Shown here: positions 1 to 64,000 of the stretch, piece by piece
How the letters are laid out: every line of letters starts with the position of its first letter
Position numbering within the stretch: position 1 is the first letter of the stretch
Origin: Escherichia phage phiEco32
Sequence record: NC_010324.1
Strand: one strand, 5' to 3'
DNA: 64,000 bases
Program-made: the position numbers and the translations under genes
Notes under the pieces: generated by a model
What the model saw: the letters and a program-made list of their open reading frames with translations, nothing else
Told to the model about the DNA's origin: nothing
Database searches by the model: none

Positions 1-60
1 AGCCTTTCTCTCACTCTTTAAAGGGGAACTAAATAAACGGGTAGCTAATGAATAGGATGG

Positions 61-105
61 TATACACGGGGAAATAATTACGGGGAGTAGGCACGGGGAA
101 AGGTG
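61..105. repeat. three direct copies of ACGGGGA spaced 13-15 bp in the left-end noncoding region
   Basis: Copies read at about 65-71, 80-86 and 93-99; no ORF across them. Confidence 0.4.
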
Positions 106-410
106 GAACGTTGAAAGGGAAGGTAAAGGCATTCCCATATGAGCTTTTTTAAATGAGGACTCCCCCTTTTTAGGAAACGCGCGGCGAGCGGCTAGGCACA
201 CTCGGTCAAATCAGAATTTTAAACTCTTATATATAAGGTTGAAAGAGAACTTATGTGGAAAATTAAGTTAATCATTAAGCAATTCAGATGTGATCATGAG
301 TACTATCGGATACGCAAAGCTTACGGGGATGAAAGAGTTCACACCCTTTATAAGTCCACTTGGAGATGTAGTAAATGTGGTAAGCTTAAACACAGCACAT
401 GGATGGATAG

Positions 411-466
411 GCCTTAACGTGACATGGCCTTTATGGGGGTGCCTTAATGTGAAGTCCCCTTTATGT
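411..466 (+). repeat. pair of ~26-bp direct repeats (consensus approx cTTAAyGTGAnnTnnCCTTTAyG), 30-bp spacing, copies A and B
   Basis: gccttaacgtgacatggcctttatgg / gccttaatgtgaagtcccctttatgt; second copy ends ~20 nt before the ATG at 489. Confidence 0.5.
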
Positions 467-488
467 CTTAACTTTATCAGAGGGATGT

Positions 489-629
489 ATGACTGAAGAT
501 GAATTAATGAACTTGATTAAAGTGTTCGGGTTTACATCAGAGGATACAGTGAACATGACAGAAGATGAATACGGTAGCTTCTCTGAAGAAGACTACGAAA
601 ATGAATACAGGTACTCTCACGGGTGTTAA
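489..629 (+). CDS. small acidic protein (46 aa), hypothetical
   Basis: ATG with upstream AGAGGGA; below the ORF-track size cutoff; very D/E-rich; sits just downstream of repeat pair A/B. Confidence 0.3.
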   Translation: MTEDELMNLIKVFGFTSEDTVNMTEDEYGSFSEEDYENEYRYSHGC

Positions 630-678
630 TGTGAGGTGGCCTTTACGGGTAGGTCTTATGATGTGCCCTTTATACTCT
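623..678 (+). repeat. second pair of the same ~26-bp direct repeat, copies C and D
   Basis: gtgttaatgtgaggtggcctttacgg / gtcttatgatgtgccctttatactc; ends ~20 nt before the ATG at 698; contains TATACT -10-like hexamer. Confidence 0.5.
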
Positions 679-697
679 TATTCAGAGGAGAAGAATT

Positions 698-952
698 ATG
701 AATTTAGTATTAGACTTTTTATCAGAGATGGTGCCTCGGTTTAGAACAGAGACATACGCTTTCGTAATCAACAGTGACTCTGAAGAAGGGATGGAAGCTA
801 CATGCTTAGGTCGACTTGTTGACTTAGATGATGAAACAGATTTCGATATTACTATTGATGTGAGTAGCTTAGGTTGGCTCTTCTTCAGAGCATTCCGCAC
901 TTACAAAGTAGAAACATACAAAGATTACAGCAAGGGAGAGACAGATGAATAA
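698..952 (+). CDS. acidic hypothetical protein (84 aa)
   Basis: ORF track; strong SD AGAGGAGAAG 5 nt upstream of ATG. Confidence 0.5.
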   Translation: MNLVLDFLSEMVPRFRTETYAFVINSDSEEGMEATCLGRLVDLDDETDFDITIDVSSLGWLFFRAFRTYKVETYKDYSKGETDE

Positions 953-1640
953 TCAAATAACCGCAGTGAATATGGAAGGTGTTTATGGAGGTAGCTTCCC
1001 TTCTGGCTCTCCTTTCCACACTAAAGCAATGGACCTTAATGATTATAATTCACAGCTGTGTCGTTCTGGTTGCAGCTTACAGCATTTAGAAACTATGGGA
1101 AATGTTTCAGGATTGGCTGTACAAGATTTATATAGTGGAAGTATTCTTAAACCAACTATTACGGAGAAGAAAGATATGATGAGTTTAGTAGAACAATACC
1201 GTGGACTTCAAGTCGATACTATTGGTGATAAATATGAGAACTACTACAAAGATCGCTCAAAAGTACTTGAAGAAGTTGCACGGGCTAAGCCTTCTACTCT
1301 GGAAGTAATTGAGTATGAATCTACTAAACATGATCACCTCCCTGAATATGCTCGTGCAATGATTGAGATGATTGAAGAAGCTGAATATGAAATGCTCCAT
1401 GATTACATTACCTCCAAAGATGAATGGCATCGTGATGTTCGAATCGAAGAAGATGGTACAGAAACTATTACGTGGATTCACAAGAGTGAGCTAGTAGACG
1501 ACGCACTGCGAGACTACGAAAAATTTTTGGTCGACGGCTCTATTCTTTTAGAGGAAGAGAAGGGTGCAGAACTTCCGTGGGAAGGTGAGACTATTGCTCT
1601 TGGTAAGATGTTTAACCTGTCCGTTGGTGATTGTAAGTAA
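945..1640 (+). CDS. acidic hypothetical protein (231 aa)
   Basis: ORF track; SD GGGAGAG upstream; 8-nt overlap with the preceding ORF. Confidence 0.6.
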   Translation: MNNQITAVNMEGVYGGSFPSGSPFHTKAMDLNDYNSQLCRSGCSLQHLETMGNVSGLAVQDLYSGSILKPTITEKKDMMSLVEQYRGLQVDTIGDKYENYYKDRSKVLEEVARAKPSTLEVIEYESTKHDHLPEYARAMIEMIEEAEYEMLHDYITSKDEWHRDVRIEEDGTETITWIHKSELVDDALRDYEKFLVDGSILLEEEKGAELPWEGETIALGKMFNLSVGDCK

Positions 1641-1645
1641 TGTTT

Positions 1646-1668
1646 GCCTCCGTTGGGAGGCTTTTTGT
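1646..1668 (+). terminator. hairpin gcctcc-gttg-ggaggc followed by TTTTT
   Basis: Perfect 6-bp GC stem plus U-run immediately after the stop of 945..1640. Confidence 0.55.
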
Positions 1669-1696
1669 GTTGTTGATAATGTAGAAGGAGTATAAA

Positions 1697-2170
1697 ATGT
1701 TTGGAGAAAACGGAGAACTCACGCCTGCACAGGTAGCTGAGGTTACAGGAAGATTACCCGGAGTAACGGAAGAACTTGAAAGCCGTGGTATGAACCCAAG
1801 CAATGGGAAGTTTCAAAAGGGAAATAAATTCGGACGACCCAAAGGTAGTAGAGGTAAACTGACACAATTAATGTTGGACCGTGTTGCTGCAAGTCATTTA
1901 TCTCCTGATGAAGTGTTAATTCAAATTTACGAAGATCCTAATATTCCACCCGATCTTAGATTCAAGGCTGCATCAAAAGTTGCAGATCTGGTATATCCTA
2001 AGGCGGCCTCTGTTGAAGTTAAGATTGAGGAAGAGAATGTAATCAACGAAGAATCATTGAATGCACAAATCAAGGACTTCTTGACTGGAGCACTTGGTAT
2101 TGACGTTATGCCTCCAGAAGAAGACAACTCTGAGGACGCTGAAAAGGGGGAGGAAGCGGACGAGAGTTAA
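1697..2170 (+). CDS. putative terminase small subunit
   Basis: Position immediately upstream of the large terminase; basic GRPKGSRGK segment, acidic C-terminus; SD GAAGGAG. Assignment by position only. Confidence 0.45.
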   Translation: MFGENGELTPAQVAEVTGRLPGVTEELESRGMNPSNGKFQKGNKFGRPKGSRGKLTQLMLDRVAASHLSPDEVLIQIYEDPNIPPDLRFKAASKVADLVYPKAASVEVKIEEENVINEESLNAQIKDFLTGALGIDVMPPEEDNSEDAEKGEEADES

Positions 2171-2200
2171 GTAAAGGAAAGAAGGGGAGGTTCTTTGACG

Positions 2201-2226
2201 AAGGGACTTTCCCTTTTCTATTTTTA
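2201..2226 (+). terminator. weak hairpin aaggg-acttt-ccctt followed by T-rich run
   Basis: 5-bp stem, followed by ttctattttt. Confidence 0.3.
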
Positions 2227-2239
2227 AACTGGAGGAAGT

Positions 2240-3781
2240 ATGTCATTAGATAAACAAATTTATGAAGCTCTAACTGGTAACAATCTTAGTGTAGATGAAA
2301 AGAAAGCACTATTGAATATGTTGAAAGAGCGTGACCAATGGAGGAAGTATAATAGGATTTTGTCTTTCAAGGCGTATGACTTCCAAAAGAAATTTTATGC
2401 AGCAGGATTGAAGCATCGCTTTAGATTCTTGTGTGCAGCGAACCGCGTTGGTAAATCTTACAGCGAGGCATACGAGTTTGCTTGTCATGTCACAGGTCGC
2501 TATCCAACTTGGTGGACAGGATATAAATTTAAAAGACCTATCTTAGCATGGGCAGTTGGTATTACAGGGGATTCCACAAGGAAGGTATTGCAAAAGGAAT
2601 TGTTTGGTACACCTATCGGAAAGGATACAAACTTATTAGGGACAGGTGTCATTCCTCGTGACGCTATCGTCATTGACACGATAGAGCGAGATGGTAACAA
2701 ACTTCAAATCGTACAAATCAAACATCAAAATGAAAGAGGAGAGTTTGACGGTTTAAGTACATTAGAATTCCGTTCAACCCAACAGGGTGAACACACATTG
2801 ATGGGTGCAACAGTTGACTACATTTGGTTAGACGAAGAAGATCCATACGAGTCTATGGCTATATTCGCACAGTGCGTCACACGTACACTCACAACTAAAG
2901 GTCTAGTTACAATTACAGCTACGCCAGAGAACGGTTTAACTGAACTGGTAGATAAATTTATGAAAGGTGAAGGAGATGAGAGCACAGGTTCTCTATATTT
3001 CCAGAATGCTTCTTGGTGGGATGCTCATGTAGACCTAGGTGGACACATCACTGACCAAGATATAAAAGATATGACTGAAGGTATTCCAGCGTGGCAGTTA
3101 GAGATGCGTTCAAAAGGTATGCCATTGTTAGGAAGTGGTTTGATATATGATGTATCGGATGACACAATTAAATGTGAACCATTCGAAATTCCTGATACGT
3201 GGAAACGTGTCTGTGCAATTGATATTGGTATTGATCACCCAACTGCTGCTGTTTGGACAGCTTACGACGCAAACACGGATACTATCTATGTTTACGACTC
3301 ATATAAAGAAGGTGGCTTTACTCCAGTGTATCATGCTCCAGCTATTAATGGTCGTGGTCAGTGGATTCCTGTCATCCTACCGCATGATGCGGACAATACT
3401 GAGAAGGGTAGTGGTTCATCTGTTGCTCAATTCTATAAGAATGCAGGAGTTAACGTACAGAGTGAGACCTTCTACAACAAAATTGGAATGGATGGTAAAA
3501 AGAACTTCTTTGTAGAACCGGGAATCACAGATATCCGAGAAAGAATGATGAGTGGACGCTTTAAAGTCTTTAACACAGCCGCTAACGCTAAGCTATTCGA
3601 AGAGAAAGCTAGATATCACCGTAAGGTTGGTAAGATTATTAAAGAACATGATGACTTAATGGATGCAATGCGCTATTCAGCGTGCTCTGTTACACATCGT
3701 GGTCGCTCTAAGCATGATGTTAGCTACGGAAGCGCTTCTTTGTATGAGGCAAACGTAAGCAGATGGAATCAGAGCTACTAA
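2240..3781 (+). CDS. terL: terminase large subunit
   Basis: Walker A-like CAANRVGKS, Walker B-like IWLDEED, C-terminal nuclease-like acidic motifs (DIGIDHPTAAVW); SD GGAGGAAG. Confidence 0.9.
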   Translation: MSLDKQIYEALTGNNLSVDEKKALLNMLKERDQWRKYNRILSFKAYDFQKKFYAAGLKHRFRFLCAANRVGKSYSEAYEFACHVTGRYPTWWTGYKFKRPILAWAVGITGDSTRKVLQKELFGTPIGKDTNLLGTGVIPRDAIVIDTIERDGNKLQIVQIKHQNERGEFDGLSTLEFRSTQQGEHTLMGATVDYIWLDEEDPYESMAIFAQCVTRTLTTKGLVTITATPENGLTELVDKFMKGEGDESTGSLYFQNASWWDAHVDLGGHITDQDIKDMTEGIPAWQLEMRSKGMPLLGSGLIYDVSDDTIKCEPFEIPDTWKRVCAIDIGIDHPTAAVWTAYDANTDTIYVYDSYKEGGFTPVYHAPAINGRGQWIPVILPHDADNTEKGSGSSVAQFYKNAGVNVQSETFYNKIGMDGKKNFFVEPGITDIRERMMSGRFKVFNTAANAKLFEEKARYHRKVGKIIKEHDDLMDAMRYSACSVTHRGRSKHDVSYGSASLYEANVSRWNQSY

Positions 3782-3786
3782 AGTAA

Positions 3787-3816
3787 GGGGGAGGTTTGTC
3801 CTCCCTTCTTTTATTT
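3787..3816 (+). terminator. hairpin gggagg-tttgt-cctccc followed by ttcttttattt
   Basis: GC stem plus U-run between terminase and portal genes. Confidence 0.45.
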
Positions 3817-3842
3817 AAGCTATCAACCGAGGGAGAGAATAG

Positions 3843-6086
3843 ATGGCTAAGCAAAAATATAGTGAAGAGGTGTTGGACGAGTTACGTGTTGACCTTCAAC
3901 GTCGTTTTAATTACGCTCAAGGTTACGTTGACATGGCTGTTAAGGGCTATGCTCGTGAAGCTTGGGAATATTTCTATGGTAACTTACCTGCACCAGTAAC
4001 TGCTGGCAGCTCTAGTTGGGTAGATCGTACTGTTTGGGAATCTGTTAACGGTACATTGCAAGATATTATTAACGTATTCTGTTCTGGTGATGAAGCAGTT
4101 ACTTTCGTAGCTGACAACCAACAGGACTCTGATGCTGCTGATGTAGCAACTAAACTAGTTAACCAAATTCTTCTGCGTGACAATCCGGGATACAATATTA
4201 TCTCTTCTGCTGCACAAGAATGTCTGGTTACTCGTAACTCTTTTATCAAATACTATTGGGATGAGCACACTTCTACTCAAACTGAAGAAGCTGAAGGTGT
4301 ACCACCGGAAGCATTGGCTGCATATGTTCAGGGATTAGAGGCTGGTGGACTCAAGAATCTGGAAATCTTCACTGAAGAAAACGAAGATGGTACAGTAGAT
4401 GTTAAAGTTACTTATGAACAAACTGTTAAACGTGTGAAAGTTGAATATGTTCCTTCAGAGCAAATCTTTGTTGACGAACATGCTACCTCTTTTGCAGATG
4501 CACAATACTTCTGTCATCGTGTACGTCGTTCTAAAGAAGATCTGGTTGCTATGGGCTTCCCTAAAGATGAGATTGAAGCATTCAACGACTGGACAGATAC
4601 GATGGATACTACTCAATCTACAGTTGCTTGGTCTCGTACTGACTGGCGTCAGGATATTGATGCTGATATTGGTACAGATACCGAAGACATTGCTTCTATG
4701 GTTTGGGTTTATGAGCACTATATTCGTACTGGTGTTCTAGATAAGAATAAAGAGTCTAAACTCTATCAGGTTATTCAAGCTGGTGAGCATATCCTTCACA
4801 CTGAAGAAGTAACTCACATTCCGTTTGTAACCTTCTGCCCGTATCCGATTCCGGGTTCCTTCTATGGTCAATCGGTCTATGACATTACGAAAGATATTCA
4901 AGATTTACGTACCGCGCTAGTTCGTGGTTATATTGATAACGTCAACAATGCTAACTATGGTCGATACAAAGCACTCGTTGGTGCATACGATCGTCGATCT
5001 CTGCTTGATAACCGTCCCGGTGGAGTGGTTGAAATGGAACGTCAGGACGCTATTGACCTGTTCCCATACCATAACCTACCTCAAGGTATTGACGGCCTCC
5101 TAGGCATGTCTGAGGAGCTTAAAGAGACACGTACAGGTGTAACTAAACTTGGCATGGGTATCAACCCTGATGTGTTTAAGAACGATAACGCTTATGCAAC
5201 CGTAGGCTTGATGATGAATGCTGCACAGAACCGTCTCCGTATGGTATGTCGTAACATTGCTCATAATGGTATGGTTGAATTGATGCGTGGTATTTACAGC
5301 CTTATCAGAGAGAATGGTGAAGTTCCTATTGAGGTACAAACCCCTCGTGGTATGGTTCAGGTAAATCCGAAACAATTGCCAGCTCGTCATAATCTTCAAG
5401 TTGTTGTAGCTATCTCTCCTAATGAGAAAGCAGAACGTGCACAGAAACTGATTAGCTTGAAACAGCTGATTGCAGCAGATGCACAGTTAGCACCTCTCTT
5501 CGGTTTGGAGCAAGACCGCTACATGACTGCACAGATCTTTGAGTTGATGGGTATTAAGGACACTCATAAATACCTTCTGCCTCTGGAACAGTATCAGCCT
5601 CCTGAGCCGTCTCCAATGGAAATCCTCCAGCTCGAGATGACTAAAGCACAGGTTGAGAACGTACAGGCTTCTTCTCAGAAGATGATTGCTGATGCATTCG
5701 ACCAACGTGAACGTACTACATTCGAACAGCAGAAAGCTGCGGATGAGCTAAGTCTGCGTCAGGAAGAGTTGCAGTTCAAGCAAGAAAATGCAGCAGATGC
5801 TATGACTCTGGAAAACCGTAAAGAGGATAACAATGCAACTCTGGAACAAGCTAAGCACAAGCTAGCTCTTATGCAACAGCAGGTCCGTCAGTATGAGTCT
5901 GTACTGAAAGAATTGCAGATGGTTATGGAGCATCAGGTAGACCAAGAGAAGATTGTTCAGCAATCTCGTGTTCAGGATAAAACTTTGGAACTCCAAAAGA
6001 AAGAAGCTAATGTAACTAAGAAAGAGCAACAAACTTCTCTCAAAGATTCACGGATTCCAGGCAAACGTCTTGGAAGTAAAAAGTAA
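3843..6086 (+). CDS. portal protein with long C-terminal coiled-coil / charged tail
   Basis: 747 aa directly after terL; SD GGGAGAG; C-terminal ~180 aa Q/E/K-rich heptad-like sequence. Confidence 0.75.
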   Translation: MAKQKYSEEVLDELRVDLQRRFNYAQGYVDMAVKGYAREAWEYFYGNLPAPVTAGSSSWVDRTVWESVNGTLQDIINVFCSGDEAVTFVADNQQDSDAADVATKLVNQILLRDNPGYNIISSAAQECLVTRNSFIKYYWDEHTSTQTEEAEGVPPEALAAYVQGLEAGGLKNLEIFTEENEDGTVDVKVTYEQTVKRVKVEYVPSEQIFVDEHATSFADAQYFCHRVRRSKEDLVAMGFPKDEIEAFNDWTDTMDTTQSTVAWSRTDWRQDIDADIGTDTEDIASMVWVYEHYIRTGVLDKNKESKLYQVIQAGEHILHTEEVTHIPFVTFCPYPIPGSFYGQSVYDITKDIQDLRTALVRGYIDNVNNANYGRYKALVGAYDRRSLLDNRPGGVVEMERQDAIDLFPYHNLPQGIDGLLGMSEELKETRTGVTKLGMGINPDVFKNDNAYATVGLMMNAAQNRLRMVCRNIAHNGMVELMRGIYSLIRENGEVPIEVQTPRGMVQVNPKQLPARHNLQVVVAISPNEKAERAQKLISLKQLIAADAQLAPLFGLEQDRYMTAQIFELMGIKDTHKYLLPLEQYQPPEPSPMEILQLEMTKAQVENVQASSQKMIADAFDQRERTTFEQQKAADELSLRQEELQFKQENAADAMTLENRKEDNNATLEQAKHKLALMQQQVRQYESVLKELQMVMEHQVDQEKIVQQSRVQDKTLELQKKEANVTKKEQQTSLKDSRIPGKRLGSKK

Positions 6087-6095
6087 GGACGTCGA

Positions 6096-6332
6096 ATGAA
6101 CATTAGGCATCAATTCAATAAAGAGCACGCCGCCGCTTTGGCGGCTCTCAATCTTAACGGCAGTCTTGACGCAGCATTAGAGGCATTGAAAGAAAGACTC
6201 ATGACAGAGATAGTTCAAACTGAACCTCATGAGAATAAGAAACGCGAAGATTGTTATCAAAAGTATAAAATGGTGGGTAGCTTAAAAGAGGTCATAAAAG
6301 CTGCTATCAATAGTGCAGGAGATGTTTCATAA
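6096..6332 (+). CDS. hypothetical protein (78 aa)
   Basis: ORF track; SD AAGGA upstream; between portal and scaffold. Confidence 0.45.
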   Translation: MNIRHQFNKEHAAALAALNLNGSLDAALEALKERLMTEIVQTEPHENKKREDCYQKYKMVGSLKEVIKAAINSAGDVS

Positions 6333-7417
6333 TGCCACAAGATAATTATATTGACCCGAATGATTTTAAATCTTTCCTCCAACTGGATGACCTGAAAGGT
6401 TCTTTCAAAGAAGAACTTGGTCGATTAGAATCTGAACAAGAACCAGAAGTGGACATTGACGATGAGTTCCCGGAAGATACCGGTGACAACTTCGACTTTG
6501 ATACCGACCTTCTCGGTGAAAGCGATGAGCTTAAGTTCGAAGATGAAGATGGTTGGGAAGATCATGATGAGGAAGGCGAAGTCGAAGAAGATGGGGATGA
6601 CTCTGATGAAGGTGATGAAAACACTGAAGCAGAAGAGGAAGACTCAAGCGATGCAGGATATGAAGATGATTCTGCTGACGGTGATGGTGAAGTCTTTGAT
6701 GTAGACTACGAAACCGTTATCACCCTTCCTGATGGACGTGAGATGACTATTGAAGAACTCTCCAATGGCTATCTTACTGGTGCTGACATGACTGAACGAG
6801 AGTCAACTCTTCAGCGTCACATGGAAGCATTTGAGGAACGTGTAGTAGGTTTGAAGGATGTATTAGAATTAGCGTCTTTAGAAGCAGACCGAGTAATTGA
6901 AGATTACAACGGATTTGATTGGGACAAGCTTGCAGTAGAAGATCCTCAAGCATATGTTGAAAACAAACGTTTCCTAGAGAAGTACACAGCTCGTCGTAAC
7001 CAGCTTGAACAGGCTCAGGTCCGTATTAAGCAGGAAGCAGCAGCTAAAGAGCAGGAAGCTTTCCAAGCCAAGAGTGTTGAATGTGTTAATATTCTGAAAC
7101 GTGAGATTCCAAATTGGGATGAAAACTTATATCAAAACTTAATGCAATACGCAATTGACTTAGGTGCTACTGAAGAAGAAGTATTGAAGGAAAACCGTCC
7201 GTCTATTTTCCTAGCTCTCCACAAAGCATACCAATTTGATAAAGGTAAGCAGCAGGTGATGGCTAAGATTAAACGTCCCGGTGCTCCACGCAAGGTTGTG
7301 AAGTCTGATGCTGCAAAGTCTCGTACTTCCAATAAGCCAGACAACGCTAAGGTTGCCAAGGCATTCGCAGAGGGTCGCGTTAGTCACGAAGACGCATTCA
7401 AATTCCTCGTAGATTAA
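6332..7417 (+). CDS. putative scaffolding protein
   Basis: Highly acidic N-terminal half, coiled-coil-like middle, located between portal and capsid; SD AGGAG. Confidence 0.6.
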   Translation: MPQDNYIDPNDFKSFLQLDDLKGSFKEELGRLESEQEPEVDIDDEFPEDTGDNFDFDTDLLGESDELKFEDEDGWEDHDEEGEVEEDGDDSDEGDENTEAEEEDSSDAGYEDDSADGDGEVFDVDYETVITLPDGREMTIEELSNGYLTGADMTERESTLQRHMEAFEERVVGLKDVLELASLEADRVIEDYNGFDWDKLAVEDPQAYVENKRFLEKYTARRNQLEQAQVRIKQEAAAKEQEAFQAKSVECVNILKREIPNWDENLYQNLMQYAIDLGATEEEVLKENRPSIFLALHKAYQFDKGKQQVMAKIKRPGAPRKVVKSDAAKSRTSNKPDNAKVAKAFAEGRVSHEDAFKFLVD

Positions 7418-7458
7418 TCGACAAATTAATTATTTAATAGTATAGGAGCTAACATAAC

Positions 7459-8517
7459 ATGGCTAATCCAACTTTATTTGTATCGTATGACCAGAATGGT
7501 AAAAAACTTTCTTTTGCTAACTGGATTTCTGTTCTGTCCCCTCAGGATACCCCGTTCGTATCTATGACCGGTAAAGAGTCTATCAACCAGACTATCTTTA
7601 GCTGGCAGACCGATGCACTGGCAAGCGTTGACGGTAATAACGCACACGTCGAAGGCTCTCGTGCTGAAGACGGCGAAATGAAACCGACTGTTATCAAATC
7701 TAACGTTACTCAGATTCTGCGTAAGGTTGTTCGTGTTTCTGATACTGCTAACACCACCGCTAACTACGGTCGTGGTCGTGAACTGATGTATCAGCTGGAG
7801 AAGAAAGGTAAAGAGATCAAGCGTGACCTCGAGAAAATCCTTCTGTCCGGTCAGGCTCGTACCGACGTTCTGGCTGACCAGTATCTGACTAACTCGGCAA
7901 CTGATCCTGCTGTTGTTGGTCTGAATGACACCCATGCAGCTCGTAAGACTGGTGCATTCCAGTTCCTGTGTGCTCACGGTGGTCTGGCTGGTGGCGTTGT
8001 TGACAAGACCAAGAATGGTCCTGCTGACCCGGATACTGGTGCAGTAACTGTTAAAGTTGCACAGAATGCTTCTAACCCGACCACTAACATTGGTTTCGAC
8101 GAAGCTGATATCTTTGATATGACTCTGCAACTGTACACCGCTGGCTCTGAAGCAGATATCATCATGATTAACCCGGCTCATGCTAAGATCTTCGCTGGTC
8201 TGCAAGAAAATACTCAGGGTTCACGTAAGCGTATCTTTGAGAACACCAAGCAGTTCATCTACGAAGTTAACAGCATCACTGACCCGCTGGGCCAGAGCTA
8301 CAAAATCATCGTTAACCGTTGGATGCCTACCGATGCAGTTTACTTCTTCCGTAGCGCTGACTGGACTCAGATGGTTCTGCGTGCTCCGAAACGTACTGAA
8401 CTGGCTAAAGATGGTTCTTACGAGAAGTGGATGATTGAAATGGAAGTTGGTCTGCGTCACCGCAACCCGTATGCTTCCGGCGTTCTGTTCACTGCTGCGG
8501 GAAAGGTGGCGGCGTAA
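7459..8517 (+). CDS. major capsid protein
   Basis: 352 aa, position after scaffold, SD AGGAGC, codon usage typical of the window. Confidence 0.8.
   Translation: MANPTLFVSYDQNGKKLSFANWISVLSPQDTPFVSMTGKESINQTIFSWQTDALASVDGNNAHVEGSRAEDGEMKPTVIKSNVTQILRKVVRVSDTANTTANYGRGRELMYQLEKKGKEIKRDLEKILLSGQARTDVLADQYLTNSATDPAVVGLNDTHAARKTGAFQFLCAHGGLAGGVVDKTKNGPADPDTGAVTVKVAQNASNPTTNIGFDEADIFDMTLQLYTAGSEADIIMINPAHAKIFAGLQENTQGSRKRIFENTKQFIYEVNSITDPLGQSYKIIVNRWMPTDAVYFFRSADWTQMVLRAPKRTELAKDGSYEKWMIEMEVGLRHRNPYASGVLFTAAGKVAA
8499..8505 (+). other. candidate -1 programmed ribosomal frameshift heptamer G_GGA_AAG
   Basis: X_XXY_YYZ heptamer in the capsid frame 10 nt before the capsid stop; the -1 frame is open from 8409 through 9041; hairpin aacagt...actgtt about 10 nt downstream. 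Confidence 0.5.
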
Positions 8518-8528
8518 CAGTAGACAGT

Positions 8529-9041
8529 GTGACTGTTAGCCCTGCGTCTTTAGCAAGTCTAGAGACAGGGGCTACTCGGCAGTTCACTGCAAGCGCGGAG
8601 AAAAGTGATGGTTCTACCGAAACAACTGGCTTTACTTGGTCAGTGACAGGAGGTGGTTCTATCACTCAGTCTGGTTTGTATACTGCTCCGAGTGCGTCTC
8701 AATCCACTGATGTATCCATTACTGCAACTTTAGAAGGTGTTTCTGGTACAGCAATCATTTCTGAAATTGTTGCTCCTGCTCCTACTATTGTAGCTAAGGG
8801 TCCAATTACGGGTAAAACTGGTGGTTCTTCCACTAACTTCACTACCATGTTTACTGTAACTAATTCTACTGCTGCGGATTACACGTTTGTTGTAACCCCT
8901 ACAGAAGCTGGTACAGTAAGCGCCGCTGGTGCGTTAACCTTAGATGCTGCTGCAAGTGGCGAAGTTACTGTTCAAGCTAGTTTGACAGCCACTCCGTCTA
9001 TCAGTGCAACATGCACTTTTACTGGTGTAACACCTGCTTAA
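8529..9041 (+). CDS. Ig-like (Big_2-type) domain ORF, probably expressed as a C-terminal extension of the capsid protein via -1 frameshift
   Basis: No ATG and no SD; the track start is a GTG; the frame is continuous with the slippery site; sequence VTVSPASLASLETGATRQFTA... is typical of Big_2 domains. Confidence 0.5.
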   Translation: MTVSPASLASLETGATRQFTASAEKSDGSTETTGFTWSVTGGGSITQSGLYTAPSASQSTDVSITATLEGVSGTAIISEIVAPAPTIVAKGPITGKTGGSSTNFTTMFTVTNSTAADYTFVVTPTEAGTVSAAGALTLDAAASGEVTVQASLTATPSISATCTFTGVTPA

Positions 9042-9047
9042 AATTAG

Positions 9048-9076
9048 ACCCTGCCTTCGGGCGGGGTTTTTTCGTT
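9048..9076 (+). terminator. hairpin ccctgcc-ttcg-ggcgggg followed by tttttcgtttt
   Basis: GC stem, UUCG tetraloop, U-run; after the Ig-like ORF. Confidence 0.6.
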
Positions 9077-9100
9077 TTAAGACCTATACAAGCCAGTGTG

Positions 9101-9109
9101 TAATGTATA
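9101..9109 (+). promoter_or_regulatory. TAATGTATA motif (candidate phage-sigma-dependent promoter element)
   Basis: Exact 9-mer 33 nt upstream of the ATG at 9143, directly after a terminator; the same 9-mer recurs upstream of other genes. Confidence 0.45.
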
Positions 9110-9142
9110 TTCTTTGTCTACATATAACAAGGAGGACAACCT

Positions 9143-9895
9143 ATGGCAATGCCAGATGTTCAATACCCCATCAATACCTATGGGTGGCTAAAGAAGGCCG
9201 TGGCCCTCTGGGCAGATAGGGACGATGACGAATTTGTTAATCAAATTCCAAACTTTATTAACTTTGCAGAGAAAGAGATTTATCGTAACTTACGTATTCC
9301 TCCTCTGGAAAAAGAAGTGTATTTAGATATCAAAGATGGAGTGGCTTATATTCCTCCTGATTACTTAGAAGCTCAGTGGATGATGAGAGCCAAAGATGGT
9401 ACAATCTTCCAAGTAACCTCTCCTGAGGAGATTAGCTATCGTAGACAGCACGGAACAATTAACCCATCTCACTGGAACAACCAACCTGTTAACTTTGCTC
9501 GTTTCGGGAGTCGTTTCATTTTCTATCCTAGTATTGAAGCAGATACTCCATACTATCCTGATGATGGAAGCCCTTTGATTCCAGCAGAAAACTCAGTGAT
9601 TCTTAGCTATTATGCAGACCCACCGGAATTCCACGAAGATACAGATACGAGTGCTATTCTTACTATCGCACCAGAGCTTCTTCTGTATTTCACCCTACGT
9701 CATGCTTGTCTGTTTGTTCAAGATGATAATGGAGTTCAGAAATGGTCAGCATTAGGAAAAGCTATCCTTGATGAAATAGTAGAGCAGAATAAGAAACAAG
9801 AGTACTCAGGTTCACCTATCGCAATTCCGAATAACATGACTCGACTTCAGAGCAGCTTGCCTGATATTTATGGTATTCGTACTTCTCGTGTATAA
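9143..9895 (+). CDS. virion structural protein (possibly head-tail adaptor)
   Basis: ORF track; SD AAGGAGG; position between capsid module and tail fibers. Confidence 0.5.
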   Translation: MAMPDVQYPINTYGWLKKAVALWADRDDDEFVNQIPNFINFAEKEIYRNLRIPPLEKEVYLDIKDGVAYIPPDYLEAQWMMRAKDGTIFQVTSPEEISYRRQHGTINPSHWNNQPVNFARFGSRFIFYPSIEADTPYYPDDGSPLIPAENSVILSYYADPPEFHEDTDTSAILTIAPELLLYFTLRHACLFVQDDNGVQKWSALGKAILDEIVEQNKKQEYSGSPIAIPNNMTRLQSSLPDIYGIRTSRV

Positions 9896-9904
9896 GGAGA
9901 TAAT

Positions 9905-12547
9905 ATGATCGTTTATAATAACCAAGCACCCGATGCAGTGAATAATGTTGGGCAGTTTGGTGCTACTGAAGGCTCTATTGGAGCTTATAAGCAAGCCGCA
10001 GAATATGCAGCTGACTCTAAATATTGGGCACTGCTAGCAGAATCTAAGTTTGGTACAATTGACGACTTGATTGCTGAAGTAGAACGTCTGTATCAACAGG
10101 GTGTTCTGATGAAGCAAGATATCGAAGATCTTAAGCAGGACTTTAAAGATCAAGATGCTCGTCTGATGGGTTTGGTTGCTCAAACTAACGCAGCAGTTGC
10201 TGATGCGAATAATGCTGTAGCTCTTATTAACCAGAAACTTATTGAAGTCCAGAATCAGCTTGACGTTCTGTTAGGAATGTCCGTTGATGTAACCACACTT
10301 CCTCCGGGAACCCCAGCTACTGGCTCTTTTAATCCGAATACTGGTGTAATTTCTTTAGGTATCCCAGAGGGTGATCCCGGAAAAGACGGTTCTGTTAAAG
10401 ACTTGGATACAGCACCTACTGGTGTTCCAGAGCTAGGTGATTTAGGTTTCTATGTTGATAAAGATGACAACACTGTTCACAAAACTACTCTAGATAACAT
10501 TGCTAACTTAATCCCATCTGTTCGTTCTGTCTCTATTAACGGCGGTCCAGCTCTTGATGGAGAGGTTGCTCTAACACTTAACAAAGAGACGGTAGGTTTA
10601 GGAAATGTTCTGAACGTCGCTCAGTACAGTCGTCAAGAGATTAATGACAAATTTGACAAGACTACCAAGACATACCAATCAAAAGCAGAAGCTGATGCTG
10701 ATGCTCAGTATCGTCAAGTAGGTGAGAAAGTTTTAGTTTGGGAAGCTACTAAGTATGAATTCTATACTGTTGCTGCTAACAAAACACTGACTCCTGTTAA
10801 AACTGAAGGTAGAATTCTTACCGTTAACTCTCGCTCTCCAGACTCAAGCGGTAATATCGATATCACGATTCCAACAGGTAACCCGTCTTTGTATCTTGGT
10901 GAAATGGTAATGTTCCCTTACGACCCATCTAAGAATATCTCCTACCCAGGAGTTCTTCCTGCTGATGGTCGTCTAGTATCAAAAGAATCTGCTTCAGATT
11001 TAGGCCCATCCCTTGTCAGCGGACAGCTCCCTGTTGTTTCAGAAACTGAATGGCAAGCGGGGGCTAAACAGTACTTCTCTTGGGGTAAGTTAGCAGACGG
11101 TATTACCGATGCGGATTCTACTAATTTTATCAACATTCGACTCCCTGATTGGACTGGAGGGGAGGCAATAAGAGCACCAGATTCTGATAAAGACTCTCAG
11201 TACAATGGGTCTGTACAGGCTCAGAAACCTTATGTTGTTACTGTAAATAACCAAGCTCCTGATGAGATTACTGGTAATGTGAACATCTCCAGATCTATCT
11301 TGGGAGCAGCTTCTTCTGGTGCAAACTCTGATATAACATCCCTGACAGGACTCACTACAGCTCTCTCTATCGCTCAAGGCGGTACAGGAGGGAAAACTCC
11401 ATCTGAAGCTAGGGCAAACCTGAATCTTGAAAGATTTCAACAAGACAATTCGCAGACTTTGATATATTCTCCTGATTATGCCCGTCGTGTTTATGTTGAC
11501 AACACTGGTGGTTCTTGGGGGTGCCAGAACGTAACAGATGGCGGTTTTATTGCTCTTGGTATTCCTCAAGGGGGTACGGGAGCTAAGGATGCTGCTGGTG
11601 CACGAAGCAATCTCGGTTTGGGTTCAGTGTCCACGCTAAACAATATACCCGTAGCTAATGGAGGTACTGGAGCAACTACTGCTGCTGGTGCTCGTTCCAA
11701 CTTAGGTCTCGGGAGTGTTTCTACTCTAGATAACGTCCCTATTGCTAGCGGTGGGACAGGTGCTGGGGATGCTGCTGGTGCAAGGTTTAACCTAGGGTTG
11801 GGGAGTTCAGCTACTCTAAACACTGGAACTACCAGCGGTAATGTTCTTAAGGTTGGTGATTTTGGAATTGGAAGACCTGATGGTGCTCTTGTTTTTGATA
11901 CTACTTCACAAGACCAACTTCTTGCTGGACTTGACACTTATGGGCTGTGTGTGTTTAGGAATAACCAACAAATAGCAGCACCTTGGGATATATGGAACTA
12001 CTCCTCAAACCTCTTCTTTAGGGCAGGAGACACATACAGTATGATAAGTATTCCGTTTGAGTCTGCCGGTAAGATAAAAGTTTTTGGTGGTGCAGCAGGC
12101 AGTGGGTGGAAAACCTCAAGGACGGTATATGATACCGTAAATACAACTGTTGACGTCAATGGCTTTATCAAAGCAGCGTCACCGATAGTTAAGGTATTCC
12201 ATGACGGAAGTTTTGAAACAAACGAACAATCTGATGGAGTTAGTGTTAAGAAAATCTCCACCGGGGTTTATTTAATTTCAGGGTGTCTTGGTCTTAATTC
12301 TGATGCAGGATGGGGTGGTGTAGATGGAGGTTTTGAAATCCCAATAGACCGAAACAAACAACCTAGAGTTTGGCTTGACTATGAGGTTAAAGAGGATGGT
12401 TCTCTTTTAATTAAAACTTATCATAGAACCCATTCAACATCCCCAGCTTTTGCTAGAAACGAGTTGGAAGGTTTTTCTGACGGAGACCCTGTTGACATTC
12501 CTAAGGATGCGTTCATTTCGGTTCGTGTTGAAATGCCTTCTAAGTAA
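9905..12547 (+). CDS. tail fiber protein with internal tandem repeats
   Basis: 880 aa; three 30-aa GGTGAxxAAGARSNLGLGSVSTL repeats typical of phage fiber repeats; SD AAGGAGA. Confidence 0.7.
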   Translation: MIVYNNQAPDAVNNVGQFGATEGSIGAYKQAAEYAADSKYWALLAESKFGTIDDLIAEVERLYQQGVLMKQDIEDLKQDFKDQDARLMGLVAQTNAAVADANNAVALINQKLIEVQNQLDVLLGMSVDVTTLPPGTPATGSFNPNTGVISLGIPEGDPGKDGSVKDLDTAPTGVPELGDLGFYVDKDDNTVHKTTLDNIANLIPSVRSVSINGGPALDGEVALTLNKETVGLGNVLNVAQYSRQEINDKFDKTTKTYQSKAEADADAQYRQVGEKVLVWEATKYEFYTVAANKTLTPVKTEGRILTVNSRSPDSSGNIDITIPTGNPSLYLGEMVMFPYDPSKNISYPGVLPADGRLVSKESASDLGPSLVSGQLPVVSETEWQAGAKQYFSWGKLADGITDADSTNFINIRLPDWTGGEAIRAPDSDKDSQYNGSVQAQKPYVVTVNNQAPDEITGNVNISRSILGAASSGANSDITSLTGLTTALSIAQGGTGGKTPSEARANLNLERFQQDNSQTLIYSPDYARRVYVDNTGGSWGCQNVTDGGFIALGIPQGGTGAKDAAGARSNLGLGSVSTLNNIPVANGGTGATTAAGARSNLGLGSVSTLDNVPIASGGTGAGDAAGARFNLGLGSSATLNTGTTSGNVLKVGDFGIGRPDGALVFDTTSQDQLLAGLDTYGLCVFRNNQQIAAPWDIWNYSSNLFFRAGDTYSMISIPFESAGKIKVFGGAAGSGWKTSRTVYDTVNTTVDVNGFIKAASPIVKVFHDGSFETNEQSDGVSVKKISTGVYLISGCLGLNSDAGWGGVDGGFEIPIDRNKQPRVWLDYEVKEDGSLLIKTYHRTHSTSPAFARNELEGFSDGDPVDIPKDAFISVRVEMPSK
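11569..11838 (+). repeat. intragenic 3 x 90-bp tandem repeat inside tail fiber gene
   Basis: Protein-level repeat GGTGA(K/T/G)..AAGAR(S/F)NLGLGS(V/S)STL x3; a degenerate fourth copy lies upstream. Confidence 0.6.
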
Positions 12548-12556
12548 ATTAACAAT

Positions 12557-12572
12557 GCTCCCTTCGGGGAGC
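12557..12572 (+). terminator. hairpin gctccc-ttcg-gggagc (UUCG tetraloop), weak U-run
   Basis: Perfect 6-bp stem between tail fiber genes; only TTT follows, so may act as stabiliser or attenuator. Confidence 0.35.
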
Positions 12573-12587
12573 TTTAAGGAGATTTAA

Positions 12588-14756
12588 ATGGCTAGAGAAT
12601 TAATGCCCAAATCTGGTATAATGATGCCTCATGTGGTTGTAACCAGAGATGCGGCTGTTGTTGGTGTTTCTACCGTAGATGGACAGGCAGGGGCTATTGA
12701 CCTCACTGGAAAGTATCTACAGAAAACTGACGCAGCTGCTACCTACCAGACTAAAACAGAAGGCGCATCTAAAGATTTTGTGCTGGATTCAATTCAACCT
12801 ATTATGTCTGGTGCTTTGTTCCGAGAAGATCCTTGGGTTGTGAACGACACACCTTTCCGCTCTACTGGAGCTAACGGAGTAGAGTCAGTGGATATGATGA
12901 AGGTCACTCCTGATAACTCAATTAAGATTGGCAGCTATGCTTCCTCGGTTCAAGGCGTAGAAATTCATTCTGCTGGTCGTCTTCAGGTTGTTGACCAGAA
13001 TGACAGTGGTGTAGAAACTAAGTATCCAGTTTATTCTAAACGTTATCGTCCCGAGATTGAGGATTTACCTTTCGCTGCGATTGGCTCTTATGTTAAAGAC
13101 TCCAAGGGCCGTACTATAGGTGTTAATCGTACAGGGATTAACTCTGATATCAAACAACTTACCCAGAAGGTAACTTTCACTCAACCAGTAACTGTCCCTG
13201 ATGCAGTTGGTGATTATGATGCCGTCACTTTGAGGCAACTTCGTAACAGTGGTGGTGGTTCTGGCGGTCCTACGATGAGTGGTATCTCTAACTTTGGTAT
13301 TGGTGATTTCCATTTACGTGACAGTCGAGCTTTCATCCCAGCTTTTGAAGTAGTGTCTGACGGACAGCTTTTGAACCGTGCGGATTATCCCGACCTGTGG
13401 GCATATGCTCAGTTGTTGTCACCTATAGAAGACTCTGAATGGGTGAGTAATGTTTATCAAAGAGGTAAGTATTCTAAGGGAAATGGCACAACTACTTTCC
13501 GTGTCCCTGACAGAAACGGTGTACAATCTGGTTCTATTCAAGGTCTTTTCGGGAGAGGTGATGCTGGTTCTTCTGGTAGCAATGGGGTTGTATCAGATTC
13601 TGGTGCACCAAATATCACATACTCATCTCCTCATACAATGGTAACACTCGCCTCTGCTTCGGGGCAGGTGGCAACTAATGGAGCAATCCAATCAATCACA
13701 TCTACAGACGATGTGGCTCCAGTAGGGACTGGAGGTAAATATATATCCACAAACTTTGACGCATCGCGTTCCAGCGCTGTTTACGGTCGTTCTCTTTCTG
13801 AGGTAGTTCCTCGCAACTTTATTGGTGTTTGGACTATCCGTGCTCATGGAGGGTTTACTGCTGCTAACACTTCTTGGTCTGTTATTAATAGTGATGCTTC
13901 AGAACAACCTACAGGTACACCAATTACTGGTGGGTTGGTTTCCTCTAAATATGTAGTTGGAGGTGTTGATAAATACCGGTCCTCTATCCAGTTGCTAGGG
14001 TCTAATGAAGTTGATCTATCAACTAGAATTACCACCATAAATGATAGATATGCTATTGGGGCTGCAACTTGGGATTTTAAATTAGACGGTAAACTTCTTT
14101 TCAACAAGAGCCTGACTCCTAAGGGGACAGGGGAATCTCCGGGAAATACTTATTTAACACTAGCTAACACTTGGATGAGTGCTGCATACAGTGGATACAT
14201 AGGGTTTGTTGGTGGTGGGGTTGGGGTTTCTAATGGTGGTTGGAGAAACTTTATTTCTTTAGGCTCTCTAATCTTCCCAGACTCCAGTCACCCAACTGCT
14301 GTTATTTCTCAGGTTTATGACTATGACCTTTCTACAGGAAGCCAACCTAATGGAGACATTGTCAGAAATACCTATTTCAGTGCTGAGAGCTACGATATTA
14401 CCTTCGGGAACAACAGTGGGACTACTAATTACATCTTCAGTAAATCTCCAGTCTCTGACGAACGACTCAAACATAGCATTAAGGAAGAAGGGACAGCCAC
14501 AGCTCTTTCTAACCTAAATAAGATGGAGTATAAAACCTTTATCTATAATTATGATGAGAAAGCAACTGTAAGGCGTGGGTTTATTGCCCAACAACTTGAA
14601 GCTATTGACCCTCAATATGTTAGGAAGTATAAAACCTTCAAAGGTACTGATACCCTAGCTTTAGATGAGAATGTGTTGCTTTTAGATGCAATTGCTGCTA
14701 TTCAAGAGCTTACCAAAAAGGTTGAGGTTTTAGAAGCAAAATTGGCAGAGAAGTAA
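12588..14756 (+). CDS. tail fiber / tailspike with C-terminal intramolecular-chaperone (peptidase S74-like) domain
   Basis: C-terminal ~100 aa SDERLKHSI...RRGFIAQQLEAIDPQYV...LLLDAIAAIQELTKKVEVLEAKL matches the auto-cleaving chaperone domain of endosialidase-type fibers; SD AAGGAG. Confidence 0.7.
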   Translation: MARELMPKSGIMMPHVVVTRDAAVVGVSTVDGQAGAIDLTGKYLQKTDAAATYQTKTEGASKDFVLDSIQPIMSGALFREDPWVVNDTPFRSTGANGVESVDMMKVTPDNSIKIGSYASSVQGVEIHSAGRLQVVDQNDSGVETKYPVYSKRYRPEIEDLPFAAIGSYVKDSKGRTIGVNRTGINSDIKQLTQKVTFTQPVTVPDAVGDYDAVTLRQLRNSGGGSGGPTMSGISNFGIGDFHLRDSRAFIPAFEVVSDGQLLNRADYPDLWAYAQLLSPIEDSEWVSNVYQRGKYSKGNGTTTFRVPDRNGVQSGSIQGLFGRGDAGSSGSNGVVSDSGAPNITYSSPHTMVTLASASGQVATNGAIQSITSTDDVAPVGTGGKYISTNFDASRSSAVYGRSLSEVVPRNFIGVWTIRAHGGFTAANTSWSVINSDASEQPTGTPITGGLVSSKYVVGGVDKYRSSIQLLGSNEVDLSTRITTINDRYAIGAATWDFKLDGKLLFNKSLTPKGTGESPGNTYLTLANTWMSAAYSGYIGFVGGGVGVSNGGWRNFISLGSLIFPDSSHPTAVISQVYDYDLSTGSQPNGDIVRNTYFSAESYDITFGNNSGTTNYIFSKSPVSDERLKHSIKEEGTATALSNLNKMEYKTFIYNYDEKATVRRGFIAQQLEAIDPQYVRKYKTFKGTDTLALDENVLLLDAIAAIQELTKKVEVLEAKLAEK

Positions 14757-14760
14757 TATA

Positions 14761-14776
14761 AGCCCCTTCGGGGGCT
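14761..14776 (+). terminator. hairpin agcccc-ttcg-ggggct (UUCG tetraloop)
   Basis: Perfect 6-bp stem right after the stop; weak T-run. Confidence 0.35.
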
Positions 14777-14848
14777 TTAGTAGTAAGTACCCTTAGTAAG
14801 TAATGAAACTAATATATCCCAAGAGGTTAATATATAGGAGACACTCAA

Positions 14849-15067
14849 ATGAAAATGATGAAACAAGCTGCATACGGTTTAATATGTTTAGGTGCAGGCG
14901 TTGTGGTATCAACCGCAGTCCCTGTAGGCGCAGTTCATCCATTAGTAACTGTCCCTGCTCCAGTAGAGAAGCTCAGCTCTCAATGCAAGCAGAGAACAAT
15001 TCAAAATAACCTAGTTGTTATTTGTCCTGATGCTGAATCTAACGCTCTGAGAAAGATACTACCTTAA
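14849..15067 (+). CDS. small membrane protein, candidate holin
   Basis: 72 aa; N-terminal hydrophobic segment AAYGLICLGAGVVVSTAVPVGAV; immediately upstream of the endolysin; SD AGGAGA. Confidence 0.35.
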   Translation: MKMMKQAAYGLICLGAGVVVSTAVPVGAVHPLVTVPAPVEKLSSQCKQRTIQNNLVVICPDAESNALRKILP

Positions 15068-15096
15068 TTTAAAGGGACTACAAAAGGAGGTTAGAA

Positions 15097-15588
15097 ATGG
15101 ATAACGTCGCATTGCCACCTGTACAACTAAACTTAAGCCCAGCTGGAATGGAATTCATCATGAAGCATGAGGGTATGAGAACAAAGGCTTATAAAGATTC
15201 CGCAGGTATCTGGACTATATGTGTAGGGGCTACGCGCGATATGAATGGTTATCCGGTTAGACAAGGATTAACGTATTCTATAGAGGATTGTCTAGCTCTG
15301 CTAGATAGAGACACACAAGACTCTGTTCGTGCTACTCAGAAGAACATAAAGGTTCCTTTACTAGTTCATGAGTTTGATGCACTCACTTCTTTCAACTTCA
15401 ATGTTGGCAGTGGGGCTTTGAGCACATCTAAGTTAAGGAAGGTTATCAATGGAGAAGTGAAAGGTGATGTATATTCCGAATTTCTTCGTTGGGATAAAAT
15501 AACGGTCAAGGGAGAGAAGCAGAGAAGTCAGGGTCTTCATAATAGAAGGGTTGCAGAAGCTGATCTTTACACCGAAGGTAAATATTAA
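15097..15588 (+). CDS. endolysin, T4-lysozyme-like (GH24) muramidase
   Basis: Catalytic pattern E-8aa-D-5aa-T in MKHEGMRTKAYKDSAGIWTICVGAT; no signal sequence; SD AAGGAGG. Confidence 0.85.
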   Translation: MDNVALPPVQLNLSPAGMEFIMKHEGMRTKAYKDSAGIWTICVGATRDMNGYPVRQGLTYSIEDCLALLDRDTQDSVRATQKNIKVPLLVHEFDALTSFNFNVGSGALSTSKLRKVINGEVKGDVYSEFLRWDKITVKGEKQRSQGLHNRRVAEADLYTEGKY

Positions 15589-15600
15589 TGGAGGTGCCTT

Positions 15601-16404
15601 TTGGCTATCGAAACTAATGCGGTAGTTATTACCGACTTAAACCCACTCTATCCTAGAGACAGGGATTACATCTACGAAGGGGCGGCTCAAATCCGCCTCA
15701 TTAAGCAAACGTTACAGAACACATTCCCCAATGTTACAGAACCGGTTGATATAGATTCTGACACCTTTAAGATTATGTCAGAGAAGCTCAAGTTTACTGG
15801 TGATGCAATGGATGTTGGTGGTCTTATGATCAAGAACGTTACTCCGGGAACTGGTGACAAGGATGTTGTTACTAAAGGTCAGATGGAAGCGTTCATGAAG
15901 AACTGGATGGAGAATAAGCTCTATCGAATTGGTTCTTACTACATCACTGAAGAAGACATTAACCCCGGTGATTCAATCTCCTTAGGGTTTGGTTCTTGGG
16001 CTAAAGTGACTGGTGTCATTATGGGTACTGGTGTAGTAAACCCTGATGGCTCTGTTCCTAATGCTCAGAGAGTTGAGTTCCAAGCAGGTGGTACTGGTGG
16101 TCGTGTCTTCAATACTATTCGAACTGAGAACGTACCTTTGATGACTGTTAATGGCTCCAGCTTCTCTCTATCTAGTAATACTCACAGTCACAATATGGTA
16201 TTTGGTCGTGGAGATGCTAGTGGTCATAACAGCTCACCAAACTGGTATAGTCCGGGTGGTGGTTACAGCCAGAGAACTGATAATGACACACATACTCATA
16301 CAATCTCTGGTAGTGTAAGTCTTGGTCGTGATGATATCTCTCGTCAACCTATTAACACTTTGCCACCATTCAGAGCAGCTCACATTTGGAGACGTATTAG
16401 CTAA
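15601..16404 (+). CDS. tail fiber protein with tail-collar-like C-terminal domain
   Basis: TTG start with SD GGAGGTG 4 nt upstream; His/Gly/Ser-rich C-terminus resembling phage tail collar domain. Confidence 0.5.
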   Translation: MAIETNAVVITDLNPLYPRDRDYIYEGAAQIRLIKQTLQNTFPNVTEPVDIDSDTFKIMSEKLKFTGDAMDVGGLMIKNVTPGTGDKDVVTKGQMEAFMKNWMENKLYRIGSYYITEEDINPGDSISLGFGSWAKVTGVIMGTGVVNPDGSVPNAQRVEFQAGGTGGRVFNTIRTENVPLMTVNGSSFSLSSNTHSHNMVFGRGDASGHNSSPNWYSPGGGYSQRTDNDTHTHTISGSVSLGRDDISRQPINTLPPFRAAHIWRRIS

Positions 16405-16413
16405 GGAGGAATT

Positions 16414-19400
16414 ATGGCGCTGTATCCAATAAAGTCATTAGGTGCTGTAGGCGTTATCGCTGATCAGGCTCCGACAGACTTAGCTCCTAATGCTTTCACT
16501 AATGCTATAAATGCTCGATTTGTGGAGCAGAGAGTATTTAAGACGGGGGGCAATGCCCCTCTTTCTTATGTAGATGAAGATAAGGATTTAACCCCTCTGT
16601 CTTTCATTTCTATGCCTTTCGATTATTATAGCGCAGGTAATAGCTTTCTTGTTGTAGGTACGGATAAGAAGTTATATAAACTGACAGATGAAAGCTTGAC
16701 TGATATTAGCCGTAAGGTTGCTACAGTCACTAAAAAGGCTTCTGCCTCAATTAAGATTTATCCGGTTGTTTCTCAGATTGTTCCTAAAGAATCAACCATC
16801 TCAATGAACTTCAATCAGACCAAGAATCTAGAGGTTTCTCTTCTTCCTGCTGATGCCAACAATACCGATCTTGTTTGGGAGGTTAGTAACTCATCTTATG
16901 GAAGTATTACAGTAGACCCTAGTGACTCTAAACTTGCTACTCTAACATCTTTTGAGAAAGAGGGTAATCTTGTAGTAACTATCTCTACTGCCAATGAATC
17001 CGTAGTGGCTCAGATTGCTGTTAATATCATAGATGGTGATTCAGGCATCTTCTTGAGTCAAGATACTGTTACAATTCGTAAGGGAGGGACTACTACTCTC
17101 ACGGCTGTTACTGGCAAGACTCCTGTAACTTGGTCCAGCAGTAACGCTTCTATTGTATCCGTAACCCCTAACGCCAACTCTTTAACTGCTGTCATTACAG
17201 CGAATGGAGAAGGTAATGTAACAATCACTGCTGATAACGGGACTAAGACTGCTTCTTGTGAGATTGTTTCTATCCCTCAGATTGATAGTATCTCTTTAAG
17301 CCAGTCAGATGTTACTGTGAGTAGAGGTTCTCAGTACATCTTAACTGCTACCCTTTCTCCTGCTAACGCCCCTAATCAAAATATTACTTGGACCTCTTCT
17401 AATCCAAATATTGCAACAGTATCAGGGACTAGCACACAAGGGACGATCAACGCTCTACTTGCTGGTTTTACTGAGATTACAGCTACCACTGAAGAAGGCA
17501 ACAGGATTGCTGTCTGTACTGTACGTGTAGATTTAGCTGGGAGGACAATGAGAACAAGTGCTATGGCATTTGCCGCTCCTGTGTCAGAGTCAGTAGAAAC
17601 TCAAGAGGAAGAAGTAGTAACTCCTCCTGAAAGTGAAGAGACGGTTTATTTTGCTGAGCCTACATCTGGTATTGATACATCAGGGATGTACGAAGGTAAT
17701 AACTTCTACGATTACTCTAACGTGAATGACATTGAAGGTTTTGCAAGAGCTTCTTTACTGGCAACCCCTCTGTCATCTGTAACCTTAGATATTGTCAGCG
17801 CTTCTCTTGATGTTGGTGAAGAGATTGTCATTACAGCCACAGCTTCTCCAGAAGGTGAGTACTCTTATCAGTGGTCTGTTGATAAAACTGGTTATGTTTC
17901 TACAACCTCAGTTACTGGTAAATCTATCAAACTGGTTGCTCTTCGTAAAGGAGAGATTAACGTAACATGTACTGTCAGTCAGATGACTCAGAAGGATTAC
18001 GATGCTTTTGATGACTACCCTTGGTATCACGCTGTTATCTCTAACTGTGCAGTTGCTACAACTCACTATGAAACTCCTCAGGTAAAAGAATTCGAATCAG
18101 AATACTTTGTAGACCTTCCGGGGTGGGGTGAGCAAACAGTTGTTGATAATGATGGAAACCCTTCAGTCAAGAAGTTTAACTGGAAATGTGAGAGAGTAAG
18201 ATCTTTTAACAACCGTCTTTTTGCTCTGAATATGAGAGAGGCTAACGCTTCTGGTGTTACCACTAACTACCCTCTTCGTCTTCGTTGGTCTAACTTTGCC
18301 AACGAGAACAAGGCTCCTACACTGTGGGATGACTTTGCCTATGATCGAGTTGTGTCTTCGGACTTAGCTTCTAACATCGTAGGGCAGACTCAGGCTCTAG
18401 AGAATGGGTATGCTGGTTACATCGACTTAGCAGATTCTAATGGTAGCTTGATTGATATCCTACCTCTTAAAGATTACTTGTTCGTTTATACAGAGTTTGA
18501 AACGTATATTGGTTCTCCGACTAATAACACGTACCAACCTCTAATGTTCAAGAAGCTCTTTAACGACTCTGGTATCCTTGCTCCCGAGTGTGTGGTTGAA
18601 GTAGAAGGTAGTCATTTCGTAGTTACTCAGAACGATGTAATCTTACACAACGGTGCAACCAAGAAGTCAATTGCATCTAACCGTGTTAAGAATATGTTGA
18701 TTAATGAGGTGTGTCTGGTTAATCCTCTAGCAACTCGAGTACACTTGCATCAGGATAAGAAAGAAGTTTGGGTTCTCTATGTAGGACCGGGGGAGCCAAA
18801 AGAAAGCTTCGCTTGTACTAAAGCTGCTGTATGGAACTACGAGTTTGATACTTGGTCTTTCCGTACTATCCCATATGCTCAGTGTATTGGTCTGGTTGAT
18901 CCTCCTGTTTTAGAAAGAGGTCCAATCTGGTCTGACTTCCAAGAAATCACTTGGGATGACCCATCTATTAAAGAACTCGTTTGGAGAAAGGATGCAACAA
19001 ACTTTAGACAGAGGGTTACGATAGTAGGTTCATTCTTGAAGGGATTCTATCAAGTGGATGTAGGTGCTCTTGATTATTTCTATGACAGGCTAAATGATGT
19101 TGTTATAGAGAAGCCTCTGGAAATGAGGTTGGAGAGGACTGGTATAGATTTTGATAATGTGACTAATGAGTGGAATCAGAAGCATATTAACAGGTTCCGG
19201 CCTCAGACAACCGGTTCAGGTACTTACATATTTGAAGCTGGTGGTAGTCAATTCTCAAATGAATACGGACACCCACACACATCTAAGACATATACGATCG
19301 GTGTTGACAGGCACGTCTCGGTGAGACTGAACCATCCATACCTTTTCTATAATGTTATAGATAATGATGTTAACAGTAATGCTGCTATCAATGGTTTAAC

Positions 19401-19431
19401 GATAGAGTTTGCTGTTGGCGGGCGGAGATAA
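16414..19431 (+). CDS. large tail protein with multiple Big_2 Ig-like domains
   Basis: 1005 aa; repeated WSSSN..V..VT..G..TA...G.VTITA..G motifs typical of Big_2 domains; SD AAGGAGG. Confidence 0.65.
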   Translation: MALYPIKSLGAVGVIADQAPTDLAPNAFTNAINARFVEQRVFKTGGNAPLSYVDEDKDLTPLSFISMPFDYYSAGNSFLVVGTDKKLYKLTDESLTDISRKVATVTKKASASIKIYPVVSQIVPKESTISMNFNQTKNLEVSLLPADANNTDLVWEVSNSSYGSITVDPSDSKLATLTSFEKEGNLVVTISTANESVVAQIAVNIIDGDSGIFLSQDTVTIRKGGTTTLTAVTGKTPVTWSSSNASIVSVTPNANSLTAVITANGEGNVTITADNGTKTASCEIVSIPQIDSISLSQSDVTVSRGSQYILTATLSPANAPNQNITWTSSNPNIATVSGTSTQGTINALLAGFTEITATTEEGNRIAVCTVRVDLAGRTMRTSAMAFAAPVSESVETQEEEVVTPPESEETVYFAEPTSGIDTSGMYEGNNFYDYSNVNDIEGFARASLLATPLSSVTLDIVSASLDVGEEIVITATASPEGEYSYQWSVDKTGYVSTTSVTGKSIKLVALRKGEINVTCTVSQMTQKDYDAFDDYPWYHAVISNCAVATTHYETPQVKEFESEYFVDLPGWGEQTVVDNDGNPSVKKFNWKCERVRSFNNRLFALNMREANASGVTTNYPLRLRWSNFANENKAPTLWDDFAYDRVVSSDLASNIVGQTQALENGYAGYIDLADSNGSLIDILPLKDYLFVYTEFETYIGSPTNNTYQPLMFKKLFNDSGILAPECVVEVEGSHFVVTQNDVILHNGATKKSIASNRVKNMLINEVCLVNPLATRVHLHQDKKEVWVLYVGPGEPKESFACTKAAVWNYEFDTWSFRTIPYAQCIGLVDPPVLERGPIWSDFQEITWDDPSIKELVWRKDATNFRQRVTIVGSFLKGFYQVDVGALDYFYDRLNDVVIEKPLEMRLERTGIDFDNVTNEWNQKHINRFRPQTTGSGTYIFEAGGSQFSNEYGHPHTSKTYTIGVDRHVSVRLNHPYLFYNVIDNDVNSNAAINGLTIEFAVGGRR

Positions 19432-19435
19432 CAAC

Positions 19436-19462
19436 AAGGGGCTTCGTGCCCCTTTTATTGTT
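19436..19462 (+). terminator. hairpin ggggc-ttcgt-gcccc followed by ttttattgtttt
   Basis: GC stem plus U-run right after the stop at 19431. Confidence 0.55.
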
Positions 19463-19474
19463 TTGGAGGAACTT

Positions 19475-20443
19475 ATGGGTGCAGGTGGTTTTCGTAAGAA
19501 CACTGGTCGCAACAACACCACACTCCCGTACAACGTTGGGTTTCTCAATAATGTACAGGACACAGAAACATATAACGTAGCCGTGTATGATGAATTACAA
19601 AAAGTTAGCACAGCTACTAACCAAATGTTCCAAGCTATAGATGAAATTCACGAAGAGATTGATGTTCGTATTAAAGCTCTTAATGCAATGAATCTACAAT
19701 TTGATGAGCTTGAGAATAGAATTACTACAGAGATAGAAACAGCTATTGCAGATATCCAAACCCAGATGGGGAACCTGTCCACTGAGGACATTTGGGATAA
19801 CTCTGTTCAACCTCCTGTGAAGCTGGAAAGCACTGTATCTGGTTTTAAGACTAGCATCGAAGGTAACACAACTAAGATTCAGACAGTAGAAGGTATTGTT
19901 AACGATCAAGGTCAAGAGATTGCTCTTGTTCAGACAGAACTGCAAAATATCAACGGAAGCCTTTCTCAGTATATGAAACTCTCTGAGTATGAAGCTACGT
20001 GGGGTGTTAACTCTACAGTCAACGGAAGATATGCTGGGGTCAAGTTAACTAACAACGGAACAAACAGTCAATTTCAAGTAACAGCTAACAAATTTATTGT
20101 TGGTGATGGCAGCTCTGGGAATACTCCATTCGTATTTGAGGGTGGGCGAGCTAGGATGGAATTCGCTGATATAAAGAACGTCAATATCACAACAGCTCAG
20201 ATTGCTAACGCTAGAATCCAATGGGCACAGATTGATAACGTATCTATCTCCAATGCTCAGATTCAGAACTTATCAGCGGATAAGATTACTGCTGGTTCTA
20301 TGTGGGGTTCTAACTGGAGACTTACTGTTGGTGGTGATTTTGTTATGGGAGGCACAGGTGGGGCACAATTGTGGATGAATGGTAACAGAATAGACTTCTA
20401 CGATGGAAGTGGTGCTCTAAGAATCAGGATAGGGAGTTGGTAA
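19475..20443 (+). CDS. tail fiber / structural protein (coiled-coil N-terminus)
   Basis: Track ORF starts at 19409 but that start lies inside the terminator; ATG at 19475 has SD GGAGGAA. Confidence 0.5.
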   Translation: MGAGGFRKNTGRNNTTLPYNVGFLNNVQDTETYNVAVYDELQKVSTATNQMFQAIDEIHEEIDVRIKALNAMNLQFDELENRITTEIETAIADIQTQMGNLSTEDIWDNSVQPPVKLESTVSGFKTSIEGNTTKIQTVEGIVNDQGQEIALVQTELQNINGSLSQYMKLSEYEATWGVNSTVNGRYAGVKLTNNGTNSQFQVTANKFIVGDGSSGNTPFVFEGGRARMEFADIKNVNITTAQIANARIQWAQIDNVSISNAQIQNLSADKITAGSMWGSNWRLTVGGDFVMGGTGGAQLWMNGNRIDFYDGSGALRIRIGSW

Positions 20444-20444
20444 T

Positions 20445-21476
20445 ATGGCATATGGAATATGGACACAACCAGTAGGGCCGGGGCCAGCAACCCCCGCTCC
20501 TTTATTTATTGATAGTGGGAGTACTTTCCCTCAGTTCAAGAATAGTATAAGAGGGAGTTTTAACTTTAATGGAGCTGGGAGATCTTTCCCTATCAGTGGA
20601 TGGGATGGCAGTGGTCAGATAGTTATTGTTCCTACTGGTTCTTTATGCTGGCAATGGGAAGTCCCTCCTAACTTAGTTCCTGATGTTTATTGTGTGAATA
20701 ATATCTACGTAGAAAACAACTCCTCTTTTAGGGTTACTTTGAATCAGAACCCCGGTAGTAATCCACTATTCGACTGTGGGTTCAACGTATACCAAATATG
20801 GCCTAGAGCAGATAGGAATTATGGAATTACCTTTTCCAATACAGCAGACTACTTCTCAATATCTGATAGTGGGGTCGTCGGTCAGTGTATTTGGGCTTGG
20901 CAGGGAACTATAGGTAATTCTCTTCAAATACCAAATATTGGTGGTTTTAATATGGCTAATGCTGTTGTGTTTGCTAACTGGTCTGACGGAGGGATTGGCT
21001 TATCTTACACATCTGATGACAGAATTATTCGCGTCTATCAGAACAGGCCTTATGTCAACGGAAATACTAATGAAGGAGGGTCTGTCTTTGCTAGGGTTGC
21101 CGTATTCTGTAACGGAGCCGGTGTTCCTGAGCATAATGGAGGTTTGAACATTTACTCTCCGGGTACCACACAATGTGTCTTCTCTACTAACAGAACACCT
21201 TTCACTGTGGATACTTTTATAGGCTCAGGAGGTGGTAACACGGGAATGTCATACCCTATGATACCTCTTACCTCTGGAATAGGTGCAATAAAAGGCCAAG
21301 GTAGTGGATGGAGATATCAGCAAATGAGATCTCACACCATGAGTGGTTCTACTATAGGAACTGGCTATGGGAGGTATTTGTTTCAGTGGGATCAAAATTA
21401 TGACCTAGGAGCTGATACTGTAGTTAATTTATCAGTTCCTGTAATAAATGCAGCTAAGGTTTTTGCTGGACTATAA
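20445..21476 (+). CDS. virion structural protein
   Basis: ORF track; SD GGGAG; Gly/Asn/Ser-rich. Confidence 0.5.
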   Translation: MAYGIWTQPVGPGPATPAPLFIDSGSTFPQFKNSIRGSFNFNGAGRSFPISGWDGSGQIVIVPTGSLCWQWEVPPNLVPDVYCVNNIYVENNSSFRVTLNQNPGSNPLFDCGFNVYQIWPRADRNYGITFSNTADYFSISDSGVVGQCIWAWQGTIGNSLQIPNIGGFNMANAVVFANWSDGGIGLSYTSDDRIIRVYQNRPYVNGNTNEGGSVFARVAVFCNGAGVPEHNGGLNIYSPGTTQCVFSTNRTPFTVDTFIGSGGGNTGMSYPMIPLTSGIGAIKGQGSGWRYQQMRSHTMSGSTIGTGYGRYLFQWDQNYDLGADTVVNLSVPVINAAKVFAGL

Positions 21477-21488
21477 CAAGGAGATATT

Positions 21489-22271
21489 ATGGCAATTAAG
21501 ATGGGTATTGAAGAATTAGACCCAATGGTTCAACAGGCTTCAAAGAAGTACGGGATTCCTGCTGCTTTGATTCATGCTGTAATCCAAAGAGAGTCTAGTG
21601 GTCGTCCTACAGTGGCCTCTGGGACTGGTCCTGTAGGTTTAATGCAGATCAGTAAAGGGTTGGCTAAAGACTATGGTTACAAACTAGAAGACAGGCTTGA
21701 CCCAGCAAAGAATATCGATATGGGTGCTCGTTATATTCGAGATAACTTAAAAGCTTTTAATGGTGATGTTAAGAAAGCAATGGTTGGTTACTCGGAAGGT
21801 ATAGGCGGTGCTAAGCAGATGTTCGCTGGTAAAAGAGGGTTTACTCCTCAAGCCCTTGACTCAATGAATAACAAACACTTTCTCCCTTTCTATGGTGATG
21901 CAGCTTCTCAGATTGCTAATCCAATTGGGGCTTTACAAGCTGTTCAACCAGTCAACCAGTTTAATCCAGACAATTTAGACAGAGAGAAGGCTGCACAAGC
22001 TCCAACTCAGGCAGAGATTGCTGCTTCTAAGACTGGTGCTTTAGGTGGCAATCCAGTAGAGTTTTACTCTGATGAAGCGCAAGAAGGTGAAGACCAGAAG
22101 CCTCAACAGAACTTCGGTAATGCAGTATTAGGGGTAGCTGCTATGCTTGCTGGTAAACCTCCTACTTCTCAAACAGTTCAGAGGGCAAGTGCACCACATG
22201 CAGCAGGTTCTCAGTACAGTCCACAAACACAAGCAGTGCTCAGACGTTTAGCTAGCATTGGTGTAAAGTAA
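21489..22271 (+). CDS. internal virion protein with lytic transglycosylase (SLT) domain
   Basis: Motif QRESSGRPTVASGTGPVGLMQI (catalytic Glu plus GLMQ); SD AAGGAGA. Confidence 0.75.
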   Translation: MAIKMGIEELDPMVQQASKKYGIPAALIHAVIQRESSGRPTVASGTGPVGLMQISKGLAKDYGYKLEDRLDPAKNIDMGARYIRDNLKAFNGDVKKAMVGYSEGIGGAKQMFAGKRGFTPQALDSMNNKHFLPFYGDAASQIANPIGALQAVQPVNQFNPDNLDREKAAQAPTQAEIAASKTGALGGNPVEFYSDEAQEGEDQKPQQNFGNAVLGVAAMLAGKPPTSQTVQRASAPHAAGSQYSPQTQAVLRRLASIGVK

Positions 22272-22290
22272 TAATCTTTAAGGAGGACTT

Positions 22291-23343
22291 ATGTCTTTAT
22301 TTGGAAAATCAGCTTCTAGCAAAACCACAGTGGCTCCTTCCTCTCAGGTTGATGCCCTGCTGAAGCAGATTGTTGCTAATGCTCAGAATATGCAGAACAA
22401 CGATCCGGGATTCATCTCCCAACAGCTGGCTGGGTTTAATGGCAACCAACAGGGTGCTCTGAATAACTTAGCAGCTTCTACGACTCAGAAGAAGTTAGCT
22501 GATATGTACACACCTCGTACACAGCAAGGGTTGGACCAACTAAACTCTCTTGCCCAGCAGTATCAGAATATTGTCAATGGTGGCGGTCTAACTGCTGATG
22601 GTGTTAATAACTTCAGTAAAGGATTGAATAACTCAGCTCTTGCTCAAGCGACTAGTAAGGCAGCTTCCAATGTATCTCTCGGAAATGGTTCTGATTCAGG
22701 TTCTCTCCGTAGAGCTGCTGCTCAAGGTGCTGCTCTGAACAGTGCTAATACAAACTTAGCTCGTACTATCAGTGGCAAGAATATGGGAATCAGTGCTCTT
22801 CAACAAGACCAAAACTTCCAGAGGGGCTTACTTGGTGCTCAGTCAGGATTGGCTGGACAGAATCTCAATCTTGGTGCTCAAGGTGTTCAGGCAACTCAAC
22901 AAGCTATCCAGAATCAACTCATGGCTGGTAACCTACAACAGCAACAAGCCCAAGCTCAAGCTGATATTAATTGGCAGAACGCTATTGGCTCTCAACAGTA
23001 TGGGTGGAATCAGCTTAACAACCAACTTAATGTATTAAATAGTGTAAGCCCAATGGCTGGGTACACGATTAAGAATGCTGCTCCGGGGGTTAATACTGGA
23101 CAACAGCTCCTAGGTGCTGGTATCACTGGATTAGGTATTGCAGGTCGTATGGGTGCTTTCTCTCCTAATCAACAGACTCAGAATGCTTGGAGTTCCTATA
23201 ACAACTCAGGTGGGCAATCTGGAATGGCTGGTCCTATGATTGGTGGTTCTAATCTTTCTCAACAGAAAGGTCAGTCTAACTGGTTATCCACAGCAGGTAG
23301 TAATATCTTAGGTGGTGTCTTAGGGGCATTTGGAGCAAACTAA
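22291..23343 (+). CDS. Q/N/G-rich low-complexity virion protein
   Basis: ORF track; SD AAGGAGG; Gly-rich hydrophobic C-terminus. Confidence 0.5.
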   Translation: MSLFGKSASSKTTVAPSSQVDALLKQIVANAQNMQNNDPGFISQQLAGFNGNQQGALNNLAASTTQKKLADMYTPRTQQGLDQLNSLAQQYQNIVNGGGLTADGVNNFSKGLNNSALAQATSKAASNVSLGNGSDSGSLRRAAAQGAALNSANTNLARTISGKNMGISALQQDQNFQRGLLGAQSGLAGQNLNLGAQGVQATQQAIQNQLMAGNLQQQQAQAQADINWQNAIGSQQYGWNQLNNQLNVLNSVSPMAGYTIKNAAPGVNTGQQLLGAGITGLGIAGRMGAFSPNQQTQNAWSSYNNSGGQSGMAGPMIGGSNLSQQKGQSNWLSTAGSNILGGVLGAFGAN

Positions 23344-23355
23344 AGGAGATTTGAT

Positions 23356-24324
23356 ATGGGACTTTTCGGAGGCGGGGGTAGTAAAACTACTTCCCAAATG
23401 ATTCGCCCTGAATACATTCAACAGTATATTGACCAGCTTAACCAGCAGATCGGTAATACTAGTTCAGGGGATTATGTTTATCGAGATAATGTAGGGTTTA
23501 ATAATAATCAGACAGAGGCACTTAACAACCTAGCACAATCTGGCGCTTTGGGCACTCTCTCACAGCAATACATGGATGCAGCAGGTCAAGGCTTGGGTTA
23601 TCTAGATAATGCCTATAAAGGCTATCAGAGCCTCTCTGGACAAGGTGGGATTACTGGAGAACAGATTGGTGCTCTCGCTGGTCAACTGTATGATGATGAC
23701 GCTGTGCAAGCAGCCATTACAGCTAATAATGAACAGGTTCAACAGAACTTGGCACGTAACGCTCTTCCTCAGTTAGCTCAACAGTTTGCTGGTCAACAAG
23801 GTTCAGGTGCTCGTATGGCTAAATCTTTTGCCCAAGGTGATGCTCTGAATCAGATGCAAGGCCAAGCAACAGATATTACCAATAGTGCCTATAACTCGGC
23901 TATTAGCCAAGCTGAAAGCATCCTCTCTGGTAATCGACAGAATCAGGCAGCTGCTCTCTCTGGTCTTTCTAATATTGGTTCTAACCTTTCTAACCTAGGT
24001 CAGCAGGGTGCTAATTTGTCTCAACAGCAAATAATGAATCAATGGAATGCAGGGTTGCAGCAACAACAGCAACAACAGAATGAATATGATAATGCCTACC
24101 AGAATGCTCAGAACGCAGCTAATTGGGGATGGCAAGATATCAACAACCAACTCGGTGCAGCAGGTGTACTTAACGGTGCTCTCGGACAAACTACAACTAC
24201 AAAACAATCTGGTGGTAGTGGTGGCTTCTTAGGTGGAGCTATGAGTGGTGCAGCAGCAGGCTCTGCATTTGGGCCTTGGGGTGCATTAGCTGGGGGTGTA
24301 ATCGGTGGGTTGGCTAGTACTTAA
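23356..24324 (+). CDS. Q/N/G-rich low-complexity virion protein (paralog-like of the preceding gene)
   Basis: ORF track; SD AAGGAGA; similar composition and Gly-rich C-terminus. Confidence 0.5.
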   Translation: MGLFGGGGSKTTSQMIRPEYIQQYIDQLNQQIGNTSSGDYVYRDNVGFNNNQTEALNNLAQSGALGTLSQQYMDAAGQGLGYLDNAYKGYQSLSGQGGITGEQIGALAGQLYDDDAVQAAITANNEQVQQNLARNALPQLAQQFAGQQGSGARMAKSFAQGDALNQMQGQATDITNSAYNSAISQAESILSGNRQNQAAALSGLSNIGSNLSNLGQQGANLSQQQIMNQWNAGLQQQQQQQNEYDNAYQNAQNAANWGWQDINNQLGAAGVLNGALGQTTTTKQSGGSGGFLGGAMSGAAAGSAFGPWGALAGGVIGGLAST

Positions 24325-24337
24325 TTAGGAGATAAAT

Positions 24338-25993
24338 ATGCAACAGACAACTTACGCTCAGGTCAGAAGTCGTGACCCGAGAAATACTTTCTATGGTGTT
24401 AATCCGGGAGCGGCTTCGGCCTCTCCTTATATGGCTAGACCAACTCAGACAGCAGATATTTCTATGTACCAACGTCCTGCCGTACCTTCATCTCTTGCGG
24501 GTCTTGTCTCTCAGGCAGAAGAAGATCAGAATGCTATGGTTAATCCGGGATTTCAGCAGCGTCTTATGGAACAACAGAATCAAGGAACTCCTACCAGTCT
24601 TCAGGGTATTGATATTGGAGCACCGGCTCCTGTAGCGGCTAACCCCAATCTCTCCACTGATCAGGGTTTACAGGATGCTGGGCTTATGCCTAGTGACCCT
24701 CTTCCGGTAACACCTCCTCCTAAACCACTAGAAGCTGGTCCTATGGAGTTTACTCCTTCTCAGGTGGAACAGGCACAAGGTGTGATTAACACTCTTGCTC
24801 AAGGACAAGACACCGGTGATGGGATGACTGCTGCTACTCGTGCTAAAGATCAGGAACGTGTTAACAATGATATCTTGCAAGTTGCGAAAGCTAAAGATCC
24901 TTCAGAAGCTTGGAACAAACTACAGAAAGAACCATTCTATCAGAACTCTAGTTTCTACACAGGGTTGATGGGTGTAGGTCTTTCCATTATGTCAGGTAAG
25001 TCTCCTATCGAAGCTTTCCAGATTGGTCAGGGAATGGCTAATCAAGATGAGACTAAGAAGCAACTGGAAGCTAACCGTGATGCTCTGATTGAACAAGGTT
25101 TCTCTCAAGACTCAATCGCAGCTGCTATTGCTAACGGAGACCCATCTCTTCTGAAGATGAAAGCTGTAGACCCTGCTCAGAAAGAAGCTCTGTATGCTGC
25201 TCGTGAAGAACGTCAGAATGCTGAATGGGATAGACGTCAACAGATTCAAGAGCAGGCTATGCGTGAACGTGCCGAGGAAACTCGTCGTGCTGCTGAAAAA
25301 AGAACTGATATGAACTTTGAACGTCAGAAAGAGTTGATTGGCTATCGTGATAAAGTTAAGGCTGAACGTGCTGAACAGGTTGCTCAAAGTTTCAACTTCC
25401 CCACGAAAGAAATTCGTAACGCTCAGAATACAGCTGAAGGTACTATCGCTAAGCAGTGGGCAGAGAAAGGTGGCCTGTTTAATCAGTCTAATAAAGACTT
25501 GGACTTGGCTGATAAAGCTGTTAAGGACAAAGACTATCAGACGGCCCGTTCTGCTTACATGCAGGCTATCATGAACTCCGCAAGGGCTGAAATTGGTTCT
25601 ACTCGTTCTCTCACTGAAGAAGATTTGGGGCATTTTGCAGAAGACCCATCAATCTTTATCCGTGTAGGTAACAAGTTTGCTCTGAAGTCTGGATGGCGTC
25701 CTACTGATGCTGCTCTTGCTTATGCTCGTAAACAGGCTAACGTCGGTCACACCTCTGCTATGAAAGGTGTTGCTGATGCTAAGAGAGATACTATCAACGC
25801 TTATATTGGTTCTGGTATGGATAAGAAGAGAGCTACTGCATTGGTTAACCGTGCAATCCCTTCTGGTGGTTTCTATGACCCTCTTGGTGCTTTCTCTGAA
25901 GAAGCAGAGGAGGCAGTTGGTGGTGCAGCAACTAATCCTAAACTGAACGGTGCTTTATCGGCTGTCGAAGACACTAGCTGGTTCACGCAATAA
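24338..25993 (+). CDS. internal virion protein, hypothetical
   Basis: ORF track; SD AGGAGA. Confidence 0.5.
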   Translation: MQQTTYAQVRSRDPRNTFYGVNPGAASASPYMARPTQTADISMYQRPAVPSSLAGLVSQAEEDQNAMVNPGFQQRLMEQQNQGTPTSLQGIDIGAPAPVAANPNLSTDQGLQDAGLMPSDPLPVTPPPKPLEAGPMEFTPSQVEQAQGVINTLAQGQDTGDGMTAATRAKDQERVNNDILQVAKAKDPSEAWNKLQKEPFYQNSSFYTGLMGVGLSIMSGKSPIEAFQIGQGMANQDETKKQLEANRDALIEQGFSQDSIAAAIANGDPSLLKMKAVDPAQKEALYAAREERQNAEWDRRQQIQEQAMRERAEETRRAAEKRTDMNFERQKELIGYRDKVKAERAEQVAQSFNFPTKEIRNAQNTAEGTIAKQWAEKGGLFNQSNKDLDLADKAVKDKDYQTARSAYMQAIMNSARAEIGSTRSLTEEDLGHFAEDPSIFIRVGNKFALKSGWRPTDAALAYARKQANVGHTSAMKGVADAKRDTINAYIGSGMDKKRATALVNRAIPSGGFYDPLGAFSEEAEEAVGGAATNPKLNGALSAVEDTSWFTQ

Positions 25994-26013
25994 GACCTAA
26001 GTCCTGCCTTCTA

Positions 26014-26022
26014 TAATGTATA
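26014..26022 (+). promoter_or_regulatory. TAATGTATA motif (candidate phage-sigma-dependent promoter element)
   Basis: Exact 9-mer 38 nt upstream of the ATG at 26061. Confidence 0.45.
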
Positions 26023-26060
26023 TAGGGGGTAGGACATTTTTATTTATAAAAGGAGACGTT

Positions 26061-29000
26061 ATGGCTAACATTAAACCGTGGGAAGAAGCTTCCAAAGCTC
26101 CTGCGTATCTGAATGCCTCTCCGGAGCAACAAGCTCAAATGAGAGAACAATATAAGGCAGCAGGTGGCTCTATTCCTGAGGAACAACCAGTAGCACAACC
26201 ACAACAAGAAGAACGTGGTGCTATAGGCGAGTTTGCTCAAGGTGTGTCAAATGCTCTTCAATCTGGTGGTGCAAATATTGCAGCTAGTGCTGCTAAAGGT
26301 ATTGGTGGTTTAGTTGAGATCGGTGAGAATCTAGCTGGAGCACAGACTAGTTATGGTAAGCGTATCCAAGAGAACTCTCAGAACCTTCTGAAAGAACGTA
26401 TGGATAAGATTGAGGATGGGATTGGCAAAACTGTTGGTCAGTATGCTGGCGTTGCTGGTGATATTGGTATGACTGTTGCTAACCCATTGGCTGCTGCTGC
26501 TATCATCGCAGGTCGTGAGACAGGTCGTGCATATGCAGACCAAACCCCTGAAGAGGGAGAAGATAAGTCTATTCTAGATGCAGCCTTAGTTGGTGGTGCT
26601 AACTATGCGGCCCAGAGAATCCTTCCGGGTGCTGTCGGTACAGCTGAGTCCACACTTGGACGTATTGGTCAGAACGTTGCCAGTAACGCAGTGGCTGGTG
26701 CTAAAGGTGGTGCTCTTGTTGGTGCTGCTGAAGTTCAGAACAAGTATGGGGATGACAATGATCTAGCTAAGACATTGGAAGGTGTTATCGAAGAGGGGGC
26801 TATGGGTGCTGCATTTGGTGGCGCAGTTGGTGGGGTTCATGGTTTGATTAGCCGTCCGGATTCTGTTGTTTTCAAGAATACTCCAGAGTATGCGAAGACT
26901 GATATTGCTGCTGATGACGAACTGATTCGTAGTGCTAAGAATGTTGATGAACTGAAAGAGGCTTACTCTAAAGCTGAAACTGCTAACGCTGCTTCTGCTC
27001 TGAACCTTCTCGATGAGAATGGGTTCCGTATTACAGATGCTGTTGCTGTAGATTCTCCTGCTGCTCAGCGTATTCTTAACACTGACCAAGCTCGTGCTGA
27101 GAAAGCTGCTTCTGTTCAGAAAGAACACTCCAACATTCCGGGCCTTAATCCTTTAGCTTCTCCTGCTAAGACTCGTGGTAAAGCTTTCGCTGATAATGAG
27201 CACAACCAGAAACAGGCTGTTGCTATGAAGGATGCGATGGCTGACTATACCAAGGATAACACTAAAGCTCTTACAGATGTTTTAGATAACCTAGATCGTG
27301 AATTAACCTCTCTCCGAGCTTCTGGTGATTTTACTGGTAGTCCGATTGATATTAAGAATCGCACACAAGCTGACCGTGACTTCATTGATGCTTACAAGAC
27401 TTTCTACAATGAAGCAAATCGATTCAAAGCTCGTGAAGGTGAAGACTTCAATAACTTTGTAGAGAAAGCTGCTGAACTACAGAAGATGGCTGATAATGTT
27501 TCTCCAGAGATGAAGAAAGCTATTGGTGGTCTGAAGAAACTGAAGGGTATGCCTGAAGGTTTTAATCCTATTCAAGATGCTTACACTCTGAACAATACAG
27601 CTAAGTTCATGAGCAACCAAGATCGTGGTTGGACTTCCCTGACTGATGATGGGTTCCGTGAGGCCTCTTCTCCTAGTCTGGTAATGAACACTCTCGGTGC
27701 TGCTAAATATGCTCTGAATCGCTTCTCTTCTCAGCGTGCCCGTTCTCAACGTGTTAAGCAACAAGAGTCTAATAGTGAAGCTATCCGCTCTCTGGCTCGT
27801 GGTGATTTGGAAGTTGCTCGTGCTAAATCTACTGCTGATGAAGCTCGTGCTAAAATGGAAGAAGAACCAGTTGTTGATGACATTAAATTTAAGACGCAAA
27901 ATGACGTGGAAACCGAACCGGTTCGGGAGCCTTCTTCTAGTACTGTGACGGAAGAAAATCTTCCTTCTTCTGCTCCTCAAGAATCTCCTCTTACAGCTCG
28001 TGATTTAGTTGCGCAAAGACGTGCTATCCGTCAGGCTGAACAGCGTCGCGCTGAAGAAGAGGCAGCTGCTGCTCAAGAAGCTCCGGTTGAACAGGCTCCT
28101 CAGGCTGAACCTCTCCCTGCTCGTAATCCTCTAGAGGAACGTCGTGCAATGGAACAGCAACGTGCTCAAGAAGAGGCTACACAGGCTCCAGAACCAACCG
28201 TAGAGGAACCAACAGTCAAAGCTGAGCCATTACCTGCTCGTGCTCCTAAAGCTCCTAAGGAAGCTGTACAGGACGTTAAACCGGCAAGTGGTGTAGAACG
28301 TTTAGCTGCTATGTCTAGTGCTGCTCGTCAGGCTACCAAAGATCGTGCAGAACGTTTTGCTCGTTCTCTGTACTCTAAGGCTGCTAAAGCTAAAGCCACT
28401 GCTGAAAACTTCTTGGCTTATAAAGGTGATCCTAAGGAATTGATGCGTCGTATTCGTCAGGAAGATAATGCTATCAACACTGAACGTCATGAAGAAATGG
28501 CTCGTAACCAGCTGGCTTCTCAGCAAGGTATTGCTACTGCTAAGAACAACACTGTACGAACTAATTTTGCTGAATGGGTTAAGGAACGTGGTCTGCCAGA
28601 AGACATTGCTACTAAGGCATTACGTGCTGAAGAGAAAGGTTTAGGTGGGAACGTAACTAACTTGGATAGTCTGAAACGTCGTGCTGAAAGGTTGTATCAG
28701 AAGCAGCGTGAGGATGAGTTTGATAGATTATATCAACAAGCTCTAGAAGAGAACAAAGCTTTCGATAAGAAAGATGCTCCTAAACTGGTTGACCAGAAGA
28801 AAGAGCTTCAGTCTGAGATTGATGCTTTGATTGATTCAGAACCTTTACGTCCTGCTCAGAAAGATGCTATGCGTAAGCTGATGAATGACTTTGTAGATGG
28901 GAAGTTTAAATCTTCAGAGAAGGCTGGTAGGGAAGAGGCTTTGGAAGTTGGTCAGATGAAGGATATTTGGGATGGGTTTATTAACACCTACAACAGAGAA

Positions 29001-30482
29001 GTGAATGCCTTCAACAAAGCTAACAAGAACTCTCAGTACGAAGCTGCTGCTAAGCACTTACAGGCTCGTGAAGAACGTCTTGCTACCCTCAGGAAAAAGG
29101 CTCAGGCTCGTTCAGATGCTAAGGCTGCTGTTGAGAATGAACGTAAAACTCTAGAGGCTATTGCAGCTCAGAAGAGTGAGATTGAGAAGATGATGGAAGG
29201 TTTACCTAAACCTGTCCGTGAGGCTCAGGAATCTCGTACATTGAAACAGTTAGCTGCTCACCATGACAAGAACTCTCCAGTTCCTCCAGAGAAGTTCCGT
29301 AGTTATATCGAACGTATCCATAACGCCGAGTCAGATTACCTTGATCGTCAGCGTCGTTTAACTGATGCAGAGGAAGATGCTCGTCAGGCCAAGTGGAACA
29401 AGATGTATGAGCAAGCGGAAGAGATGAACCGTAAGTTTGATGTGGACAAGAGAGTTAAGCGCAGTGAAGAGCTTAAAGCGGCCCAAGAGCGTGAGAATGA
29501 CCTTATGGCAGTACAACGTCAACGTGATGACATTCATCGCCGCCTGATGCGTACTATGGAAGATAAGGGCATATCTAGAGAGGATGCTGAAGCATTTGCT
29601 GGTTCCTATATGGATAACCGTTATGCACTTCTTGAGAAGCCTATGACTCCTACTGAACATCAGAATGCTCGTTCTCGTATCGAAGCTGATGTTGAGAAGT
29701 TTGCTAAGAAATACGAATCAATGACTCCTATCGAGAAAGAGATTGTTAAGGTTACTGGAGATACTGAAGGTAAGCTTGATAACTTGGATGCGGATACTAG
29801 GAAGGCTATTGAGGAGGCTCAGAAGGTTGACTCTGATATCAAGAAACTGCAAGAGGAAGAGTTGGAGATGGAGAAGATTCGTTCTGCTCTGCCTGATGAT
29901 GAAAAATCTCAAGCAAATTCTGATATCTTGGAAAGCATTAAACAACAGGAAGAAGTCTTTGCTGATAAAGTAGAGAAAGCTTTCTTGAGTGGGAAAAGCT
30001 TGGATGAGTTGGCTAGTGTGGCTGAAGTTTTAGACAGGGTTCATGGTGCAGATAAGGCTGGTAACAACCGTCGCTTTGTACGTGCATTGCAGACTGCTGC
30101 TGAAAACAAGAAGAAGTATGGTGATAATCCAGTAGCTTGGTTTAGTGCTGATGATTACTCTGCCATTGCTAAACTTGGTGCTTCTTCCGCAGGTGGTAAC
30201 AAATCCAGAGCACTGGAGAAGATCTTTGGTTCTACAGCTGAACAGGCTAAGAGTAAGTTGCTTGGTAGGGATGATGTAGCGAAGATGAGACGTGTGATTG
30301 AAGAGAACCCTGATATCAAGATTCCTTCTTACAAGACAACAAATCGTACTGAGTACTTGCAGTTCTTGGAGAAGTTTAATGACGAAGGGAAGCCTAAGAT
30401 TAAACGTGGCTCATTGTCAGAGAAGCTTGAACGCAGTAAGCGTCAATCGAGACTCCGTGTAAGAGTTCGACCTAAGGAGTGA
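26061..30482 (+). CDS. large internal virion / ejection protein (1474 aa), coiled-coil rich
   Basis: Track ORF starts at 26016 inside the promoter motif; ATG at 26061 has SD AAGGAGA; Ala/Glu/Arg/Lys-rich with long helical segments. Confidence 0.6.
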   Translation: MANIKPWEEASKAPAYLNASPEQQAQMREQYKAAGGSIPEEQPVAQPQQEERGAIGEFAQGVSNALQSGGANIAASAAKGIGGLVEIGENLAGAQTSYGKRIQENSQNLLKERMDKIEDGIGKTVGQYAGVAGDIGMTVANPLAAAAIIAGRETGRAYADQTPEEGEDKSILDAALVGGANYAAQRILPGAVGTAESTLGRIGQNVASNAVAGAKGGALVGAAEVQNKYGDDNDLAKTLEGVIEEGAMGAAFGGAVGGVHGLISRPDSVVFKNTPEYAKTDIAADDELIRSAKNVDELKEAYSKAETANAASALNLLDENGFRITDAVAVDSPAAQRILNTDQARAEKAASVQKEHSNIPGLNPLASPAKTRGKAFADNEHNQKQAVAMKDAMADYTKDNTKALTDVLDNLDRELTSLRASGDFTGSPIDIKNRTQADRDFIDAYKTFYNEANRFKAREGEDFNNFVEKAAELQKMADNVSPEMKKAIGGLKKLKGMPEGFNPIQDAYTLNNTAKFMSNQDRGWTSLTDDGFREASSPSLVMNTLGAAKYALNRFSSQRARSQRVKQQESNSEAIRSLARGDLEVARAKSTADEARAKMEEEPVVDDIKFKTQNDVETEPVREPSSSTVTEENLPSSAPQESPLTARDLVAQRRAIRQAEQRRAEEEAAAAQEAPVEQAPQAEPLPARNPLEERRAMEQQRAQEEATQAPEPTVEEPTVKAEPLPARAPKAPKEAVQDVKPASGVERLAAMSSAARQATKDRAERFARSLYSKAAKAKATAENFLAYKGDPKELMRRIRQEDNAINTERHEEMARNQLASQQGIATAKNNTVRTNFAEWVKERGLPEDIATKALRAEEKGLGGNVTNLDSLKRRAERLYQKQREDEFDRLYQQALEENKAFDKKDAPKLVDQKKELQSEIDALIDSEPLRPAQKDAMRKLMNDFVDGKFKSSEKAGREEALEVGQMKDIWDGFINTYNREVNAFNKANKNSQYEAAAKHLQAREERLATLRKKAQARSDAKAAVENERKTLEAIAAQKSEIEKMMEGLPKPVREAQESRTLKQLAAHHDKNSPVPPEKFRSYIERIHNAESDYLDRQRRLTDAEEDARQAKWNKMYEQAEEMNRKFDVDKRVKRSEELKAAQERENDLMAVQRQRDDIHRRLMRTMEDKGISREDAEAFAGSYMDNRYALLEKPMTPTEHQNARSRIEADVEKFAKKYESMTPIEKEIVKVTGDTEGKLDNLDADTRKAIEEAQKVDSDIKKLQEEELEMEKIRSALPDDEKSQANSDILESIKQQEEVFADKVEKAFLSGKSLDELASVAEVLDRVHGADKAGNNRRFVRALQTAAENKKKYGDNPVAWFSADDYSAIAKLGASSAGGNKSRALEKIFGSTAEQAKSKLLGRDDVAKMRRVIEENPDIKIPSYKTTNRTEYLQFLEKFNDEGKPKIKRGSLSEKLERSKRQSRLRVRVRPKE

Positions 30483-30490
30483 TAAAAGAA

Positions 30491-30525
30491 AAGCCCCAAC
30501 CGAAAGGAAGGGGCTTTATTTGTTT
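30491..30525. terminator. bidirectional rho-independent terminator at the convergence of the plus and minus modules
   Basis: Stem gcccc/ggggc flanked by an A-run on one side and a T-run on the other, so it is followed by U-runs on both strands. Confidence 0.6.
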
Positions 30526-30841
30526 CTAAGTTTTAAAAACCATCAAATTCGTCATACATCCCAATTCTCTTCAGAAGTCTGGATGTTCATCTTCAAAGCA
30601 TCCTGAGATGCCTCCATAGAACCAATCCGATTTACTTCCAAGGATAACAACTTCTTCATTCATATACCCTCCTAGATTGTGTTTATAAAATTAGTAAGTT
30701 TCTCTTCACTTTCATCAAAATCTTTTCCAGCTGCTTCCATCTCCCAAGTATCGGCATTGTCAATAAAGCTCTGAGCTTCTAATAGATCGTGGATTAAGTC
30801 GAAGAGTTTATTTTTATCTGCTTGTGTGATCATGTCAGTTC

Positions 30842-31099
30842 CTAGATTAAATCGTAATACTGAATAATGTCAGAGAGTTTGAACTCTCGAATCTCATCTT
30901 TCTCTATATCTATCGCTGTCATAATCCAACAAGGTTTGCCACCGTTATGAAAACGGGAGCTAGCAACGGAGGTTCGGAGTGGAATAACGGACCGGTCAGC
31001 AACCTCGCCTCTCCAATTGCGATAGCGAAAGCGAAGCACTTGTTGCGTAGATTTTTGATCATCACTCATTTCCTTTTTTGAATTGTTTTCTTGCATCAT
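30842..31099 (-). CDS. hypothetical protein
   Basis: ORF track; true start may be the internal Met (about 31069). Confidence 0.4.
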   Translation of the reverse strand: MMQENNSKKEMSDDQKSTQQVLRFRYRNWRGEVADRSVIPLRTSVASSRFHNGGKPCWIMTAIDIEKDEIREFKLSDIIQYYDLI

Positions 31100-31466
31100 T
31101 TTCCATCTTAGTTTTTAGTTTATGACAAGGGTCTTTACACAGAACCTGAAAACCTTCTTTCTCACACAGAGCACGAGAGATGATTTCGTCCCAAGTTGCT
31201 TCATGATCAAGAGGAACTATAGGATCTATGTGGTCAATAGCCATATCCTTTACAGGGTGGTCAGAACCACACATGGCACACTTAAAGTGCATTGCCAGTC
31301 TGCCTGTCTTTGGATTAATCTTCTGCTCTGTCTTGGCGTCTGCTAGTGCATCGAACATGGGCTTCCACTTTCTAGTCAGAGAACGAATCCCTGACTTGAT
31401 GAAAGAGTTATAACGAGCTTCAGTCCACTGATTACTGCATCTTGTTTTATTAGCCTTCATTTGCAT
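31062..31466 (-). CDS. HNH endonuclease (zinc-finger type)
   Basis: Motif CAMCGSDHPVKDMAIDHIDPIVPL...LCKDPCHKLK; track ORF extends to 31586 but the likely start is the Met at 31466 or 31460. Confidence 0.6.
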   Translation of the reverse strand: MQMKANKTRCSNQWTEARYNSFIKSGIRSLTRKWKPMFDALADAKTEQKINPKTGRLAMHFKCAMCGSDHPVKDMAIDHIDPIVPLDHEATWDEIISRALCEKEGFQVLCKDPCHKLKTKMENDARKQFKKGNE

Positions 31467-31902
31467 ACTCTCCGTGAAGCTTCTGTCTTTCTTCTCTAAG
31501 AGCTTCTGCGGCAGACTCCAGTGAGTCAAAAACTCCCAGTGAGTACCTCCTTTTATTAGCAGAAATTCTTGCTCTCCATTTACCATTAGGCTCTTGGGTT
31601 ATTCCTTTATATCCGGAAGTGTTATTGTTGTTAATTTTTCTATTGTAGGCATTTTCTAAAGGTGTTACTAGCCTGAGATTATCCCGTCTATTGTTTTGTC
31701 TATCGCAATCTATGTGATCTACAATCTTTCCAGAAATATCCAAACCTTCCATTAGAAAAACCAATCTATGCAACAGGTACTTCTTCCTGTCGATAAAAGC
31801 AAAAAGATACCCATCTCGGTCTACCTTAACTCTAAGTCCAGTAAATTCTCCTGTACTTGGGTCATACTCAAAAGAGCATCTAGTCTTCTCAGACTTCGCC
31901 AT
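31450..31902 (-). CDS. HNH homing endonuclease with AP2 DNA-binding domain
   Basis: GYLFAFIDRKKYLLHRLV...VDHIDCDRQNNRRDNLRLVTPLEN plus C-terminal GYKGITQEPNGKWRARISANKRRYSLGVFDSLESAAEA. Confidence 0.7.
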   Translation of the reverse strand: MAKSEKTRCSFEYDPSTGEFTGLRVKVDRDGYLFAFIDRKKYLLHRLVFLMEGLDISGKIVDHIDCDRQNNRRDNLRLVTPLENAYNRKINNNNTSGYKGITQEPNGKWRARISANKRRYSLGVFDSLESAAEALREERQKLHGEYANEG

Positions 31903-32081
31903 AATCAGCTTCTTCCCAAACTCGTTTGTTTACACGATGACTCACTTTACCCTCACGAGGAATACGACCAGTTCGCTGATCAAACAGTTGATGTTTAATC
32001 TTTTGGTCTTTACGAGATTCACGATTGGAGGAGTTTTCATCATATGAACGATAATCAAATTTACCCATTATAATATCCTTA

Positions 32082-32900
32082 TTACCAAGATTTATCTAAC
32101 CATGTCCAGTCGAACAGGTCTTCCGGAGTCTGACCAACAAAGAGAAGCCGAGCATTCTCAAGCATCTTCTCTTCATCTTCAGTATCGAACTTCTTATAAT
32201 ATTCCATTCGTACTATATGATACATGGTCCACTTGTCTGTAACACCAGCCAACAACTTAGCTGCTGCTTTCTTCCCTATTCCTTGACGTCGAAGCTGAAG
32301 CTTACCTCCCCACATAACTTCTTTACGTTCTCCACATCCGGGGATATTATCTGTACCATCTCCAACCAGCATCTGATAGAAGAAATTTTGCCATGAAACT
32401 AAATCAGACACGTAGTGAGGAGGAACCTCTTTCTGTCTTTCTCCACAAGCCCAACGATAATGCCATCCGGGAGTTATCAACAAATCTTTGTCTCTAGTAC
32501 AGATGATAGTATTCTTATCTCTGCGTTGCCTTTCGGCTAGTGCATCATCAGCCTCTCTCCCAAATACGTCTATGTATTCATATTTACCTTTAATGTAATC
32601 ACCAACATTTTGCCAGTGAAAAGGTCTTTCTCCGGGAGGTCTATTTGCTTTGTAGTCTTGCTGTTTAGCAACATCAAAACGGAAGTTACCACCTTCGCTG
32701 AAGTAGAACACAACCTTGCTACAACCTGATCGAGCTATGATTGTATCAATCTTATACTGAAGTCGTTCAATCATGAAATTGTAATCAACTGGAACACGTC
32801 CTGTGTCAAGGAAGGGATGCTCCTGAGTAAGAGCACCCACTTCATACCGAAGAACGTCAGCGTCCACTATAGCAACTTCAGGGAGCTTAACTTCTTCCAT
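32082..32900 (-). CDS. 5'-3' exonuclease / flap endonuclease
   Basis: GREADDALAE...ICTRDKDL and H3TH-like LVGDGTDNIPG; start probably an internal Met near 32900 (track start 32924). Confidence 0.75.
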   Translation of the reverse strand: MEEVKLPEVAIVDADVLRYEVGALTQEHPFLDTGRVPVDYNFMIERLQYKIDTIIARSGCSKVVFYFSEGGNFRFDVAKQQDYKANRPPGERPFHWQNVGDYIKGKYEYIDVFGREADDALAERQRRDKNTIICTRDKDLLITPGWHYRWACGERQKEVPPHYVSDLVSWQNFFYQMLVGDGTDNIPGCGERKEVMWGGKLQLRRQGIGKKAAAKLLAGVTDKWTMYHIVRMEYYKKFDTEDEEKMLENARLLFVGQTPEDLFDWTWLDKSW

Positions 32901-33776
32901 AAATATCATCCTGAGCTTGAGCAATAATCCAATCTAGATCTGATACTGCTGATTCAATAGTTGAGTCATTAAACAGTAGATATGTTTTTCTCTGTTCGCC
33001 TTCAATATATGAGCGAGAGTCTCCATCAAAAGAGCAACCATCTCTAAGAACTTGGACAACTTGGACATGGAAATTCTTTTCTAGTTCTCGTACCTCTGCA
33101 TCAAAACCTCCGTCAGTAAACACGACAATATCATCCTGACCTAGCCCTTCTTGTTTGATACTTTTTACAGCAAGATTCCCCATATGATTGTTTCCAAACA
33201 TAGGTTTTAAGAAGTCTTCACTTGTAGAAATCATCAAATCTCTTACAGACTTCCCTCCCCATTCTGGTCTAGGTTTTTCTTTCCATTCACGATCTTCATA
33301 GCGTGCTAGAAAGTTTTCTAGAGGTATTCCTAGTGCAGCAGCAGCTACTCTGTACATTGGCTCCTTGAAGGATTTGGTTGAATATCCATGGTGGTATGAA
33401 TGGGCATTGACCCAAGCATTGGCTATCGTATCTTTACCACAACCCGGAGGCCCATTAAGAATTACTACTAAAGGCTTATAGTGGGAACCTCCCACCATAT
33501 TGGTCAGTGCTGGATTGCCTTGAGATTCCATTTCTAATTGCTCCGTGTGGTCATGTGAGTAGTCTATTGGAGAAGTTTTGTTACCAGTAACTTTAGGTAA
33601 AATCGCTCTAGTTGTTTCTACGTATTTACCGCCATCAATATTGATTTGAAACTCTACAAGCTCATTCTGTAACTCATATCCTGATAAGTTGGATAGCTCC
33701 TCCAACTCATCTCTGACGAAATTTAAATGTTTGATTTTAATTGCAAGAGCTTTCTTTAAAGCTTTTACCTCTTCAT

Positions 33777-33786
<10 letters not shown>
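32887..33786 (-). CDS. P-loop nucleotide kinase (dNMP-kinase-like) with ~110-aa N-terminal coiled-coil extension
   Basis: Walker A VVILNGPPGCGKDT; substrate not inferable from sequence. Confidence 0.6.
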
Positions 33787-35272
<1,486 letters not shown>

Positions 35273-35273
<1 letters not shown>

Positions 35274-35533
35274 TATTCTATTCCACGTTCTTTCAGAGCT
35301 TCTAGCAATCCATTGTGATTGGCAGCACATTCTGTGTACTGGTCCTGATACCACTCCAACGTAGTGGCTAGTGCTTTTCCTTGAGCACTTTCTAAAAGAG
35401 GCAGGTCAACCCTACATTCAGCTTTTAGGTTTGTTGGTAAGGGCATTGATTGCCTGCTGTTGTCGCTCATTGAACAAGCTGACATACTCATCACTAGCGC
35501 AGACATTATAAAAAACTGGTTTAGTTTTCTCAT
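35273..35533 (-). CDS. o-spanin (Rz1-like outer-membrane lipoprotein)
   Basis: Signal peptide with lipobox MSAC, Pro-rich mature part; start at Met 34 of the track ORF; partly embedded in the i-spanin gene in another frame. Confidence 0.55.
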
Positions 35534-35792
35534 AATGCATCTCTTTATAAACGGTTTCCGTGTTCTTCTTCCAGTTAGATAAACCGGTAAGAACCCTCTG
35601 AGCAACTTCATCAGCTGCTCTATTTCTTTCAATCTCTAACTCTTGTTGATGTTTCTCTTTATCCAGATTACTGCTGTCTGTTTGATATTCGTTAAACTTC
35701 ATACCACCAAAGAATACAAGAGCTGAGAAAACGATAAACCCTAAGTTATCACTTAACGTGTTTTGCATGTTGTCTCCAACGAAAAAAGCCAC
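35418..35792 (-). CDS. i-spanin (Rz-like inner-membrane spanin)
   Basis: N-terminal TM LGFIVFSALVFFGGM followed by charged helical periplasmic domain; overlapping architecture with the o-spanin. Confidence 0.6.
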   Translation of the reverse strand: MAFFVGDNMQNTLSDNLGFIVFSALVFFGGMKFNEYQTDSSNLDKEKHQQELEIERNRAADEVAQRVLTGLSNWKKNTETVYKEMHYEKTKPVFYNVCASDEYVSLFNERQQQAINALTNKPKS

Positions 35793-35825
35793 CCGGAGGT
35801 GGCTAAGCTATAACAAGGAGAGTTA

Positions 35826-36572
35826 TTAGAATGGGCTATCGTTGTCGTCTTCGTAAGTAGAAGCAGGCTCTTTATCAATCGTAGGGATTGAAGGAGTAGC
35901 TTCTTTCTGCTCTGTTTCAGAAGCACGAGTAATTTCACGACCAGCCAGAGGCATGTTCTTAGCGTCATTAGCTTGAGTAAGCAGGTTGCGCTGGAACGGG
36001 AACATCAGTTGATATGATGCTACGTTCTCATCGGTTTCAGCATACGGTTCGAAGAATACCAGAGGACTACGAGCTTCACCAACTGCTGCACGATATTTGG
36101 TTGGGATTGGAGAAATGGTCTTGATGGAGTTTTTAACTTCACCAGCTTTGTTAGTGTAAGAGTTAACCAGAATGTTAACAGGCTGGCCTAACAGAACATC
36201 CTTGAACCAAGACAGATCGCCTTTCAGTGCTTGAATACTTGGGTCAATCATCTTGCAAAGATCAAGAATACCAGAGTTCTTAGCTCGTGGGTTTACATCA
36301 TAGCTCTTGAACTGGCAAGCCGGACGTGGTTCTAATGCCTTACCATCGGAATCTTTACCAGTAGCATCAACACCAATCAGCTCGAAAGCCAAATCCATAC
36401 GGAAAGCCGGATTCTTAGGAGTCACTGCTTTGGTCTTCGGGTCAATCCAAGGGTCACGATTGTGAACACCCAAACCTACTACACGAACGATACGTGCTTC
36501 GTACTCACCATCAGGGATTACATCGTAGTTGGATTTACGGGAAGCAGTTGCGATAGTTGGAATCATAGACAT
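35826..36572 (-). CDS. putative ssDNA-binding protein (T7 gp2.5-like)
   Basis: 248 aa with acidic C-terminal tail ending ...YEDDNDSPF (terminal Phe as in gp2.5-type SSBs); position in the replication module. Confidence 0.45.
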   Translation of the reverse strand: MSMIPTIATASRKSNYDVIPDGEYEARIVRVVGLGVHNRDPWIDPKTKAVTPKNPAFRMDLAFELIGVDATGKDSDGKALEPRPACQFKSYDVNPRAKNSGILDLCKMIDPSIQALKGDLSWFKDVLLGQPVNILVNSYTNKAGEVKNSIKTISPIPTKYRAAVGEARSPLVFFEPYAETDENVASYQLMFPFQRNLLTQANDAKNMPLAGREITRASETEQKEATPSIPTIDKEPASTYEDDNDSPF

Positions 36573-36631
36573 ATTTTAATTTCCTTATTTAATTTGAAAG
36601 ATTGTTGCTCTCTTTGAGCGGTTATGTATAG

Positions 36632-36640
36632 TATACATTA
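36632..36640 (-). promoter_or_regulatory. TAATGTATA motif (minus orientation) upstream of the SSB gene
   Basis: Plus-strand tatacatta; ~60 nt upstream of the start at 36572; part of a near-palindrome with a plus-oriented TTATGTATA at 36622-36630. Confidence 0.4.
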
Positions 36641-36703
36641 CGCTTATACCGATAAGAGTACTATATAATATAAGTATCTTTGGTAGTAGATATATCACAC
36701 TAG

Positions 36704-36712
36704 TAATGTATA
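36704..36712 (+). promoter_or_regulatory. TAATGTATA motif in plus orientation inside the 416-bp AT-rich intergenic region
   Basis: Exact 9-mer; the only downstream genes are on the opposite strand, so a promoter here would make antisense or noncoding RNA. Confidence 0.3.
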
Positions 36713-36988
36713 TATTGTATAGCTGATAAAGTTATTGCAGGCTTGTATATTGGGCAATTCATAGAATCCCTTGCAAGTACCGAAGGGCAGGAGCCACCTG
36801 CGAGATAAAAATAGAGAATTAAGGAATCCTTGATTTAGGTTGTAGGGACTCCTAGGGACTTTGATTCTCTATTTAAAAGAATAATAATTACTTATTACCT
36901 AAATAATTAACTAACTTACTTAAACCAAATTCAATTAGAATAGATAAAAAGATTATTCCTAAGAAAGCTAAGAAGTAAATAATATAAG

Positions 36989-37288
36989 TTACCATTCAAG
37001 TAAACCTTTAAAGTTAGTTTGTTCTACTATCCTCTGATAACGAAGATTAGAATCAGCTTGTTTCTTTAACATCTCATTATATTGATCTCTGATAGAGTCT
37101 TTATAAACTACAGGTTCTTTAAATACTGAGATCTTCTTTTTCTCAGAGTTAGATAGTACATCCATCACAGGTAAGATCTCCGAGAAGGGACAGTGATAAC
37201 AAACGAGACTGCTCATCGCTATACAGTTGATCAATCTCTTCTTTAAGTTTTGCCAACTCAATGAAATTGATAAGTTGACCATGTTCAA
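36989..37288 (-). CDS. hypothetical protein (start probably an internal Met near 37165)
   Basis: ORF track; overlaps the upstream ORF in a different frame. Confidence 0.4.
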   Translation of the reverse strand: MNMVNLSISLSWQNLKKRLINCIAMSSLVCYHCPFSEILPVMDVLSNSEKKKISVFKEPVVYKDSIRDQYNEMLKKQADSNLRYQRIVEQTNFKGLLEW

Positions 37289-37364
37289 GACAGTCTGTTT
37301 TTAGTATAAATAAAACTTCAGCGTCTGTTGAATCTTCACTTGAATATTTATCAATGTATTCCAT
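37149..37364 (-). CDS. hypothetical acidic protein (71 aa)
   Basis: ORF track. Confidence 0.45.
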   Translation of the reverse strand: MEYIDKYSSEDSTDAEVLFILKTDCLEHGQLINFIELAKLKEEIDQLYSDEQSRLLSLSLLGDLTCDGCTI

Positions 37365-37379
37365 TTTTACTCCTATTAA

Positions 37380-37523
37380 TTATGACCAAGATTTAACTTT
37401 TACTTCGACGTATGTTTTAACTTCACCTTTCAAGACTTCCTGAGAAGCATTTGCACTTTCCTCAGAGTGATGTACAACGGTGATCTCTTTCTTTCCAATC
37501 TTATAAGTGTGAATCCAAATCAT
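37380..37523 (-). CDS. small hypothetical protein (47 aa)
   Basis: Not in the ORF track (<60 aa); ATG overlaps the upstream stop as ATGA; SD GAGGAAG 5 nt upstream. Confidence 0.4.
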   Translation of the reverse strand: MIWIHTYKIGKKEITVVHHSEESANASQEVLKGEVKTYVEVKVKSWS

Positions 37524-37720
37524 ACTTCTTCCTCATATTCCCAATTTCTTTCATAATACCCAGAGTTGTAGTTTAGGGCGCACTTCTCGGCCTCTTCTAT
37601 GTCGTCAGTGTTTAGGATATTTACCCATCCTCCAACTTCATCAAAACCTTCTTCTACTTCGTTAAACCATACACTATACTTTTTCATCGAGAAGTTCTTC
37701 CCCAATCTTTTACATAGCAT
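37520..37720 (-). CDS. hypothetical acidic protein (66 aa)
   Basis: ORF track. Confidence 0.45.
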   Translation of the reverse strand: MLCKRLGKNFSMKKYSVWFNEVEEGFDEVGGWVNILNTDDIEEAEKCALNYNSGYYERNWEYEEEV

Positions 37721-37856
37721 CGACCGTTAACCCACTTTGTCTCTGACTTAAATTCCTGAGACAATCTCACTTCACAGTCTTCTCTACTGGCATCTCCTCC
37801 GATATCAATCAGATACAGGAATAGAGCTATACCTAAAGCCCAAAGAATTATCTTCT

Positions 37857-38249
37857 TCATCGAATCACCAAAGGCTCTTCAGAGTACACAGGAGCGGCTA
37901 TTTCTACAGGAGGTGCTGCCCTAAGGTCATTAAGTCTTACGCCCTTCAGCATACCGTCTAGGTGGTCCTTTTTGGGGATTCCAACAGGGAAGTCGTCAAT
38001 CCAAATATCGACGAAGAAACCTAGCTGTCGACAGACCTCATCCTTCTGCACACCATTACAAAAGATAATAGGAATCTGCAAACACTCTGCATCAATCTTA
38101 ATGTCGTGATTATCGTACCCATTAGGCTCTGCAAAGCGATAAGTTACAAAGCGTACATCGTAGCCCTTTTCTTGCATTAATGCCACCACAGAGCGCCACA
38201 GCTTTTTATCTGAGGTGTAAGTGTCATCGTAATCTAAGCCAATATTCAT
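37857..38249 (-). CDS. HAD-superfamily phosphatase-like protein (possible nucleotidase)
   Basis: N-terminal GLDYDDTYT matches the HAD motif I DxDxT. Confidence 0.5.
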   Translation of the reverse strand: MNIGLDYDDTYTSDKKLWRSVVALMQEKGYDVRFVTYRFAEPNGYDNHDIKIDAECLQIPIIFCNGVQKDEVCRQLGFFVDIWIDDFPVGIPKKDHLDGMLKGVRLNDLRAAPPVEIAAPVYSEEPLVIR

Positions 38250-38383
38250 TCCCCTAGCTCCTCATGTTCGTGACCACAAATAGGGCATTTATATAAATGG
38301 ACAGGTGTTTCGAAGATCTCTGACCATTGCGTATCTATCCTTTTGGATACCGAGCCACATTTATCACATTCAGATTCTAACAT
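38246..38383 (-). CDS. small zinc-ribbon protein (45 aa)
   Basis: Not in the ORF track; CDKCG...CPICG two CxxC pairs; stop overlaps the downstream ATG (ATGA). Confidence 0.4.
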   Translation of the reverse strand: MLESECDKCGSVSKRIDTQWSEIFETPVHLYKCPICGHEHEELGE

Positions 38384-38400
38384 TTCTAAATCCTTTAGAC

Positions 38401-38425
38401 AAGAAAAGCCGCCCGAAGGCAGCTT
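38401..38425 (-). terminator. rho-independent terminator (minus strand): aagcugcc-uucg-ggcggcuu followed by U-run
   Basis: 8-bp stem (one G-U pair on the minus transcript), UUCG tetraloop, U-rich tail. Confidence 0.5.
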
Positions 38426-38430
38426 CTTAT

Positions 38431-38607
38431 TTAACCGTTCACTTTAGCTTCAAGTGTTTCATTTTCAATACTCAAGTCAATCACTACACCAGTAAGCTCA
38501 ACGACTGCTTGGCGAAGGGCATCTTTACCCATAGAGTGTACTTGAGATAAGAAGAAAGCTTTACCTTCTTCAGTGGATAGGGTTTCTTTTAATTCAGAAG
38601 CAGTCAT
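38431..38607 (-). CDS. small hypothetical protein (58 aa)
   Basis: Not in the ORF track; SD AAGGAA 6 nt upstream of ATG; followed by the terminator above. Confidence 0.45.
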   Translation of the reverse strand: MTASELKETLSTEEGKAFFLSQVHSMGKDALRQAVVELTGVVIDLSIENETLEAKVNG

Positions 38608-38616
38608 TGATATTCC

Positions 38617-38784
38617 TTATGTTATGTTATAAATTCGCATGATTGTACCACCATTGGCTTCAATAGCAGCAACCATTTGGTTTCGTTCTTCATCCGTGTA
38701 AACTAACACACTTCTAAACTCACCTGTTGCATCAGTATAAAGGATGTTATATTTTGGAGGCGGTTTACGGTAAATACCTTCCAT
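38617..38784 (-). CDS. hypothetical protein (55 aa from ATG)
   Basis: Track ORF starts at a GTG (38811); the internal ATG has SD GAGGAG 8 nt upstream. Confidence 0.45.
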   Translation of the reverse strand: MEGIYRKPPPKYNILYTDATGEFRSVLVYTDEERNQMVAAIEANGGTIMRIYNIT

Positions 38785-38967
38785 CACTCTTTCTCCTCTC
38801 GTTCTTTCCACAGTTCGGCTAGCTCTAGATAGAACTCAGCCTCATCAGGACGACCTTGTTCATTACAGATGGCGCTCTGACGATAACACCAATCCGATGG
38901 CATCTCTTCCACTTCAATCTCCTTGTTACGAACCAATCAATAAGAATAGTTCATTCGTCTTATTTAT

Positions 38968-39162
38968 TCACTCTACCAATGCAGGTACTTCTATCCTTTT
39001 AACTGTGAATGTCTTGTTTGGAAACTTTCGAACTAGCTCTGCTGCTTTGGTTATTGCTAAGTTCTCTGTCTCAAAGATACACAGTTGACCATTTAATGCT
39101 ACGAGAGTGGAGCCACCGCTGAAGACGGCCCAAGATTCATAATAACCACGAACACTCATCAC
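38968..39162 (-). CDS. hypothetical protein (64 aa)
   Basis: ORF track; start overlaps the upstream stop. Confidence 0.45.
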   Translation of the reverse strand: MMSVRGYYESWAVFSGGSTLVALNGQLCIFETENLAITKAAELVRKFPNKTFTVKRIEVPALVE

Positions 39163-39527
39163 TCAACCTCAATACTGTATAGAGTTTTCAGTGTATCTTT
39201 AATCCAAGCCCGTCGTTTTGGATTCTTATGATGTGCCCCGTTTTCCCTATCTCTAAAATATTGATCACATCCGAATGGGTATGTTGGGTCCAAAAACTTT
39301 TCTTGATTAAACATATTCTTCATGTCGTCAATATCTAAATGCTTTGTGAAATAGTAATACCTCTTATAACAGCGAAAGTTGAAGCATAATCCGTGATCTT
39401 CACTAAACCATTTTGGATAAATTCCAGTCTTAGTTATTTCATAATATTGGAGGAGGAAATCCTCCATCCCCCTCTCTTTAGCTAAACATCTCAATGTTCT
39501 GTAGATGATATTGGTTTCTTTCATCAC
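39159..39527 (-). CDS. hypothetical protein (122 aa)
   Basis: ORF track. Confidence 0.5.
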   Translation of the reverse strand: MMKETNIIYRTLRCLAKERGMEDFLLQYYEITKTGIYPKWFSEDHGLCFNFRCYKRYYYFTKHLDIDDMKNMFNQEKFLDPTYPFGCDQYFRDRENGAHHKNPKRRAWIKDTLKTLYSIEVE

Positions 39528-39532
39528 TCACC

Positions 39533-41377
39533 TTAGTGTGTATGCATCCAGTTAAGTCCAATCTGACAATCAGATGCCAGAGGACATTCCATGTTCAGAT
39601 ACTCGCCAGCTTTCTTAACACAAAGCTCAGTGTGCTCTTTGAGTTTCTGTACATCATTACGGTTTACTGAGAATTGACCTTCATCGTGCATATCAATTAC
39701 CTTAGCACAACGAACCTTATCTTTCTCAATCCACTTGTTAAGGAACATCATAGCATATTTCATAACAACAGCACCAGCACATTGCAGGAGTGTGTTAAGG
39801 GCTTTATGAACCATAACCTTACCAGTGGCATCCCGTCTCATTGTAATCTTACGACCATCAACTCCAATCAAGTATCCTTGAGCAGCTTTCTCTGTCATAC
39901 GATCGATGAGGATTGCAATACATGGGTTCTCTGCTAAGAAACGTGCTCGCATCACTGAACCTTCGTCAGCCCCACCACCTACAATTGAACCAAGCTTAGC
40001 ATCGCCAGCACCGTAGTTGAATGCATAGATAAATGTCTTAGCGTTGTCACGAGTAGGAAGACCAGCAAGTTTCTGGTTGTGGGAGTGGATATCACCTTCA
40101 AGGAGAATATCACGATACATAATAGCAGAAGCTAAACCACGTTCTGCCAGAGCTTTCTTAGCTGGGTTGTTCTCTTCAATTGCCTCAGCAAGCATATCCC
40201 TACACTCTTTAATGAGGTAGTGAGCGAGCATACGAAGTTCCAGTCCAGAACCATCATACCCTAAGAATACTTCTTTACCAGCGGGTATGTAATATTTGTA
40301 AGCGCCTACAGGTTTGTCTTTCTTCCCCGGCTTACCTTTCTCGTAAATTACGTTAGTACCTTTTCGTATATAACAACCATCAGGAACAACGTTAGTAATA
40401 ACGAAAGGACGAGAGTGATCACTGTCTGAGTTATAGTCAGACTCAAACAGACTGCGACACTCGTGACCAAACAAACCACGGGAGGGAATATTAACCACGA
40501 TACGATGTTTGAATCGAAAAGTTGGCGTAGCGCAGCTGTTAGCTTCTGCCGAAAGTTTACCATCTTCGCGTTCCTTTGCTATGAGTCCACTGATAAGACC
40601 TAGCCTGTGAGCCGCTACAACGCGTCTCTTAAGCAAACTTCCAACACTCCCTAGTTCACCCCCTAGCCCTTCTTCAAGAGTCTCCTCGAGGTTTGTAGGA
40701 GCTGTAGGCCACTTGTTTGATGTGGCTAATGCTTTCTTAATCTCATCAAACGTTACAGGATTACGGCGATTAGGGTTCAATCCCAAACCAAACACGTAAG
40801 CTTTCATGTAGTTCTTAGTTTTAAACCTGAAGTGCTTTTCTAAGAACTTCTTAATATCAGCGTCAACCATCTCGGCTGTCTGCTTTTGCTTAGCATTGCC
40901 TCGCATCCAAGCAGTATACCATGCTTGGTATGTTCCATACTTTCTCATATCTTTCTTAATTTCGAAAGTATTCCAAGGCTTCTTAGATACGTTAAACTCT
41001 GGAGGAAGAAAGCCCTCATCCATAAGAGCTTCTTTAACTCGTGCATCCTTCGATGGGTCAAAGTCTACATATTCGACACAGGTGAAAGCTCCACCAATGT
41101 CTTCTCTCTTCAGTCCAACCCTATCACAATAAGCTTGAGGCCACTTCTGCAAAGCCCCTGACTTCTTAAATGGCTTCATGTAAGTAGAGCCATCTAATCT
41201 CATCTTAGGTAAGAGAGGAATCAACTCTCTGTCAATATTAACAATAATCTCTTTAAGGAGGTGAACATACCACCGAGCATTTCTTCGGTTGAAACTCACT
41301 CCGTGCTTTGCTTGCTTAGAGATTATATCAGCGACAGTCATCTCTGTCAAAAATGGAAGAGCGTCCGGGTTGCTCAC
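39533..41377 (-). CDS. family A DNA polymerase, polymerase domain only
   Basis: Motif A LGYDGSGLELRMLAHY, motif B RDNAKTFIYAFNYGAG, motif C IDMHDEGQF; no 3'-5' exonuclease motifs in this ORF. Confidence 0.85.
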   Translation of the reverse strand: MSNPDALPFLTEMTVADIISKQAKHGVSFNRRNARWYVHLLKEIIVNIDRELIPLLPKMRLDGSTYMKPFKKSGALQKWPQAYCDRVGLKREDIGGAFTCVEYVDFDPSKDARVKEALMDEGFLPPEFNVSKKPWNTFEIKKDMRKYGTYQAWYTAWMRGNAKQKQTAEMVDADIKKFLEKHFRFKTKNYMKAYVFGLGLNPNRRNPVTFDEIKKALATSNKWPTAPTNLEETLEEGLGGELGSVGSLLKRRVVAAHRLGLISGLIAKEREDGKLSAEANSCATPTFRFKHRIVVNIPSRGLFGHECRSLFESDYNSDSDHSRPFVITNVVPDGCYIRKGTNVIYEKGKPGKKDKPVGAYKYYIPAGKEVFLGYDGSGLELRMLAHYLIKECRDMLAEAIEENNPAKKALAERGLASAIMYRDILLEGDIHSHNQKLAGLPTRDNAKTFIYAFNYGAGDAKLGSIVGGGADEGSVMRARFLAENPCIAILIDRMTEKAAQGYLIGVDGRKITMRRDATGKVMVHKALNTLLQCAGAVVMKYAMMFLNKWIEKDKVRCAKVIDMHDEGQFSVNRNDVQKLKEHTELCVKKAGEYLNMECPLASDCQIGLNWMHTH

Positions 41378-41393
41378 TTTATACTCCTTTAAA

Positions 41394-41807
41394 TTATTGG
41401 TAAAGTAAATCTGTAAATGCTTGGTTATCTTCTACTACATCCAAGGATGTGGAATCAACAGCATATGTTCTCATTGCTGCATTTGTTTGTGCCCAAGTAG
41501 GTGGAGAATAAGAAGACCTAACCTCACGAGGCTGCTCTCTGACTAGATGGGCCACAACTCTCTGATTAGCAACTTCTTCTCTTTCTCTAATAGCTCTCTG
41601 GATATAGGCCAGCTTCATGCCCCAAGCTTCTTCAAACTCTTGAGGATGCTTATCACTGATAACCACATACTGACGTTCAGGAATACCAGAGCGAATCTCT
41701 GATAATAATTCATGGAACAAATCTAGTTCATGTTCAGTGAGATTCATTTCAATATCATCCCACTTGAGAACTAAGAAACGGTTTTGGTGTCTAGCTGGTA
41801 ATGGCAT
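41394..41807 (-). CDS. hypothetical protein (137 aa)
   Basis: ORF track. Confidence 0.5.
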   Translation of the reverse strand: MPLPARHQNRFLVLKWDDIEMNLTEHELDLFHELLSEIRSGIPERQYVVISDKHPQEFEEAWGMKLAYIQRAIREREEVANQRVVAHLVREQPREVRSSYSPPTWAQTNAAMRTYAVDSTSLDVVEDNQAFTDLLYQ

Positions 41808-41808
41808 C

Positions 41809-41967
41809 CTACTCCACCTCTACTTCAATGTAAGTTCTCTCGCCAACATCGTCTTTTAAGACCCATGACTTGGCATCTTCTTCCGACTTAAAAGCTTTCA
41901 CAACGCTGTATCCGCCTTCCCATTCATCACCGAACCAGCGCTGTCCTACGTAAATGTATTCTTTCAT
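41809..41967 (-). CDS. small hypothetical protein (52 aa)
   Basis: Not in the ORF track; fills the gap between two track ORFs. Confidence 0.35.
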   Translation of the reverse strand: MKEYIYVGQRWFGDEWEGGYSVVKAFKSEEDAKSWVLKDDVGERTYIEVEVE

Positions 41968-41970
41968 CAC

Positions 41971-42255
41971 TCAACCTTTCGGGAATGGCATTAAAAACTC
42001 TACAGCAGATTTGATTTCGTTATTGATTCGTGAATCACGGTAAGAGATAAACTTACCTTTGCTGTCACGTAACATCACATGGGTTCTGGCTGTTTTGTGA
42101 GGAAGCAAAGTGATACTGGTTGGTATAGTATCAATTCCTACAGAGCATGAATTAATAGTCTTACTCTCTACTAGCAGATAAGACCAAGTACGCGGTTTCT
42201 GCTCCGGACGGTTGGGGTATGTGTCTCGAATCTGTACCATAGCTAACTTATTCAT
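41971..42255 (-). CDS. hypothetical protein, paralog B of a tandem pair (C-terminus ...PFPKG)
   Basis: Shares ...KTARTxxxLRxxxGKFISY...E..A.E.L.PFPKG with the adjacent gene. Confidence 0.5.
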   Translation of the reverse strand: MNKLAMVQIRDTYPNRPEQKPRTWSYLLVESKTINSCSVGIDTIPTSITLLPHKTARTHVMLRDSKGKFISYRDSRINNEIKSAVEFLMPFPKG

Positions 42256-42256
42256 A

Positions 42257-42514
42257 TTAAACTCCTTTAGGGAATGGGATGAGGTTTTCTACTGCAACAC
42301 GATATTCTTTCTCTACATCTTTATTCTTATAAGAAATGAATTTCCCATCAGCTCCACGGAGGATTATATTAGTACGAGCTGTTTTTGCATTATGACCAAT
42401 CTGGTTTGCAATTAGGCTGATGTTGTGTTTGACATCATGGTTATTAGTGAATTTCCACTTAGCCAGACGGTTAGTCCAAACATCGATGATAGTTACGGTT
42501 TTTACAATAGACAT
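42257..42514 (-). CDS. hypothetical protein, paralog A of a tandem pair
   Basis: See paralog B. Confidence 0.5.
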   Translation of the reverse strand: MSIVKTVTIIDVWTNRLAKWKFTNNHDVKHNISLIANQIGHNAKTARTNIILRGADGKFISYKNKDVEKEYRVAVENLIPFPKGV

Positions 42515-42547
42515 AGTTATTACCTAAGAAGTTTAATTTGGTTTATA

Positions 42548-42577
42548 TAAAAGAAAAGGCCACCCTATTGGGTAGCC
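42548..42577 (-). terminator. rho-independent terminator (minus strand) after the basic-protein gene
   Basis: Stem ggcuaccc/gggtggcc with 4-nt loop, followed by UUUUCUUUU on the minus transcript. Confidence 0.5.
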
Positions 42578-42582
42578 TCATG

Positions 42583-42900
42583 TTACGATGAGCTTAAAGC
42601 TCCTTTGCGTGCTCCAGCTGCTTTTCCAGCTCGATCACCACTTTTGCCGCCGTTTGAACGGTTTGAGCTGACTGACTCAACACGTAAGTTGCTTGACGCA
42701 TTAGAGCCTCCAGACTTGACAGCTCGTTTGTGTCCAACGTCTTTACCTCTGACAGCAGCTTTTCCATCGCGCTTTTCAACGATGCGACGTGCACGGTGGC
42801 GCTGAGCATCTCCGCTCTTGCTCCCAACGCCTGTTTCACCACGGGCAATTGCGGTACGTCTTTCTTGTGCATAATCCCTCTTTCCTACATGGTCTGCCAT
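42583..42900 (-). CDS. small highly basic Gly/Ser/Arg/Lys-rich low-complexity protein (105 aa)
   Basis: Strong SD AAGGAG 7 nt upstream; A/T-rich third codon positions like the rest of the phage, unlike the competing frames; own promoter motif and terminator. Confidence 0.5.
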   Translation of the reverse strand: MADHVGKRDYAQERRTAIARGETGVGSKSGDAQRHRARRIVEKRDGKAAVRGKDVGHKRAVKSGGSNASSNLRVESVSSNRSNGGKSGDRAGKAAGARKGALSSS

Positions 42901-42936
42901 TTAGAACTCCTTAATATATCAGTGTACACTAAGGAG

Positions 42937-42945
42937 TATACATTA
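42937..42945 (-). promoter_or_regulatory. TAATGTATA motif (minus orientation) upstream of the basic-protein gene
   Basis: Plus-strand tatacatta; 36 nt upstream of the ATG at 42900; followed by palindrome AGTGTACACT. Confidence 0.45.
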
Positions 42946-42954
42946 TGGATACTA

Positions 42955-43122
42955 TTAAAACTCTGCTAAGTATTTAATATCAGAGGCATATACCTCATCA
43001 AAGGAAATAGGCTCTCCGTTGTAGAGGAGTTCTATTTTCAGTATACCAGAGCATTTGGTGTCTTTGGAATCAACCCTGATAGAGAGTTTGTCAACTATCT
43101 GAGCTTTAATCTCTTCTATCAT
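42955..43122 (-). CDS. hypothetical protein (55 aa from internal ATG)
   Basis: Track ORF 42955..43293 overlaps the upstream gene; Met at 43122 has SD AAGAG. Confidence 0.35.
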   Translation of the reverse strand: MIEEIKAQIVDKLSIRVDSKDTKCSGILKIELLYNGEPISFDEVYASDIKYLAEF

Positions 43123-43135
43123 TAACTCTTGAATA

Positions 43136-43321
43136 TTACTCACTCCACCCTCCCGGTGGTACAAAATCATCATGAACGTCAATGATAGTAGGTTCTCCAT
43201 CATACATGCAGGTGTCTTCATTGAACTCTTCACACTCAAAACATGCTCGTTCGATATTTTTGTAGAAGTCAATGGTTGCTGAACCATCACCACAATCTCG
43301 AATAACTAAAGCGACTTTCAT
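43136..43321 (-). CDS. small Cys-rich acidic protein (61 aa)
   Basis: ORF track; CGDG...CFEC...C pattern. Confidence 0.45.
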   Translation of the reverse strand: MKVALVIRDCGDGSATIDFYKNIERACFECEEFNEDTCMYDGEPTIIDVHDDFVPPGGWSE

Positions 43322-44061
43322 TTATCTTGTTCCTTTTCCATAGCTTTAACAATAGCTTTACAGAAACCAGAACGAACAATGTCATCCGATTCGCCGTCTA
43401 CAATCTCAGCGAACTCATACAGATCATGTTCATCAATAAAGTTAGTAGCCCAAGTAAGACCACTCTCACGACCACGCATATCATGCTGGTTTGTATCACC
43501 CATACAGAACAATTGAGAGGTTTCTCCCAATCGAGTCATGATGGAGAAGGCTTCATCTTTAGTGGTGTTCTGGAACTCATCCACGATAACAATGGCATCA
43601 TTGAAGGAACGACCACGGAGATATTCCAGAGGTACGAATTCGATGTTACCGTTTCCGATTTGGCATTCATAGAACCCTTTACCATATCGCTGAGTAATAA
43701 CATCAATGATAGGCATCAGGTAAGGTTCAAACTTCTCGCGCATTCCTCCCGGAAGTAACCCAAGGGAATTGCCCATGCCAACCGAAGGGCGACTCAGAAT
43801 GATCTTCTGAATCTTACCGCTTTTCAGTGCATCAATAACTGTGGAAGTGATTACAAAGGTCTTACCACAGCCCGCAGGAGCGTCTGTGAACACAACTTGT
43901 TTAGTCTTAATAGCATTGAGTAGCTCAGACTGAAACTGGTTCTGAGGGACTACAGGCTTTGCTAAAACCACCTCTTCATACTCTCGCTTACCTTTACGAG
44001 TAACAAGTGCTTCCCGACGAAGGTCTTTCCGTGATTCTTTCCGTGATTGACGACGACTCAT
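43318..44061 (-). CDS. PhoH-like ATPase
   Basis: Walker A FTDAPAGCGKTF, Walker B IVIVDEFQN, PhoH-like C-terminal region. Confidence 0.8.
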   Translation of the reverse strand: MSRRQSRKESRKDLRREALVTRKGKREYEEVVLAKPVVPQNQFQSELLNAIKTKQVVFTDAPAGCGKTFVITSTVIDALKSGKIQKIILSRPSVGMGNSLGLLPGGMREKFEPYLMPIIDVITQRYGKGFYECQIGNGNIEFVPLEYLRGRSFNDAIVIVDEFQNTTKDEAFSIMTRLGETSQLFCMGDTNQHDMRGRESGLTWATNFIDEHDLYEFAEIVDGESDDIVRSGFCKAIVKAMEKEQDK

Positions 44062-44243
44062 TTACGCTCTCCAATTTCTTCGTAATGACACTCAGTAGTT
44101 AAGCAATCTTTACAGATTGCTGTATAAACCCTGACGTTAGTAAATCGTTTGTTCTTCCCTTTGGTTGGAGAGCCTTTAGCAAGCTCTCTGATAACCTTGT
44201 TACTTAAATGAAGGTTTGTTCCTTCACATCTAGAGCACTTCAT
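44058..44243 (-). CDS. small zinc-ribbon protein (61 aa)
   Basis: CSRC...CKDC pattern; ORF track. Confidence 0.45.
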   Translation of the reverse strand: MKCSRCEGTNLHLSNKVIRELAKGSPTKGKNKRFTNVRVYTAICKDCLTTECHYEEIGERK

Positions 44244-44559
44244 GGTTCATATCTTTATGAATCCTGTAAACAGCTGTCGCCATACAAGCAACAGCCTCAT
44301 TATGTGGGAGGTGCATTCCTGTAGAACCATCCCAATCTTTGAACTCAGCGTCAAAGACTCCGGTAGGCTCTGGATACAGAGCTTGCAGCTCCACTAGATC
44401 ATTAGCAACTTGTTGCCATTTATCATCAGACCAGATAGGGTCATCCAACCAGTAATACAAATAGGAATGGATGATCAATTGCCTTCTATGCCGATTGATT
44501 ACTTCAGCGGGACTTATCTCACTTCCATTTGAAGTCCTAAATGTATTACTGTCAATCAT
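44230..44559 (-). CDS. hypothetical protein (109 aa)
   Basis: ORF track. Confidence 0.45.
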   Translation of the reverse strand: MIDSNTFRTSNGSEISPAEVINRHRRQLIIHSYLYYWLDDPIWSDDKWQQVANDLVELQALYPEPTGVFDAEFKDWDGSTGMHLPHNEAVACMATAVYRIHKDMNHEVL

Positions 44560-44774
44560 TTCACAACCTTAAATTTGAATGTTGTTGGGTGATAATAGTG
44601 CAACCTGTTAATGGTGTGCTTTGTTTCAAGGTATATCCTGCAAGAGTGACACATGACATGAGTCAAACCGGTTACAGGATTAAACTTAAAGTTGGCGATA
44701 GGCTTCTCTTTCTTACAGAAGCTGCACACTTTATGTGTCATTAGTTCTCCAAAGTTTTCTTCAGAGCTGCCCAT
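44556..44774 (-). CDS. small Cys/His-rich protein (72 aa)
   Basis: CSFC...CHSC pattern; ORF track. Confidence 0.45.
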   Translation of the reverse strand: MGSSEENFGELMTHKVCSFCKKEKPIANFKFNPVTGLTHVMCHSCRIYLETKHTINRLHYYHPTTFKFKVVK

Positions 44775-45397
44775 GAGATTGGGTAGAGTTTAGCCATCTC
44801 TTCATCCAGAGATTTAGCAAACACTCGAACTTCGTATTGAGCGTGAGAGGAGAGTCGCTGACGACACAACTCAAACCAGCCATACAAAGAACCGGTCCAC
44901 ACCCACTCAGTGATCATCCCCTGAGGAAGAACAAATCGAGCTTGCTCTGGTGCAATAAACTCAATCAACTTGTCATATGCTGCTAGAGAAGCTTCATATG
45001 CATCGTTAATCAGTATTAATGCTTCAGCTCGCTCTCCGTCGATGAGTTGAATCCCTGAACCTGCATGGAGGTCCGAAGGTCTCGCAAAAATCTCTTTAGG
45101 GATGAAGACTTCAACTGCTCCATCTTTATACCGCCGGGACATTTCGTTCCACGAGAATCCAACCTGATGCTTGCCCAACTGTCTCGCAATTGCAATAGGT
45201 GCTTTGCATCGGAAACTGACTTGCGGGTGTCGGAATGGGGTAACATGCTTCTCTCTTGCGAGGAAGTTGATGAGACGTTCATCACGTTCATTTAAATCAC
45301 CTTCACGGGTTACGCCAAAGGAAACTCGAGCTGCGTTTACTACGCTACGATCGCTTCCCATAGCTTCGATTAATGTTGCTTGTAGTTGTTCATTCAT
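44741..45397 (-). CDS. thyX: flavin-dependent thymidylate synthase (ThyX)-like protein with divergent signature
   Basis: ThyX-like TPFRH...SFR...QLGKHQVGFSWNEMSRRY; the canonical RHR-x7-S motif reads KHQ here. Confidence 0.65.
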   Translation of the reverse strand: MNEQLQATLIEAMGSDRSVVNAARVSFGVTREGDLNERDERLINFLAREKHVTPFRHPQVSFRCKAPIAIARQLGKHQVGFSWNEMSRRYKDGAVEVFIPKEIFARPSDLHAGSGIQLIDGERAEALILINDAYEASLAAYDKLIEFIAPEQARFVLPQGMITEWVWTGSLYGWFELCRQRLSSHAQYEVRVFAKSLDEEMAKLYPISWAALKKTLEN

Positions 45398-45412
45398 CCG
45401 TGAATATCCTTA

Positions 45413-45688
45413 TTACTTATTGCTCAGGGCTGTGTCCAAAAATGCTTTCAGGTTTGCTTCAGTCTGCATACCAGAGAGGCTGTAGTGTGCACCACTGTTA
45501 CGGTCAGGCACAACGAAAGCAGGGATGCTTCGTACACCATACTTAACAGCTTGTTCACGACCATCACCTTCAAGGATGTTAATCTCTTCCACTTCTACAT
45601 CAAACTCCTTAACAACCTTCTCAAAGGTAGGAGCCATTGCTTTACATGGAGCACACTGATCACTATAAAACTTAATTACTTTAGACAT
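45413..45688 (-). CDS. thioredoxin-like protein (CAPC active site)
   Basis: YSDQCAPCKAMAPTFE matches the thioredoxin WCxPC...AP pattern; SD AAGGA. Confidence 0.75.
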   Translation of the reverse strand: MSKVIKFYSDQCAPCKAMAPTFEKVVKEFDVEVEEINILEGDGREQAVKYGVRSIPAFVVPDRNSGAHYSLSGMQTEANLKAFLDTALSNK

Positions 45689-45696
45689 GTAAATCC

Positions 45697-45876
45697 TTAT
45701 GCAGTCAGGAGGTGAAGCAGGAATGGGATAACAACAGCTACGATAACCATGATAGTTGATGCTGTTTGAATCTCACCTTTCTTATCAGGAGTTTCTTCGA
45801 TAAGCTTACCAGAAGCCCAATAAATACCGCCACCAATAAAGATAGCCCAAATACCCCATACGATTGCTGATAACAT
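45697..45876 (-). CDS. small two-TM membrane protein (59 aa)
   Basis: Not in the ORF track; MLSAIVWGIWAIFIGGGIYWA...TIMVIVAVVIPFLLHLL; SD AAGGA. Confidence 0.4.
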   Translation of the reverse strand: MLSAIVWGIWAIFIGGGIYWASGKLIEETPDKKGEIQTASTIMVIVAVVIPFLLHLLTA

Positions 45877-45936
45877 ATATCTATATCCTTATAAATAAGT
45901 TCGCCCCACCTCGGGTTAGGAGACAGGGCGGAGGTT

Positions 45937-46500
45937 TTAGTAAGACACGTCACCACTTGAATGGGACATGTTGCTCTTGACGAAGTAGCAATACTTGCCA
46001 AGACCTTCATTAATTTCTTGAAGCATACTCTGATCGACTGGGTAAGTGGCTAAATCACCATCAAACTCATCCATCTTCTCAATAATACACATCAAGGTCA
46101 TGCACATATCAGAGAGCATACCGTCCATGTCTAGATCAGCATTACCCTCTGAGAACCAAGCATGAGAGAGATAGTTAGCTGCTGTAGCATCCACTTTAAC
46201 GCAGTGGTAACGCATACGTTCAGCAATACGATCTCCTACCTGTCGTGCGTAATCTTCCAGCTCATCAAACATACCATGAACACCCTGAAATCCTGCACCA
46301 GAGACGTTCCAGTGGTAGTTTTTAGCTTTGATATGCAAGAGTTCCATGTTAGCTTGTAAGCAGCTCAGGATGTGTTCTAGGCTGTTTCCACTAATCATAC
46401 CCTGCATTGTTTCAAGGCGAGAGATTGATAGGTCGGACCGGTCTAACATGCTATAGCTGTCACGACCAATCTCAGGTAAATCAAAAACATTCTTATGCAT
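45937..46500 (-). CDS. Dps / ferritin-like protein
   Basis: NYHWNVSGAGFQGVHGMFDELEDYARQVGDRIAERM aligns with Dps ferroxidase-centre region (HWN, VH.M, D...E); start taken at the Met with SD GGAG (track start 46548 overlaps upstream gene). Confidence 0.65.
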   Translation of the reverse strand: MHKNVFDLPEIGRDSYSMLDRSDLSISRLETMQGMISGNSLEHILSCLQANMELLHIKAKNYHWNVSGAGFQGVHGMFDELEDYARQVGDRIAERMRYHCVKVDATAANYLSHAWFSEGNADLDMDGMLSDMCMTLMCIIEKMDEFDGDLATYPVDQSMLQEINEGLGKYCYFVKSNMSHSSGDVSY

Positions 46501-46822
46501 TTGGGTTTTCTCCATCAAGTTCAACTGAGTTAGCAACGTTACGTGCAATATTATCCATTACCTGCTGGGTAATTACGATGCAGTTCTGTGGGTCTACTGA
46601 CTTAGAACGACCCATTTCAGGGTCATACACCTTAACTCGCTTAGCAGTTGAACCTGTAACCTGAAGAACCTTCAACAGATATCCCTGATTACCAATAGAC
46701 CAAGCAACAACATCACGATTCTTGATAAAGCGACCAAGCATATCACGATGATAAAACTGTTGCATCACCTTGGATTTTGTAATCTCTTCAGTGGGCGGGG
46801 CCACTTTACTCAAATCTAACAT
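46493..46822 (-). CDS. hypothetical protein (109 aa)
   Basis: ORF track; promoter-like motif ~40 nt upstream. Confidence 0.5.
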   Translation of the reverse strand: MLDLSKVAPPTEEITKSKVMQQFYHRDMLGRFIKNRDVVAWSIGNQGYLLKVLQVTGSTAKRVKVYDPEMGRSKSVDPQNCIVITQQVMDNIARNVANSVELDGENPNA

Positions 46823-46861
46823 AACTCTCTCCTGTAAAATACAAATTCTTATTGTACTCTA

Positions 46862-46870
46862 TATACATTT
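46862..46870 (-). promoter_or_regulatory. AAATGTATA (one mismatch to TAATGTATA), minus orientation
   Basis: Plus-strand tatacattt; 40 nt upstream of the start at 46822, the same spacing as the exact motifs. Confidence 0.35.
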
Positions 46871-46894
46871 GAGAGTTATCATATCTACTACCAA

Positions 46895-47104
46895 TCAGTA
46901 GTAAATTACTTTAGACATAAAAGAACCAGTGTTAGGGTCTTCATACCAGCGATGTATGTCAGCGCTTTTTACTATTGTGCCCAGAGTCTTCAACTGTTTC
47001 TTAGCAATACGAGCCTCTTTGCGAGTGTCAAACAATTTGATGTTATCTTTTCTCATGTGTTGCTCAAGATTCCAAACAACATGAATAGCCCACATCTTTT
47101 TCAT
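46895..47104 (-). CDS. small basic protein, member 3 of a tandem three-paralog array
   Basis: 69 aa; shares R/K-rich pattern and C-terminal ...(K/S)(V/I)(I/H)YY with the two neighbours. Confidence 0.5.
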   Translation of the reverse strand: MKKMWAIHVVWNLEQHMRKDNIKLFDTRKEARIAKKQLKTLGTIVKSADIHRWYEDPNTGSFMSKVIYY

Positions 47105-47313
47105 TAGTAATGTACCTTTCCGCTAATATAAACACGACCAGAGGAATACTCTCTGGCCTTATGAATGCTGATGCTCTTGATCATATCCATATTAAACATA
47201 GATTTTTTAAAATCTCGAGCCTGTTGACGAGTGGGTAGTGCAGTCATAGTCATACCACCTGATGCCCACTTAATCTTCGCTAACCAGAACTGTCTCATGG
47301 TGATTGGTCTCAT
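47104..47313 (-). CDS. small basic protein, member 2 of the tandem array
   Basis: 69 aa; stop and start overlap with neighbours. Confidence 0.5.
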   Translation of the reverse strand: MRPITMRQFWLAKIKWASGGMTMTALPTRQQARDFKKSMFNMDMIKSISIHKAREYSSGRVYISGKVHY

Positions 47314-47510
47314 TAATAATAAATCTTACTGTTGGCAATAAAAGAACCTTCGCTATTCACCATAGCTCTTCCTAATGTAACCTTGTTAAGTCTAAAAGTA
47401 GATTTGTATTGATTTTTGACCCTACGTGCGTGCTCTCGAGTCTTAACAAAATCTACAGCTACTAACTCTCCAGTCGTGTTGTCATGTACACGAACAATCC
47501 ACTTTTTCAT
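47313..47510 (-). CDS. small basic protein, member 1 of the tandem array
   Basis: 65 aa; ...FIANSKIYY C-terminus. Confidence 0.5.
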   Translation of the reverse strand: MKKWIVRVHDNTTGELVAVDFVKTREHARRVKNQYKSTFRLNKVTLGRAMVNSEGSFIANSKIYY

Positions 47511-48044
47511 TTACACACCTTTAGATGCAACCACACCTTCAGAGTTATTATAACGACCCTTCACTGCATAGGAGTGTTCCCCTGCATGAGAGTGCTCAAA
47601 CATGACCATCTGACCAACACGCATACCAGCACGAACTCGTAAGCTATGGTGCTTGGTTACGTTGTGGAATTCAAATGTCAGCTTACTACTATTAAACCCT
47701 GCATCAGCCCATCCAGCGTGGAGATGGTTCAGACCACAACGAGCCATAGATGAACGAAGAACAAACAGACTTGAGATGTTATCTGGAAGGTTAAACTCCT
47801 CCATAGAGTGAGCCAAGAAGAACTGACCCGGAGTGATAACCAAACCCTCTTCAGGAATCTTTACTTCCTTCCACTGAAGATTCTCTTTCGCATCAATATC
47901 AACGATGCCATCAGCCTGTTCTTCAACAAGGATAGTATCACCAATACGGATATCCACACTAGCAGCGTTAACATACTTATGCTCCGCATCCAGATAGCCA
48001 TTGTCAATTACATTGTGCAGTTCAATACTTCCTAGTAAACCCAT
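47511..48044 (-). CDS. dCTP deaminase / dUTPase-superfamily protein
   Basis: ASVDIRIGD and VLRSSMARCG motifs typical of dCTP deaminase family. Confidence 0.65.
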   Translation of the reverse strand: MGLLGSIELHNVIDNGYLDAEHKYVNAASVDIRIGDTILVEEQADGIVDIDAKENLQWKEVKIPEEGLVITPGQFFLAHSMEEFNLPDNISSLFVLRSSMARCGLNHLHAGWADAGFNSSKLTFEFHNVTKHHSLRVRAGMRVGQMVMFEHSHAGEHSYAVKGRYNNSEGVVASKGV

Positions 48045-48053
48045 TCTTATTCC

Positions 48054-49367
48054 TTAGTTATTTTCGTCTATTTCAAAAGAGATTCCACGACCCGCTTCAT
48101 CGGCAAACCGAACTGTACGGGTTTGAGGTTCTAATACTTCAGGGTTGTTGGCAATAAAGCGATCAGCGAGATTATCTACCACATCTTGGGCCACACCTTC
48201 ATCAGTCCACACAGCCCTAACAGGTGCGTTGATATCACCAACAGCAAAACCCTGACCAGAGAACTGGTGACGGCTAACAGTCAAACCGTTTGGTCGACCA
48301 CGAGAAGGACTAGCCATCCATCGCTCCATAGAATCACTTGTAATACCCCAAGCTTCTTCAAAAGATGTTCTACGAGTAGGGCTTACTCTTCGTGACTCTT
48401 GTGCTCTACGCATTGCAGGGGCTACAAACACCCCTTCAATTGCATTATGTCGGTTAGGTTCCTCTTCTCGACCAAGCAGATCACCACCCGTGTTAGTTGT
48501 TAAATTTGTCAACCCTTCAGACCAATACGCATGAATCTGACCAGAACCGTGAAGACTAGACATAATCTGAATCTCTTCATAAGGGATTCCAAAGAATCGA
48601 CTCATGTCTCGGTCAACACAATACGAGGGACTTGTCGTATCCTCAGCATAAGTAACCTGACCCCGTTCATCAACCAGATGATTAATCGGTTGAGGTGTAG
48701 GGAGGTACCGAGAGTGGGCCATATATTGGAGCGCAGCGGATGTAGAGGAGAATCTCAACACCTGTGAATTAGGCCACTTCTTATGAACATACTTAATTTC
48801 ACGAGCAGAGACAACTACTGGACAAGGAGAAGTCATAGACAGATATCCATGAGGGGTCATAAATAGATTGTCAAGAGTCATCGCACCACGGCACATCATA
48901 GGAAAATTATCCATAACCTCTTCAATAGAAGTAGGATAATTAAACATGAATTGGATTCGAACCCCATTCCACTGAAATTCAATAATATCAGTGAATGTTA
49001 ACAAAGAGCCTTCAGCGTAGGCTTCATTTGTGGCTTCAGCCAGAAGGGAAGAGTACTCAATATCTTGAGACTCAAGCCACTCTTTCACGTTACTTTCAAC
49101 CTCTCGTCCGAGATCTTGCCACTGGTCATGGCGGATAAAGGTATCTCGAGTTCTTGGTGCCTGTCCTCTGACAATAAAGATATCAATGTCATGAGGTGCT
49201 CTATTATTAAGAACAGCATCACGAACAGCCCCACCAGTGATGATGGGACAAATACAGTCTGGAATCAAGTTGTTGTTAATCAACTGTTCAATGAAGTGAC
49301 GACCAACAGTGATATCAGGTTGTTGAGCAACCTTATCTTCAATTCGGTTAATCGGGATAACAATCAT
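48054..49367 (-). CDS. nucleotidyltransferase (pol-beta superfamily, CCA-adding / poly(A) polymerase-like head)
   Basis: IITGGAVRDAVLNN...PHDIDIFI matches the GGAVRD plus DxD head-domain signature; start at Met 20 of the track ORF, just after the exonuclease stop. Confidence 0.55.
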   Translation of the reverse strand: MIVIPINRIEDKVAQQPDITVGRHFIEQLINNNLIPDCICPIITGGAVRDAVLNNRAPHDIDIFIVRGQAPRTRDTFIRHDQWQDLGREVESNVKEWLESQDIEYSSLLAEATNEAYAEGSLLTFTDIIEFQWNGVRIQFMFNYPTSIEEVMDNFPMMCRGAMTLDNLFMTPHGYLSMTSPCPVVVSAREIKYVHKKWPNSQVLRFSSTSAALQYMAHSRYLPTPQPINHLVDERGQVTYAEDTTSPSYCVDRDMSRFFGIPYEEIQIMSSLHGSGQIHAYWSEGLTNLTTNTGGDLLGREEEPNRHNAIEGVFVAPAMRRAQESRRVSPTRRTSFEEAWGITSDSMERWMASPSRGRPNGLTVSRHQFSGQGFAVGDINAPVRAVWTDEGVAQDVVDNLADRFIANNPEVLEPQTRTVRFADEAGRGISFEIDENN

Positions 49368-49368
49368 T

Positions 49369-60110: not shown

Positions 60111-61310
60111 TTATTTTCCTAAAAATAATCCGCTCATAATACCATCCCACTCAGAGGACGGAATCACTGAATACTCCGAACTTTGGTCCAGAGTTCCGCT
60201 ACTGAATCGCTGAACAATATTATAAATATTGAACATATCTTTAGTCTCAGCGCGATAAGCGTAGACTAATCTGTCAGCTGTTCTTTCATCTTTAGATACC
60301 CGACGAGCAAAGGTAACCAGAAGGTTGTCACCTTTGAGTATTTCTGACTCATCTTTTACTAGATCAGGGTGCATAACCGGCAAGAACATTGAGTTGTTCA
60401 CTCGTAACTCTGCTGTTTCATCATTCTCATAATGAATCCACTTAAAGTCTTCATCACGGAAATGACCACACCCATCTCTATATGACTGTTGACGCCAAGG
60501 AACTTGAAATGCTTCAGCGTATTTATCAGCCATGCCGACTGTAAATAGTGACGCTGGGAAAATACAAGCATCCCAATCATTACCAACCAGAGTTGCTTTC
60601 GTTTCCCCTAAGAGGTTAGTGTAAGTGCTAACCATTCGTGAGTAAACATAAGCCTGAAGGATTGTCCAGCCCTCAACCAACCATTTATGAAGGAAGGTTT
60701 CAACTTGACTCTCCTCATCTTCACAATAGAAGGTTCGGTCTAACATTAAATAGAACAGACAACGATCAGCAGGAATGTTCTCAGTTGCTACCCCCATAAA
60801 ACCTTTATCGTGCCAGCGTAAACAGGAGGGACGACCTTTGTCCACAAATGCTTCCATAGCTTCCAGTACAGCACGAGGTGTGGTTCGATGTTCAGGGTTT
60901 TTGTCGTTCCAACGTTCAATGTTATTCTTGGGAGGTGTGTCTTCATCTTCATACGAACACCAACTTAAAGCTTCAGCTACATGCTTTTCATCACGCCAAC
61001 GTCTAAAACCTAACATCTTCATATGAGTTCCAGAGTTCCAGATATGCTTGATTTTACACATATCCATCTCTCGGCTTAACCGGAACTCTTCTCCATCAGC
61101 ACTACGAACGTTAGCTTCTTCATGCCACACTCGAACGTGCATATTCCACCCATGAGTTGCCTCATAAGTGTTAGGTTCAAAATATTCATCATACTCTTCA
61201 TCGTCTTCATCAACGCCGCCATTATAGTTGCGAAGTTGAAGGAATCCATAACAAGGAGGACTAACCGTTAAAACATTACCTTCAGTATCTTCTAATGTTA
61301 CTGGAAACAT
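60111..61310 (-). CDS. hypothetical protein in amidoligase cluster (399 aa)
   Basis: ORF track. Confidence 0.5.
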   Translation of the reverse strand: MFPVTLEDTEGNVLTVSPPCYGFLQLRNYNGGVDEDDEEYDEYFEPNTYEATHGWNMHVRVWHEEANVRSADGEEFRLSREMDMCKIKHIWNSGTHMKMLGFRRWRDEKHVAEALSWCSYEDEDTPPKNNIERWNDKNPEHRTTPRAVLEAMEAFVDKGRPSCLRWHDKGFMGVATENIPADRCLFYLMLDRTFYCEDEESQVETFLHKWLVEGWTILQAYVYSRMVSTYTNLLGETKATLVGNDWDACIFPASLFTVGMADKYAEAFQVPWRQQSYRDGCGHFRDEDFKWIHYENDETAELRVNNSMFLPVMHPDLVKDESEILKGDNLLVTFARRVSKDERTADRLVYAYRAETKDMFNIYNIVQRFSSGTLDQSSEYSVIPSSEWDGIMSGLFLGK

Positions 61311-61321
61311 TATACCAACCT

Positions 61322-61684
61322 CTATTGGTTTTTAATCAACTCAATCGATTTACGGATATAAAGAATATCTCGGAAGTTTCGATAGTTGTTCATAAATTGA
61401 TGCTTCTGGAACTCAGCTTCTTCCAGAGCTTTCTTTGCTTCTGCGTAGTTTTTACGGGCAAGATGTACAACCCGCTCTGGTAACACGTTTGCACGATGGA
61501 TTAGATACTTATGAGCTTTCATGTTACTTTGCTCACGAGCAATCTTACCTTTAGCAACCTTGATACCATTTGCAATCCAAGCAAGTTCTTGCTCAAGCTC
61601 ATCGTTGGACATTCCACCGAGGTTTGATGCAACCTTGTTCAGAGTTTCAATATTAACGTTGCCCTTGATGGGACGTGTATTCAT
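61322..61684 (-). CDS. hypothetical protein (120 aa)
   Basis: ORF track. Confidence 0.5.
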   Translation of the reverse strand: MNTRPIKGNVNIETLNKVASNLGGMSNDELEQELAWIANGIKVAKGKIAREQSNMKAHKYLIHRANVLPERVVHLARKNYAEAKKALEEAEFQKHQFMNNYRNFRDILYIRKSIELIKNQ

Positions 61685-61686
61685 AC

Positions 61687-61839
61687 TTACTCCTGTTGTT
61701 TACACTCGTCAATAACCCACTGATAAGTGGATTGCCCAGAAAAGAAACACTGAATAAATCCAGATGTTCTCTGCGTTACCAGTGCTAGTGCACAAATCAC
61801 TACCGCTGCTGCTAGCAGTTTTAAATCTAATTTAGACAT
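61687..61839 (-). CDS. small protein with hydrophobic N-terminus (50 aa)
   Basis: Not in the ORF track; MSKLDLKLLAAAVVICALALV...; SD AGAGGAA. Confidence 0.35.
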   Translation of the reverse strand: MSKLDLKLLAAAVVICALALVTQRTSGFIQCFFSGQSTYQWVIDECKQQE

Positions 61840-61858
61840 ATTTCCTCTCGTTGGATTT

Positions 61859-61883
61859 AAAAAAGGACTCTCCGAAAAGAGTC
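61859..61883 (-). terminator. rho-independent terminator (minus strand): gacucu-6nt loop-agaguc followed by UUUUUU
   Basis: Perfect 6-bp stem; A-run on the plus strand gives a U-run on the minus transcript. Confidence 0.45.
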
Positions 61884-61917
61884 AAGCTTTAAATACAAAA
61901 AGATATTACCCAATATC

Positions 61918-61926
61918 TGTGGATAA
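61918..61926. promoter_or_regulatory. DnaA-box-like 9-mer TGTGGATAA next to inverted repeat GATATT..AATATC
   Basis: Exact reverse complement of the TTATCCACA consensus in a 235-bp intergenic region. Confidence 0.3.
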
Positions 61927-62074
61927 CCTGCTCTTAAAATATCTATCCGACGGATGTTCGAGGAGTGTTCCTCTCCCTAGCATCGGCCCCATACGGGAAA
62001 TATATTAAGATTAGGTTAGTTGAGTCAGAATAACTCACATAGCCCTCCGAAGAAGGCTATAGGCGTTACTACAA

Positions 62075-62290
62075 CTAAAAATCACTTGATTTTACAAAAT
62101 CATCACTAAGGATTTCGTCAATTTCTTTGTTAGTCAAATCTTTCCTGAACCAACAACAAGGTACATCCACCCATTGACCAGAGTTATTTTCTACAGAGCA
62201 TCTATTGCCTGTCTTACTCTTGCACTTATAGGTCTTACCTTTGTCTAGACGATAGTGTATTCTATAAACGATCGACACAAGTGTTATCAT
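62075..62290 (-). CDS. small Cys-rich protein (71 aa)
   Basis: ORF track. Confidence 0.45.
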   Translation of the reverse strand: MITLVSIVYRIHYRLDKGKTYKCKSKTGNRCSVENNSGQWVDVPCCWFRKDLTNKEIDEILSDDFVKSSDF

Positions 62291-62754
62291 TACTCTACCC
62301 TAACTGAAGGACAGTATTTCTCTTTCTTGCTACGATACATCACAACAATCCAGTTTGAATCACGACGCTCTTTCTTACGTCGTTTCTTTTCAGCACGAGT
62401 TTCATATGTGCTAGTTCGGTGGTCACGGTATATTCCACGAAGTTCATAAAATGCCCAACCACCACCAAACACTACACCAGCCAAAGCAGCCAAAGATAAG
62501 GCACCAAGAGCAGGGGCAGTGAACCATGTCCACCAATTGAATGACAAAAAATTCTCATGTCCAAGGAAAGAGCCACCAATCATGGACAGTGCAGCGTATA
62601 CAACCCCTAACAGCAGCGTCAGTGCAATGAAGTGCATCACTGTACGCCAGAAGTATTCGCAAAAGTTAGTCATATTATCCCAATGAGAGTTGGGTAAACC
62701 TGACATGGTTTTGTTGAACTTATGCAACCATCCGTTCTTGTTAATCTTGATCAT
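62290..62754 (-). CDS. membrane protein (2-3 TM) with highly basic C-terminal tail
   Basis: Hydrophobic helices FIALTLLLGVVYAALSMIGG and APALGALSLAALAGVVFGGGWAF, then KKRRKKERR. Confidence 0.5.
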   Translation of the reverse strand: MIKINKNGWLHKFNKTMSGLPNSHWDNMTNFCEYFWRTVMHFIALTLLLGVVYAALSMIGGSFLGHENFLSFNWWTWFTAPALGALSLAALAGVVFGGGWAFYELRGIYRDHRTSTYETRAEKKRRKKERRDSNWIVVMYRSKKEKYCPSVRVE

Positions 62755-62987
62755 TACTCACCTTTCTTGGCACGATCTTTGGCAGTTTTGCCAGTGCGGA
62801 TGCGATGAGAAACGTTAACCAGAGTGCCACCATCAACTACGGTAACGCTCTTGTTTTTAGCCAGATCGAACACAGTTTTCTCCGTGCCACCCAAGCGAAT
62901 TTGCTTAGGTTCGCTGAAGGTTTGGGTTGATTTAGATTGGAACTGAAACGGTTGACGGATTGCATCAATTGCACTTACTTTAGACAT
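62754..62987 (-). CDS. hypothetical protein (77 aa)
   Basis: ORF track. Confidence 0.45.
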   Translation of the reverse strand: MSKVSAIDAIRQPFQFQSKSTQTFSEPKQIRLGGTEKTVFDLAKNKSVTVVDGGTLVNVSHRIRTGKTAKDRAKKGE

Positions 62988-63015
62988 AGTGGAAATTCCT
63001 TAAAAAGTTATGGCT

Positions 63016-63037
63016 GCGTAGAGGGAATTCCCTACGC
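63016..63037. repeat. near-perfect palindrome gcgtag(a)ggg-AATT-ccctacgc
   Basis: Centred on GGGAATTCCC; in a 231-bp intergenic region downstream (minus sense) of the three-paralog array. Confidence 0.45.
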
Positions 63038-63218
63038 AAATTGGGCCGCCTAAAAAGAGGCGTCATAGTACTAAAAGGAGGAGAGAAGAGGGCTTATTTA
63101 GCTACCTTTTTCTGTCCGTTTACGAACCAGATAATTGAACCATCAGGCTGTCGTTGACCGAAGCCTTTCTGGTTAATCATATCGTCATAAGAATATGCTT
63201 TACGTCTCATTTGTTTTC

Positions 63219-63473
63219 CTACGAAGTTAAGATGATTTCAGCCTTAATAAACTTCTCACCAACAACCATATCACCAGAGATGACACGTAGTTCTCCAGTG
63301 CCTAGGTTAACAGCTCCAGCAGGTTGACAACCCCTGCTTTTAGCTGTCATCATATAAACCTTTTGATTCTGGCACTCTTGGAGAGTGAACACATCTGACA
63401 TATTTAGATCTCTGACACGGAGGATTTTTTCCTCTTTGTCTTTAACTTTAATGTTAATAATGCTCATATGCAC
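63219..63473 (-). CDS. small protein, member 3 of a second tandem three-paralog array
   Basis: 84 aa; shares N-terminal MK(I)..KK.. and a V(N)L.TG.L central motif with the two neighbours. Confidence 0.5.
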   Translation of the reverse strand: MHMSIINIKVKDKEEKILRVRDLNMSDVFTLQECQNQKVYMMTAKSRGCQPAGAVNLGTGELRVISGDMVVGEKFIKAEIILTS

Positions 63474-63718
63474 TACTCCTGAACCACTGACATACGAATC
63501 ATTTCTACCTGATCGTCAAGACCTTTAACAGATAACATACCTGTGGAAAGGTTTACCACAGGAACCCAACCACTGGCTATACGGATGTTACCAGAAGCAT
63601 TTTCAACCCTCATGTAATATTGAGGAGAAGCACTTCCGTTCTGAACCACGAAAGGATTTCCAGGAATAATTGTTTCCAACTTTACCGTATTATCCTTTTT
63701 CTTTGGGATGATTTTCAT
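63473..63718 (-). CDS. small protein, member 2 of the second tandem array
   Basis: 81 aa; one-nucleotide start/stop overlaps with neighbours. Confidence 0.5.
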   Translation of the reverse strand: MKIIPKKKDNTVKLETIIPGNPFVVQNGSASPQYYMRVENASGNIRIASGWVPVVNLSTGMLSVKGLDDQVEMIRMSVVQE

Positions 63719-63966
63719 TATGTGTTATCCACCAAAAGTTCTGCCGACACAGGAATAACTCGACAATAAATAGAAGGTGCTGTTACATTGCCATCAGACA
63801 GACGAAGAGTGATTGATCTGTCAGAGTTGATAGTAACGTTTGGACTTGCAGACACAGACCCTTTGACATACAGGGTTGCATTGTCAGGAAACTTAAACAC
63901 AGCTCCGCTGGGAAGTGAGTTGAGATCAACTGTAGTCACTTCTTCTTTCTTGTGAGTAATCTTCAT
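63718..63966 (-). CDS. small protein, member 1 of the second tandem array
   Basis: 82 aa. Confidence 0.5.
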   Translation of the reverse strand: MKITHKKEEVTTVDLNSLPSGAVFKFPDNATLYVKGSVSASPNVTINSDRSITLRLSDGNVTAPSIYCRVIPVSAELLVDNT

Positions 63967-64000
63967 ATTATTTACCCTGAATAATAAGTTTAGATTCGAA

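Follow-up and report, generated by a model that had tools for sequence, protein, structure and literature searches.

The dNMP kinases of phages belong to an enzyme family that is itself already known, the ordinary phage form being annotated in dozens of genomes. The T4 enzyme, gp1, acts on hmdCMP, dGMP and dTMP. T5 dnk is reported to phosphorylate each of the four dNMPs (Mikoulinskaia 2003, cited in PMC10653934). In Kuravirus phages the corresponding gene is annotated as a dNMP kinase, as in YF01, where it is gp28 (PMC9965538). A second type of nucleotide kinase domain is found in T7 gp1.7, which carries DUF3310 (PF11753; E 4.5e-23) and has been reported to activate EfAvs5 (PMC11897194).

The gene described here lies in a stretch of 64,000 nucleotides of Escherichia phage phiEco32 (NC_010324.1; the window), a phiEco32/SU10-like E. 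coli phage belonging to Kuravirus. The window shares 97–98% nucleotide identity with Kuravirus genomes, including those of Bas90 and YF01, in which the gene carries the dNMP kinase annotation. It probably encodes a working dNMP kinase in which a T5-type P-loop core has been joined, by an in-frame replacement, to the N-terminal module (N-module) of a DUF3310 protein. The gene and its neighbours are as follows:

32082..32900, minus strand: 5'-3' exonuclease (FEN-like), downstream neighbour (Pfam 5_3_exonuc_N, sequence, annotations)
32887..33780, minus strand: chimeric nucleotide kinase gene, 297 aa, ATG 33780..33778, stop TAA 32889..32887 (ORF list, sequence, relatives' starts)
33777..34169, minus strand: SLOG (YAcAr/YspA-like) protein, 130 aa, upstream neighbour (PF10686, phrog_289; annotated 'GTP-binding domain')
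34166..34813, minus strand: phage sigma factor similar to phiEco32 gp36, which anchors the variable slot on the left (relatives' annotations; weak Sigma70_r2 match)

The SLOG and kinase genes are coupled by an ATGA overlap, and the first 14 nt of the exonuclease gene, the right-hand anchor of the slot, also encode the last residues and stop codon of the kinase. No second nucleotide kinase was found in the 64-kb window, nor any DUF3310 elsewhere in it. The original prediction placed the gene at 32887–33786, a real minus-strand frame that is open without interruption for 299 aa when counted from GTG. That GTG lies in frame upstream of the ATG at 33780, which is the likelier start because it overlaps the upstream stop codon (ATGA), has a GGAG 7 nt upstream and is the annotated start in all relatives (Bas90 and SU10 among those compared); the frame is thus retained and the gene shortened to 32887–33780. 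Internal starts giving a short kinase were rejected: M95 is not conserved, since some chimeras have T, V or I there, and a GGAGG at 33484–33488 has no start codon after it.

The C-terminal part of the protein holds the enzyme:

32890..33477, minus strand: T5-type dNMP kinase core, residues 102–297 (PHROG 139; alignments to 4E8, ECBP2 and rybdy8; AF2; fold matches)
33427..33453, minus strand: Walker A motif (P-loop) GPPGCGKDT, residues 110–118 (sequence)

The gene had been read as a P-loop nucleotide kinase from its Walker A motif, VVILNGPPGCGKDT, which is indeed present at residues 105–118 of the 297-aa protein, and the profile searches then proposed strengthen this reading. The window protein matches PHROG 139 (dNMP kinase) at E 3.1e-56 over residues 27–293, and T5 dnk matches the same profile (E 1.4e-51); Pfam AAA_33 and AAA_18 match below threshold and over the P-loop only. 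Among 100 homologues, at least 90% conservation is found at L108, N109, P112, G115, K116, D117 and T118 and also at K167, R180, D223, G225, D254 and R256, so that conserved motifs beyond the P-loop include D223-G-G-F and G-D254-S-R256. The AF2 model has an NMP-kinase alpha/beta fold with pLDDT above 90 across residues 101–297. Foldseek matches this model to T4 gp1, adenylate kinases and thymidylate kinases, and to dozens of viral dNMP kinases at TMt 0.6–0.8. Whether run with the single sequence or a profile, sequence searches of the PDB produced matches at the level of the P-loop only; those to designed 'Pizza' proteins and AAA ATPases were set aside as noise. Taken most simply, then, the enzyme is a dNMP kinase, and it most likely converts dNMPs to dNDPs for phage DNA synthesis.

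The core is preceded by about 101 residues. Homologues of the core are mostly 180–220 aa long, and of 1433 phage records whose kinase core is homologous only 31 cover at least 80% of the full length, so the extension is as unusual as had been supposed. Its parts are as follows:

33682..33774, minus strand: N-module helix, residues 3–33, amphipathic (AF2, heptad count)
33580..33678, minus strand: long beta-hairpin of the N-module, residues 35–67, with strands at 35–48 and 53–67 (AF2)
33499..33579, minus strand: low-confidence variable linker, residues 68–94 (pLDDT 44–55)
33478..33498, minus strand: relic of the DUF3310 N-terminal edge, MVGGSHY, residues 95–101 (start of PF11753, invariance in DUF3310 proteins)

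A coiled coil of about 110 aa, as originally proposed, overstates this structure. The heptad pattern is confined to residues 3–33, with V5, L8, L12, K15, L19, V22, L26 and L29 at a/d positions; hydrophobic residues occupy seven of nine a/d positions in this segment, as many as in 112 of 5000 shuffles. The AF2 model then predicts the hairpin, and residues 68–100 are modelled with low confidence and are probably disordered. The helix and hairpin are predicted alike in the window protein and in that of phage Paul, with hairpin pLDDT of about 70 in the former and 76–79 in the latter; for the N-module as a whole, confidence is only about 70 and the underlying alignment is shallow. In this model the helix is a candidate coiled-coil oligomerisation helix. 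A Foldseek search of the PDB with the Paul-type model (N-module plus DUF3310, the latter modelled with low confidence) gave nothing below E 0.1, and the N-module fold is therefore without a known counterpart. Searching the extension with HMMER against 1.84 billion representative proteins recovered only the Kuravirus DUF3310 cluster and spurious long repetitive proteins, and no relative turned up when IMG/VR was scanned for peptide patterns of the extension.

The origin of the extension is revealed by this Kuravirus DUF3310 subfamily, phrog_26149, which matches residues 3–106 of the window protein at E 6e-24. Proteins of 175 aa (P0018–P0029) are 77–93% identical to window residues 1–101 and then continue into DUF3310; in P0018, PF11753 spans residues 99–150 and starts at the segment that survives here as MVGGSHY. 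The window protein has no PF11753 match, its DUF3310 being reduced to this 7-residue edge. In the gene tables of Paul, 172-1, PE006 and Bas93, the DUF3310 proteins occupy the slot of the kinase. As judged by these alignments, the extension is the N-terminal module of Kuravirus DUF3310/T7 gp1.7-like proteins, apparently joined to the kinase through replacement of one cassette by another in frame:

32902..33472, minus strand: P-loop kinase cassette, without counterpart in the DUF3310-type sister phages, where it stands for a 220-nt DUF3310 body

The breakpoints are sharp. In blastn comparisons with Paul, 172-1, PE006 and O18-011, homology ends at 33473 and restarts at 32901, where the exonuclease start codon lies; at the protein level the join is GGSHY/KPLVV, and it sits at a short AAnCC microhomology. 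The right-hand break is also at 32901 in the comparison with WFI101126, for which upstream homology is already over at 33775 because it carries a different module, N2. N2 is 24% identical to N1 and keeps the heptad pattern despite its divergence. Stand-alone kinases (4E8, ECBP2 and P0019) begin MSKPLVV, and their residues 3–198 correspond to window residues 102–297. DUF3310 and the P-loop kinase were not found together in any genome among the phage records listed, and no tandem of both kinases was found among those records or in the surroundings of P0019 and P0152. The rybdy8 leader, MN-GE-SKP, was considered as possible proof that a tandem ancestor existed, since its GE might have been kept from the C terminus of the DUF3310 protein; this candidate was rejected, the codons being different and the match too short. 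Since the chimera bridges both families, phrog_26149 and its members have come to be labelled 'dNMP kinase'.

The helix and hairpin are conserved as strongly as the kinase, and the DUF3310 relic decays in the chimeras. Across 15 distinct chimeras, variable sites per site amount to 0.09 in the helix, 0.14 in the hairpin (conservative changes only), 0.13 in the kinase, 0.35 in the linker and 0.57 in the relic. M95, G97, G98, H100 and Y101 show no variation across 44 DUF3310 proteins, and chimeras carry MVGDSHY, MVVDSHY, MVGSSHY, MVECSQY, TVECSQY or VVDCSHY at the same position. In comparisons involving a DUF3310-type gene, dN/dS of the N-module is 0.14–0.34, with one pair at 0.45, and neither a stop nor a frameshift occurs in the extension among 31 records and 16 protein variants of the chimera. 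The same kinase is nevertheless found without the N-module in natural phages of the rybdy3/8, SGF2, TH38 and P0152 types; rybdy8/SGF2-type proteins begin MNGESKPLVV and those of the P0152/P0002 type MSNPAL...SHYKP.... Dispensability of the extension, which was to count against the original prediction, therefore holds for phage viability; where the extension is present, however, it is conserved.

A route to this arrangement can be proposed. The ancestral Kuravirus DUF3310 gene would have been flanked by the sigma-factor/SLOG genes on one side and the 5'-3' exonuclease gene on the other. Its DUF3310 body would then have been removed in frame, and a P-loop kinase minus its Met-Ser placed behind ...GGSHY, either by deletion in an ancestor with the two genes side by side or through illegitimate recombination of phages that had alternative alleles. 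The window kinase shares about 74% nucleotide identity with the 4E8-type kinase and the flanking genes 76–79%; the kinase has diverged about as much as its flanks, and an old tandem ancestor therefore fits as well as recombination. The product would be a folded N-module, composed of a helix of about 30 residues and a hairpin, connected to the kinase through about 35 flexible linker residues. We infer that the N-module is an oligomerisation or docking device that can be used with either kind of kinase domain.

Several other explanations must be weighed against this. The extension could be a functionless passenger, the fusion having merely given the incoming kinase a start codon and a ribosome site. 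Viable variants without it recur (rybdy8/SGF2, P0152/P0002 and 4E8 types), the linker and DUF3310 relic are clearly relaxed and the flexibility of the linker argues against a fixed contact with the kinase. It is difficult, however, to reconcile a passenger with a helix and hairpin that are held like the catalytic core and change conservatively, with dN/dS well below 1 and with an intact frame throughout, and we regard this explanation as unlikely, though not far-fetched. A specific partner has also been considered, namely the upstream SLOG protein, onto which the N-module would dock the kinase to form a nucleotide-sensing/kinase complex. SLOG domains (PF10686) are predicted to bind nucleotide ligands, the overlap couples translation of the two genes, and a SLOG gene is present directly upstream at all 10 loci read that encode N1 or N2; O18-011 and the P0152-type short forms lack both N-module and SLOG. 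Yet adjacency alone would explain such co-occurrence, single deletions removing both, and SLOG is retained in the rybdy8 type, which has no N-module. Moreover, SLOG is about 93–98% identical whether beside N1, N2 or no N-module, a pattern that a specific interface would not lead one to expect, and docking onto SLOG is accordingly a distinctly unlikely role.

The exchange could instead be an immune-evasion allele, by which function is kept and a DUF3310 trigger of host defence is lost. Activation of EfAvs5 by gp1.7 gives this idea its basis, and in genomes otherwise 92–96% identical the DUF3310 and P-loop alleles exclude each other at one slot, the pattern of an alternating-allele hotspot. A role of the Kuravirus DUF3310 proteins as a defence trigger is, however, an analogy with gp1.7, with which they share the Pfam domain only and no BLAST similarity, and the idea leaves retention of the N-module unexplained; it appears very unlikely. 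A broader version, in which N1 and N2 serve as a portable docking or oligomerisation device for whichever nucleotide kinase is carried and the DUF3310 to P-loop swap is adaptive, possibly evading Avs5-type sensors with the kinase kept at its site of action (for which SLOG, the replisome and a dNTP-synthesising complex are candidates), seems to us quite unlikely. Lastly, the original prediction had allowed for a polynucleotide kinase or a kinase of modified nucleotides or DNA ends. Generic P-loop matches to AAA_33 and AAA_18 are in keeping with the former, as are some Klebsiella phage homologues that adjoin polynucleotide kinase/phosphatase genes. Every Pfam match nonetheless falls below its curated cut-off (AAA_33 scores 14.4 bits against 27), the core belongs with T5 dnk in a dNMP kinase PHROG and matches the folds of NMP kinases, and the protein lacks a phosphatase, DNA-binding or other extra domain. 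No pointer in sequence or fold leads to a modified-nucleotide or DNA substrate, and these alternatives are extremely improbable.

The reading preferred here, a dNMP kinase carrying the N-module of a DUF3310 protein, describes a modest new variation on a known enzyme family. Two unrelated nucleotide kinase domains, the P-loop type of T5 and the DUF3310 type of T7 gp1.7, exchange in frame behind one N-module, and the exchange takes place at one recombination hotspot of phages that are nearly identical elsewhere; this makes it a clean natural example of non-orthologous domain replacement. The phages also provide a natural set of alleles that differ in the presence of the N-module, in the kinase they carry and in the presence of SLOG; this set could be used to probe the role of the N-module and could show whether a DUF3310 kinase is a disadvantage in hosts with Avs5-like defence.

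Compared with the systems described at the outset, the window kinase has in common with T5 dnk (T5.043) its PHROG and a core that opens with the P-loop G-x-x-G-x-GKDT, and presumably the reaction dNMP + ATP -> dNDP + ADP. From this homology we infer dNMP kinase activity and substrate range, the latter by extrapolation because direct similarity is limited (BLASTP, 36% identity over only 66 residues); T5 dnk, unlike the window protein, is without an N-terminal module. T4 gp1 (PDB 1DEK/1DEL) gives the best TM-score among solved structures, 0.49 by query and 0.59 by target, and its GKDT P-loop region aligns; sequence similarity is restricted to the P-loop (profile E 8e-4), and gp1 belongs to a different subfamily. 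The T7 gp1.7 connection is through the other half of the chimera: a Paul-type protein shows no similarity to gp1.7 by direct BLASTP, and the two are linked because both match PF11753; no relative of gp1.7 was found in the PDB. The closest counterparts of the core are the stand-alone Kuravirus kinases (4E8 WJJ57315, ECBP2, rybdy8 XNL96062 and SGF2), which lie in the same slot upstream of the exonuclease gene and align end to end with residues 102–297, to which the 4E8/ECBP2 type is 65–69% identical and the rybdy8/SGF2 type 94.9%; they lack the 101-residue N-module, and in the 4E8 type the SLOG gene is missing too. The proteins of Paul (YP_010674348) and 172-1 (YP_009208197), members of phrog_26149, share with the window protein the first 101 residues, the helix and hairpin, the slot and the upstream SLOG gene, but keep DUF3310 where the window protein carries an unrelated P-loop kinase instead.

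An uninterrupted ORF occupies 32887..33786 on the minus strand in the ORF listing. The ORF originally predicted here is real, but its start is better placed at the first ATG, at 33780, which forms ATGA with the upstream gene's stop, lies 7 nt downstream of a GGAG and is the annotated start in all annotated relatives; the protein is therefore 297 aa. The phage belongs to Kuravirus, the phiEco32/SU10-like podophages of E. coli, and the DNA of the gene is 97–98% identical to that of Bas90, YF01, SU10 and others. Relatives label the gene 'dNMP kinase' or 'ATP-binding protein', and YF01 gp28 is given as a dNMP kinase (PMC9965538). The family is known and the gene already annotated; its chimeric architecture and the allele series described below appear to be undescribed in the literature searched. 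The kinase reading frame ends inside the exonuclease gene, whose first 14 nt (ATGGAAGAAGTTAAG, window 32887-32900) supply both the final kinase residues (..YGRS) and the TAA; the kinase lacks a stop codon of its own.

Parts of the protein, with its upstream neighbour
33777..34169, minus: SLOG gene (YAcAr/YspA-like, PF10686), 130 aa, ATGA-coupled to both neighbours
32887..33780, minus: chimeric kinase gene
residues 3-33: helix (AlphaFold2)
residues 35-67: long beta-hairpin (AlphaFold2)
residues 68-100, up to the catalytic domain: low-confidence, probably disordered stretch (AlphaFold2)
residues 95-101: relic of a DUF3310 edge (MVGGSHY)
residues 102-297: kinase core, PHROG 139 'deoxynucleoside monophosphate kinase', E 3e-56

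The extension of ~101 residues ahead of the core is unusual, as originally predicted for a simple dNMP kinase: homologues are typically 180–220 aa, and of the 1433 phage records whose kinase core is homologous only 31 cover the full length. It derives from a different gene family and is best seen as the N-module (N1) of a DUF3310, gp1.7-like protein, which stayed in place when the catalytic domain was exchanged in frame. Among the homologues retrieved are proteins of 175 aa (P0018-P0029), 77–93% identical to residues 1–101, in which PF11753 (DUF3310) follows. The T7 gp1.7 nucleotide kinase has this domain, a link noted in PMC9339283, and matches PF11753 at E 4.5e-23. In Paul, 172-1, PE006 and Bas93 the 175-aa gene lies in the identical slot, between the sigma factor and SLOG-domain genes and the 5'-3' exonuclease. 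In blastn the window is collinear with these genomes at 91–93% identity down to 33473, has no match to them across 33472-32902, and regains homology at 32901, which leaves a single base ahead of the ATG of the exonuclease. At the junction the window protein reads ...NPALTNMVGGSHY|KPLVVILNGPPGCGKDT and the DUF3310 proteins ...NPALASMVGGSHY|NPDSKKIQPIEF, while stand-alone kinases begin MS|KPLVVILNGPPGCGKDT. The join in DNA is CAC TAT AAG CCT TTA; set against the parental forms, CAC TAC AAC CCT and ATG AGT AAA CCA TTA, it reveals a shared AAnCC microhomology. The chimera keeps the whole kinase minus Met-Ser and lacks the DUF3310 domain, its first few residues excepted.

M95, G97, G98, H100 and Y101 (MxGGxHY) never vary across 44 aligned DUF3310 proteins. 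The relic in P-loop fusions reads MVGDSHY, MVVDSHY, MVGSSHY, MVECSQY, TVECSQY, VVDCSHY, IVGTSHY or TVGGSHY. Such decay is what one expects at the edge of a lost domain, and so points to a DUF3310 gene as the source of the extension. The folded part of the N-module is maintained in the chimera, since the density of variable sites in 15 distinct chimeras of 297 aa is 0.09 per site in the helix (1–33) and 0.14 in the hairpin (34–68), against 0.35 in the linker (69–94), 0.57 in the relic and 0.13 in the kinase; helix and hairpin substitutions are conservative, and dN/dS over codons 1–101 is 0.14–0.34 in pairs involving a DUF3310-type gene (0.45 in one pair).

AlphaFold2 predicts the same N-module unit in the window protein (pLDDT ~70) and the Paul protein (pLDDT 76–79). 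Hydrophobic residues fill 7 of 9 a/d positions in the helix (V5 L8 L12 K15 L19 V22 L26 L29), a score that 112 of 5000 shuffles reach; N2, the divergent module of other phages, scores 8/9. The module is thus predicted to hold a single helix, about four heptads long, that is compatible with a coiled coil. A coiled coil of 110 residues, as first proposed, is rejected because heptad spacing is confined to residues 3–33, the remainder being the hairpin and the low-confidence stretch. No relative of the module outside this phage group was found in an IMG/VR peptide-pattern scan or by HMMER in 1.84 billion representative proteins, nor any structural match by Foldseek of the Paul-type model against the PDB.

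A flexible ~35-residue linker tethers a complete dNMP-kinase core to this conserved helix-plus-hairpin module, which in sister phages precedes an unrelated nucleotide kinase domain. The module would oligomerise the kinase, or dock it to a partner, whichever catalytic domain follows. The SLOG protein is a candidate partner: its gene is translationally coupled to the kinase and immediately precedes the module-bearing gene in each such locus read. However, SLOG is ~93–98% identical next to N1, next to N2 and where the module is missing, and their lying side by side is enough to explain why they occur together. The module may also be a pure passenger, since the same kinase occurs without it in natural phages.

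Alleles of the slot between the sigma factor and the exonuclease
Only a P-loop kinase: 4E8, ECBP2, P0019 contigs
SLOG followed by an unfused P-loop kinase: rybdy3/8, SGF2, TH38; XT18/32 with a divergent kinase
SLOG followed by an N1–P-loop kinase fusion: window and 31 records
SLOG followed by an N1–DUF3310 fusion: Paul, 172-1, PE006, Bas93
N1-like module fused to DUF3310: the more distant phage PKM.Lu.22.1, upstream genes unannotated (54% identity, N1 residues 23-104)
SLOG followed by an N2–DUF3310 fusion: WFI101126, EcoN5, many metagenomic variants
Short DUF3310 protein with an MSNPAL... start, without SLOG: O18-011
Short P-loop form with an MSNPAL...SHYKP... start, without SLOG: P0152, P0002

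Alleles combine in many ways at this slot, which is a hotspot. N2 shares only 24% identity with N1, though their layout is alike. The P-loop kinase occurs in 63 phage records, the DUF3310 module (at least 80% identity) in 34 and SLOG in 67. The two kinase types act as alternative alleles, since none of the phage records listed holds both and no DUF3310 domain lies elsewhere in the window. DUF3310 also lies at this locus in more distant Gordonclarkvirinae, GAP52, 7-11 and BUCT695 among them, and the P-loop kinase in divergent Kuravirus-like contigs (52% identity) with the same neighbours; both alleles are old. Because T7 gp1.7 is reported to activate the defence protein EfAvs5 (PMC11897194), it may be speculated that the alternation reflects defence pressure.

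Two routes to the swap fit the junction: an ancestor with the two genes in tandem may have undergone deletion between AAnCC repeats, or phages with alternative alleles may have recombined illegitimately. No genome with both kinases in tandem was found among the phage records listed or the P0019 and P0152 contexts. The window kinase is ~74% identical in nucleotides to the 4E8 type and the flanking genes 76–79%, a comparable divergence and hence compatible with old vertical descent.

Despite its label 'deoxynucleoside monophosphate kinase', phrog_26149 is in fact the family of N1/N2 plus DUF3310 (gp1.7-like) proteins, and RefSeq names such proteins 'nucleotide kinase' or 'dNMP kinase' (relatives' loci L003, L004, L006 and L013). 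The label probably spread through the chimera, which bridges the two families.

The SLOG protein goes under the labels 'GTP-binding domain', 'DprA' and 'chromosome segregation protein'. It has homologues in 429 phage records, in one case fused to the HelB helicase of ICP1. In three Egyptian isolates, EcP-vB (locus L011, 1119-1506), EcK-vB and EcM-vB1, SLOG matches in two pieces and is annotated as a truncated 'DUF2493 protein', a frameshift or sequencing error; their kinases carry the most decayed relic motif, TVECSQY. A Macro-domain (Appr-1-p processing) gene (34833..35354, minus) varies in presence among close relatives: 34814-35268 has no counterpart in 172-1, WFI101126, O18-011 or PE006 and is present in Paul, Bas90 and rybdy8. 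A 453-bp segment (31429-31881) lacks a counterpart in 9 of 9 compared Kuravirus loci; the ORF there (31450..31902, minus) encodes a 150-aa homing endonuclease (HNH_3 + AP2), and the segment seems to be a mobile element inserted recently between a small post-exonuclease ORF and a conserved HNH gene. Convergent with the early-gene block, 26016..30482 (plus) encodes a 1488-aa Ala/Glu/Lys-rich protein, labelled virion-associated protein in relatives; 'erythrocyte binding protein 1' in 172-1 is clearly a mis-annotation.

The original prediction was largely right, and its dNMP kinase reading is supported. The Walker A motif lies in the C-terminal two thirds (GPPGCGKDT, residues 110–118), and the profile search it proposed places the core in PHROG 139. 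AlphaFold2 (100 homologues) models residues 101–297 at pLDDT above 90. Among solved structures the model's top TM-score is with T4 gp1 dNMP kinase (1DEK); it also matches archaeal adenylate kinases, thymidylate kinases, phosphomevalonate kinase and dozens of predicted viral dNMP kinases (target TM 0.6–0.8). One BFVD match, A0A7S6HV70 of Escherichia phage JEP1 (518 aa), combines a dNMP-kinase-like fold with a DOD-type homing endonuclease domain, and is possibly an intein-containing or endonuclease-invaded kinase gene. PDB sequence searches found no solved structure for this kinase family. At least 90% conserved in the family are the P-loop, K167, R180, D223-G-G-F and G-D254-S-R256. Pfam gives sub-threshold P-loop matches only, and the polynucleotide kinase and modified-substrate readings also offered are unsupported.

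The biochemically characterised T5 dnk (from NC_005859) matches PHROG 139 at E 1.4e-51, although its direct BLASTP similarity to the window kinase is only 36% over 66 residues. The shared family, the structural matches and the conserved motifs together identify the core as a T5-type dNMP kinase. T5 dnk is reported to be active on all four dNMPs (Mikoulinskaia 2003, cited in PMC10653934); by extrapolation from T5, the window protein would have dNMP kinase activity with a like substrate range, and would provide dNDPs for phage DNA synthesis.

Follow-up and report, generated by a model that had tools for sequence, protein, structure and literature searches.

A candidate gp36-class promoter facing away from P40, and its predicted structured RNA, upstream of the SSB-like gene of a Kuravirus

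What occupies the largest gap between the genes of a phiEco32-like phage, directly upstream of the gene for its ssDNA-binding protein (SSB)? The stretch of DNA analysed here, 64,000 nucleotides long and referred to as the window, is a Kuravirus (phiEco32-like) genome. Positions 36573–36988 are exactly the gap between ORFs of at least 40 aa, and it is the largest such gap in the window. An earlier note on this DNA described the interval as AT-rich and noncoding, and the sequence elements that it listed are all present: GC content is 29.3 %, against 42.5 % window-wide; the near-palindrome TTATGTATA-G-TATACATTA lies at 36622–36640; an exact plus-strand TAATGTATA lies at 36704–36712; and the direct repeat TAGGGACT-CC-TAGGGACT has its copies at 36843–36850 and 36853–36860.

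The description as noncoding holds for only part of the interval. A hydrophobic small ORF of 35 aa (MVTYIIYFLAFLGIIFLSILIEFGLSKLVNYLGNK; 36888–36995, minus strand, 108 bp), which is annotated in relatives, is in frame in 13 loci, where variable columns fall at codon positions 1, 2 and 3 in the numbers 7, 1 and 8. Judged by this conservation, 36888–36995 is coding sequence and not a noncoding region. As the ORF occupies part of the gap, the true noncoding stretch is 36573–36887 (315 bp). The most AT-rich part of the gap, 36877–36988 (18.8 % GC), consists mostly of the ORF. A scan for tRNA and tmRNA gave no match, and a sigma-70 promoter scan returned matches at chance level only.

The leftward promoter P40 and the SSB–sigma operon

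The left border of the gap is an SSB-like gene (35826–36572, minus strand), identified from the ORF list and the annotation of relatives as the homologue of phiEco32 gene 40 (phi32_40 = SU10_37 = ECBP2_0035) and the first gene of the P40 operon. In Ptacy1479 it is annotated as ‘ssDNA-binding protein’, with an ‘RNA polymerase sigma-H factor’ three genes downstream; in the window the sigma gene (the gp36 homologue, with a weak Pfam match to Sigma70_r2) lies downstream in the same operon at 34166–34813.

The right arm of the near-palindrome, read on the minus strand (36640–36632), is TAATGTATA, the -10-like element of P40, a known middle promoter that depends on gp36. The element and its flanks are base for base the SU10 sequence ‘aagcgtaatgtatactatacataaccgctcaaagagagcaa between CDS37 and CDS38’, and the element is invariant in 16 of 16 aligned relatives. 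A -35-like ATAGTA follows upstream (36664–36659, minus strand), with an A at both -34 and -37. P40 is present in published lists of gp36 promoters, and transcription from it by the gp36 holoenzyme has been reported in phiEco32. On this correspondence, the near-palindrome is the known gp36 middle promoter P40, driving the SSB–sigma operon; sequence and position upstream of the same gene are those of P40 in phiEco32, with no difference, and this half of the locus is already known. The palindromic form (TGTATA-N-TATACA) arises from the P40 -10 element and a partial inverted copy across the P40 start site. The inverted copy is retained in relatives with a spacer of 1–3 nt, and SU7-type relatives do not preserve the left arm TTATGTATA in the form of a promoter-like nonamer.

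Because gp36 promoters start transcription 6–8 nt downstream of the element, A36625 is the predicted +1 of P40, which gives a predicted 5′ UTR of 36573–36625 on the minus strand. This leader contains a small hairpin (GCUC-AAAGA-GAGC, 36619–36607) and an RBS (AAGGAA, 36586–36581), and its AACCGCTCAAAGAGAGCAACAATCTT is near-invariant among 16 relatives. An Rfam match to the DUF2815 RNA looked attractive because of its location in the SSB leader, and was rejected: it scored 15.2 bits against a threshold of 41.2 and aligned to the RBS only, and a Pfam search of the SSB-like gene gave neither an SSB nor a DUF2815 match.

A second promoter sequence facing the opposite way

The plus-strand TAATGTATA (36704–36712) is an exact copy of the gp36 promoter consensus, which has been described as a single conserved element, tAATGTAtA, with AATGTA centred at -11.5. 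At its upstream side lies a -35 region, TTGGTAGTAGATAT (36680–36693, plus strand), in which TTGGTA occupies -39 to -34 (36680–36685), with G at -37 and A at -34. We refer to the whole as Pas; its numbering was set by alignment to P68, and the predicted start is A36719. P68 is the middle promoter of the gp79/gp36 open-complex cryo-EM structure, in which -37G and the T opposite -34A are contacted by the gp36 CTD, and mutations at these positions abolish transcription. The 14-mer TTGGTAGTAGATAT has only two copies in the window, and the other (46894–46881, minus strand) is upstream of P68; an internal similarity search of the window likewise found no paralogue of the conserved domain described below, the only match being that between Pas and P68. 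Pas and P68 have in common the -35 region with its -37G and -34A, the 10-nt gap between TTGGTAGTAGATAT and the nonamer, the TATA extension and a GTA at -2 to +1, and the -10-like element of Pas is one base nearer the consensus than the AAATGTATA of P68. A TTrrkA-like hexamer with an A at -34 is found in seven of seven sites.

Conservation of Pas follows its elements. Across 24 sequences, 8 of the 9 columns of the -10 element and 10 of the 14 columns of the -35 region are invariant, against none of the 10 in the adjacent spacer, the length of which is fixed; this has the appearance of the classic footprint of a functional promoter. The composite motif GGTAGTA-N15-TAATGTATA is found antisense to SSB in 24 of 25 Kuravirus-clade loci, and the region is carried by all 97 records with an SSB at least 80 % identical. 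The metagenomic relative L027 has a G to A change at Pas -11 and still keeps the 3′ domain of the predicted transcript. A natural Pas point variant, TAATATATA, occurs in contig ERZ1034915 NODE-75. A tandem near-copy of the nonamer, TATTGTATA (36713–36721), is not conserved in relatives and was treated as chance.

Could the plus-strand nonamer and the repeats themselves be accidents of an AT-rich spacer? The region is 29 % GC, one-mismatch versions of TAATGTATA occur in the window at chance frequency (20 observed, 17 expected), and TAGGGACT is unenriched as a word (3 observed, 2.1 expected; at least 3 in 29 of 100 shuffles), so that the tandem arrangement owes its significance solely to conservation in relatives. 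The exact nonamer, however, is 10-fold enriched, with five copies in the window against 0.54 expected and five or more in none of 100 shuffles, and the four copies other than Pas are in the expected places of the P13, P26, P40 and P58 equivalents, their positions running parallel to the SU10 table. An accidental origin, which we regard as barely credible, is contradicted by the 14-mer common only to Pas and P68, by the composite motif in 24 of 25 loci, and by the conservation of both Pas elements while the sequence between them varies freely.

By its sequence, then, Pas is a second complete gp36-class promoter facing opposite P40, and it is predicted to be active. The proposal that the gap is a regulatory hub with opposed promoter motifs is borne out: a known gp36-dependent promoter, P40, is accompanied by a conserved second motif with all the sequence features of its class. 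The two differ in what lies in front of them. gp36 promoters have been recognized as sites upstream of an expressed middle or late gene, which describes P40 (SSB) and does not describe Pas: it is directed away from every local gene, with no conserved ORF downstream on the plus strand, unlike P68, which precedes a gene and points along its operon. Three published gp36 promoter lists were compared, and Pas is in none of them; the primary mapping study, Pavlova 2012, may have tested the site.

A predicted structured RNA downstream of Pas

Transcription from Pas would yield a predicted non-coding RNA of approximately 155 nt (36719–36876, plus strand; the 3′ end is approximate), or approximately 185 nt in those relatives that carry a different middle module. 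The sequence has no coding potential: there is no conserved ORF, relatives differ by indels of 1–2 nt inside the 3′ domain, and the middle module can be swapped for an unrelated one. The RNA would comprise three parts, a 5′ hairpin, the exchangeable middle module and a 3′ domain that is largely one long hairpin with the direct repeat inside it.

The 5′-terminal hairpin H1 (AUAGCU-GAUAA-AGUUAU, 36719–36735) begins at the predicted +1, and both this placement and its distance from the nonamer are constant in every sequence type. Its stem varies by compensatory change: one pair is C-G in 16 relatives, U-A in three and A-U in one; the second pair is U-A in 18 and G-C in two; and the third is G-C in 10 and G.U in 10, the latter being A.C if read on the minus strand. 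Two pairs are changed on both sides (6 cells), and none of 500 shuffles reached the covariation score. Hairpins at the 5′ end are known to protect Escherichia coli RNAs against 5′-end-dependent decay. The variable middle module, recognized from alignments of relatives, is of type A here (36740–36781), and the type B module of other relatives is unrelated, longer and has its own 7-bp hairpin. H1 type, module type and 3′-domain variant combine independently.

The 3′ domain (36780–36874, 95 nt) is near-invariant, with 83 of 95 columns unchanged in 24 sequences. It contains a small hairpin (GCAGG-AGCCA-CCUGC, 36787–36801), for which UUGCAGG at 36735–36741 is an alternative partner, and, preceded by an A-rich linker, the long hairpin H5 (36809–36874). 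Read on the plus strand, the basal stem of H5 has 16 bp, two of them G.U, against 11 bp on the minus strand. Inside H5 lies the direct repeat (36843–36860); either copy of TAGGGACT can pair with UCCU at 36827–36830, giving two alternative H5 folds, and in Paul/ECBP2-type relatives one G has been lost from both copies (AGGACT-CCT-AGGACT). Pairwise identity of the domain is 96.7 %; for the synonymous third positions of SSB the figure is 80 %, and 63 % among the most divergent pairs. The domain changes approximately six times more slowly than the synonymous sites of this neighbouring gene, although part of this near-identity could reflect recombination in a very mosaic region rather than selection.

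Folding favours the plus strand. Its fold energy is -45.8 kcal/mol, against -35.3 kcal/mol for the minus strand, with z-scores of -2.45 and -1.53, alifold values of -39.0 and -29.2, and structure conservation indices of 0.87 and 0.78, respectively; moreover, four fixed plus-strand G.U pairs would become A.C in a minus-strand reading. Away from H1, three single substitutions turn a plus-strand pair into G.U, and an equal three yield C.A. There is no covariation signal outside H1 because the helices there are invariant, the other 30 pairs hardly varying.

Searches for a known counterpart, target or end of this RNA returned little. Across the whole window, Rfam gave no match at the gathering threshold, and local matches at permissive thresholds all had E>1. 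The RNA had no match in 5,426 E. coli genomes that would point to host mimicry, the best duplex in a trans-target screen of 156 phage translation-initiation regions was inside the shuffled range, and a terminator scan found none in the region on either strand, so that the plus strand offers no canonical terminator after the RNA. The searchable literature contained nothing on Kuravirus ncRNA or antisense RNA. A search of IMG/VR with SSB for diverse homologues yielded four close and three distant loci, the distant three without the element, and a pattern scan of metagenomes added six further close relatives and one chance match, L023.

Function of the divergent promoter and its product

We consider it somewhat probable that the locus consists of back-to-back gp36 promoters, P40 and Pas, of which Pas makes a structured antisense or non-coding RNA of approximately 155 nt. 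P40 transcribes leftward, from a predicted start at 36625, through the SSB gene and on to the gene for sigma; Pas would fire rightward from A36719, away from every local gene. Because Pas matches the middle promoter P68, its RNA would be expected at the middle stage, when the gp36 holoenzyme, stimulated by gp79, takes over. The product most likely acts as an RNA. It may be a cis-antisense partner of upstream-operon transcripts that run on into the region of P40; alternatively, a protein or another RNA may be bound by the conserved 3′ domain. The earlier suggestion of antisense transcription across early genes is thereby kept in its antisense part, as a prediction, and changed in its timing, since the genes opposed by Pas are located between P58 and P40 and are middle genes. 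The conserved structure also points to a discrete, short product more than to extended antisense transcription.

The near-invariant block might instead work on the minus (sense) strand, as a terminator, processing site or insulator that ends the upstream operon before P40; Pas would then be secondary, for example a roadblock or a by-product. The block begins 15–25 nt past the upstream stop codon in every genome type and is intact in L027 despite its mutated Pas. Its long hairpin, with an AU-rich stem of 11 bp on this strand, is followed by an invariant AUUUUUAU, which makes a better U-run than on the plus strand (a U5 run follows the long hairpin on the minus strand only), and the A-tract and U-tract that flank the hairpin recall bidirectional terminators. 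Yet the consensus terminator scan was negative, and the stem, with two G-C pairs and 44 nt enclosed, does not resemble that of an efficient intrinsic terminator. The fold is weaker than that of the plus strand and does not keep H1, a 47-aa minus-strand ORF between the block and P40 in some relatives needs read-through if it is expressed, and a conserved, complete P68-type promoter with a 5′-terminal hairpin is left unexplained. We therefore hold a role on the sense strand to be unlikely. More doubtful still is a protein-binding site at the DNA level, in which a phage DNA-binding protein, for instance one that regulates both P40 and Pas, would bind the pair of TAGGGACT copies, spaced by one helical turn, and the embedded CCTAGG palindrome. 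The repeat period is 10 bp here, both copies are altered together in the other genome type, and loops and linkers are invariant too, a pattern seen more typically where a sequence is recognized specifically than where structure by itself is conserved; against this, the period is 9 bp in the other genome type, the repeat is 130–150 bp distant from Pas and over 200 bp from P40, a separation that shifts by 26–146 bp among relatives, no candidate binding protein was identified, and the covariation in H1 is not accounted for.

A further reading makes the locus a transcription-primed replication origin, in which the sigma-dependent Pas transcript forms an RNA–DNA hybrid and primes the leading strand for a phage Pol A-type polymerase, as modelled by the T7 primary origin and by the structured pre-primer RNA II of ColE1. 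A gene-less promoter does sit here amid replication genes, between SSB (35826–36572) and a polymerase ORF (39533–41377, annotated as DNA polymerase in relatives), and a Kuravirus replication origin is not described in the searchable literature. The R-loop origins of T4, for which a middle promoter and an AT-rich element suffice in approximately 100 bp, offer a parallel: after Pas, the DNA is AT-rich from +1 to +25, the next 130 nt or so are structured and 41 % GC, and an 18.8 % GC tract begins only at approximately +158, directly after the long hairpin, with an equivalent AT-rich flank in the other genome type. For the origin beside SSB that the earlier note envisaged there is nevertheless no positive evidence. 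At 36.7 kb, GC skew does not reach an extremum, its only sign change being at approximately 30.5 kb, where late and middle genes converge, although this test is weak because skew here follows transcription direction. Two TAGGGACT copies do not make an iteron array, and no other repeat family is present in the region. More distant relatives, in which the synteny of SSB, sigma gene and 5′–3′ exonuclease and with it the replication-gene neighbourhood are preserved, lack the element and have just 54–75 bp upstream of SSB. As T4 R-loops need no specific sequence, the invariant 95-nt structured domain would also be unexplained. We judge a transcription-primed origin improbable, if a little less so than a sense-strand role. 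As improbable as the latter is its most specific form, in which Pas and its structured transcript are the origin of a lytic phage through a sigma-gated pre-primer RNA like ColE1 RNA II; here the formation of a persistent RNA–DNA hybrid at the adjacent AT-rich tract would be decided by the conserved 3′ domain, whose long hairpin has two alternative folds.

The structured antisense RNA that we favour has well-known counterparts among counter-transcript and cis-antisense RNAs, such as ColE1 RNA I, R1 CopA, λ OOP and P22 sar. Like them, the predicted Pas RNA is small, folded and untranslated, has its own promoter facing an oncoming transcript, and can form stem-loops on both complementary strands. 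Those RNAs, however, stop at clear intrinsic terminators, and the leader or gene that they overlap is a defined target, whereas the Pas RNA is without a defined 3′ end and would overlap the upstream operon in its 3′ UTR or in read-through sequence, and not the P40 transcript. A second comparison is with T4 oriF and oriG, each composed of a MotA-dependent middle promoter and an AT-rich unwinding element, and the gp79–gp36 pair has itself been compared in the literature to AsiA–MotA. Pas resembles these origins as a phage-specific middle-stage promoter, amid replication genes, whose transcript need not encode anything; it differs in that the T4 origins need no specific downstream sequence, whilst Pas is followed by a conserved 95-nt structured domain and lacks a skew signal.

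Kuraviruses are used in therapy cocktails (SU10, ES17 and myPSH), and a non-coding element present in all 97 sequenced relatives would thus be a useful marker as well as a site to avoid in engineering. The locus would be a candidate for the means by which upstream transcription is kept out of the SSB–sigma operon, and for the place where replication starts, and Pas would be a ready test substrate because its -35 and -10 elements are those of P68. phiEco32 is a model system for the replacement of the host sigma factor by a phage, and its transcription map has been described as six gp36 promoters, all preceding genes. If our reading is correct, this programme would gain an RNA layer through a seventh, conserved gp36 promoter whose product is a structured non-coding RNA.

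Gene layout of the locus

The plus strand carries the large ORFs up to ~30.5 kb and the minus strand those past that point, in agreement with the published layout of the phiEco32 group, where the late genes run towards the middle and early ones; the promoter locus falls within the minus-strand part. On its left lies a 248 aa gene (35826-36572, minus strand), homologous to phiEco32 gene 40. The name SSB used here is based only on ssDNA-binding protein annotations in a few GenBank records of relatives; at E≤0.01 the protein matched nothing in Pfam. The phage sigma gene (gp36 homologue) lies three genes beyond SSB. A canonical terminator-like hairpin, AGCCACC-TCCG-GGTGGCT with a T-run (35787-35804, minus strand), comes directly after SSB and ahead of the sigma gene, within the supposed P40 operon.

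The earlier note had described 36573-36988 as an AT-rich noncoding region, and all the strings that it quoted are found where it placed them. These 416 bp fill exactly the space between two ORFs of at least 40 aa, and no gap so defined is larger in the window; their GC content is 29.3% vs 42.5% for the whole window. Only 315 bp is truly noncoding, however, as the right-hand 108 bp is an ORF (36888-36995, minus strand) encoding a hydrophobic, single-TM-like protein of 35 aa. Annotated in several relatives, it is in frame in 13 loci, with variable columns at the three codon positions of 7/1/8. Its start, ATGGTAA, overlaps the stop codon of the upstream gene, and it is missing from Paul/XT18/Bas87/Bas88/TH34/ECBP2-type genomes.

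A known and a predicted gp36-type promoter in opposed orientation

Phages of the phiEco32 type encode their own sigma factor, gp36, which recognises tAATGTAtA, with transcription starting 6-8 nt downstream; six gp36 promoters have been published (P6, P13, P26, P40, P58 and P68). The SU10 supplementary table lists aagcgtaatgtatactatacataaccgctcaaagagagcaa between CDS37 and CDS38, which is exactly the minus strand of window 36643-36603; by this sequence identity, the leftward promoter P40 is already known. The right arm of a near-palindrome reported in the earlier note is the P40 -10-like element, and the left arm repeats part of it in inverted orientation across the P40 start site.

The TAATGTATA element is strongly enriched in the window (5 found vs 0.54 expected; no shuffle reached 5). 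Other exact matches are at the positions expected for P13 (9101), P26 (26014) and P58 (42937), and one-mismatch matches at 1677 (TAATGTAGA) and 46862 (AAATGTATA) fit P6 and P68. The sites matching the six published promoters, and a plus-strand site that we call Pas, all have a TTrrkA-like hexamer at -39..-34, in which position -34 is always A and position -37 a purine: TTGGGA at P6 (1677), TTAAGA at P13 (9101), ATAAGA at P26 (26014), ATAGTA at P40 (36640), TTAGCA at P58 (site 42945), and TTGGTA at both P68 (site 46870) and Pas (36704). The bipartite -35/-10 consensus read from these sites exceeds the ‘single-element’ description of older papers.

The suggestion of opposed promoter motifs is borne out, in that the plus-strand TAATGTATA has, by sequence, the full architecture of a second gp36-type promoter. 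Its -35 region, TTGGTAGTAGATAT (36680-36693, plus strand), lies 10 bases upstream of the element; the only other copy of this 14-mer in 64 kb is upstream of the P68 element at the identical 10-nt distance, and the similarity between Pas and P68 extends as far as the start site. In the open complex that gp36 forms on P68, solved by cryo-EM, the gp36 C-terminal domain recognises -37G and the T across from -34A, and P68 mutations at these positions abolish transcription. Pas shares TTGGTA at -39..-34 with P68, and in P68 numbering its predicted +1 is A36719.

Among 24 related sequences, 8/9 columns of the Pas -10-like element and 10/14 of its -35 region are invariant, whereas the spacer has constant length and 0/10 invariant columns. 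The composite motif GGTAGTA-N15-TAATGTATA, antisense to SSB, is present in 24/25 loci of the clade. This conservation, the 14-mer shared only with P68 and the invariant elements around a free spacer rule out a chance origin of the motif. The exception, metagenomic contig L027 (ERZ1034915 NODE-75), carries TAATATATA, with G>A at the gp36-contacted position -11 and an intact downstream 3′ domain; unless the changed base is a sequencing error, this contig is a natural Pas-down mutant. The P40-Pas distance differs by 146 bp in relatives with an insertion between the promoters, which argues that the two are independent units and not halves of one site. Unlike P40, Pas does not appear in any of the three accessible lists of gp36 promoters, and we did not find Pas or its predicted RNA in the accessible literature.

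A putative structured RNA downstream of Pas

No conserved plus-strand ORF follows Pas among the relatives compared; the sequence has 1-2 nt indels and a middle part in two unrelated versions. The predicted RNA begins, at its first nucleotide, with hairpin H1 (36719-36735, plus strand), which starts at +1 in every sequence type (AUAGCU.., AUAGUU.., AUAGAU.. and AGAGUU..). Compensatory changes affect one pair (C-G/U-A/A-U) and another (U-A/G-C); the third pair is G-C in 10 sequences and G.U in 10, the latter being A.C on the opposite strand. Hairpins at the extreme 5′ end are well known to protect RNA from 5′-end-dependent decay in E. coli. A variable module follows (about 36740-36781, plus strand), which is type A in the window; type B, found in relatives, is longer, unrelated and forms a 7-bp hairpin of its own. 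The H1, module and 3′-domain variants occur in all combinations, indicating that the region is highly mosaic.

The 3′ domain (36780-36874, plus strand) is made up of the long hairpin H5 (36809-36874) preceded by a small hairpin and an A-rich linker, and 83/95 of the domain's columns are invariant. Pairwise identity is 96.7%, vs 80% at synonymous third positions of SSB (63% in the most divergent pairs), although recombination homogenizing the domain could account for part of this near-identity. The direct repeat TAGGGACT of the earlier note is indeed present, within H5, but the word is not over-represented in the window. Its copies are each one G shorter in the other genome type, a single UCCU in H5 is able to pair with either copy, and the predicted minimum-energy fold of H5 differs between the two genome types. 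The predicted RNA matched no Rfam family, and the sequence was not found in E. coli genomes.

Distribution and possible roles

Over 35800-37400, 97 phage records match the window at 80-99% identity. Every one is from an Escherichia/Shigella podovirus belonging to the phiEco32 group (Kuravirus and sister genera of Gordonclarkvirinae), and all 97/97 records with SSB at least 80% identical carry the region. Three IMG/VR contigs of 82-90 kb (L020-L022; SSB 67-70% identical) lack the Pas element. Their stretch upstream of SSB measures about 150 bp and contains, at ~1340-1500, TAATGGATA together with a conserved hairpin of another kind, GCATAT...ATATGC; TAATGGATA may be a variant promoter of these phages' own sigma factor. 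The order SSB-sigma-exonuclease is retained in a Crifsvirus, in Proteus phage Privateer and in Aeromonas phage LAh_8, which likewise lack the element and have only 54-75 bp upstream of SSB.

The neighbourhood itself is variable. In nine relatives (L006 1501-1974; also L013, L016, L024-L027 and L029), 146 bp inserted between P40 and the -35 element of Pas hold a basic 47-aa ORF ending in a CUACC-UUUC-GGUAG hairpin, frameshifted in L016. A calcineurin-like phosphoesterase ORF (~489 bp; junction at L001 4344-4832), present in most relatives, is absent from the window at 37141-37149; what remains is a 99-aa TTG ORF (36989-37288, minus strand) whose final residues are the C-terminal ~54 aa of the phosphoesterase that phage Paul encodes at full length. 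SU10-type genomes already have the gene in two pieces, ORFs of 167 aa and 54 aa. In YF01, LorandFenyves_Bas91 and XT18, HNH/homing endonuclease genes have inserted within ~1-2 kb upstream of the locus, marking the neighbourhood as a hotspot of insertion and module exchange.

A transcription-primed replication origin, in the style of T4 oriF/oriG, T7 or ColE1 RNA II, would suit a promoter that expresses no gene and is surrounded by replication genes. However, GC skew gives no signal at the locus, T4-type R-loop origins work without any specific sequence, and relatives sharing the synteny lack the element, so we regard an origin as unlikely. A terminator or insulator acting on the sense strand is slightly less likely still: the better U-run is on the minus strand, after H5, but a function of that strand would hardly account for the fixed register of H1 to the promoter element. 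The H5 basal stem has 16 bp (including two G.U pairs) on the plus strand and only 11 bp on the minus strand, and plus-strand folding is stronger by energy (-45.8 vs -35.3 kcal/mol), z-score (-2.45 vs -1.53), alifold (-39.0 vs -29.2) and SCI (0.87 vs 0.78). A protein-binding site at the DNA level is the least probable of these alternatives.

On balance, we lean towards Pas being an active promoter of a functional RNA that serves as an antisense or as a protein- or RNA-binding partner. The weak points of this reading are that our scan found no plus-strand terminator after the RNA, that covariation is absent outside H1, that single substitutions making G.U and C.A are equally frequent, and that Pas is mutated in L027. 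In our model, gp36 holoenzyme would initiate leftward at P40 and rightward at Pas during the middle stage, the rightward product being a non-coding, structured RNA about 155 nt long that acts as RNA through its invariant 3′ domain. It might pair with read-through transcripts from the upstream operon, which, unlike the P40 transcript, it would match with perfect complementarity; or the 3′ domain might bind a protein or another RNA. We cannot rank these two functions with confidence. Pas would then be a promoter of a known class, and its product a phage-encoded antisense or non-coding RNA of a kind already known. As all close relatives have the element and the more distant ones lack it, it is an innovation that arose within the Kuravirus clade of E. 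coli.

Follow-up and report, generated by a model that had tools for sequence, protein, structure and literature searches.

Six short reading frames on the minus strand

The window analysed is a stretch of 64,000 nucleotides (NC_010324.1) from a phiEco32/SU10-like coliphage (Kuravirus), which shares ~96% identity with phages EK5 and CHD5UKE1. An earlier note on this DNA, made from the letters alone, had proposed that gaps between the larger genes of the minus strand are filled by six short ORFs. All six are present and are named O1 to O6 here; they are listed below with the signals that surround them.

37380..37523, minus strand: O1, a 47-aa soluble protein; SU10 gp42; phrog_3955/36005
38246..38383, minus strand: O2, a predicted 45-aa acidic zinc-ribbon protein, C6xxC9...C33xxC36; a rare accessory ORFan
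38250..38387, minus strand: the O2-carrying segment, 138 nt
38399..38430, minus strand: intrinsic terminator hairpin in the O3/O2 gap, AAGCTGCC-TTCG-GGCGGCTT then a U-rich tail; -17 kcal/mol
38431..38607, minus strand: O3, 58 aa; SU10 gp46; phrog_12230 (E 3.5e-43, nearly the whole profile); last gene before the terminator
41809..41967, minus strand: O4, a 52-aa acidic soluble protein; phrog_17007 (E 9e-39, nearly the whole profile)
42937..42945, minus strand: promoter element that matches the phiEco32 gp36-sigma middle/late element TAATGTATA (tAATGTAtA) exactly
45697..45876, minus strand: O5, 59 aa; SU10 gp66; phrog_9296 (E 3.6e-34, nearly the whole profile)
45902..45930, minus strand: terminator-like hairpin of 11 pairs with a weak T-run, just upstream of O5
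61687..61839, minus strand: O6, 50 aa; SU10 gp92; phrog_13048 (E 5.8e-40, nearly the whole profile)
61866..61883, minus strand: intrinsic terminator upstream of O6, GACTCT-TTTCG-GAGAGTC then T6

The good SD sequences and start/stop coupling that had been described for these frames were both observed. An SD-like motif lies 3-9 nt 5' of all six starts (GAGGAAG for O1, AAGGA for O2, TAAGGA for O3 and again for O5, AAAGG for O4 and GAGAGGAAAT for O6), and the junctions with neighbouring genes are tight or overlapping. The start of O1 overlaps the stop of the upstream gene in an ATGA, and a second ATGA overlap is found at O2. O4 begins 3 nt past the upstream stop and ends 1 nt short of the next ATG; the ORF tool extends it to a GTG at 41970, and relatives annotate the ATG at 41967. 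The gene directly downstream of O5 encodes thioredoxin, and 8 nt separate the end of O5 from the thioredoxin ATG; O6, the first ORF past a terminator, stops 2 nt short of the next ATG. No ORF of at least 100 aa overlaps any of the six. When all 197 ORFs of 40-60 aa in the six frames were ranked by codon usage, five of the six fell in the top 13%, and O2 stood at the 59th percentile. As a set the six ORFs exceed chance expectation. Within the window no Rfam families or tRNAs were found.

By hand count, with the six ORFs included, the gaps between gene calls in 37149..46500 sum to ~360 nt, so that the interval is ~96% coding. The description of an almost gap-free early region is right about the packing but wrong about the class of O1-O5. 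The middle gene class of SU10 comprises CDS 25-68 (PMC4281155) and, by SU10/phiEco32 homology, O1-O5 are assigned to that class and only O6 (SU10 gp92) is early (PMC4281155). The promoter element at 42937..42945, identified with the published middle/late consensus (PMC8948821, PMC4281155), stands upstream of a unit containing O4, the DNA polymerase gene, O3, O2 and O1. The terminator that had been reported 3' of O3 also stands, as a hairpin followed by a U-run; a simple terminator scan missed it, but it was supported by folding, by a stem that is nearly invariant across 8 phages with one compensatory change (G-C to A-U, in SU7), and by a terminator annotated at the matching site in SU7. SU7 likewise annotates a terminator at the site homologous to 61866..61883.

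Conservation and selection in related phages

The earlier note had proposed conservation in related phages as a check on the six ORFs, and this was borne out: homologs exist, their frames are intact and dN/dS is low. The number of phage records with a tblastn match was 193 for O1, 97 for O3, 91 for O5, 73 for O6, 51 for O4 and 4 for O2. Because a scan of IMG/VR gave just four Kuravirus-like loci, GenBank records made up most of the comparison panel. The orthologs are intact and keep the ATG and SD across Kuravirus, Nieuwekanaalvirus and Suseptimavirus, with identities that go down to ~50% for O1, O3 and O5 and to 35% for O6. In the called frame dN/dS (NG86) lies between ~0 and 0.5 for all six (0.04-0.30 for O1, 0.07-0.29 for O3, 0.17-0.26 for O4, 0-0.5 for O5 and 0.12-0.14 for O6), and when the same alignments were read in other frames as a control the changes were mostly nonsynonymous. 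Substitutions at codon positions 1/2/3 numbered 23/22/40 for O1, 1/0/10 for O2, 33/16/51 for O3 and 32/21/45 for O5. These substitution patterns indicate that all six ORFs evolve under purifying selection on protein sequence.

Five of the ORFs match PHROG families of unknown function (E 1e-20 to 1e-43), O2 being the exception; O3, O4, O5 and O6 match their profiles end to end (E 1e-34 to 1e-43) and share their genomic position with CDSs annotated in relatives. The hypothetical proteins annotated in Kuravirus genomes (phiEco32 gp44; SU10 gp42, gp46, gp66 and gp92; EcoN5 gp45) are the same genes, with no substantive difference. These genes have not been overlooked: annotation of five of them is routine in GenBank/RefSeq relatives, and the five are grouped in PHROGs; only O2 is usually missed. 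No above-threshold match to Pfam, NCBIfam or PADLOC was obtained for any of the six. Judged by sequence comparison, then, the six ORFs are real, conserved genes, nearly all already known as hypothetical proteins, and the earlier note was correct but its observation an ordinary one.

Mass spectrometry of SU10 virion preparations found the products of the genes next to these, gp47, gp65 and gp91 (PMC4281155), which shows that the operons are expressed and that a product of 55 aa can be detected; gp42, gp46, gp66 and gp92 are absent among the proteins detected (PMC4281155).

Accessory cassettes and predicted products

O2 is carried by only three other phages, i.e. 4 of ~106 related records, and is annotated in one of these three. 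The earlier reading of it as a CxxC...CxxC zinc ribbon agrees with the AF2 model (single sequence, pLDDT 88.7), in which the four Cys form two knuckles flanking a three-stranded beta-sheet and whose structural neighbours are zinc ribbons. Between the four copies all 11 variable sites are synonymous and none is nonsynonymous, where a rough neutral expectation from S=26 and N=109 sites would be ~19% synonymous (P of order 1e-8); between pairs of copies dS rises as high as 0.46 with dN still 0. The case that O2 is coding rests on these 11 synonymous differences in four close copies and on the single-sequence AF2 model. A word-indexed search of 5.8 billion protein clusters returned identical copies only, and an exhaustive HMMER search of 1.84 billion representatives returned identical copies together with spurious, repetitive CxxC-rich proteins; neither large search yielded a donor. 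Two extra O2-bearing contigs are Kuravirus fragments with the gene order unchanged.

Two families were considered for O2 and rejected. Membership of the Lar restriction-alleviation family was not supported by the scores (PF14354, Lar_restr_allev, 16.9 bits against 28.6; TIGR03655, 14.9 against 39.6), and both matches span one CxxC knuckle only, residues 30-42. The likeness to NrdR is structural only, as O2 has just 45 aa and no ATP-cone, and PF22811 (Zn_ribbon_NrdR) scores 11.5 bits against 27.2. There is a weak match to phrog_6422 (E 0.0037, residues 2-45). The DNA-binding ribbon of NrdR is basic. O2 differs from such classical zinc ribbons (the NrdR N-terminal domain, the Rpb9/TFIIS C-terminal ribbons, Lar-type proteins) in being a stand-alone protein of 45 aa that is strongly acidic, with a net charge of -6.

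Comparison with phages lacking O2 or O4 locates the borders of both genes. In O2-less phages 3 nt (GAC) separate the shared SD (TAAAGGATTT) from the ATG of a gene of 130 aa; where O2 is present, its 3' end gives this gene a new SD (GAGGAGCTAGGGGA) and the ATGA overlap of the O2 stop with its start. The O4 cassette, of 160 nt and found in about half of the relatives, follows immediately on an ATG which, in O4-less phages, starts a gene of 137 aa. The indel borders of both are seamless. On this alignment O2 and O4 are presence/absence accessory cassettes, each exactly at the start codon of a resident gene, a status that is shown for these two of the six. The incoming gene would use the resident SD and bring a replacement SD and ATG for the gene downstream; we propose that translation of the operon is thereby left undisturbed. 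A classical moron comes with a promoter and a terminator of its own. O2 and O4 resemble morons, and the small accessory genes of T4 and T7 early regions, in being short, non-enzymatic, patchy in distribution, tightly arranged in operons and sited where one gene borders the next, but they have neither promoter nor terminator and depend instead on the resident SD and translational coupling.

O1 is 100% identical to phiEco32 gp44 (phi32_44). Its conserved core reads 'MIWIHTY..GK..vH.SEESA..VLGG', and the AF2 model (pLDDT 90.5) predicts a beta-hairpin, helix, strand and helix, i.e. a beta-beta-alpha-beta-alpha mini-domain. It matches nearly the whole profile of phrog_3955 (E 3e-20) and positions 1-42 of the 74 of phrog_36005 (E 4e-22). 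Homologs with ~50% identity are carried by Autographiviridae and Drexlerviridae phages, and the mini-domain has probably moved by horizontal transfer between enterobacterial and Pseudomonas phages that are unrelated. A suspected paralogy of O1 and O4 was abandoned because the pairwise BLASTP match was weak (37% identity over 32 aa, E 0.001 in a 10-sequence database) and the hhalign probability was 3% (E 0.015); with it was dropped a suspected beta / 'SEExA' helix / beta motif common to O1, O4 and the ORFs at 37520..37720, 38617..38811 and 38968..39162. O3 has a conserved N-terminal part of ~50 aa and a variable, coiled-coil-like C-terminal tail that leads to forms of 58, 65 and 80 aa, and is probably helical.

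The two TM helices that had been noted in O5 are seen in hydropathy plots as hydrophobic segments at residues ~1-22 and 39-59, and O5 is proposed to form a two-TM hairpin in the inner membrane. Its C-terminal motif VIPFLLHLLTA is conserved, and the length is constant at 59 aa in all orthologs, including those with as little as 49% identity. O6 has a hydrophobic N-terminal segment (residues 7-22, hydropathy) that could be a signal peptide or membrane anchor, and conserved Cys at positions 16, 31 and 46; the positional ortholog in SU7, at 35% identity, keeps all three. The C-terminal part, with two of these Cys, is probably periplasmic. A lipobox, at which a signal peptide ends, has the consensus [LVI][ASTVI][GAS]C. 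A lipoprotein assignment for O6 was rejected, as the sequence is VVIC here and IFIC in SU7, with Ile rather than Gly/Ala/Ser at position -1.

Alternative readings and possible roles

It is very probable, on the sequence evidence above, that all six are genuine small protein-coding genes of the dense leftward middle (O1-O5) and early (O6) Kuravirus units. Translation would take place on polycistronic mRNAs, initiated at the SD of each gene and by coupling to its neighbours, and would give small proteins without recognisable enzymatic domains; the O2 product would be an acidic zinc ribbon and that of O4 an acidic soluble protein.

Some of the frames, above all O2, might instead be chance or decaying frames in non-coding spacer, with O2 the untranslated remnant of a recent insertion. 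Its rarity, its lack of homologs elsewhere, a codon usage that is average for random ORFs and its omission from the annotation of two of three carrier records would all fit such a remnant. However, an untranslated remnant would not be expected to show exclusively synonymous change at that dS, a conserved SD, an ATGA overlap that provides the SD and start context of the downstream gene, and four Cys spaced as in zinc ribbons in a confident AF2 model; the other five ORFs are conserved across genera with low dN/dS. This reading is therefore highly improbable. That the segments are chiefly regulatory RNA or DNA elements (terminators, promoters, sRNAs), with the ORFs incidental, is more improbable still. 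A terminator-like hairpin does lie just 5' of O2, O5 and O6 and just 3' of O3, and the leftover intergenic gaps do carry regulatory signals; yet the hairpins fall outside the ORFs, Rfam gave no matches, and the substitutions inside the ORFs pile up at third codon positions, which points to constraint on protein rather than on RNA structure.

If the six are small protein-coding genes, their most likely role would be that of dispensable accessory factors binding host or phage partners, and O1-O4 may act in host takeover or anti-defence. For O1, a more specific suggestion is an anti-defence function aimed at CapRel-type defence proteins, in which toxin and antitoxin are fused: O1 would imitate or bind their C-terminal antitoxin region, a pseudo-zinc-finger. 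CapRel senses small, non-essential phage proteins (PMC11578894), which counts for the suggestion, and the O1 family is found in early-gene arrays of unrelated phages, in one of which, a T7-like Klebsiella phage, it precedes ocr. Against it, Foldseek of the O1 model against the PDB gave no significant match and did not recover CapRel, no signal was found in PADLOC or PDB sequences, and the known small CapRel trigger, Gp54 of Bas11, folds differently, as an SH3-like barrel; the suggestion is thus very unlikely to be correct. It would refine the function of O1 as a small coding gene and is not an alternative to that explanation. Also unlikely, if somewhat less so, is a proposal in which O2 is a lineage-restricted, recently acquired acidic zinc-ribbon protein that binds and neutralises one particular host factor, for instance a nucleic-acid-binding defence or regulatory protein, and, separately, the 'MIWIHTY' of O1 targets a conserved host protein or CapRel-like sensor. 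If true, the O2 family would be new, would serve anti-defence or host takeover, and would be one that gene-calling programs tend to overlook.

Small proteins of the early and middle phage genes are the source of many functions in host takeover and anti-defence, which makes O1, with its conserved mini-domain, and the orphan zinc ribbon O2 reasonable choices for functional screening. Superinfection exclusion in lytic phages can be mediated by small membrane proteins, as with Imm and Sp of T4 and Llp of T5. O5 and O6 are likewise small (<60 aa), come from middle or early units and bear TM or signal segments, and by this analogy they may modify the envelope or exclude superinfecting phages; they have no sequence similarity to those proteins, however, and O6 is without a canonical lipobox.

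Current views of phage genome organisation stand, and none is overturned by these genes. The main value of the result concerns annotation quality: an ORF cutoff of 60 aa hides ~800 nt of real coding sequence in this stretch of 9 kb, and there are omissions in curated records too, namely O2 in O18-011 (RefSeq) and FH3, where it is uncalled, and the O6 ortholog in the RefSeq record of SU7, where it is unannotated.

Gene status of the six short ORFs

Six short ORFs on the minus strand had been proposed in an earlier note, each with a good Shine-Dalgarno (SD) sequence and start/stop coupling, and all six are present:

37380..37523, minus: O1, 47 aa
38246..38383, minus: O2, 45 aa
38431..38607, minus: O3, 58 aa
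41809..41967, minus: O4, 52 aa
45697..45876, minus: O5, 59 aa
61687..61839, minus: O6, 50 aa

Each has an SD-like motif 3-9 nt 5' of its start, and the coupling was also borne out, with an ATGA overlap at the O1 start and the O2 stop and gaps of 1-15 nt at the remaining junctions. No ORF of at least 100 aa overlaps any of them. Chance occurrence was assessed with a codon-usage log-odds score trained on the window's 35 long ORFs; among the 197 ORFs of 40-60 aa in its six frames, O1, O3, O4, O5 and O6 rank at the 96th, 98th, 94th, 99th and 87th percentiles, and O2 is unremarkable (59th).

Conservation in related phages, one of the checks that the note had itself proposed, was found for all six. 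Phage records matched by tblastn numbered 193 for O1, 4 for O2, 97 for O3, 51 for O4, 91 for O5 and 73 for O6, and across 13 further phage genomes, drawn from three genera, all orthologs found were intact and had kept their ATG and SD. Relative to the window, dN/dS (Nei-Gojobori) was 0.04-0.30 for O1, 0 for O2, 0.07-0.29 for O3, 0.17-0.26 for O4, 0-0.50 for O5 and 0.12-0.14 for O6; when the identical differences were read in either of the remaining frames, most were nonsynonymous. Given the conserved intact orthologs, the initiation signals and the low in-frame dN/dS, all six are very probably genuine protein-coding genes.

The observation holds but is ordinary, five of the six being already known in relatives. 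O1, O3, O4, O5 and O6 match PHROG families end to end (phrog_3955/36005, 12230, 17007, 9296 and 13048, respectively; E 1e-20 to 1e-43), families of unassigned function whose members relatives annotate as hypothetical proteins. O1 is 100% identical to phiEco32 gp44, and the SU10 counterparts of O3, O5 and O6 are gp46, gp66 and gp92.

Operon setting and expression class

A megablast of 37300..46000 against 50,697 phage records returned 106 related records, nearly all from Escherichia/Shigella phages of the phiEco32/SU10 group (Gordonclarkvirinae: Kuravirus and sister genera), with EK5 and CHD5UKE1 the top matches (~96% identity over 97-98% of the query). The window's GC skew changes sign near 30 kb, which fits the layout of phiEco32 and SU10, where rightward late genes are followed by leftward middle and early clusters (PMC8948821, PMC4281155). 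Since SU10 CDS 25-68 are classed as middle and CDS 69-125 as early (PMC4281155), O1-O5 are middle genes and O6 alone is early. The description of an almost gap-free early region therefore holds for its density, gaps between gene calls in 37149..46500 totalling ~360 nt with the ORFs counted (~96% coding, by hand count), but not for its class. The larger leftover gaps contain terminators and the exact middle-promoter motif; the window holds no Rfam families or tRNAs. Two promoter matches are relevant here:

42945..42937, minus: exact TAATGTATA, the phiEco32 gp36-sigma promoter consensus
41322..41350, minus: perfect extended -10 sigma-70 consensus (TTGACA, 17-nt spacer ending TGA, TATAAT; 12/12)

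The former lies upstream of O4, the DNA polymerase gene, O3, O2 and O1. The latter overlaps the 5' end of the DNA polymerase ORF, and a transcript from it would begin downstream of both candidate starts (GTG at 41377, ATG at 41341); five Kuravirus loci keep this motif, and the Nieuwekanaalvirus and Suseptimavirus loci lack it.

Mass spectrometry of SU10 detected gp47 (beside O3), gp65 (thioredoxin, beside O5) and gp91 (beside O6), and none of the orthologs of the six ORFs (PMC4281155). The 55-aa gene adjoining O3 (38617..38784, minus) corresponds to gp47 (6.3 kDa), which was covered to 70.9% in SU10 (PMC4281155); proteins of such size from the O3 operon are therefore made and detectable. Each of the six is a coding sequence that is conserved, under selection and equipped with an initiation signal, and it lies in an operon from which products of adjacent genes are detected.

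The note had also placed a terminator after O3. A hairpin there folds at -17 kcal/mol with a U-rich tail. Its stem hardly varies among eight phages, SU7 showing one compensatory exchange (G-C to A-U), and SU7 carries an annotated terminator at this position. In O3 itself the N-terminal ~50 aa are conserved and the C-terminal tail varies, so that the protein comes in forms of 58, 65 and 80 aa; judged by sequence, the longest tail resembles a coiled coil.

O2 and O4 as in-operon cassettes

The zinc ribbon described for O2 is present as C6xxC9 and C33xxC36, in an acidic protein (net charge -6). It is a zinc-ribbon fold that we assign to no named family; its scores against the profiles of Lar, NrdR and other ribbon families all fell far short of the thresholds. 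Searching 5.8 billion protein clusters returned the identical sequence only, and exhaustive HMMER over 1.84 billion representatives added only spurious repetitive CxxC-rich proteins. By tblastn, three other phages (FH3, Ptacy1479 and O18-011) carry O2, with a 100% identical protein, and it is annotated in Ptacy1479 only; two metagenomic contigs bearing it are Kuravirus fragments with unchanged gene order. The four DNA copies nevertheless differ at 11 sites, all synonymous (10 third-position, one CTA/TTA leucine), with pairwise dS up to 0.46 and dN = 0; as ~19% of random changes would be synonymous (S=26, N=109 sites), the probability of this outcome is of order 1e-8.

In phages without O2 the order is terminator, TAAAGGATTT, GAC and the ATG of a 130-aa gene. 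In carriers, 138 nt replace GAC, so that the resident SD now serves O2, whose 3' end supplies GAGGAGCTAGGGGA and the ATGA overlap to the 130-aa gene. O4, confined to Kuravirus (4 clusters), is a 160-nt cassette directly after the ATG at which a 137-aa gene starts in O4-less phages, and it terminates with its own GAGGTGGAG-TAG-G-ATG. Because both take over a start site and bring their own signals for the next gene, O2 and O4 are seamless in-operon gene cassettes. Unlike classical morons, which come with a promoter and a terminator, these cassettes have neither. A relationship between O4 and O1 could not be demonstrated.

Predicted products and neighbouring features

The O1 core (MIWIHTY..GK..vH.SEESA.A..VLGG.v.Y) is ~50% identical in three unrelated phages: in gene 2 of a T7-like Klebsiella phage, upstream of ocr, in gp69 of the Drexlerviridae phage e4/1c and in Motto_79 of a Pseudomonas phage. 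Kuravirus-group phages have it either as a 47-aa protein or, extended at the C-terminus, as one of 74 aa, and AF2 models O1 as a beta-hairpin followed by a helix, a strand and a second helix (pLDDT 90.5). In e4/1c gp69 (L027 1405..1635, annotated as 76 aa) the domain begins at an internal Met (MIWIHTY, residue 33); as all other family members begin with this Met, the start of gp69 may have been annotated too far upstream, or the protein may be a fusion.

Two hydrophobic segments were found in O5, in agreement with the two TM helices proposed for it; these, the 59-aa length and the C-terminal VIPFLLHLLTA are kept to ~50% identity. O6 has a single N-terminal hydrophobic segment, three cysteines and no canonical lipobox. 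Its unannotated positional ortholog in SU7 (NC_070980.1, 29510..29677, minus; 55 aa, 35% identical, E 2e-10) lies between an annotated terminator and gp089 and keeps the terminator, SD, hydrophobic segment, three cysteines and C-terminal C-x-KQE; these shared features fit a signal-anchored or secreted peptide with a periplasmic disulfide.

SD-dependent initiation and coupling would drive translation of the six from polycistronic mRNAs of the middle or early class, yielding small binding proteins; O1-O4 may be soluble factors for host takeover or anti-defence, while O5 and O6 may act at the envelope or in superinfection exclusion. We are much less confident of any specific function than of gene status. 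The practical value is in annotation, O2 being uncalled in two carrier records and the O6 ortholog in the SU7 RefSeq record; O1 and O2 are nominated as candidates for functional screens.

Further sub-60-aa ORFs of similar kind, absent from the note's list, were found, several of them with annotated counterparts in relatives:

30672..30833, minus
31889..32068, minus
36888..36995, minus: matches EP335 ORF37.1 and SU7 gp035, annotated in these relatives
37684..37860, minus
38784..~38912, minus: corresponds to a 42-aa gene in contig L023; product matches DUF8272

Codon scores are positive for four of the five, three of these having an SD; 36888..36995 is below the scored size range.

The interval 42500..45400 is highly mosaic relative to four comparison loci (L001, L002, L020 and L022), relatives carrying HNH homing endonuclease genes and other small ORFs at sites that lack them in the window (e.g. 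EcoN5 5930..6424, Bas89 6168..6662). Endonuclease insertions split the DNA polymerase gene in KBNP1711, SU7 and Bas89. Two overlapping long minus-strand ORFs in different frames, 42583..42900 (105 aa) and 42594..42872 (92 aa), are candidate coding frames, and relatives have genes of differing annotated sizes in this segment (SU10 gp55/gp56, CHD5UKE1 gp057).

Follow-up and report, generated by a model that had tools for sequence, protein, structure and literature searches.

A tandem pair of ancient paralogs with constant and variable modules beside the DNA polymerase gene of a Kuravirus phage

Two short open reading frames (ORFs) lie end to end upstream of the DNA polymerase gene of an Escherichia coli phage, and their products share the pattern KTARTxxxLRxxxGKFISY and end in PFPKG or PFPKGV. 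Is this a duplicated gene or a repeated piece of DNA, and what might two such small proteins do for the phage? An earlier note on this DNA had read the ORFs as a tandem pair of paralogs with a common C-terminus. We analysed the 64,000-nucleotide stretch that contains them (the window). The ORF listing gives exactly two ORFs in region 41971–42514, adjacent and both on the minus strand, with the lengths of 94 and 85 aa that the note had reported:

42257–42514, minus strand: gene A, the upstream paralog, 85 aa plus stop; matches PHROG 6814 at E = 5e-38; an annotated CDS in related phages
41971–42255, minus strand: gene B, the downstream paralog, 94 aa plus stop; matches PHROG 6814 at E = 7e-37; has named homologues

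Paralogy, age and family

Both proteins carry the motif letter for letter, as KTART-NII-LR-GAD-GKFISY in A (residues 44–62, C-terminal end PFPKGV) and as KTART-HVM-LR-DSK-GKFISY in B (residues 54–72, C-terminal end PFPKG). BLASTP aligned B residues 54–94 to A residues 44–84, the C-terminal 41 residues, without gaps and with 23/41 identities and 78% positives (E = 3e-16), so the common motifs are significant far beyond chance. The N-terminal halves were left unaligned by BLASTP, yet homology extends there in the PHROG 6814 profile, where A residues 1–85 cover profile positions 1–86 of 86 and B residues 1–94 cover positions 1–85 of 86. The two proteins also agree in the first strand (xVxIxD) and at buried sites within the variable middle, and the modelled elements of B follow in A's order. 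Pairwise alignment and full-length profile matches thus both bore out the proposed pair; its common C-terminus is real, but the likeness is wider than the C-terminus. Adjacent, on the same strand, and joined by a pairwise homology that is significant and not due to a DNA repeat, A and B are true tandem paralogs over their whole length.

Across the 41 aligned codons the two genes have 56% nucleotide identity and a pS of 0.76 (saturated), and their longest identical nucleotide run is 8 nt. Only 9 of the 23 identical residues use the same codon. Since synonymous sites are saturated and similarity is kept at the protein level only, the duplication is ancient, and it is wider than this phage. We weighed this against readings in which the duplication is recent, the copies have undergone gene conversion, or the ORFs are spurious or non-coding; the motif would then reflect a repeated DNA element. 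The one observation in favour is a 33-nt direct repeat of 73% identity at the 3′ PFPKG ends, the sole DNA repeat between genes A and B. Saturated pS and low codon sharing rule out gene conversion and recent duplication, and the DNA-repeat reading is further contradicted by the low nucleotide identity, by strong purifying selection on both genes (below), by protein conservation that reaches phages without DNA similarity, and by an Rfam search of the region, which found no match to an RNA element. We consider this whole set of explanations exceedingly improbable.

The 2.1-kb stretch around A and B is 89–93% identical to EK5, Paul, EcoN5, SU10-like phages and others. The window belongs to Kuravirus (Gordonclarkvirinae), so A and B are homologues of phiEco32 gp57/gp56 and SU10 gp54/gp53, their direct orthologues, with the same gene order and no structural difference. 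Record annotations of related phages name B as phi32_56 and the flanking 53-aa and 105-aa ORFs as phi32_55 and phi32_58 homologues, respectively. B is accordingly the homologue of phiEco32 gp56 (phi32_56) and of SU10_053 (gp53), and A, whose neighbours are annotated as phi32_56 and phi32_58 homologues, takes the position of phiEco32 gp57, or SU10 CDS54 (gp54). A is up to 97.6% identical to a known protein, that of phage 1-6bf, while B is identical to a protein of phage Paul and has 96% identity to a database cluster representative.

PHROG 6814 consists of small, phage-only proteins of 79–107 aa, and 37/37 diverse members that we tested matched it and no other PHROG, with nothing in Pfam beyond the sub-threshold DUF3164 match given below. 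Word-indexed searches returned close relatives only, in 38 clusters of A-type proteins (39–97% identity) and 50 clusters of B-type proteins (72–96% identity). Searching 1.84 billion representative proteins with a profile gave 36 matches, approximately 32 of them small (79–107 aa) and bearing the family signature derived here: an xVxIxD strand, a TARTN loop, R..G(K/R)F(I/V)S(Y/F) and an L-x-PFP tail, all carried by A and B. At 50% identity the small homologues in this set form at least 32 clusters. Four large profile matches (kinesin, SH3_3, DUF346 and cadherin repeat proteins) were artefacts of summed weak matches on repeats. A cluster look-up of the distant members gave no names, and they are known from metagenome assemblies only. 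Among 50,697 cultured phage records, the family was limited to 97 E. coli/Shigella Gordonclarkvirinae genomes, with 183–186 matching places, which corresponds to two copies in approximately 89 genomes and a single copy in approximately 8.

Comparison with related phages also favours the paired reading. Suseptimavirus ECBP2, NC-B and Bas88 have A-like and B-like copies in the same two slots, with a downstream copy (MKISLIQIRD...ISLLPNKTART...) that is clearly B-like, and tandem pairs occur in the distant metagenomic contigs L024, L027, L029 and L032. In KBNP1711, a third sequence type occupies slot 2, replacing the variable middle of B. Single copies were found in the cultured phages EP335 (Nieuwekanaalvirus), Bas92/93/94 and Bas89, and in the metagenomic phages L009/L010, L011, L025, L026, L030 and L034/35. 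The two-gene arrangement is thus ancient and recurrent, and it is not obligatory, since B can be lost (EP335, Bas92).

In some GenBank phage records, these genes carry the labels 'autotransporter adhesin' and 'Cas8 protein', which stand on A, B or the 105-aa gene depending on the record. Autotransporter adhesins are defined by a signal peptide, a long passenger and a C-terminal beta-barrel or YadA-type anchor, over hundreds to thousands of residues; A and B have only 85 and 94 aa, and neither had an adhesin or autotransporter match in Pfam or NCBIfam at E ≤ 1. A type IV Cas8/Csf1 would be recognised by a significant match to the large-subunit profile in a CRISPR-Cas context; the PADLOC profile (typeIV_Cas8) matched B only, at E = 0.013 and 13.4 bits over 60 of 213 profile positions, and no cas genes are annotated in the flanking regions examined. 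DUF3164 (PF11363) matched A only, at 14.2 bits and E = 0.035, below the gathering threshold of 23.7, and was matched by 1 of 37 family members. Pfam, NCBIfam and PADLOC searches with A and B thus gave chance-level matches only (DUF3164, flagellin, typeIV_Cas8), and both labels were unsupported in every test run. No function is assigned to the family in PHROGs, Pfam, NCBIfam or the Kuravirus/phiEco32 literature examined, and the svsR paper has no bearing on A and B. The pair belongs to an already catalogued, uncharacterised family, and near-identical proteins have been deposited as hypothetical.

Place in the replication module

The surroundings of the pair, from the promoter to the polymerase gene, comprise the following features:

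42937–42969, minus strand: middle promoter 5′ of the 105-aa gene, with the phage-sigma motif AATGTATA at 42937–42944
42583–42900, minus strand: upstream neighbour, a basic, Gly/Ser-rich protein of 105 aa (phi32_58 homologue) with a degenerate HNH-like motif
42546–42579, minus strand: strong intrinsic terminator between the 105-aa gene and A, with a 10-bp GC-rich stem, a 4-nt loop and a U-tract
42262–42268, minus strand: Shine-Dalgarno AAAGGAG of B, inside the last codons of A (K-G-V); a ribosome binding site (RBS) is annotated here in phage Paul
41975–41979, minus strand: Shine-Dalgarno AAAGG of the 53-aa gene, inside the last codons of B (K-G)
41809–41970, minus strand: downstream neighbour, a 53-aa ORF (phi32_55 homologue) found in some Kuravirus genomes only
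41394–41807, minus strand: 137-aa MPLPxR protein, directly 5′ of DNA polymerase A in most lineages examined
39533–41377, minus strand: DNA polymerase (family A), the anchor of the conserved gene order

The motif AATGTATA, of the middle/late phage-sigma type, overlaps a sigma-70-like promoter (TTAGCA, 16 nt, CATAAT). In SU10, a promoter with the motif tAATGTATAtA lies between CDS56 and CDS57 (PMC4281155), and the promoter of the 105-aa gene agrees with it in both position and motif. The gene cluster belongs to the middle expression class (PMC4281155, PMC8948821). The terminator stem (42556–42579) is directly 3′ of the 105-aa gene and is followed by the U-tract; a hairpin with a T-run is found at the same position in three genera and is an annotated terminator in WFI101126, and the distant phages L025 and L026 have a hairpin at the same place with a different stem sequence. 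In the interval between terminator and A, TTTTATATAA weakly resembles the phage-sigma motif; no promoter is claimed there.

The order of 105-aa gene, terminator, family member or members, MPLP protein and DNA polymerase A is conserved in distant phages, and the 105-aa gene always adjoins the family. Its distant homologues give a sub-threshold Pfam HNH match. The 53-aa ORF is absent from CHD5UKE1, YF01, EP335 and Bas92. The 137-aa protein combines a conserved N-terminal domain with a hypervariable C-terminal part. Simple vertical descent may account for this order beside the polymerase without any functional link.

A, B, the 53-aa ORF, the 137-aa gene and the DNA polymerase gene are consecutive, with gaps of 0–16 nt. 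At the A/B junction (AAA GGA GTT TAA t ATG), the stop of A and the ATG of B are 1 nt apart, and the B/53-aa junction reads AAA GGT TGA gtg ATG. This layout would couple translation of A to that of B, and of both to that of the genes leading to the DNA polymerase. It also bears on the C-terminal ending stressed in the earlier note. PFPKG and PFPKGV are present as described, but KG(V) is confined to Kuravirus and the EP335/Bas92 group, and the ending common to the whole family is L-x-PFP; in other lineages the residues after PFP differ, and the tail still carries a GGAG- or GGTG-like element. Since these tail codons hold the Shine-Dalgarno of the next gene, we read L-x-PFP as the family motif and KG(V) as partly an RBS constraint.

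Constant and variable modules and their exchange

The AlphaFold2 model of A (pLDDT 89, pTM 0.79, from a 65-sequence alignment) has strands at residues 6–13 and 16–23, a helix at 29–39, a strand at 50–53, a short strand at 59–60 and a helix at 69–76, with less confidence in the PFPKGV tail. Each of the two proteins is predicted to adopt a two-layer alpha+beta fold of order b1-b2-a1-b3-b4-a2. Conservation divides the two proteins as follows:

42482–42514, minus strand: A N-terminal strand, residues 1–11 (MSIVKTVTIID); conserved, ending in the near-invariant D11
42386–42481, minus strand: A hypervariable module, residues 12–43 (beta2, loop, helix 1); entropy 1.5–2.1 bits, discrete alleles
42260–42385, minus strand: A constant module, residues 44–85 (KTART loop, beta3, beta4 GKFISY, helix 2, PFP tail)
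42097–42222, minus strand: B variable middle, residues 12–53; moderately variable, hot spot at residues 28–47
41974–42096, minus strand: B constant module, residues 54–94, aligned to A residues 44–84

The constant module takes in strand 1 with its closing Asp, then the T-A-R-T-N loop, the R..G(K/R)F(I/V)S(Y/F) hairpin and helix 2, and finally the L-x-PFP tail. The variable module comprises strand 2, the loop and helix 1; among its exposed residues, variation is strong in A and moderate in B. In the A-type set, mean entropy was 0.2–0.6 bits over residues 50–85 (strands 3–4, helix 2, tail) and 1.5–2.1 bits over residues 16–39 (strand 2, loop, helix 1); the variable middle of B had an entropy of 0.5–0.8 bits. 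Invariant or nearly so across the family (A numbering) are D11, T45, R47, T48, N49, G57, F59, S61 and P82, to which the Gordonclarkvirinae add R53, L78, P80 and F81; the invariants in the constant module of A are T45, R47, T48, R53, G57, F59, S61, L78, P80, F81 and P82. W20, F22, I35 and I39, all buried, are conserved even within the variable part of A; the surface thus changes on a preserved fold.

Among 13 orthologous A genes, pN and pS were 0.04 and 0.375 in the C-terminal half and 0.33 and 0.58 in the middle; among 10 orthologous B genes, they were 0.04 and 0.28 in the C-terminal half and 0.10 and 0.44 in the middle. The resulting pN/pS of 0.11–0.15 in the C-terminal halves is a clear sign that the constant half is under strong purifying selection. 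The variable region also has a ratio below 1 (0.56, uncorrected), with pS near saturation, so positive selection on this half is not demonstrated, and old alleles whose constraint has been relaxed would give much the same picture. Taken together, A and B are very probably real, expressed paralogs with a two-module architecture.

We compared a 2.9-kb stretch of the replication module with 12 related genomes by sliding nucleotide comparison. Positions 42361–42480, the variable half of A, had 52–65% nucleotide identity to phages that are 95–100% identical on both flanks, and smaller dips were seen at 42121–42180 in B and at 41461–41520 in the 137-aa gene. The alleles of these three genes reassort independently between phages: the A allele of the window is common to EcoN5, Bas92 and 1-6bf, and its B allele to Paul and WFI101126. 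The variable half of A falls into several discrete allele classes with 40–60% amino-acid difference and saturated synonymous sites. Chimeric alleles in P0031-36 and P0033 join an ECBP2-type (Suseptimavirus) N-half to a Kuravirus-type C-half, with the crossover within the conserved TARTNV...GKFIS core. Phages thus swap the variable module with one another by recombining through this core.

This variability could be a by-product of a homing endonuclease at a neighbouring hot spot, through co-conversion or cleavage escape, in which case it would be uninformative on function. In EcoN5 and YF01, a gene for an HNH homing endonuclease separates the 105-aa gene from the terminator, other insertions occur at the same spot (including in L009, L011 and L030), and the most variable stretch of A starts approximately 80 nt downstream of the insertion site. 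However, amino-acid differences of 40–60% between alleles with saturated synonymous sites far exceed what cleavage escape needs, and B and the 137-aa gene, 400–1000 nt away, have variable segments too. Nor is the endonuclease tied to the A allele, as EcoN5 has the allele of the window, whereas the window is without the endonuclease gene. We regard a homing by-product as very unlikely.

Possible roles of the pair

No relative of the A fold was found in the PDB or BFVD by structure comparison, and a PDB sequence search with the family profile returned nothing below E = 0.05. The closest fold type is the two-layer alpha+beta sandwich of the ferredoxin/RRM kind (RAMP/Cas7, PII and de novo Top7-like designs). 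The resemblance is generic only: relative to the ferredoxin-like b-a-b-b-a-b order, the b-b-a-b-b-a order of A would be a circular permutation, and the pair does not qualify as RRM or ferredoxin-like nucleic-acid-binding domains, which are recognised by that order, RNP1/RNP2 motifs and significant structural similarity. No function, binding included, is transferable by homology.

The explanation that we tentatively put forward is that A and B are small binder or adaptor proteins with one constant and one variable interface, which would act, at low confidence, during replication of the phage genome. A constant polar/basic face (Arg47, Arg/Lys53, Lys/Arg58, Thr45, Thr48, Asn49, Ser61, Tyr62) would dock on an invariant partner, for which nucleic acid or a conserved protein of replication or of the host is the likeliest candidate, and the variable face would meet a partner that varies from host to host or phage to phage; with two diverged copies, two specificities could then be available. 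That nucleic acid itself is the ligand of the constant module is doubtful. A conserved net positive charge was considered as evidence for nucleic-acid binding and fails across the family: net charge ranges from −6 to +6 in the N part and from −1 to +7 in the C part, and since it is not conserved we do not lean strongly on such binding. As an overall explanation, the well-supported paralogy combined with the weakly supported binder mechanism seems to us about evenly balanced between right and wrong.

The two genes might instead encode the halves of an obligate A-B heterodimer, derived from a duplicated homodimer, whose halves work only jointly in a single accessory complex of replication that might include the DNA polymerase or the MPLP protein. 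The predicted translational coupling, with its 1-nt gap and an RBS inside A, would fit such a complex, as would the two-slot arrangement kept in several deep lineages and the presence of both copies in approximately 89 of 97 cultured relatives. An AlphaFold2 model of an A-linker-B fusion (pTM 0.44, pLDDT 62; a single chain with a shallow alignment of 17 paired sequences) placed the strands and C-terminal helix of B in A's order, with the middle of B, corresponding to helix 1 of A, outside the modelled part. It gave no confident interface, although with 17 pairs this is a weak test. Single-copy lineages exist (e.g. EP335, Bas92/93/94, Bas89, L009 and L011), and the variable region of A reassorts independently of that of B, which also argues against an obligate pair. 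We think an obligate heterodimer quite unlikely.

Small phage-encoded inhibitor proteins such as T4 Dmd, phiEco32 gp79, T7 Gp2 and the anti-CRISPRs offer a further comparison. Phage inhibitors are usually small, phage-only and of orphan fold. A and B resemble them in being below 100 aa, phage-restricted, fast-evolving and of orphan fold, as is often so in inhibitors. They could thus be anti-defence or host-takeover inhibitors, with the variable face as an arms-race interface, the constant half as a scaffold and the copies widening the range of targets. A hypervariable, mosaic exposed surface over conserved buried residues is consistent with this, and so are alleles that reassort independently between otherwise near-identical phages and the repeated duplication and loss of copies. 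Unlike such inhibitors, A and B are middle-class genes of the replication module and do not belong to the early host-takeover genes, and one half is very strongly conserved, beyond the needs of a scaffold and with more polar invariant residues. In addition, pN/pS is below 1, the PADLOC match is at chance level only, and the small inhibitors gave no fold or sequence match (for Dmd, Foldseek probability 0.04–0.06 and TM approximately 0.3). An inhibitor role is, in our view, somewhat unlikely.

Returning to the binder or adaptor reading, its broadest form would make PHROG 6814 an undescribed two-module class of phage proteins with a new fold, in which a constant docking module, binding an invariant replication-stage target such as nucleic acid or a conserved protein of the replisome or the host, is joined to a hypervariable specificity cassette that phages swap by recombining through the conserved core and multiply in tandem. 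We rate this form as improbable; if true, two-module cassette proteins would be a diversified binder system setting host-strain or defence compatibility.

The pair is not a new kind of system. It is ordinary in kind, a conserved small phage gene pair, and modestly interesting, with an orphan fold, a variable cassette and a recurrent tandem that deserve note. The evidence establishes genes under selection, two modules, mosaic exchange, recurrent duplication and a fixed middle-class place in the replication module. For annotation, two hypothetical Kuravirus genes become ancient paralogs of one family, and the names 'autotransporter adhesin' and 'Cas8' are wrong. A confident orphan fold together with a very strongly conserved polar motif makes the proteins a tractable target for structural and functional work. 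Kuravirus phages are in use for therapy and biocontrol studies, and comparison of the 2.9-kb stretch of the replication module gave three sharp mosaic spots, of which this locus is one. Should the variable half decide with which host strains or defence systems a phage is compatible, its alleles would be both a marker of and a handle on host range.

The conserved 105-aa gene upstream of A and B

Genes of the PHROG 6814 family, including the tandem paralogs A (85 aa) and B (94 aa) of the window, always have the gene for a 105-aa protein directly upstream. The gap that separates this gene from its terminator is short and is an insertion hot spot.

42583-42900, minus strand: gene for the basic, Gly/Ser-rich 105-aa protein (counterparts in the distant metagenomic phages L009, 3348-3665, and L030, 1851-2168)
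42579-42583: insertion hot spot (equivalent spot in the related phage sequences L013, L014, L020, L009, L011 and L030)

The 105-aa protein contains an HNH-like core, VDHIKPVKSGGSN..NLRV....NRSDGGK, without Cys pairs. Distant homologues scored just under the 21.4-bit cut-off of Pfam HNH (18.2 bits, E=0.003); the window copy, in which Asp is replaced by Gly in the core (DVGHK), gave no match to Pfam HNH. In the gap, EcoN5 and YF01 have an HNH homing endonuclease, WFI101126 has an SU10_055-like ORF, and distant phages have an acidic ORF of 83-93 aa; the gap in the window is free of insertions.

Across Kuravirus records, 'autotransporter adhesin' and 'Cas8 protein' occur as product names of A, B or the 105-aa gene, inconsistently from one record to the next (GenBank records under hits H4, H11, H14, H18, H22 and H30, and the related phage sequence L012), and these look like propagated annotation errors. 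In Escherichia phage EcK-vB (L023, PV591327; 1501-1698), A is frameshifted after TARTNV, leaving 65 aa, and B is intact; either the sequence contains an error here or A is a natural pseudogene in this phage.

Variable genes between B and DNA polymerase A

Two genes lie between B and the gene for DNA polymerase A.

41809-41970, minus strand: 53-aa ORF, a phi32_55 homologue
41394-41807, minus strand: gene for the 137-aa 'MPLPxR' protein (mosaic part, 41461-41520)

Only some Kuravirus genomes have the 53-aa ORF, which is absent from CHD5UKE1, YF01, 1-6bf and the related phage L007. Most of the lineages examined have the MPLPxR gene immediately upstream of the gene for DNA polymerase A. The MPLPxR protein, which had no match in Pfam, combines a conserved N-terminal domain of about 85 aa with a C-terminal part that varies in sequence and length, such that the total protein spans 78-253 aa among lineages. 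This C-terminal part is a second sharp mosaic spot, where nucleotide identity drops to about 53% from 80-100% in the flanks.

In several related phages, DNA polymerase A itself was called in at least two pieces (about 450 aa and additional ORFs; L026 6873-9354, L032 3547-4914, L034 3140-5152), which suggests that an intein, intron or inserted mobile element splits or interrupts the gene.

Promoter and terminator of the 105-aa gene

The 105-aa gene has a promoter and a terminator of its own.

42937-42969, minus strand: phage-sigma promoter motif AATGTATA with a sigma-70-like -10
42546-42579, minus strand: intrinsic terminator amid the middle-gene cluster

The phage-sigma motif, found six times in the window against 2.35 occurrences expected, overlaps the sigma-70-like -10 (CATAAT), which is paired with a weak -35. 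Overlap of both promoter types agrees with the published proposal that both holoenzymes transcribe from these middle promoters. The position of the terminator is kept across genera and in distant phages, where the stem sequence is different. Its placement implies that the 105-aa gene is expressed highly relative to the downstream genes, as far as the polymerase.

What the first reader, a model, noticed from the sequence alone, without database searches (positions are those of the whole stretch)
44741..45397. ThyX homolog with the RHR signature changed to KHQ
Seen in sequence: the fold-defining region aligns with ThyX (TPFRH...SFR...EMSRRY) but the conserved Arg-His-Arg that contacts the dUMP phosphate reads Lys-His-Gln. 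Inference: either a tolerated variant or an enzyme with altered substrate or chemistry, which would fit a DNA-modification role for the nearby ligase cluster.
Basis: partly seen in the sequence, partly recalled or inferred. Interest (0 to 1): 0.5.

Follow-up and report, generated by a model that had tools for sequence, protein, structure and literature searches.

The report
Phage ThyX with variant signature motif
This is an ordinary-looking phage gene for flavin-dependent thymidylate synthase (ThyX) from a large, untested phage branch of the family that writes the classic Arg-His-Arg signature as Lys-His-Gln; it most likely still makes dTMP.

Summary
ORF 44741-45397 (minus strand, 218 aa) is a clear ThyX (Pfam Thy1 2e-43, TIGR02170 above cut-off, AF2 model TM 0.82-0.84 to T. 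maritima ThyX). The R78-H79-R80 signature reads K76-H77-Q78, followed by 8 rather than 7 residues before the Ser.

The window is a Kuravirus (phiEco32/SU10-like E. coli podophage), and the change is not private to it. All 115 homologues in which the motif could be located (of the 120 best, down to 54% identity) read KHQ. Across 161 sequences of the surrounding phage clade the pattern is [K/R]-[H/S/Y]-x, with the third position free, and canonical S-G-R-Y is replaced by S-R-R-Y. The residues for dUMP, folate and catalysis are essentially invariant, and synonymous codon changes show purifying selection. Other phage ThyX groups keep RHR.

Clade members sit beside RNR, dUTPase, dCTP deaminase and replication genes. 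The "ligase cluster" occurs complete in a Pseudomonas Bruynoghevirus that has no ThyX.

Best reading (about 0.8): a working dTMP synthase with rewired flavin and phosphate contacts, feeding dTTP to an AT-rich phage. Altered chemistry is not excluded. No clade member has been assayed, and these phages resist restriction for unknown reasons.

The parts
44741..45397 (-). ThyX-family (flavin-dependent thymidylate synthase) CDS, 218 aa
   Evidence: ORF list. Pfam Thy1 2e-43. TIGR02170 127 bits. phrog_85 5e-63. AF2 pLDDT 94.9 and TM 0.82-0.84 to T. maritima ThyX. 97-99.5% identical to genes annotated as thyX in Kuravirus genomes.
45164..45172 (-). Codons K76-H77-Q78 (AAG CAT CAG), the variant of the R78-H79-R80 ThyX signature
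   Evidence: Alignment to 1kq4 and 6j61. Codons read from the sequence. KHQ in 115 of the 115 close homologues where the motif was located, out of 120 listed.
45128..45139 (-). Codons S87-R88-R89-Y90 (TCC CGG CGG TAT). This is the clade-specific S-R-R-Y in place of canonical S-G/Q-R-Y. R88 is the proposed substitute phosphate-binding arginine.
   Evidence: Position 89 (T. maritima numbering) is R in 153 of 161 clade sequences. It is G, Q or A in all 11 canonical RHR sequences examined.
47511..48044 (-). dCTP deaminase, the inferred upstream step (dCTP to dUTP/dUMP) of the same dTTP-supply route
   Evidence: Pfam DCD 4e-34. Annotated as dCTP deaminase in Bas90 and in phage 7-11. Its pathway role is inferred.
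45413..45688 (-). Thioredoxin-like gene (91 aa, CAPC motif) immediately upstream of thyX in the same orientation
   Evidence: ORF translation. Annotated as 'thioredoxin domain' in Bas90 and as thioredoxin in phage 7-11. A functional link to ThyX is not shown.
32887..33786 (-). Deoxynucleoside monophosphate kinase, the inferred downstream step (dTMP to dTDP)
   Evidence: phrog_139 3e-56. Bas90 annotation. Its pathway role is inferred.

Best explanation
The gene encodes a functional flavin-dependent thymidylate synthase (dUMP + CH2-THF + NADPH -> dTMP + THF) from a phage-specific ThyX subfamily. In this subfamily the classical RHR-X7-S signature has become [K/R]-[H]-x-X8-S and the following S-G-R-Y has become S-R-R-Y.

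Shown: the family, the fold, the motif change, its clade-wide distribution, and the conservation of the rest of the active site.

Inferred: Lys76 takes over the Arg78 role, providing positive charge at flavin N1/C2=O and a contact to dUMP. Gln78 gives only a weak H-bond where Arg80 bound a phosphate. The new Arg88, from the neighbouring subunit's S-R-R-Y loop, supplies the lost phosphate contact. Together with the phage dCTP deaminase, the phage dNMP kinase and host dUTPase, the enzyme shifts the deoxypyrimidine pool towards dTTP. This would suit a 42.5% G+C genome replicating in a host of about 51% G+C (host figure from general knowledge), and it needs no dihydrofolate reductase.
For: Family scores are above the curated cut-offs. 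The ThyX fold is predicted with pLDDT 94.9 and TM 0.82-0.84.

Across 161 clade sequences, in T. maritima numbering, conservation is: H53 158, H59 154, R74 143, Q75 153, E86 159, S88 160, R90 159, Y91 159, E144 160, R147 161, R174 161, Q180 160. Position 78 is K in 131 and R in 29, so it is always basic but for one. Position 80 is Q90, K19, T19, V8, H6, R5 and others, so it is not needed as Arg.

Synonymous codon variation at K, H, Q and at S, R, R, Y across phage families, with the amino acids unchanged, shows purifying selection.

Position 89 is Arg in 153 of 161 clade members. In the 3 members with Met there, position 87 is Arg. All 11 canonical RHR sequences have G, Q or A at position 89. 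The side chain of residue 89 can reach the dUMP phosphate pocket in PBCV-1 ThyX (PMC3498832).

The gene contexts are those of dNTP supply and replication. Next to clade members sit: dCTP deaminase and thioredoxin here; RNR classes I and III, glutaredoxin, NT5C and MazG; NrdD, dUTPase, primase-helicase and PolA; primase/helicase and PolA in Chaseviridae.

Inteins interrupt clade members at this motif, which is typical of indispensable active sites. No ThyA homologue is present in the window.
Against: I found no biochemical or genetic test of any KHQ/SRRY-type ThyX. No solved structure comes from this clade. The only phage ThyX I recall as experimentally validated, L5 gp48, has a canonical RHR.

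R78 and R80 are described as conserved dUMP and FAD contacts, so losing them could change affinity or chemistry.

Gordonclarkvirinae are reported to be remarkably resistant to restriction with no known modification pathway (PMC11990801). This leaves room for an unknown pyrimidine modification.

The Arg80-to-Arg89 'relocation' rests on a clade-level co-change confounded by phylogeny. Intermediates exist: RHR/SRRY in P0249 and KHQ/SGRY in P0247 and P0257. I could not measure geometry across subunits.
Confidence: 0.8

Rival explanations
1. Neofunctionalised ThyX. The enzyme uses the flavin-iminium chemistry to make a C5-modified pyrimidine nucleotide other than dTMP (for example 5-hydroxymethyl-dUMP by hydration of the exocyclic methylene intermediate), or acts on another nucleotide. 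This would feed an unrecognised DNA modification that explains the restriction resistance of these phages, possibly elaborated by the amidoligase, ATP-grasp and GATase cluster.
For: The classical signature is not met. No clade member has been assayed. Gordonclarkvirinae resist RM systems although the window carries 35 EcoRV, 12 EcoRI and 9 EcoKI sites. The exocyclic-methylene intermediate of ThyX is chemically open to nucleophiles (PMC8989533 discussion). A ThyX paralogue, PolB, has already diverged in substrate use. Bacillus phage SP-15, which has hypermodified thymine, carries a variant-motif ThyX.
Against: The same KHQ/SRRY enzyme is found in many unrelated phages beside RNR, dUTPase and replication genes, with no ligase gene seen in the 8-10 kb examined on each side. 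The full ligase cluster exists without ThyX in Bruynoghevirus Ab22, and amidoligase homologues occur in 112 Pseudomonas phage records. The residues for uracil recognition, folate binding and the Tyr lid are invariant. The third motif position drifts freely (Q, K, T, V, H, E, M), which does not look like a newly specified catalytic residue. Strong avoidance of CCWGG, GGATCC, CTGCAG, GAGCTC and GATC shows the DNA has been exposed to restriction over evolutionary time.
Confidence: 0.1
2. A genuine thymidylate synthase whose motif change reflects different flavin handling rather than relocated phosphate binding. For example, FAD could be bound loosely and exchanged as a co-substrate, or FMN used, because two FAD-phosphate contacts (R80 and R165) are absent.
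For: The RHR motif and the residue equivalent to T. maritima R165 are described as H-bonding the FAD phosphates. In the clade, position 80 is rarely Arg, and position 165 is Y, A, L, M or F.
Against: T. thermophilus ThyX, a canonical enzyme, also lacks Arg at position 165 (alignment). Nothing in sequence alone distinguishes FAD from FMN use. I had no model with ligand.
Confidence: 0.07
3. A catalytically dead ThyX relic, or a nucleotide-binding regulator.
For: Only the departure from the textbook signature.
Against: The catalytic residues are near-invariant across about 160 clusters at 50% identity, with synonymous-only variation at the motif codons. The gene is retained in 1499 phage records. 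Inteins are retained in-frame at the site.
Confidence: 0.03

Closest known systems
Thermotoga maritima / Thermus thermophilus ThyX (PDB 1O26, 8REO, 6J61), canonical bacterial flavin-dependent thymidylate synthases
   Same: Same fold (TM 0.82-0.84) and 31-34% identity. Same H53, R74, Q75, E86, S88, R90, Y91, E144, R147, R174.
   Different: R78 is K, R80 is Q, there is one extra residue between the motif and the Ser, G89 is R, and R165 is Y. No C-terminal extension like that of the Thermus enzyme.
PBCV-1 A674R, the biochemically characterised viral ThyX (PDB 2CFA, 4FZB)
   Same: A virus-encoded ThyX used to raise dTTP for an AT-rich genome in a GC-rich host (PMC10142491 abstract).
   Different: Much more distant in sequence (E=2e-7 against 3e-31 for Thermus). 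It has Ser-Gln-Arg at positions 88-90 rather than S-R-R. I could not read its residues at positions 78-80.
Mycobacteriophage L5 gp48 and other canonical phage ThyX (cyanophages, haloviruses, Pseudomonas phage JG054, Rhodobacter phage RcCWillis)
   Same: Phage-borne ThyX next to RNR, ligase or dCTP deaminase genes.
   Different: These keep RHR with S-[G/Q/A]-R-Y. The window's protein belongs to the separate [K/R]-H-x / S-R-R-Y clade.
PolB, the Streptomyces ThyX paralogue that methylates UMP and dUMP in polyoxin biosynthesis (PDB 4P5A)
   Same: A ThyX-fold enzyme and a precedent that the family can change substrate preference.
   Different: A weaker match (E=2.5e-16). PolB sits in an antibiotic gene cluster, whereas this gene sits among phage replication and dNTP genes.

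Membership tests
ThyX / flavin-dependent thymidylate synthase (Pfam PF02511, TIGR02170) | Profile-HMM score above the curated family cut-off | tested here: met
   Pfam 148.7 bits against 24.8. TIGR02170 equivalog 127.3 bits against 87.9.
ThyX / flavin-dependent thymidylate synthase (Pfam PF02511, TIGR02170) | [quoted passage not shown] | tested here: met
   AF2 pLDDT 94.9. Foldseek top 50 hits are all ThyX, TM 0.79-0.84 to T. maritima chains.
ThyX / flavin-dependent thymidylate synthase (Pfam PF02511, TIGR02170) | Signature motif R-H-R-X7(-8)-S | tested here: not met
   The motif reads K-H-Q-X8-S. His and Ser are kept, the first Arg is conservatively Lys, and the third Arg is Gln.
ThyX / flavin-dependent thymidylate synthase (Pfam PF02511, TIGR02170) | dUMP-binding and activating residues (R74, Q75, S88, R90, Y91 lid, R147, R174) and folate-stacking His53 | tested here: met
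   All are present in the query and are 143-161 of 161 conserved in the clade.
ThyX / flavin-dependent thymidylate synthase (Pfam PF02511, TIGR02170) | Homotetramer with active sites at three-subunit interfaces and bound FAD | not testable with these tools
   Only a monomer model without ligands or coordinates was available.
ThyX / flavin-dependent thymidylate synthase (Pfam PF02511, TIGR02170) | Catalysis of dUMP to dTMP; complementation of thyA | not testable with these tools
   I found no published assay of a KHQ/SRRY-type enzyme.
Known thymidine-hypermodification pathways (ThyA-type dUMP hydroxymethylase + 5-HMUDK + transferases) | ThyA-superfamily dUMP 5-hydroxymethyltransferase | tested here: not met
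The pathway definition is from PMC8989533.
Known thymidine-hypermodification pathways (ThyA-type dUMP hydroxymethylase + 5-HMUDK + transferases) | 5-hmdU DNA kinase and post-replicative transferases | not tested
   I did not search for them. [quoted passage not shown]
PolB-type UMP/dUMP C5-methylase | Closest similarity to PolB and location in a nucleoside-antibiotic cluster | tested here: not met
   PolB (4p5a) scores far below Thermus and Thermotoga ThyX. The neighbours are phage replication and dNTP genes.

The most novel reading that the evidence does not exclude
The [K/R]-H-x / S-R-R-Y phage ThyX clade, or at least its Gordonclarkvirinae members, does not stop at dTMP. It releases a different C5-substituted deoxyuridylate (for example 5-hydroxymethyl-dUMP, from water capture of the exocyclic methylene intermediate). 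This would seed an undescribed thymidine modification that accounts for the unexplained restriction resistance of these phages. It would be the first flavin-dependent, ThyX-based entry point into DNA hypermodification.
Probability: 0.07. Interest if true: 0.8.

Novelty: new variant of a known kind. Interest (0 to 1): 0.27.

Why it matters
The textbook RHR-X7-S signature has been used to define ThyX and even to filter ThyX data sets (PMC2826268). Here a large phage clade ignores it: 343 clusters at 50% identity score below E=1e-30 against this protein. The clade includes common coliphage groups used in phage therapy.

If the enzyme is active, it shows which ThyX contacts are dispensable and suggests that a phosphate-binding arginine moved between subunits. 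That matters for ThyX inhibitor design and for annotating viral metabolic genes. A working thymidylate synthase also argues against the published suggestion that Gordonclarkvirinae carry dU instead of T. If the enzyme is not a plain dTMP synthase, it becomes a lead to the unexplained restriction resistance of these phages.

Tried and rejected
Papers not held. I tried to read the M. tuberculosis ThyX mutagenesis paper (Ulmer 2008, PMC2258874), the Trichodesmium 'distinctive ThyX motifs' paper (PMC515151), the folate-site paper (PMC3465422), Stull 2016 (PMC5939375) and the phiEco32 genome paper (PMC2587145). None is held. So I could not learn whether R-to-K or R-to-Q substitutions at the motif have been tested.

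Literature searches. Searches for an assay of a phage KHQ-type ThyX, for ThyX linked to hypermodification, and for nucleoside analysis of Kuravirus DNA found nothing relevant. The SU10 paper mentions neither thymidylate synthase nor restriction. The cap on papers was reached before I could read the Carin-5 paper.

L5 gp48 as a functional precedent for a non-RHR motif: rejected, because it has a canonical RHR.

Testing whether Arg88 reaches the dUMP phosphate in 3D: not possible. The structure tool returns no coordinates and models only a monomer.

Explaining the reported RM resistance by site avoidance: only partly possible. CCWGG, BamHI, PstI and SacI sites are purged, but EcoRV, EcoRI and EcoKI sites are plentiful.

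A scan of bacterial genomes for a KHQ-type ThyX as the sole thymidylate synthase: considered and not run. Absence of thyA elsewhere in a genome cannot be checked from 20-kb loci.

Full report
**What is there**

The window is a Kuravirus/Gordonclarkvirinae genome, that is, a phiEco32/SU10-like prolate E. coli podophage. A 10-kb stretch around the finding is 92-95% identical to many such phages. The protein of ORF 44741..45397 (minus strand, 218 aa) is 97-99.5% identical to genes annotated as thyX in SU10, Paul, KBNP1711, Bas90 and others.

The ORF scores 148.7 bits on Pfam Thy1 against a cut-off of 24.8 and 127.3 bits on the TIGR02170 thyX equivalog model against a cut-off of 87.9. An AlphaFold2 model built on 110 homologues has pLDDT 94.9. 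Its 50 best PDB matches are all ThyX, with TM 0.79-0.84 to the T. maritima enzyme.

**The observation**

Pairwise HMMER alignments to T. maritima and T. thermophilus ThyX put ARQLGKHQVGFSWNEMSRRY under ARQWFRHRIA-SYNELSGRY. PDB chain numbers carry a 12-residue tag, so native numbering applies: R78 becomes K76, H79 stays H77, and R80 becomes Q78. One extra residue follows, giving X8 instead of X7 before the Ser. G89 becomes R88. The codons are AAG CAT CAG at 45172-45164.

Its gloss that RHR 'contacts the dUMP phosphate' is only part of the picture.
- The FDTS review states that RHR H-bonds the AMP phosphate, ribityl and FMN phosphate of FAD. It also states that the first Arg H-bonds the isoalloxazine and helps hold dUMP.
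- A 2025 structure paper shows the R78 guanidinium facing N1/C2=O of FADH-.
- One paper lists R78, R80, S88 and R90 as direct H-bond partners of dUMP.

**How widespread is KHQ**

- Of the 120 best homologues at 90% clustering, down to 54% identity, the motif could be located in 115, and all 115 read KHQ-x-G-x-S-W-N-E-x-S-R-R-Y.
- An exhaustive HMMER scan of 1.84 billion cluster representatives found 6901 relatives, 343 of them below E=1e-30.
- I aligned the top 150 representatives, ten phage proteins fetched from GenBank records and the query (161 sequences in all). Position 78 is K in 131 and R in 29. Position 79 is H in 141, S in 16 and Y in 3. Position 80 is Q90, K19, T19, V8, H6, R5, E4, M3 and others.
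- The clade includes Kuravirus, Moazamivirus (Salmonella phage 7-11), Chaseviridae (Mangalitsa), Vibrio phages Thalassa and Phriendly, Zobellviridae roseophages (KHK), Barbavirus and Lauvirus (KHK), and Bacillus and Streptomyces phages (K-Y-x).
- Other phage ThyX groups keep a canonical RHR: Pseudomonas phage JG054, cyanophages KBS-P-1A and S-CAM1, halovirus HJTV-2, mycobacteriophages Tonenili and L5, Streptomyces phage Success, and Rhodobacter phage RcCWillis.

KHQ is therefore lineage-specific. The lineage is a large phage subfamily, not this phage alone.

**Is the active site otherwise intact**

Yes. Across the 161 sequences, in T. maritima numbering, the counts are: H53 158, H59 154, R74 143, Q75 153, E86 159, S88 160, R90 159, Y91 159, E144 160, R147 161, R174 161, Q180 160. 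These cover uracil recognition and activation (R90, R174), phosphate and sugar binding (R74, Q75, R147, S88), the Tyr lid and the folate-stacking His (roles).

The codons for K, H, Q and for S, R, R, Y differ synonymously between Kuravirus, Moazamivirus, Chaseviridae, Vibrio phages and one of the two metagenomic contigs, while the amino acids stay the same. That indicates purifying selection. Several clade members carry inteins inserted right at this motif, for example KHQSGF|CLTGDT. This is what one expects at an indispensable catalytic site.

**A second clade signature**

Canonical S-G-R-Y (S-Q-R-Y in L5 and in PBCV-1) is S-R-R-Y in 153 of 161 clade members. In the three members with Met at position 89, position 87 is Arg. 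All eleven canonical RHR sequences I looked at have G, Q or A at position 89. In PBCV-1 ThyX the Gln-89 side chain can occupy the dUMP phosphate pocket.

From this I infer, but have not shown, that the phosphate-binding arginine lost at position 80 is supplied by Arg at position 89 from the adjoining subunit. Caveats apply:
- The association is largely one clade-level event.
- Intermediates exist (RHR/SRRY, KHQ/SGRY).
- I could not measure cross-subunit geometry.

**Context**

In this phage the gene lies in the minus-strand early/middle operon among replication and nucleotide genes. These are:
- PhoH;
- thioredoxin, immediately upstream of thyX;
- a Dps-like DNA-binding protein;
- dCTP deaminase (Pfam DCD 4e-34);
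- the split PolA;
- primase/helicase;
- dNMP kinase.

Elsewhere KHQ-type genes sit next to primase/helicase and PolA (Mangalitsa). They also sit next to NT5C, class I and III RNR, glutaredoxin and MazG (metagenomic L013), and next to NrdD, PolA, ligase and dUTPase (L014). These are dNTP-supply neighbourhoods.

The window is 42.5% G+C. The route dCTP deaminase, then (host) dUTPase, then ThyX, then dNMP kinase is the standard way to turn dCTP into dTTP (textbook E. coli pathway). No ThyA homologue is present in the window.

**The ligase cluster**

The cluster at 51930-59136 contains GGCT, an ATP-grasp protein, a GATase, Amidoligase_2, phrog_4877 and a phiEco32-type COOH-NH2 ligase. It lies 6.5 kb or more from thyX.

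The same cluster, in the same order and also upstream of primase/helicase and the exonuclease subunit, is present in Pseudomonas Bruynoghevirus Ab22. Neither tblastn nor a clade HMM finds a ThyX in that genome. Amidoligase homologues occur in 112 Pseudomonas phage records, and the paper on phage tf lists them without any thymidylate synthase. KHQ-ThyX phages such as Mangalitsa, L013 and L014 show no ligase gene in the 8-10 kb examined on each side of thyX; I did not scan their whole genomes.

**What remains open**

I found no assay, complementation test or structure for any enzyme of this clade. [quoted passage not shown] From the dCTP deaminase and a 'nucleotidyltransferase' they speculate about dU-DNA.

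The window contains 35 EcoRV, 12 EcoRI and 9 EcoKI sites. It has almost no CCWGG (3 against about 103 expected), BamHI, PstI, SacI, NcoI or KpnI sites, and half the expected GATC. Site avoidance therefore explains some of the resistance but not all.

A conserved, apparently competent thymidylate synthase argues against wholesale dU substitution. It does not rule out a partial or novel thymidine modification. ThyX chemistry passes through an exocyclic methylene that nucleophiles could in principle capture. I put that reading at about 7-10%.

**Verdict**

The most likely explanation, at about 0.8, is an ordinary function (dTMP synthesis) carried out by an uncharacterised phage subfamily of ThyX with a relaxed and rewired signature. 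I rate the interest as modest. It corrects the idea that RHR is universal in ThyX, gives a testable compensation hypothesis, and touches an open question about Kuravirus restriction resistance. Nothing in the evidence requires new chemistry.

Noticed in passing
homologues P0122, P0189, P0204 (no window coordinates); the equivalent site in the window is about 45150-45172: Some clade members are split by inteins inserted exactly at or just after the variant motif (KHQSGF|CLTGDTQV, RHVVGT|CVTGDTEV, GVINE|CFSDDT). Many other long homologues (300-640 aa) suggest further insertions or fusions.
   Followed up: partly
window 1-64000: Restriction-site census is strongly uneven. CCWGG 3 against about 103 expected; BamHI, PstI and SacI 0; NcoI 1; KpnI 2; GATC 135 against 298. 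EcoRV (35), EcoRI (12), EcoKI (9), SspI and DraI are at or above expectation, although these phages are reported to resist EcoRI-, EcoRV- and EcoKI-type systems. The purged six-base sites have one T per strand and the tolerated ones have two or three. Unexplained.
   Followed up: partly
window 51930-59136 (-); L015 8491-16772: The GGCT / ATP-grasp / GATase / Amidoligase_2 / phrog_4877 / COOH-NH2-ligase cluster is syntenic with ORF21-27 of Pseudomonas Bruynoghevirus Ab22. In both it lies directly upstream of primase/helicase and the separate PolA exonuclease subunit. Its function is unknown. Its fixed position beside the replication genes in two distant podophage groups is notable.
   Followed up: partly
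window 48054-49424 (-): A 456-aa protein between dCTP deaminase and the PolA exonuclease subunit has no Pfam hit. It matches only phrog_12715 'nucleotidyltransferase'. It is one of the two genes that led the BASEL authors to suspect a DNA modification.
   Followed up: no
window 44230-44559 (-): A 109-aa ORF hits phrog_6466 'DNA ligase'. By eye (YLYYWLDDPIWSDDKWQQVANDLVELQ) it resembles a stand-alone domain Ia of NAD-dependent ligase LigA. It is too short to be a ligase and could be a modulator of host LigA.
   Followed up: no
L023 132-968 (Bacillus phage SP-15): SP-15, a phage known for hypermodified thymine, carries a ThyX with K-Y-R plus S-R-R-Y and an insertion of about 45 residues between them, next to a deoxynucleoside/thymidylate kinase gene.
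   Followed up: no
window 44556-44774 (-) and 44741-45397 (-): The next ORF downstream (72 aa, Cys-rich: CSFCKK...CHSCR) starts 34 nt inside the 3' end of thyX. In Bas90 the gene annotated after thyX is an 82-aa hypothetical protein with no overlap, so the true start here may be an internal ATG.
   Followed up: no
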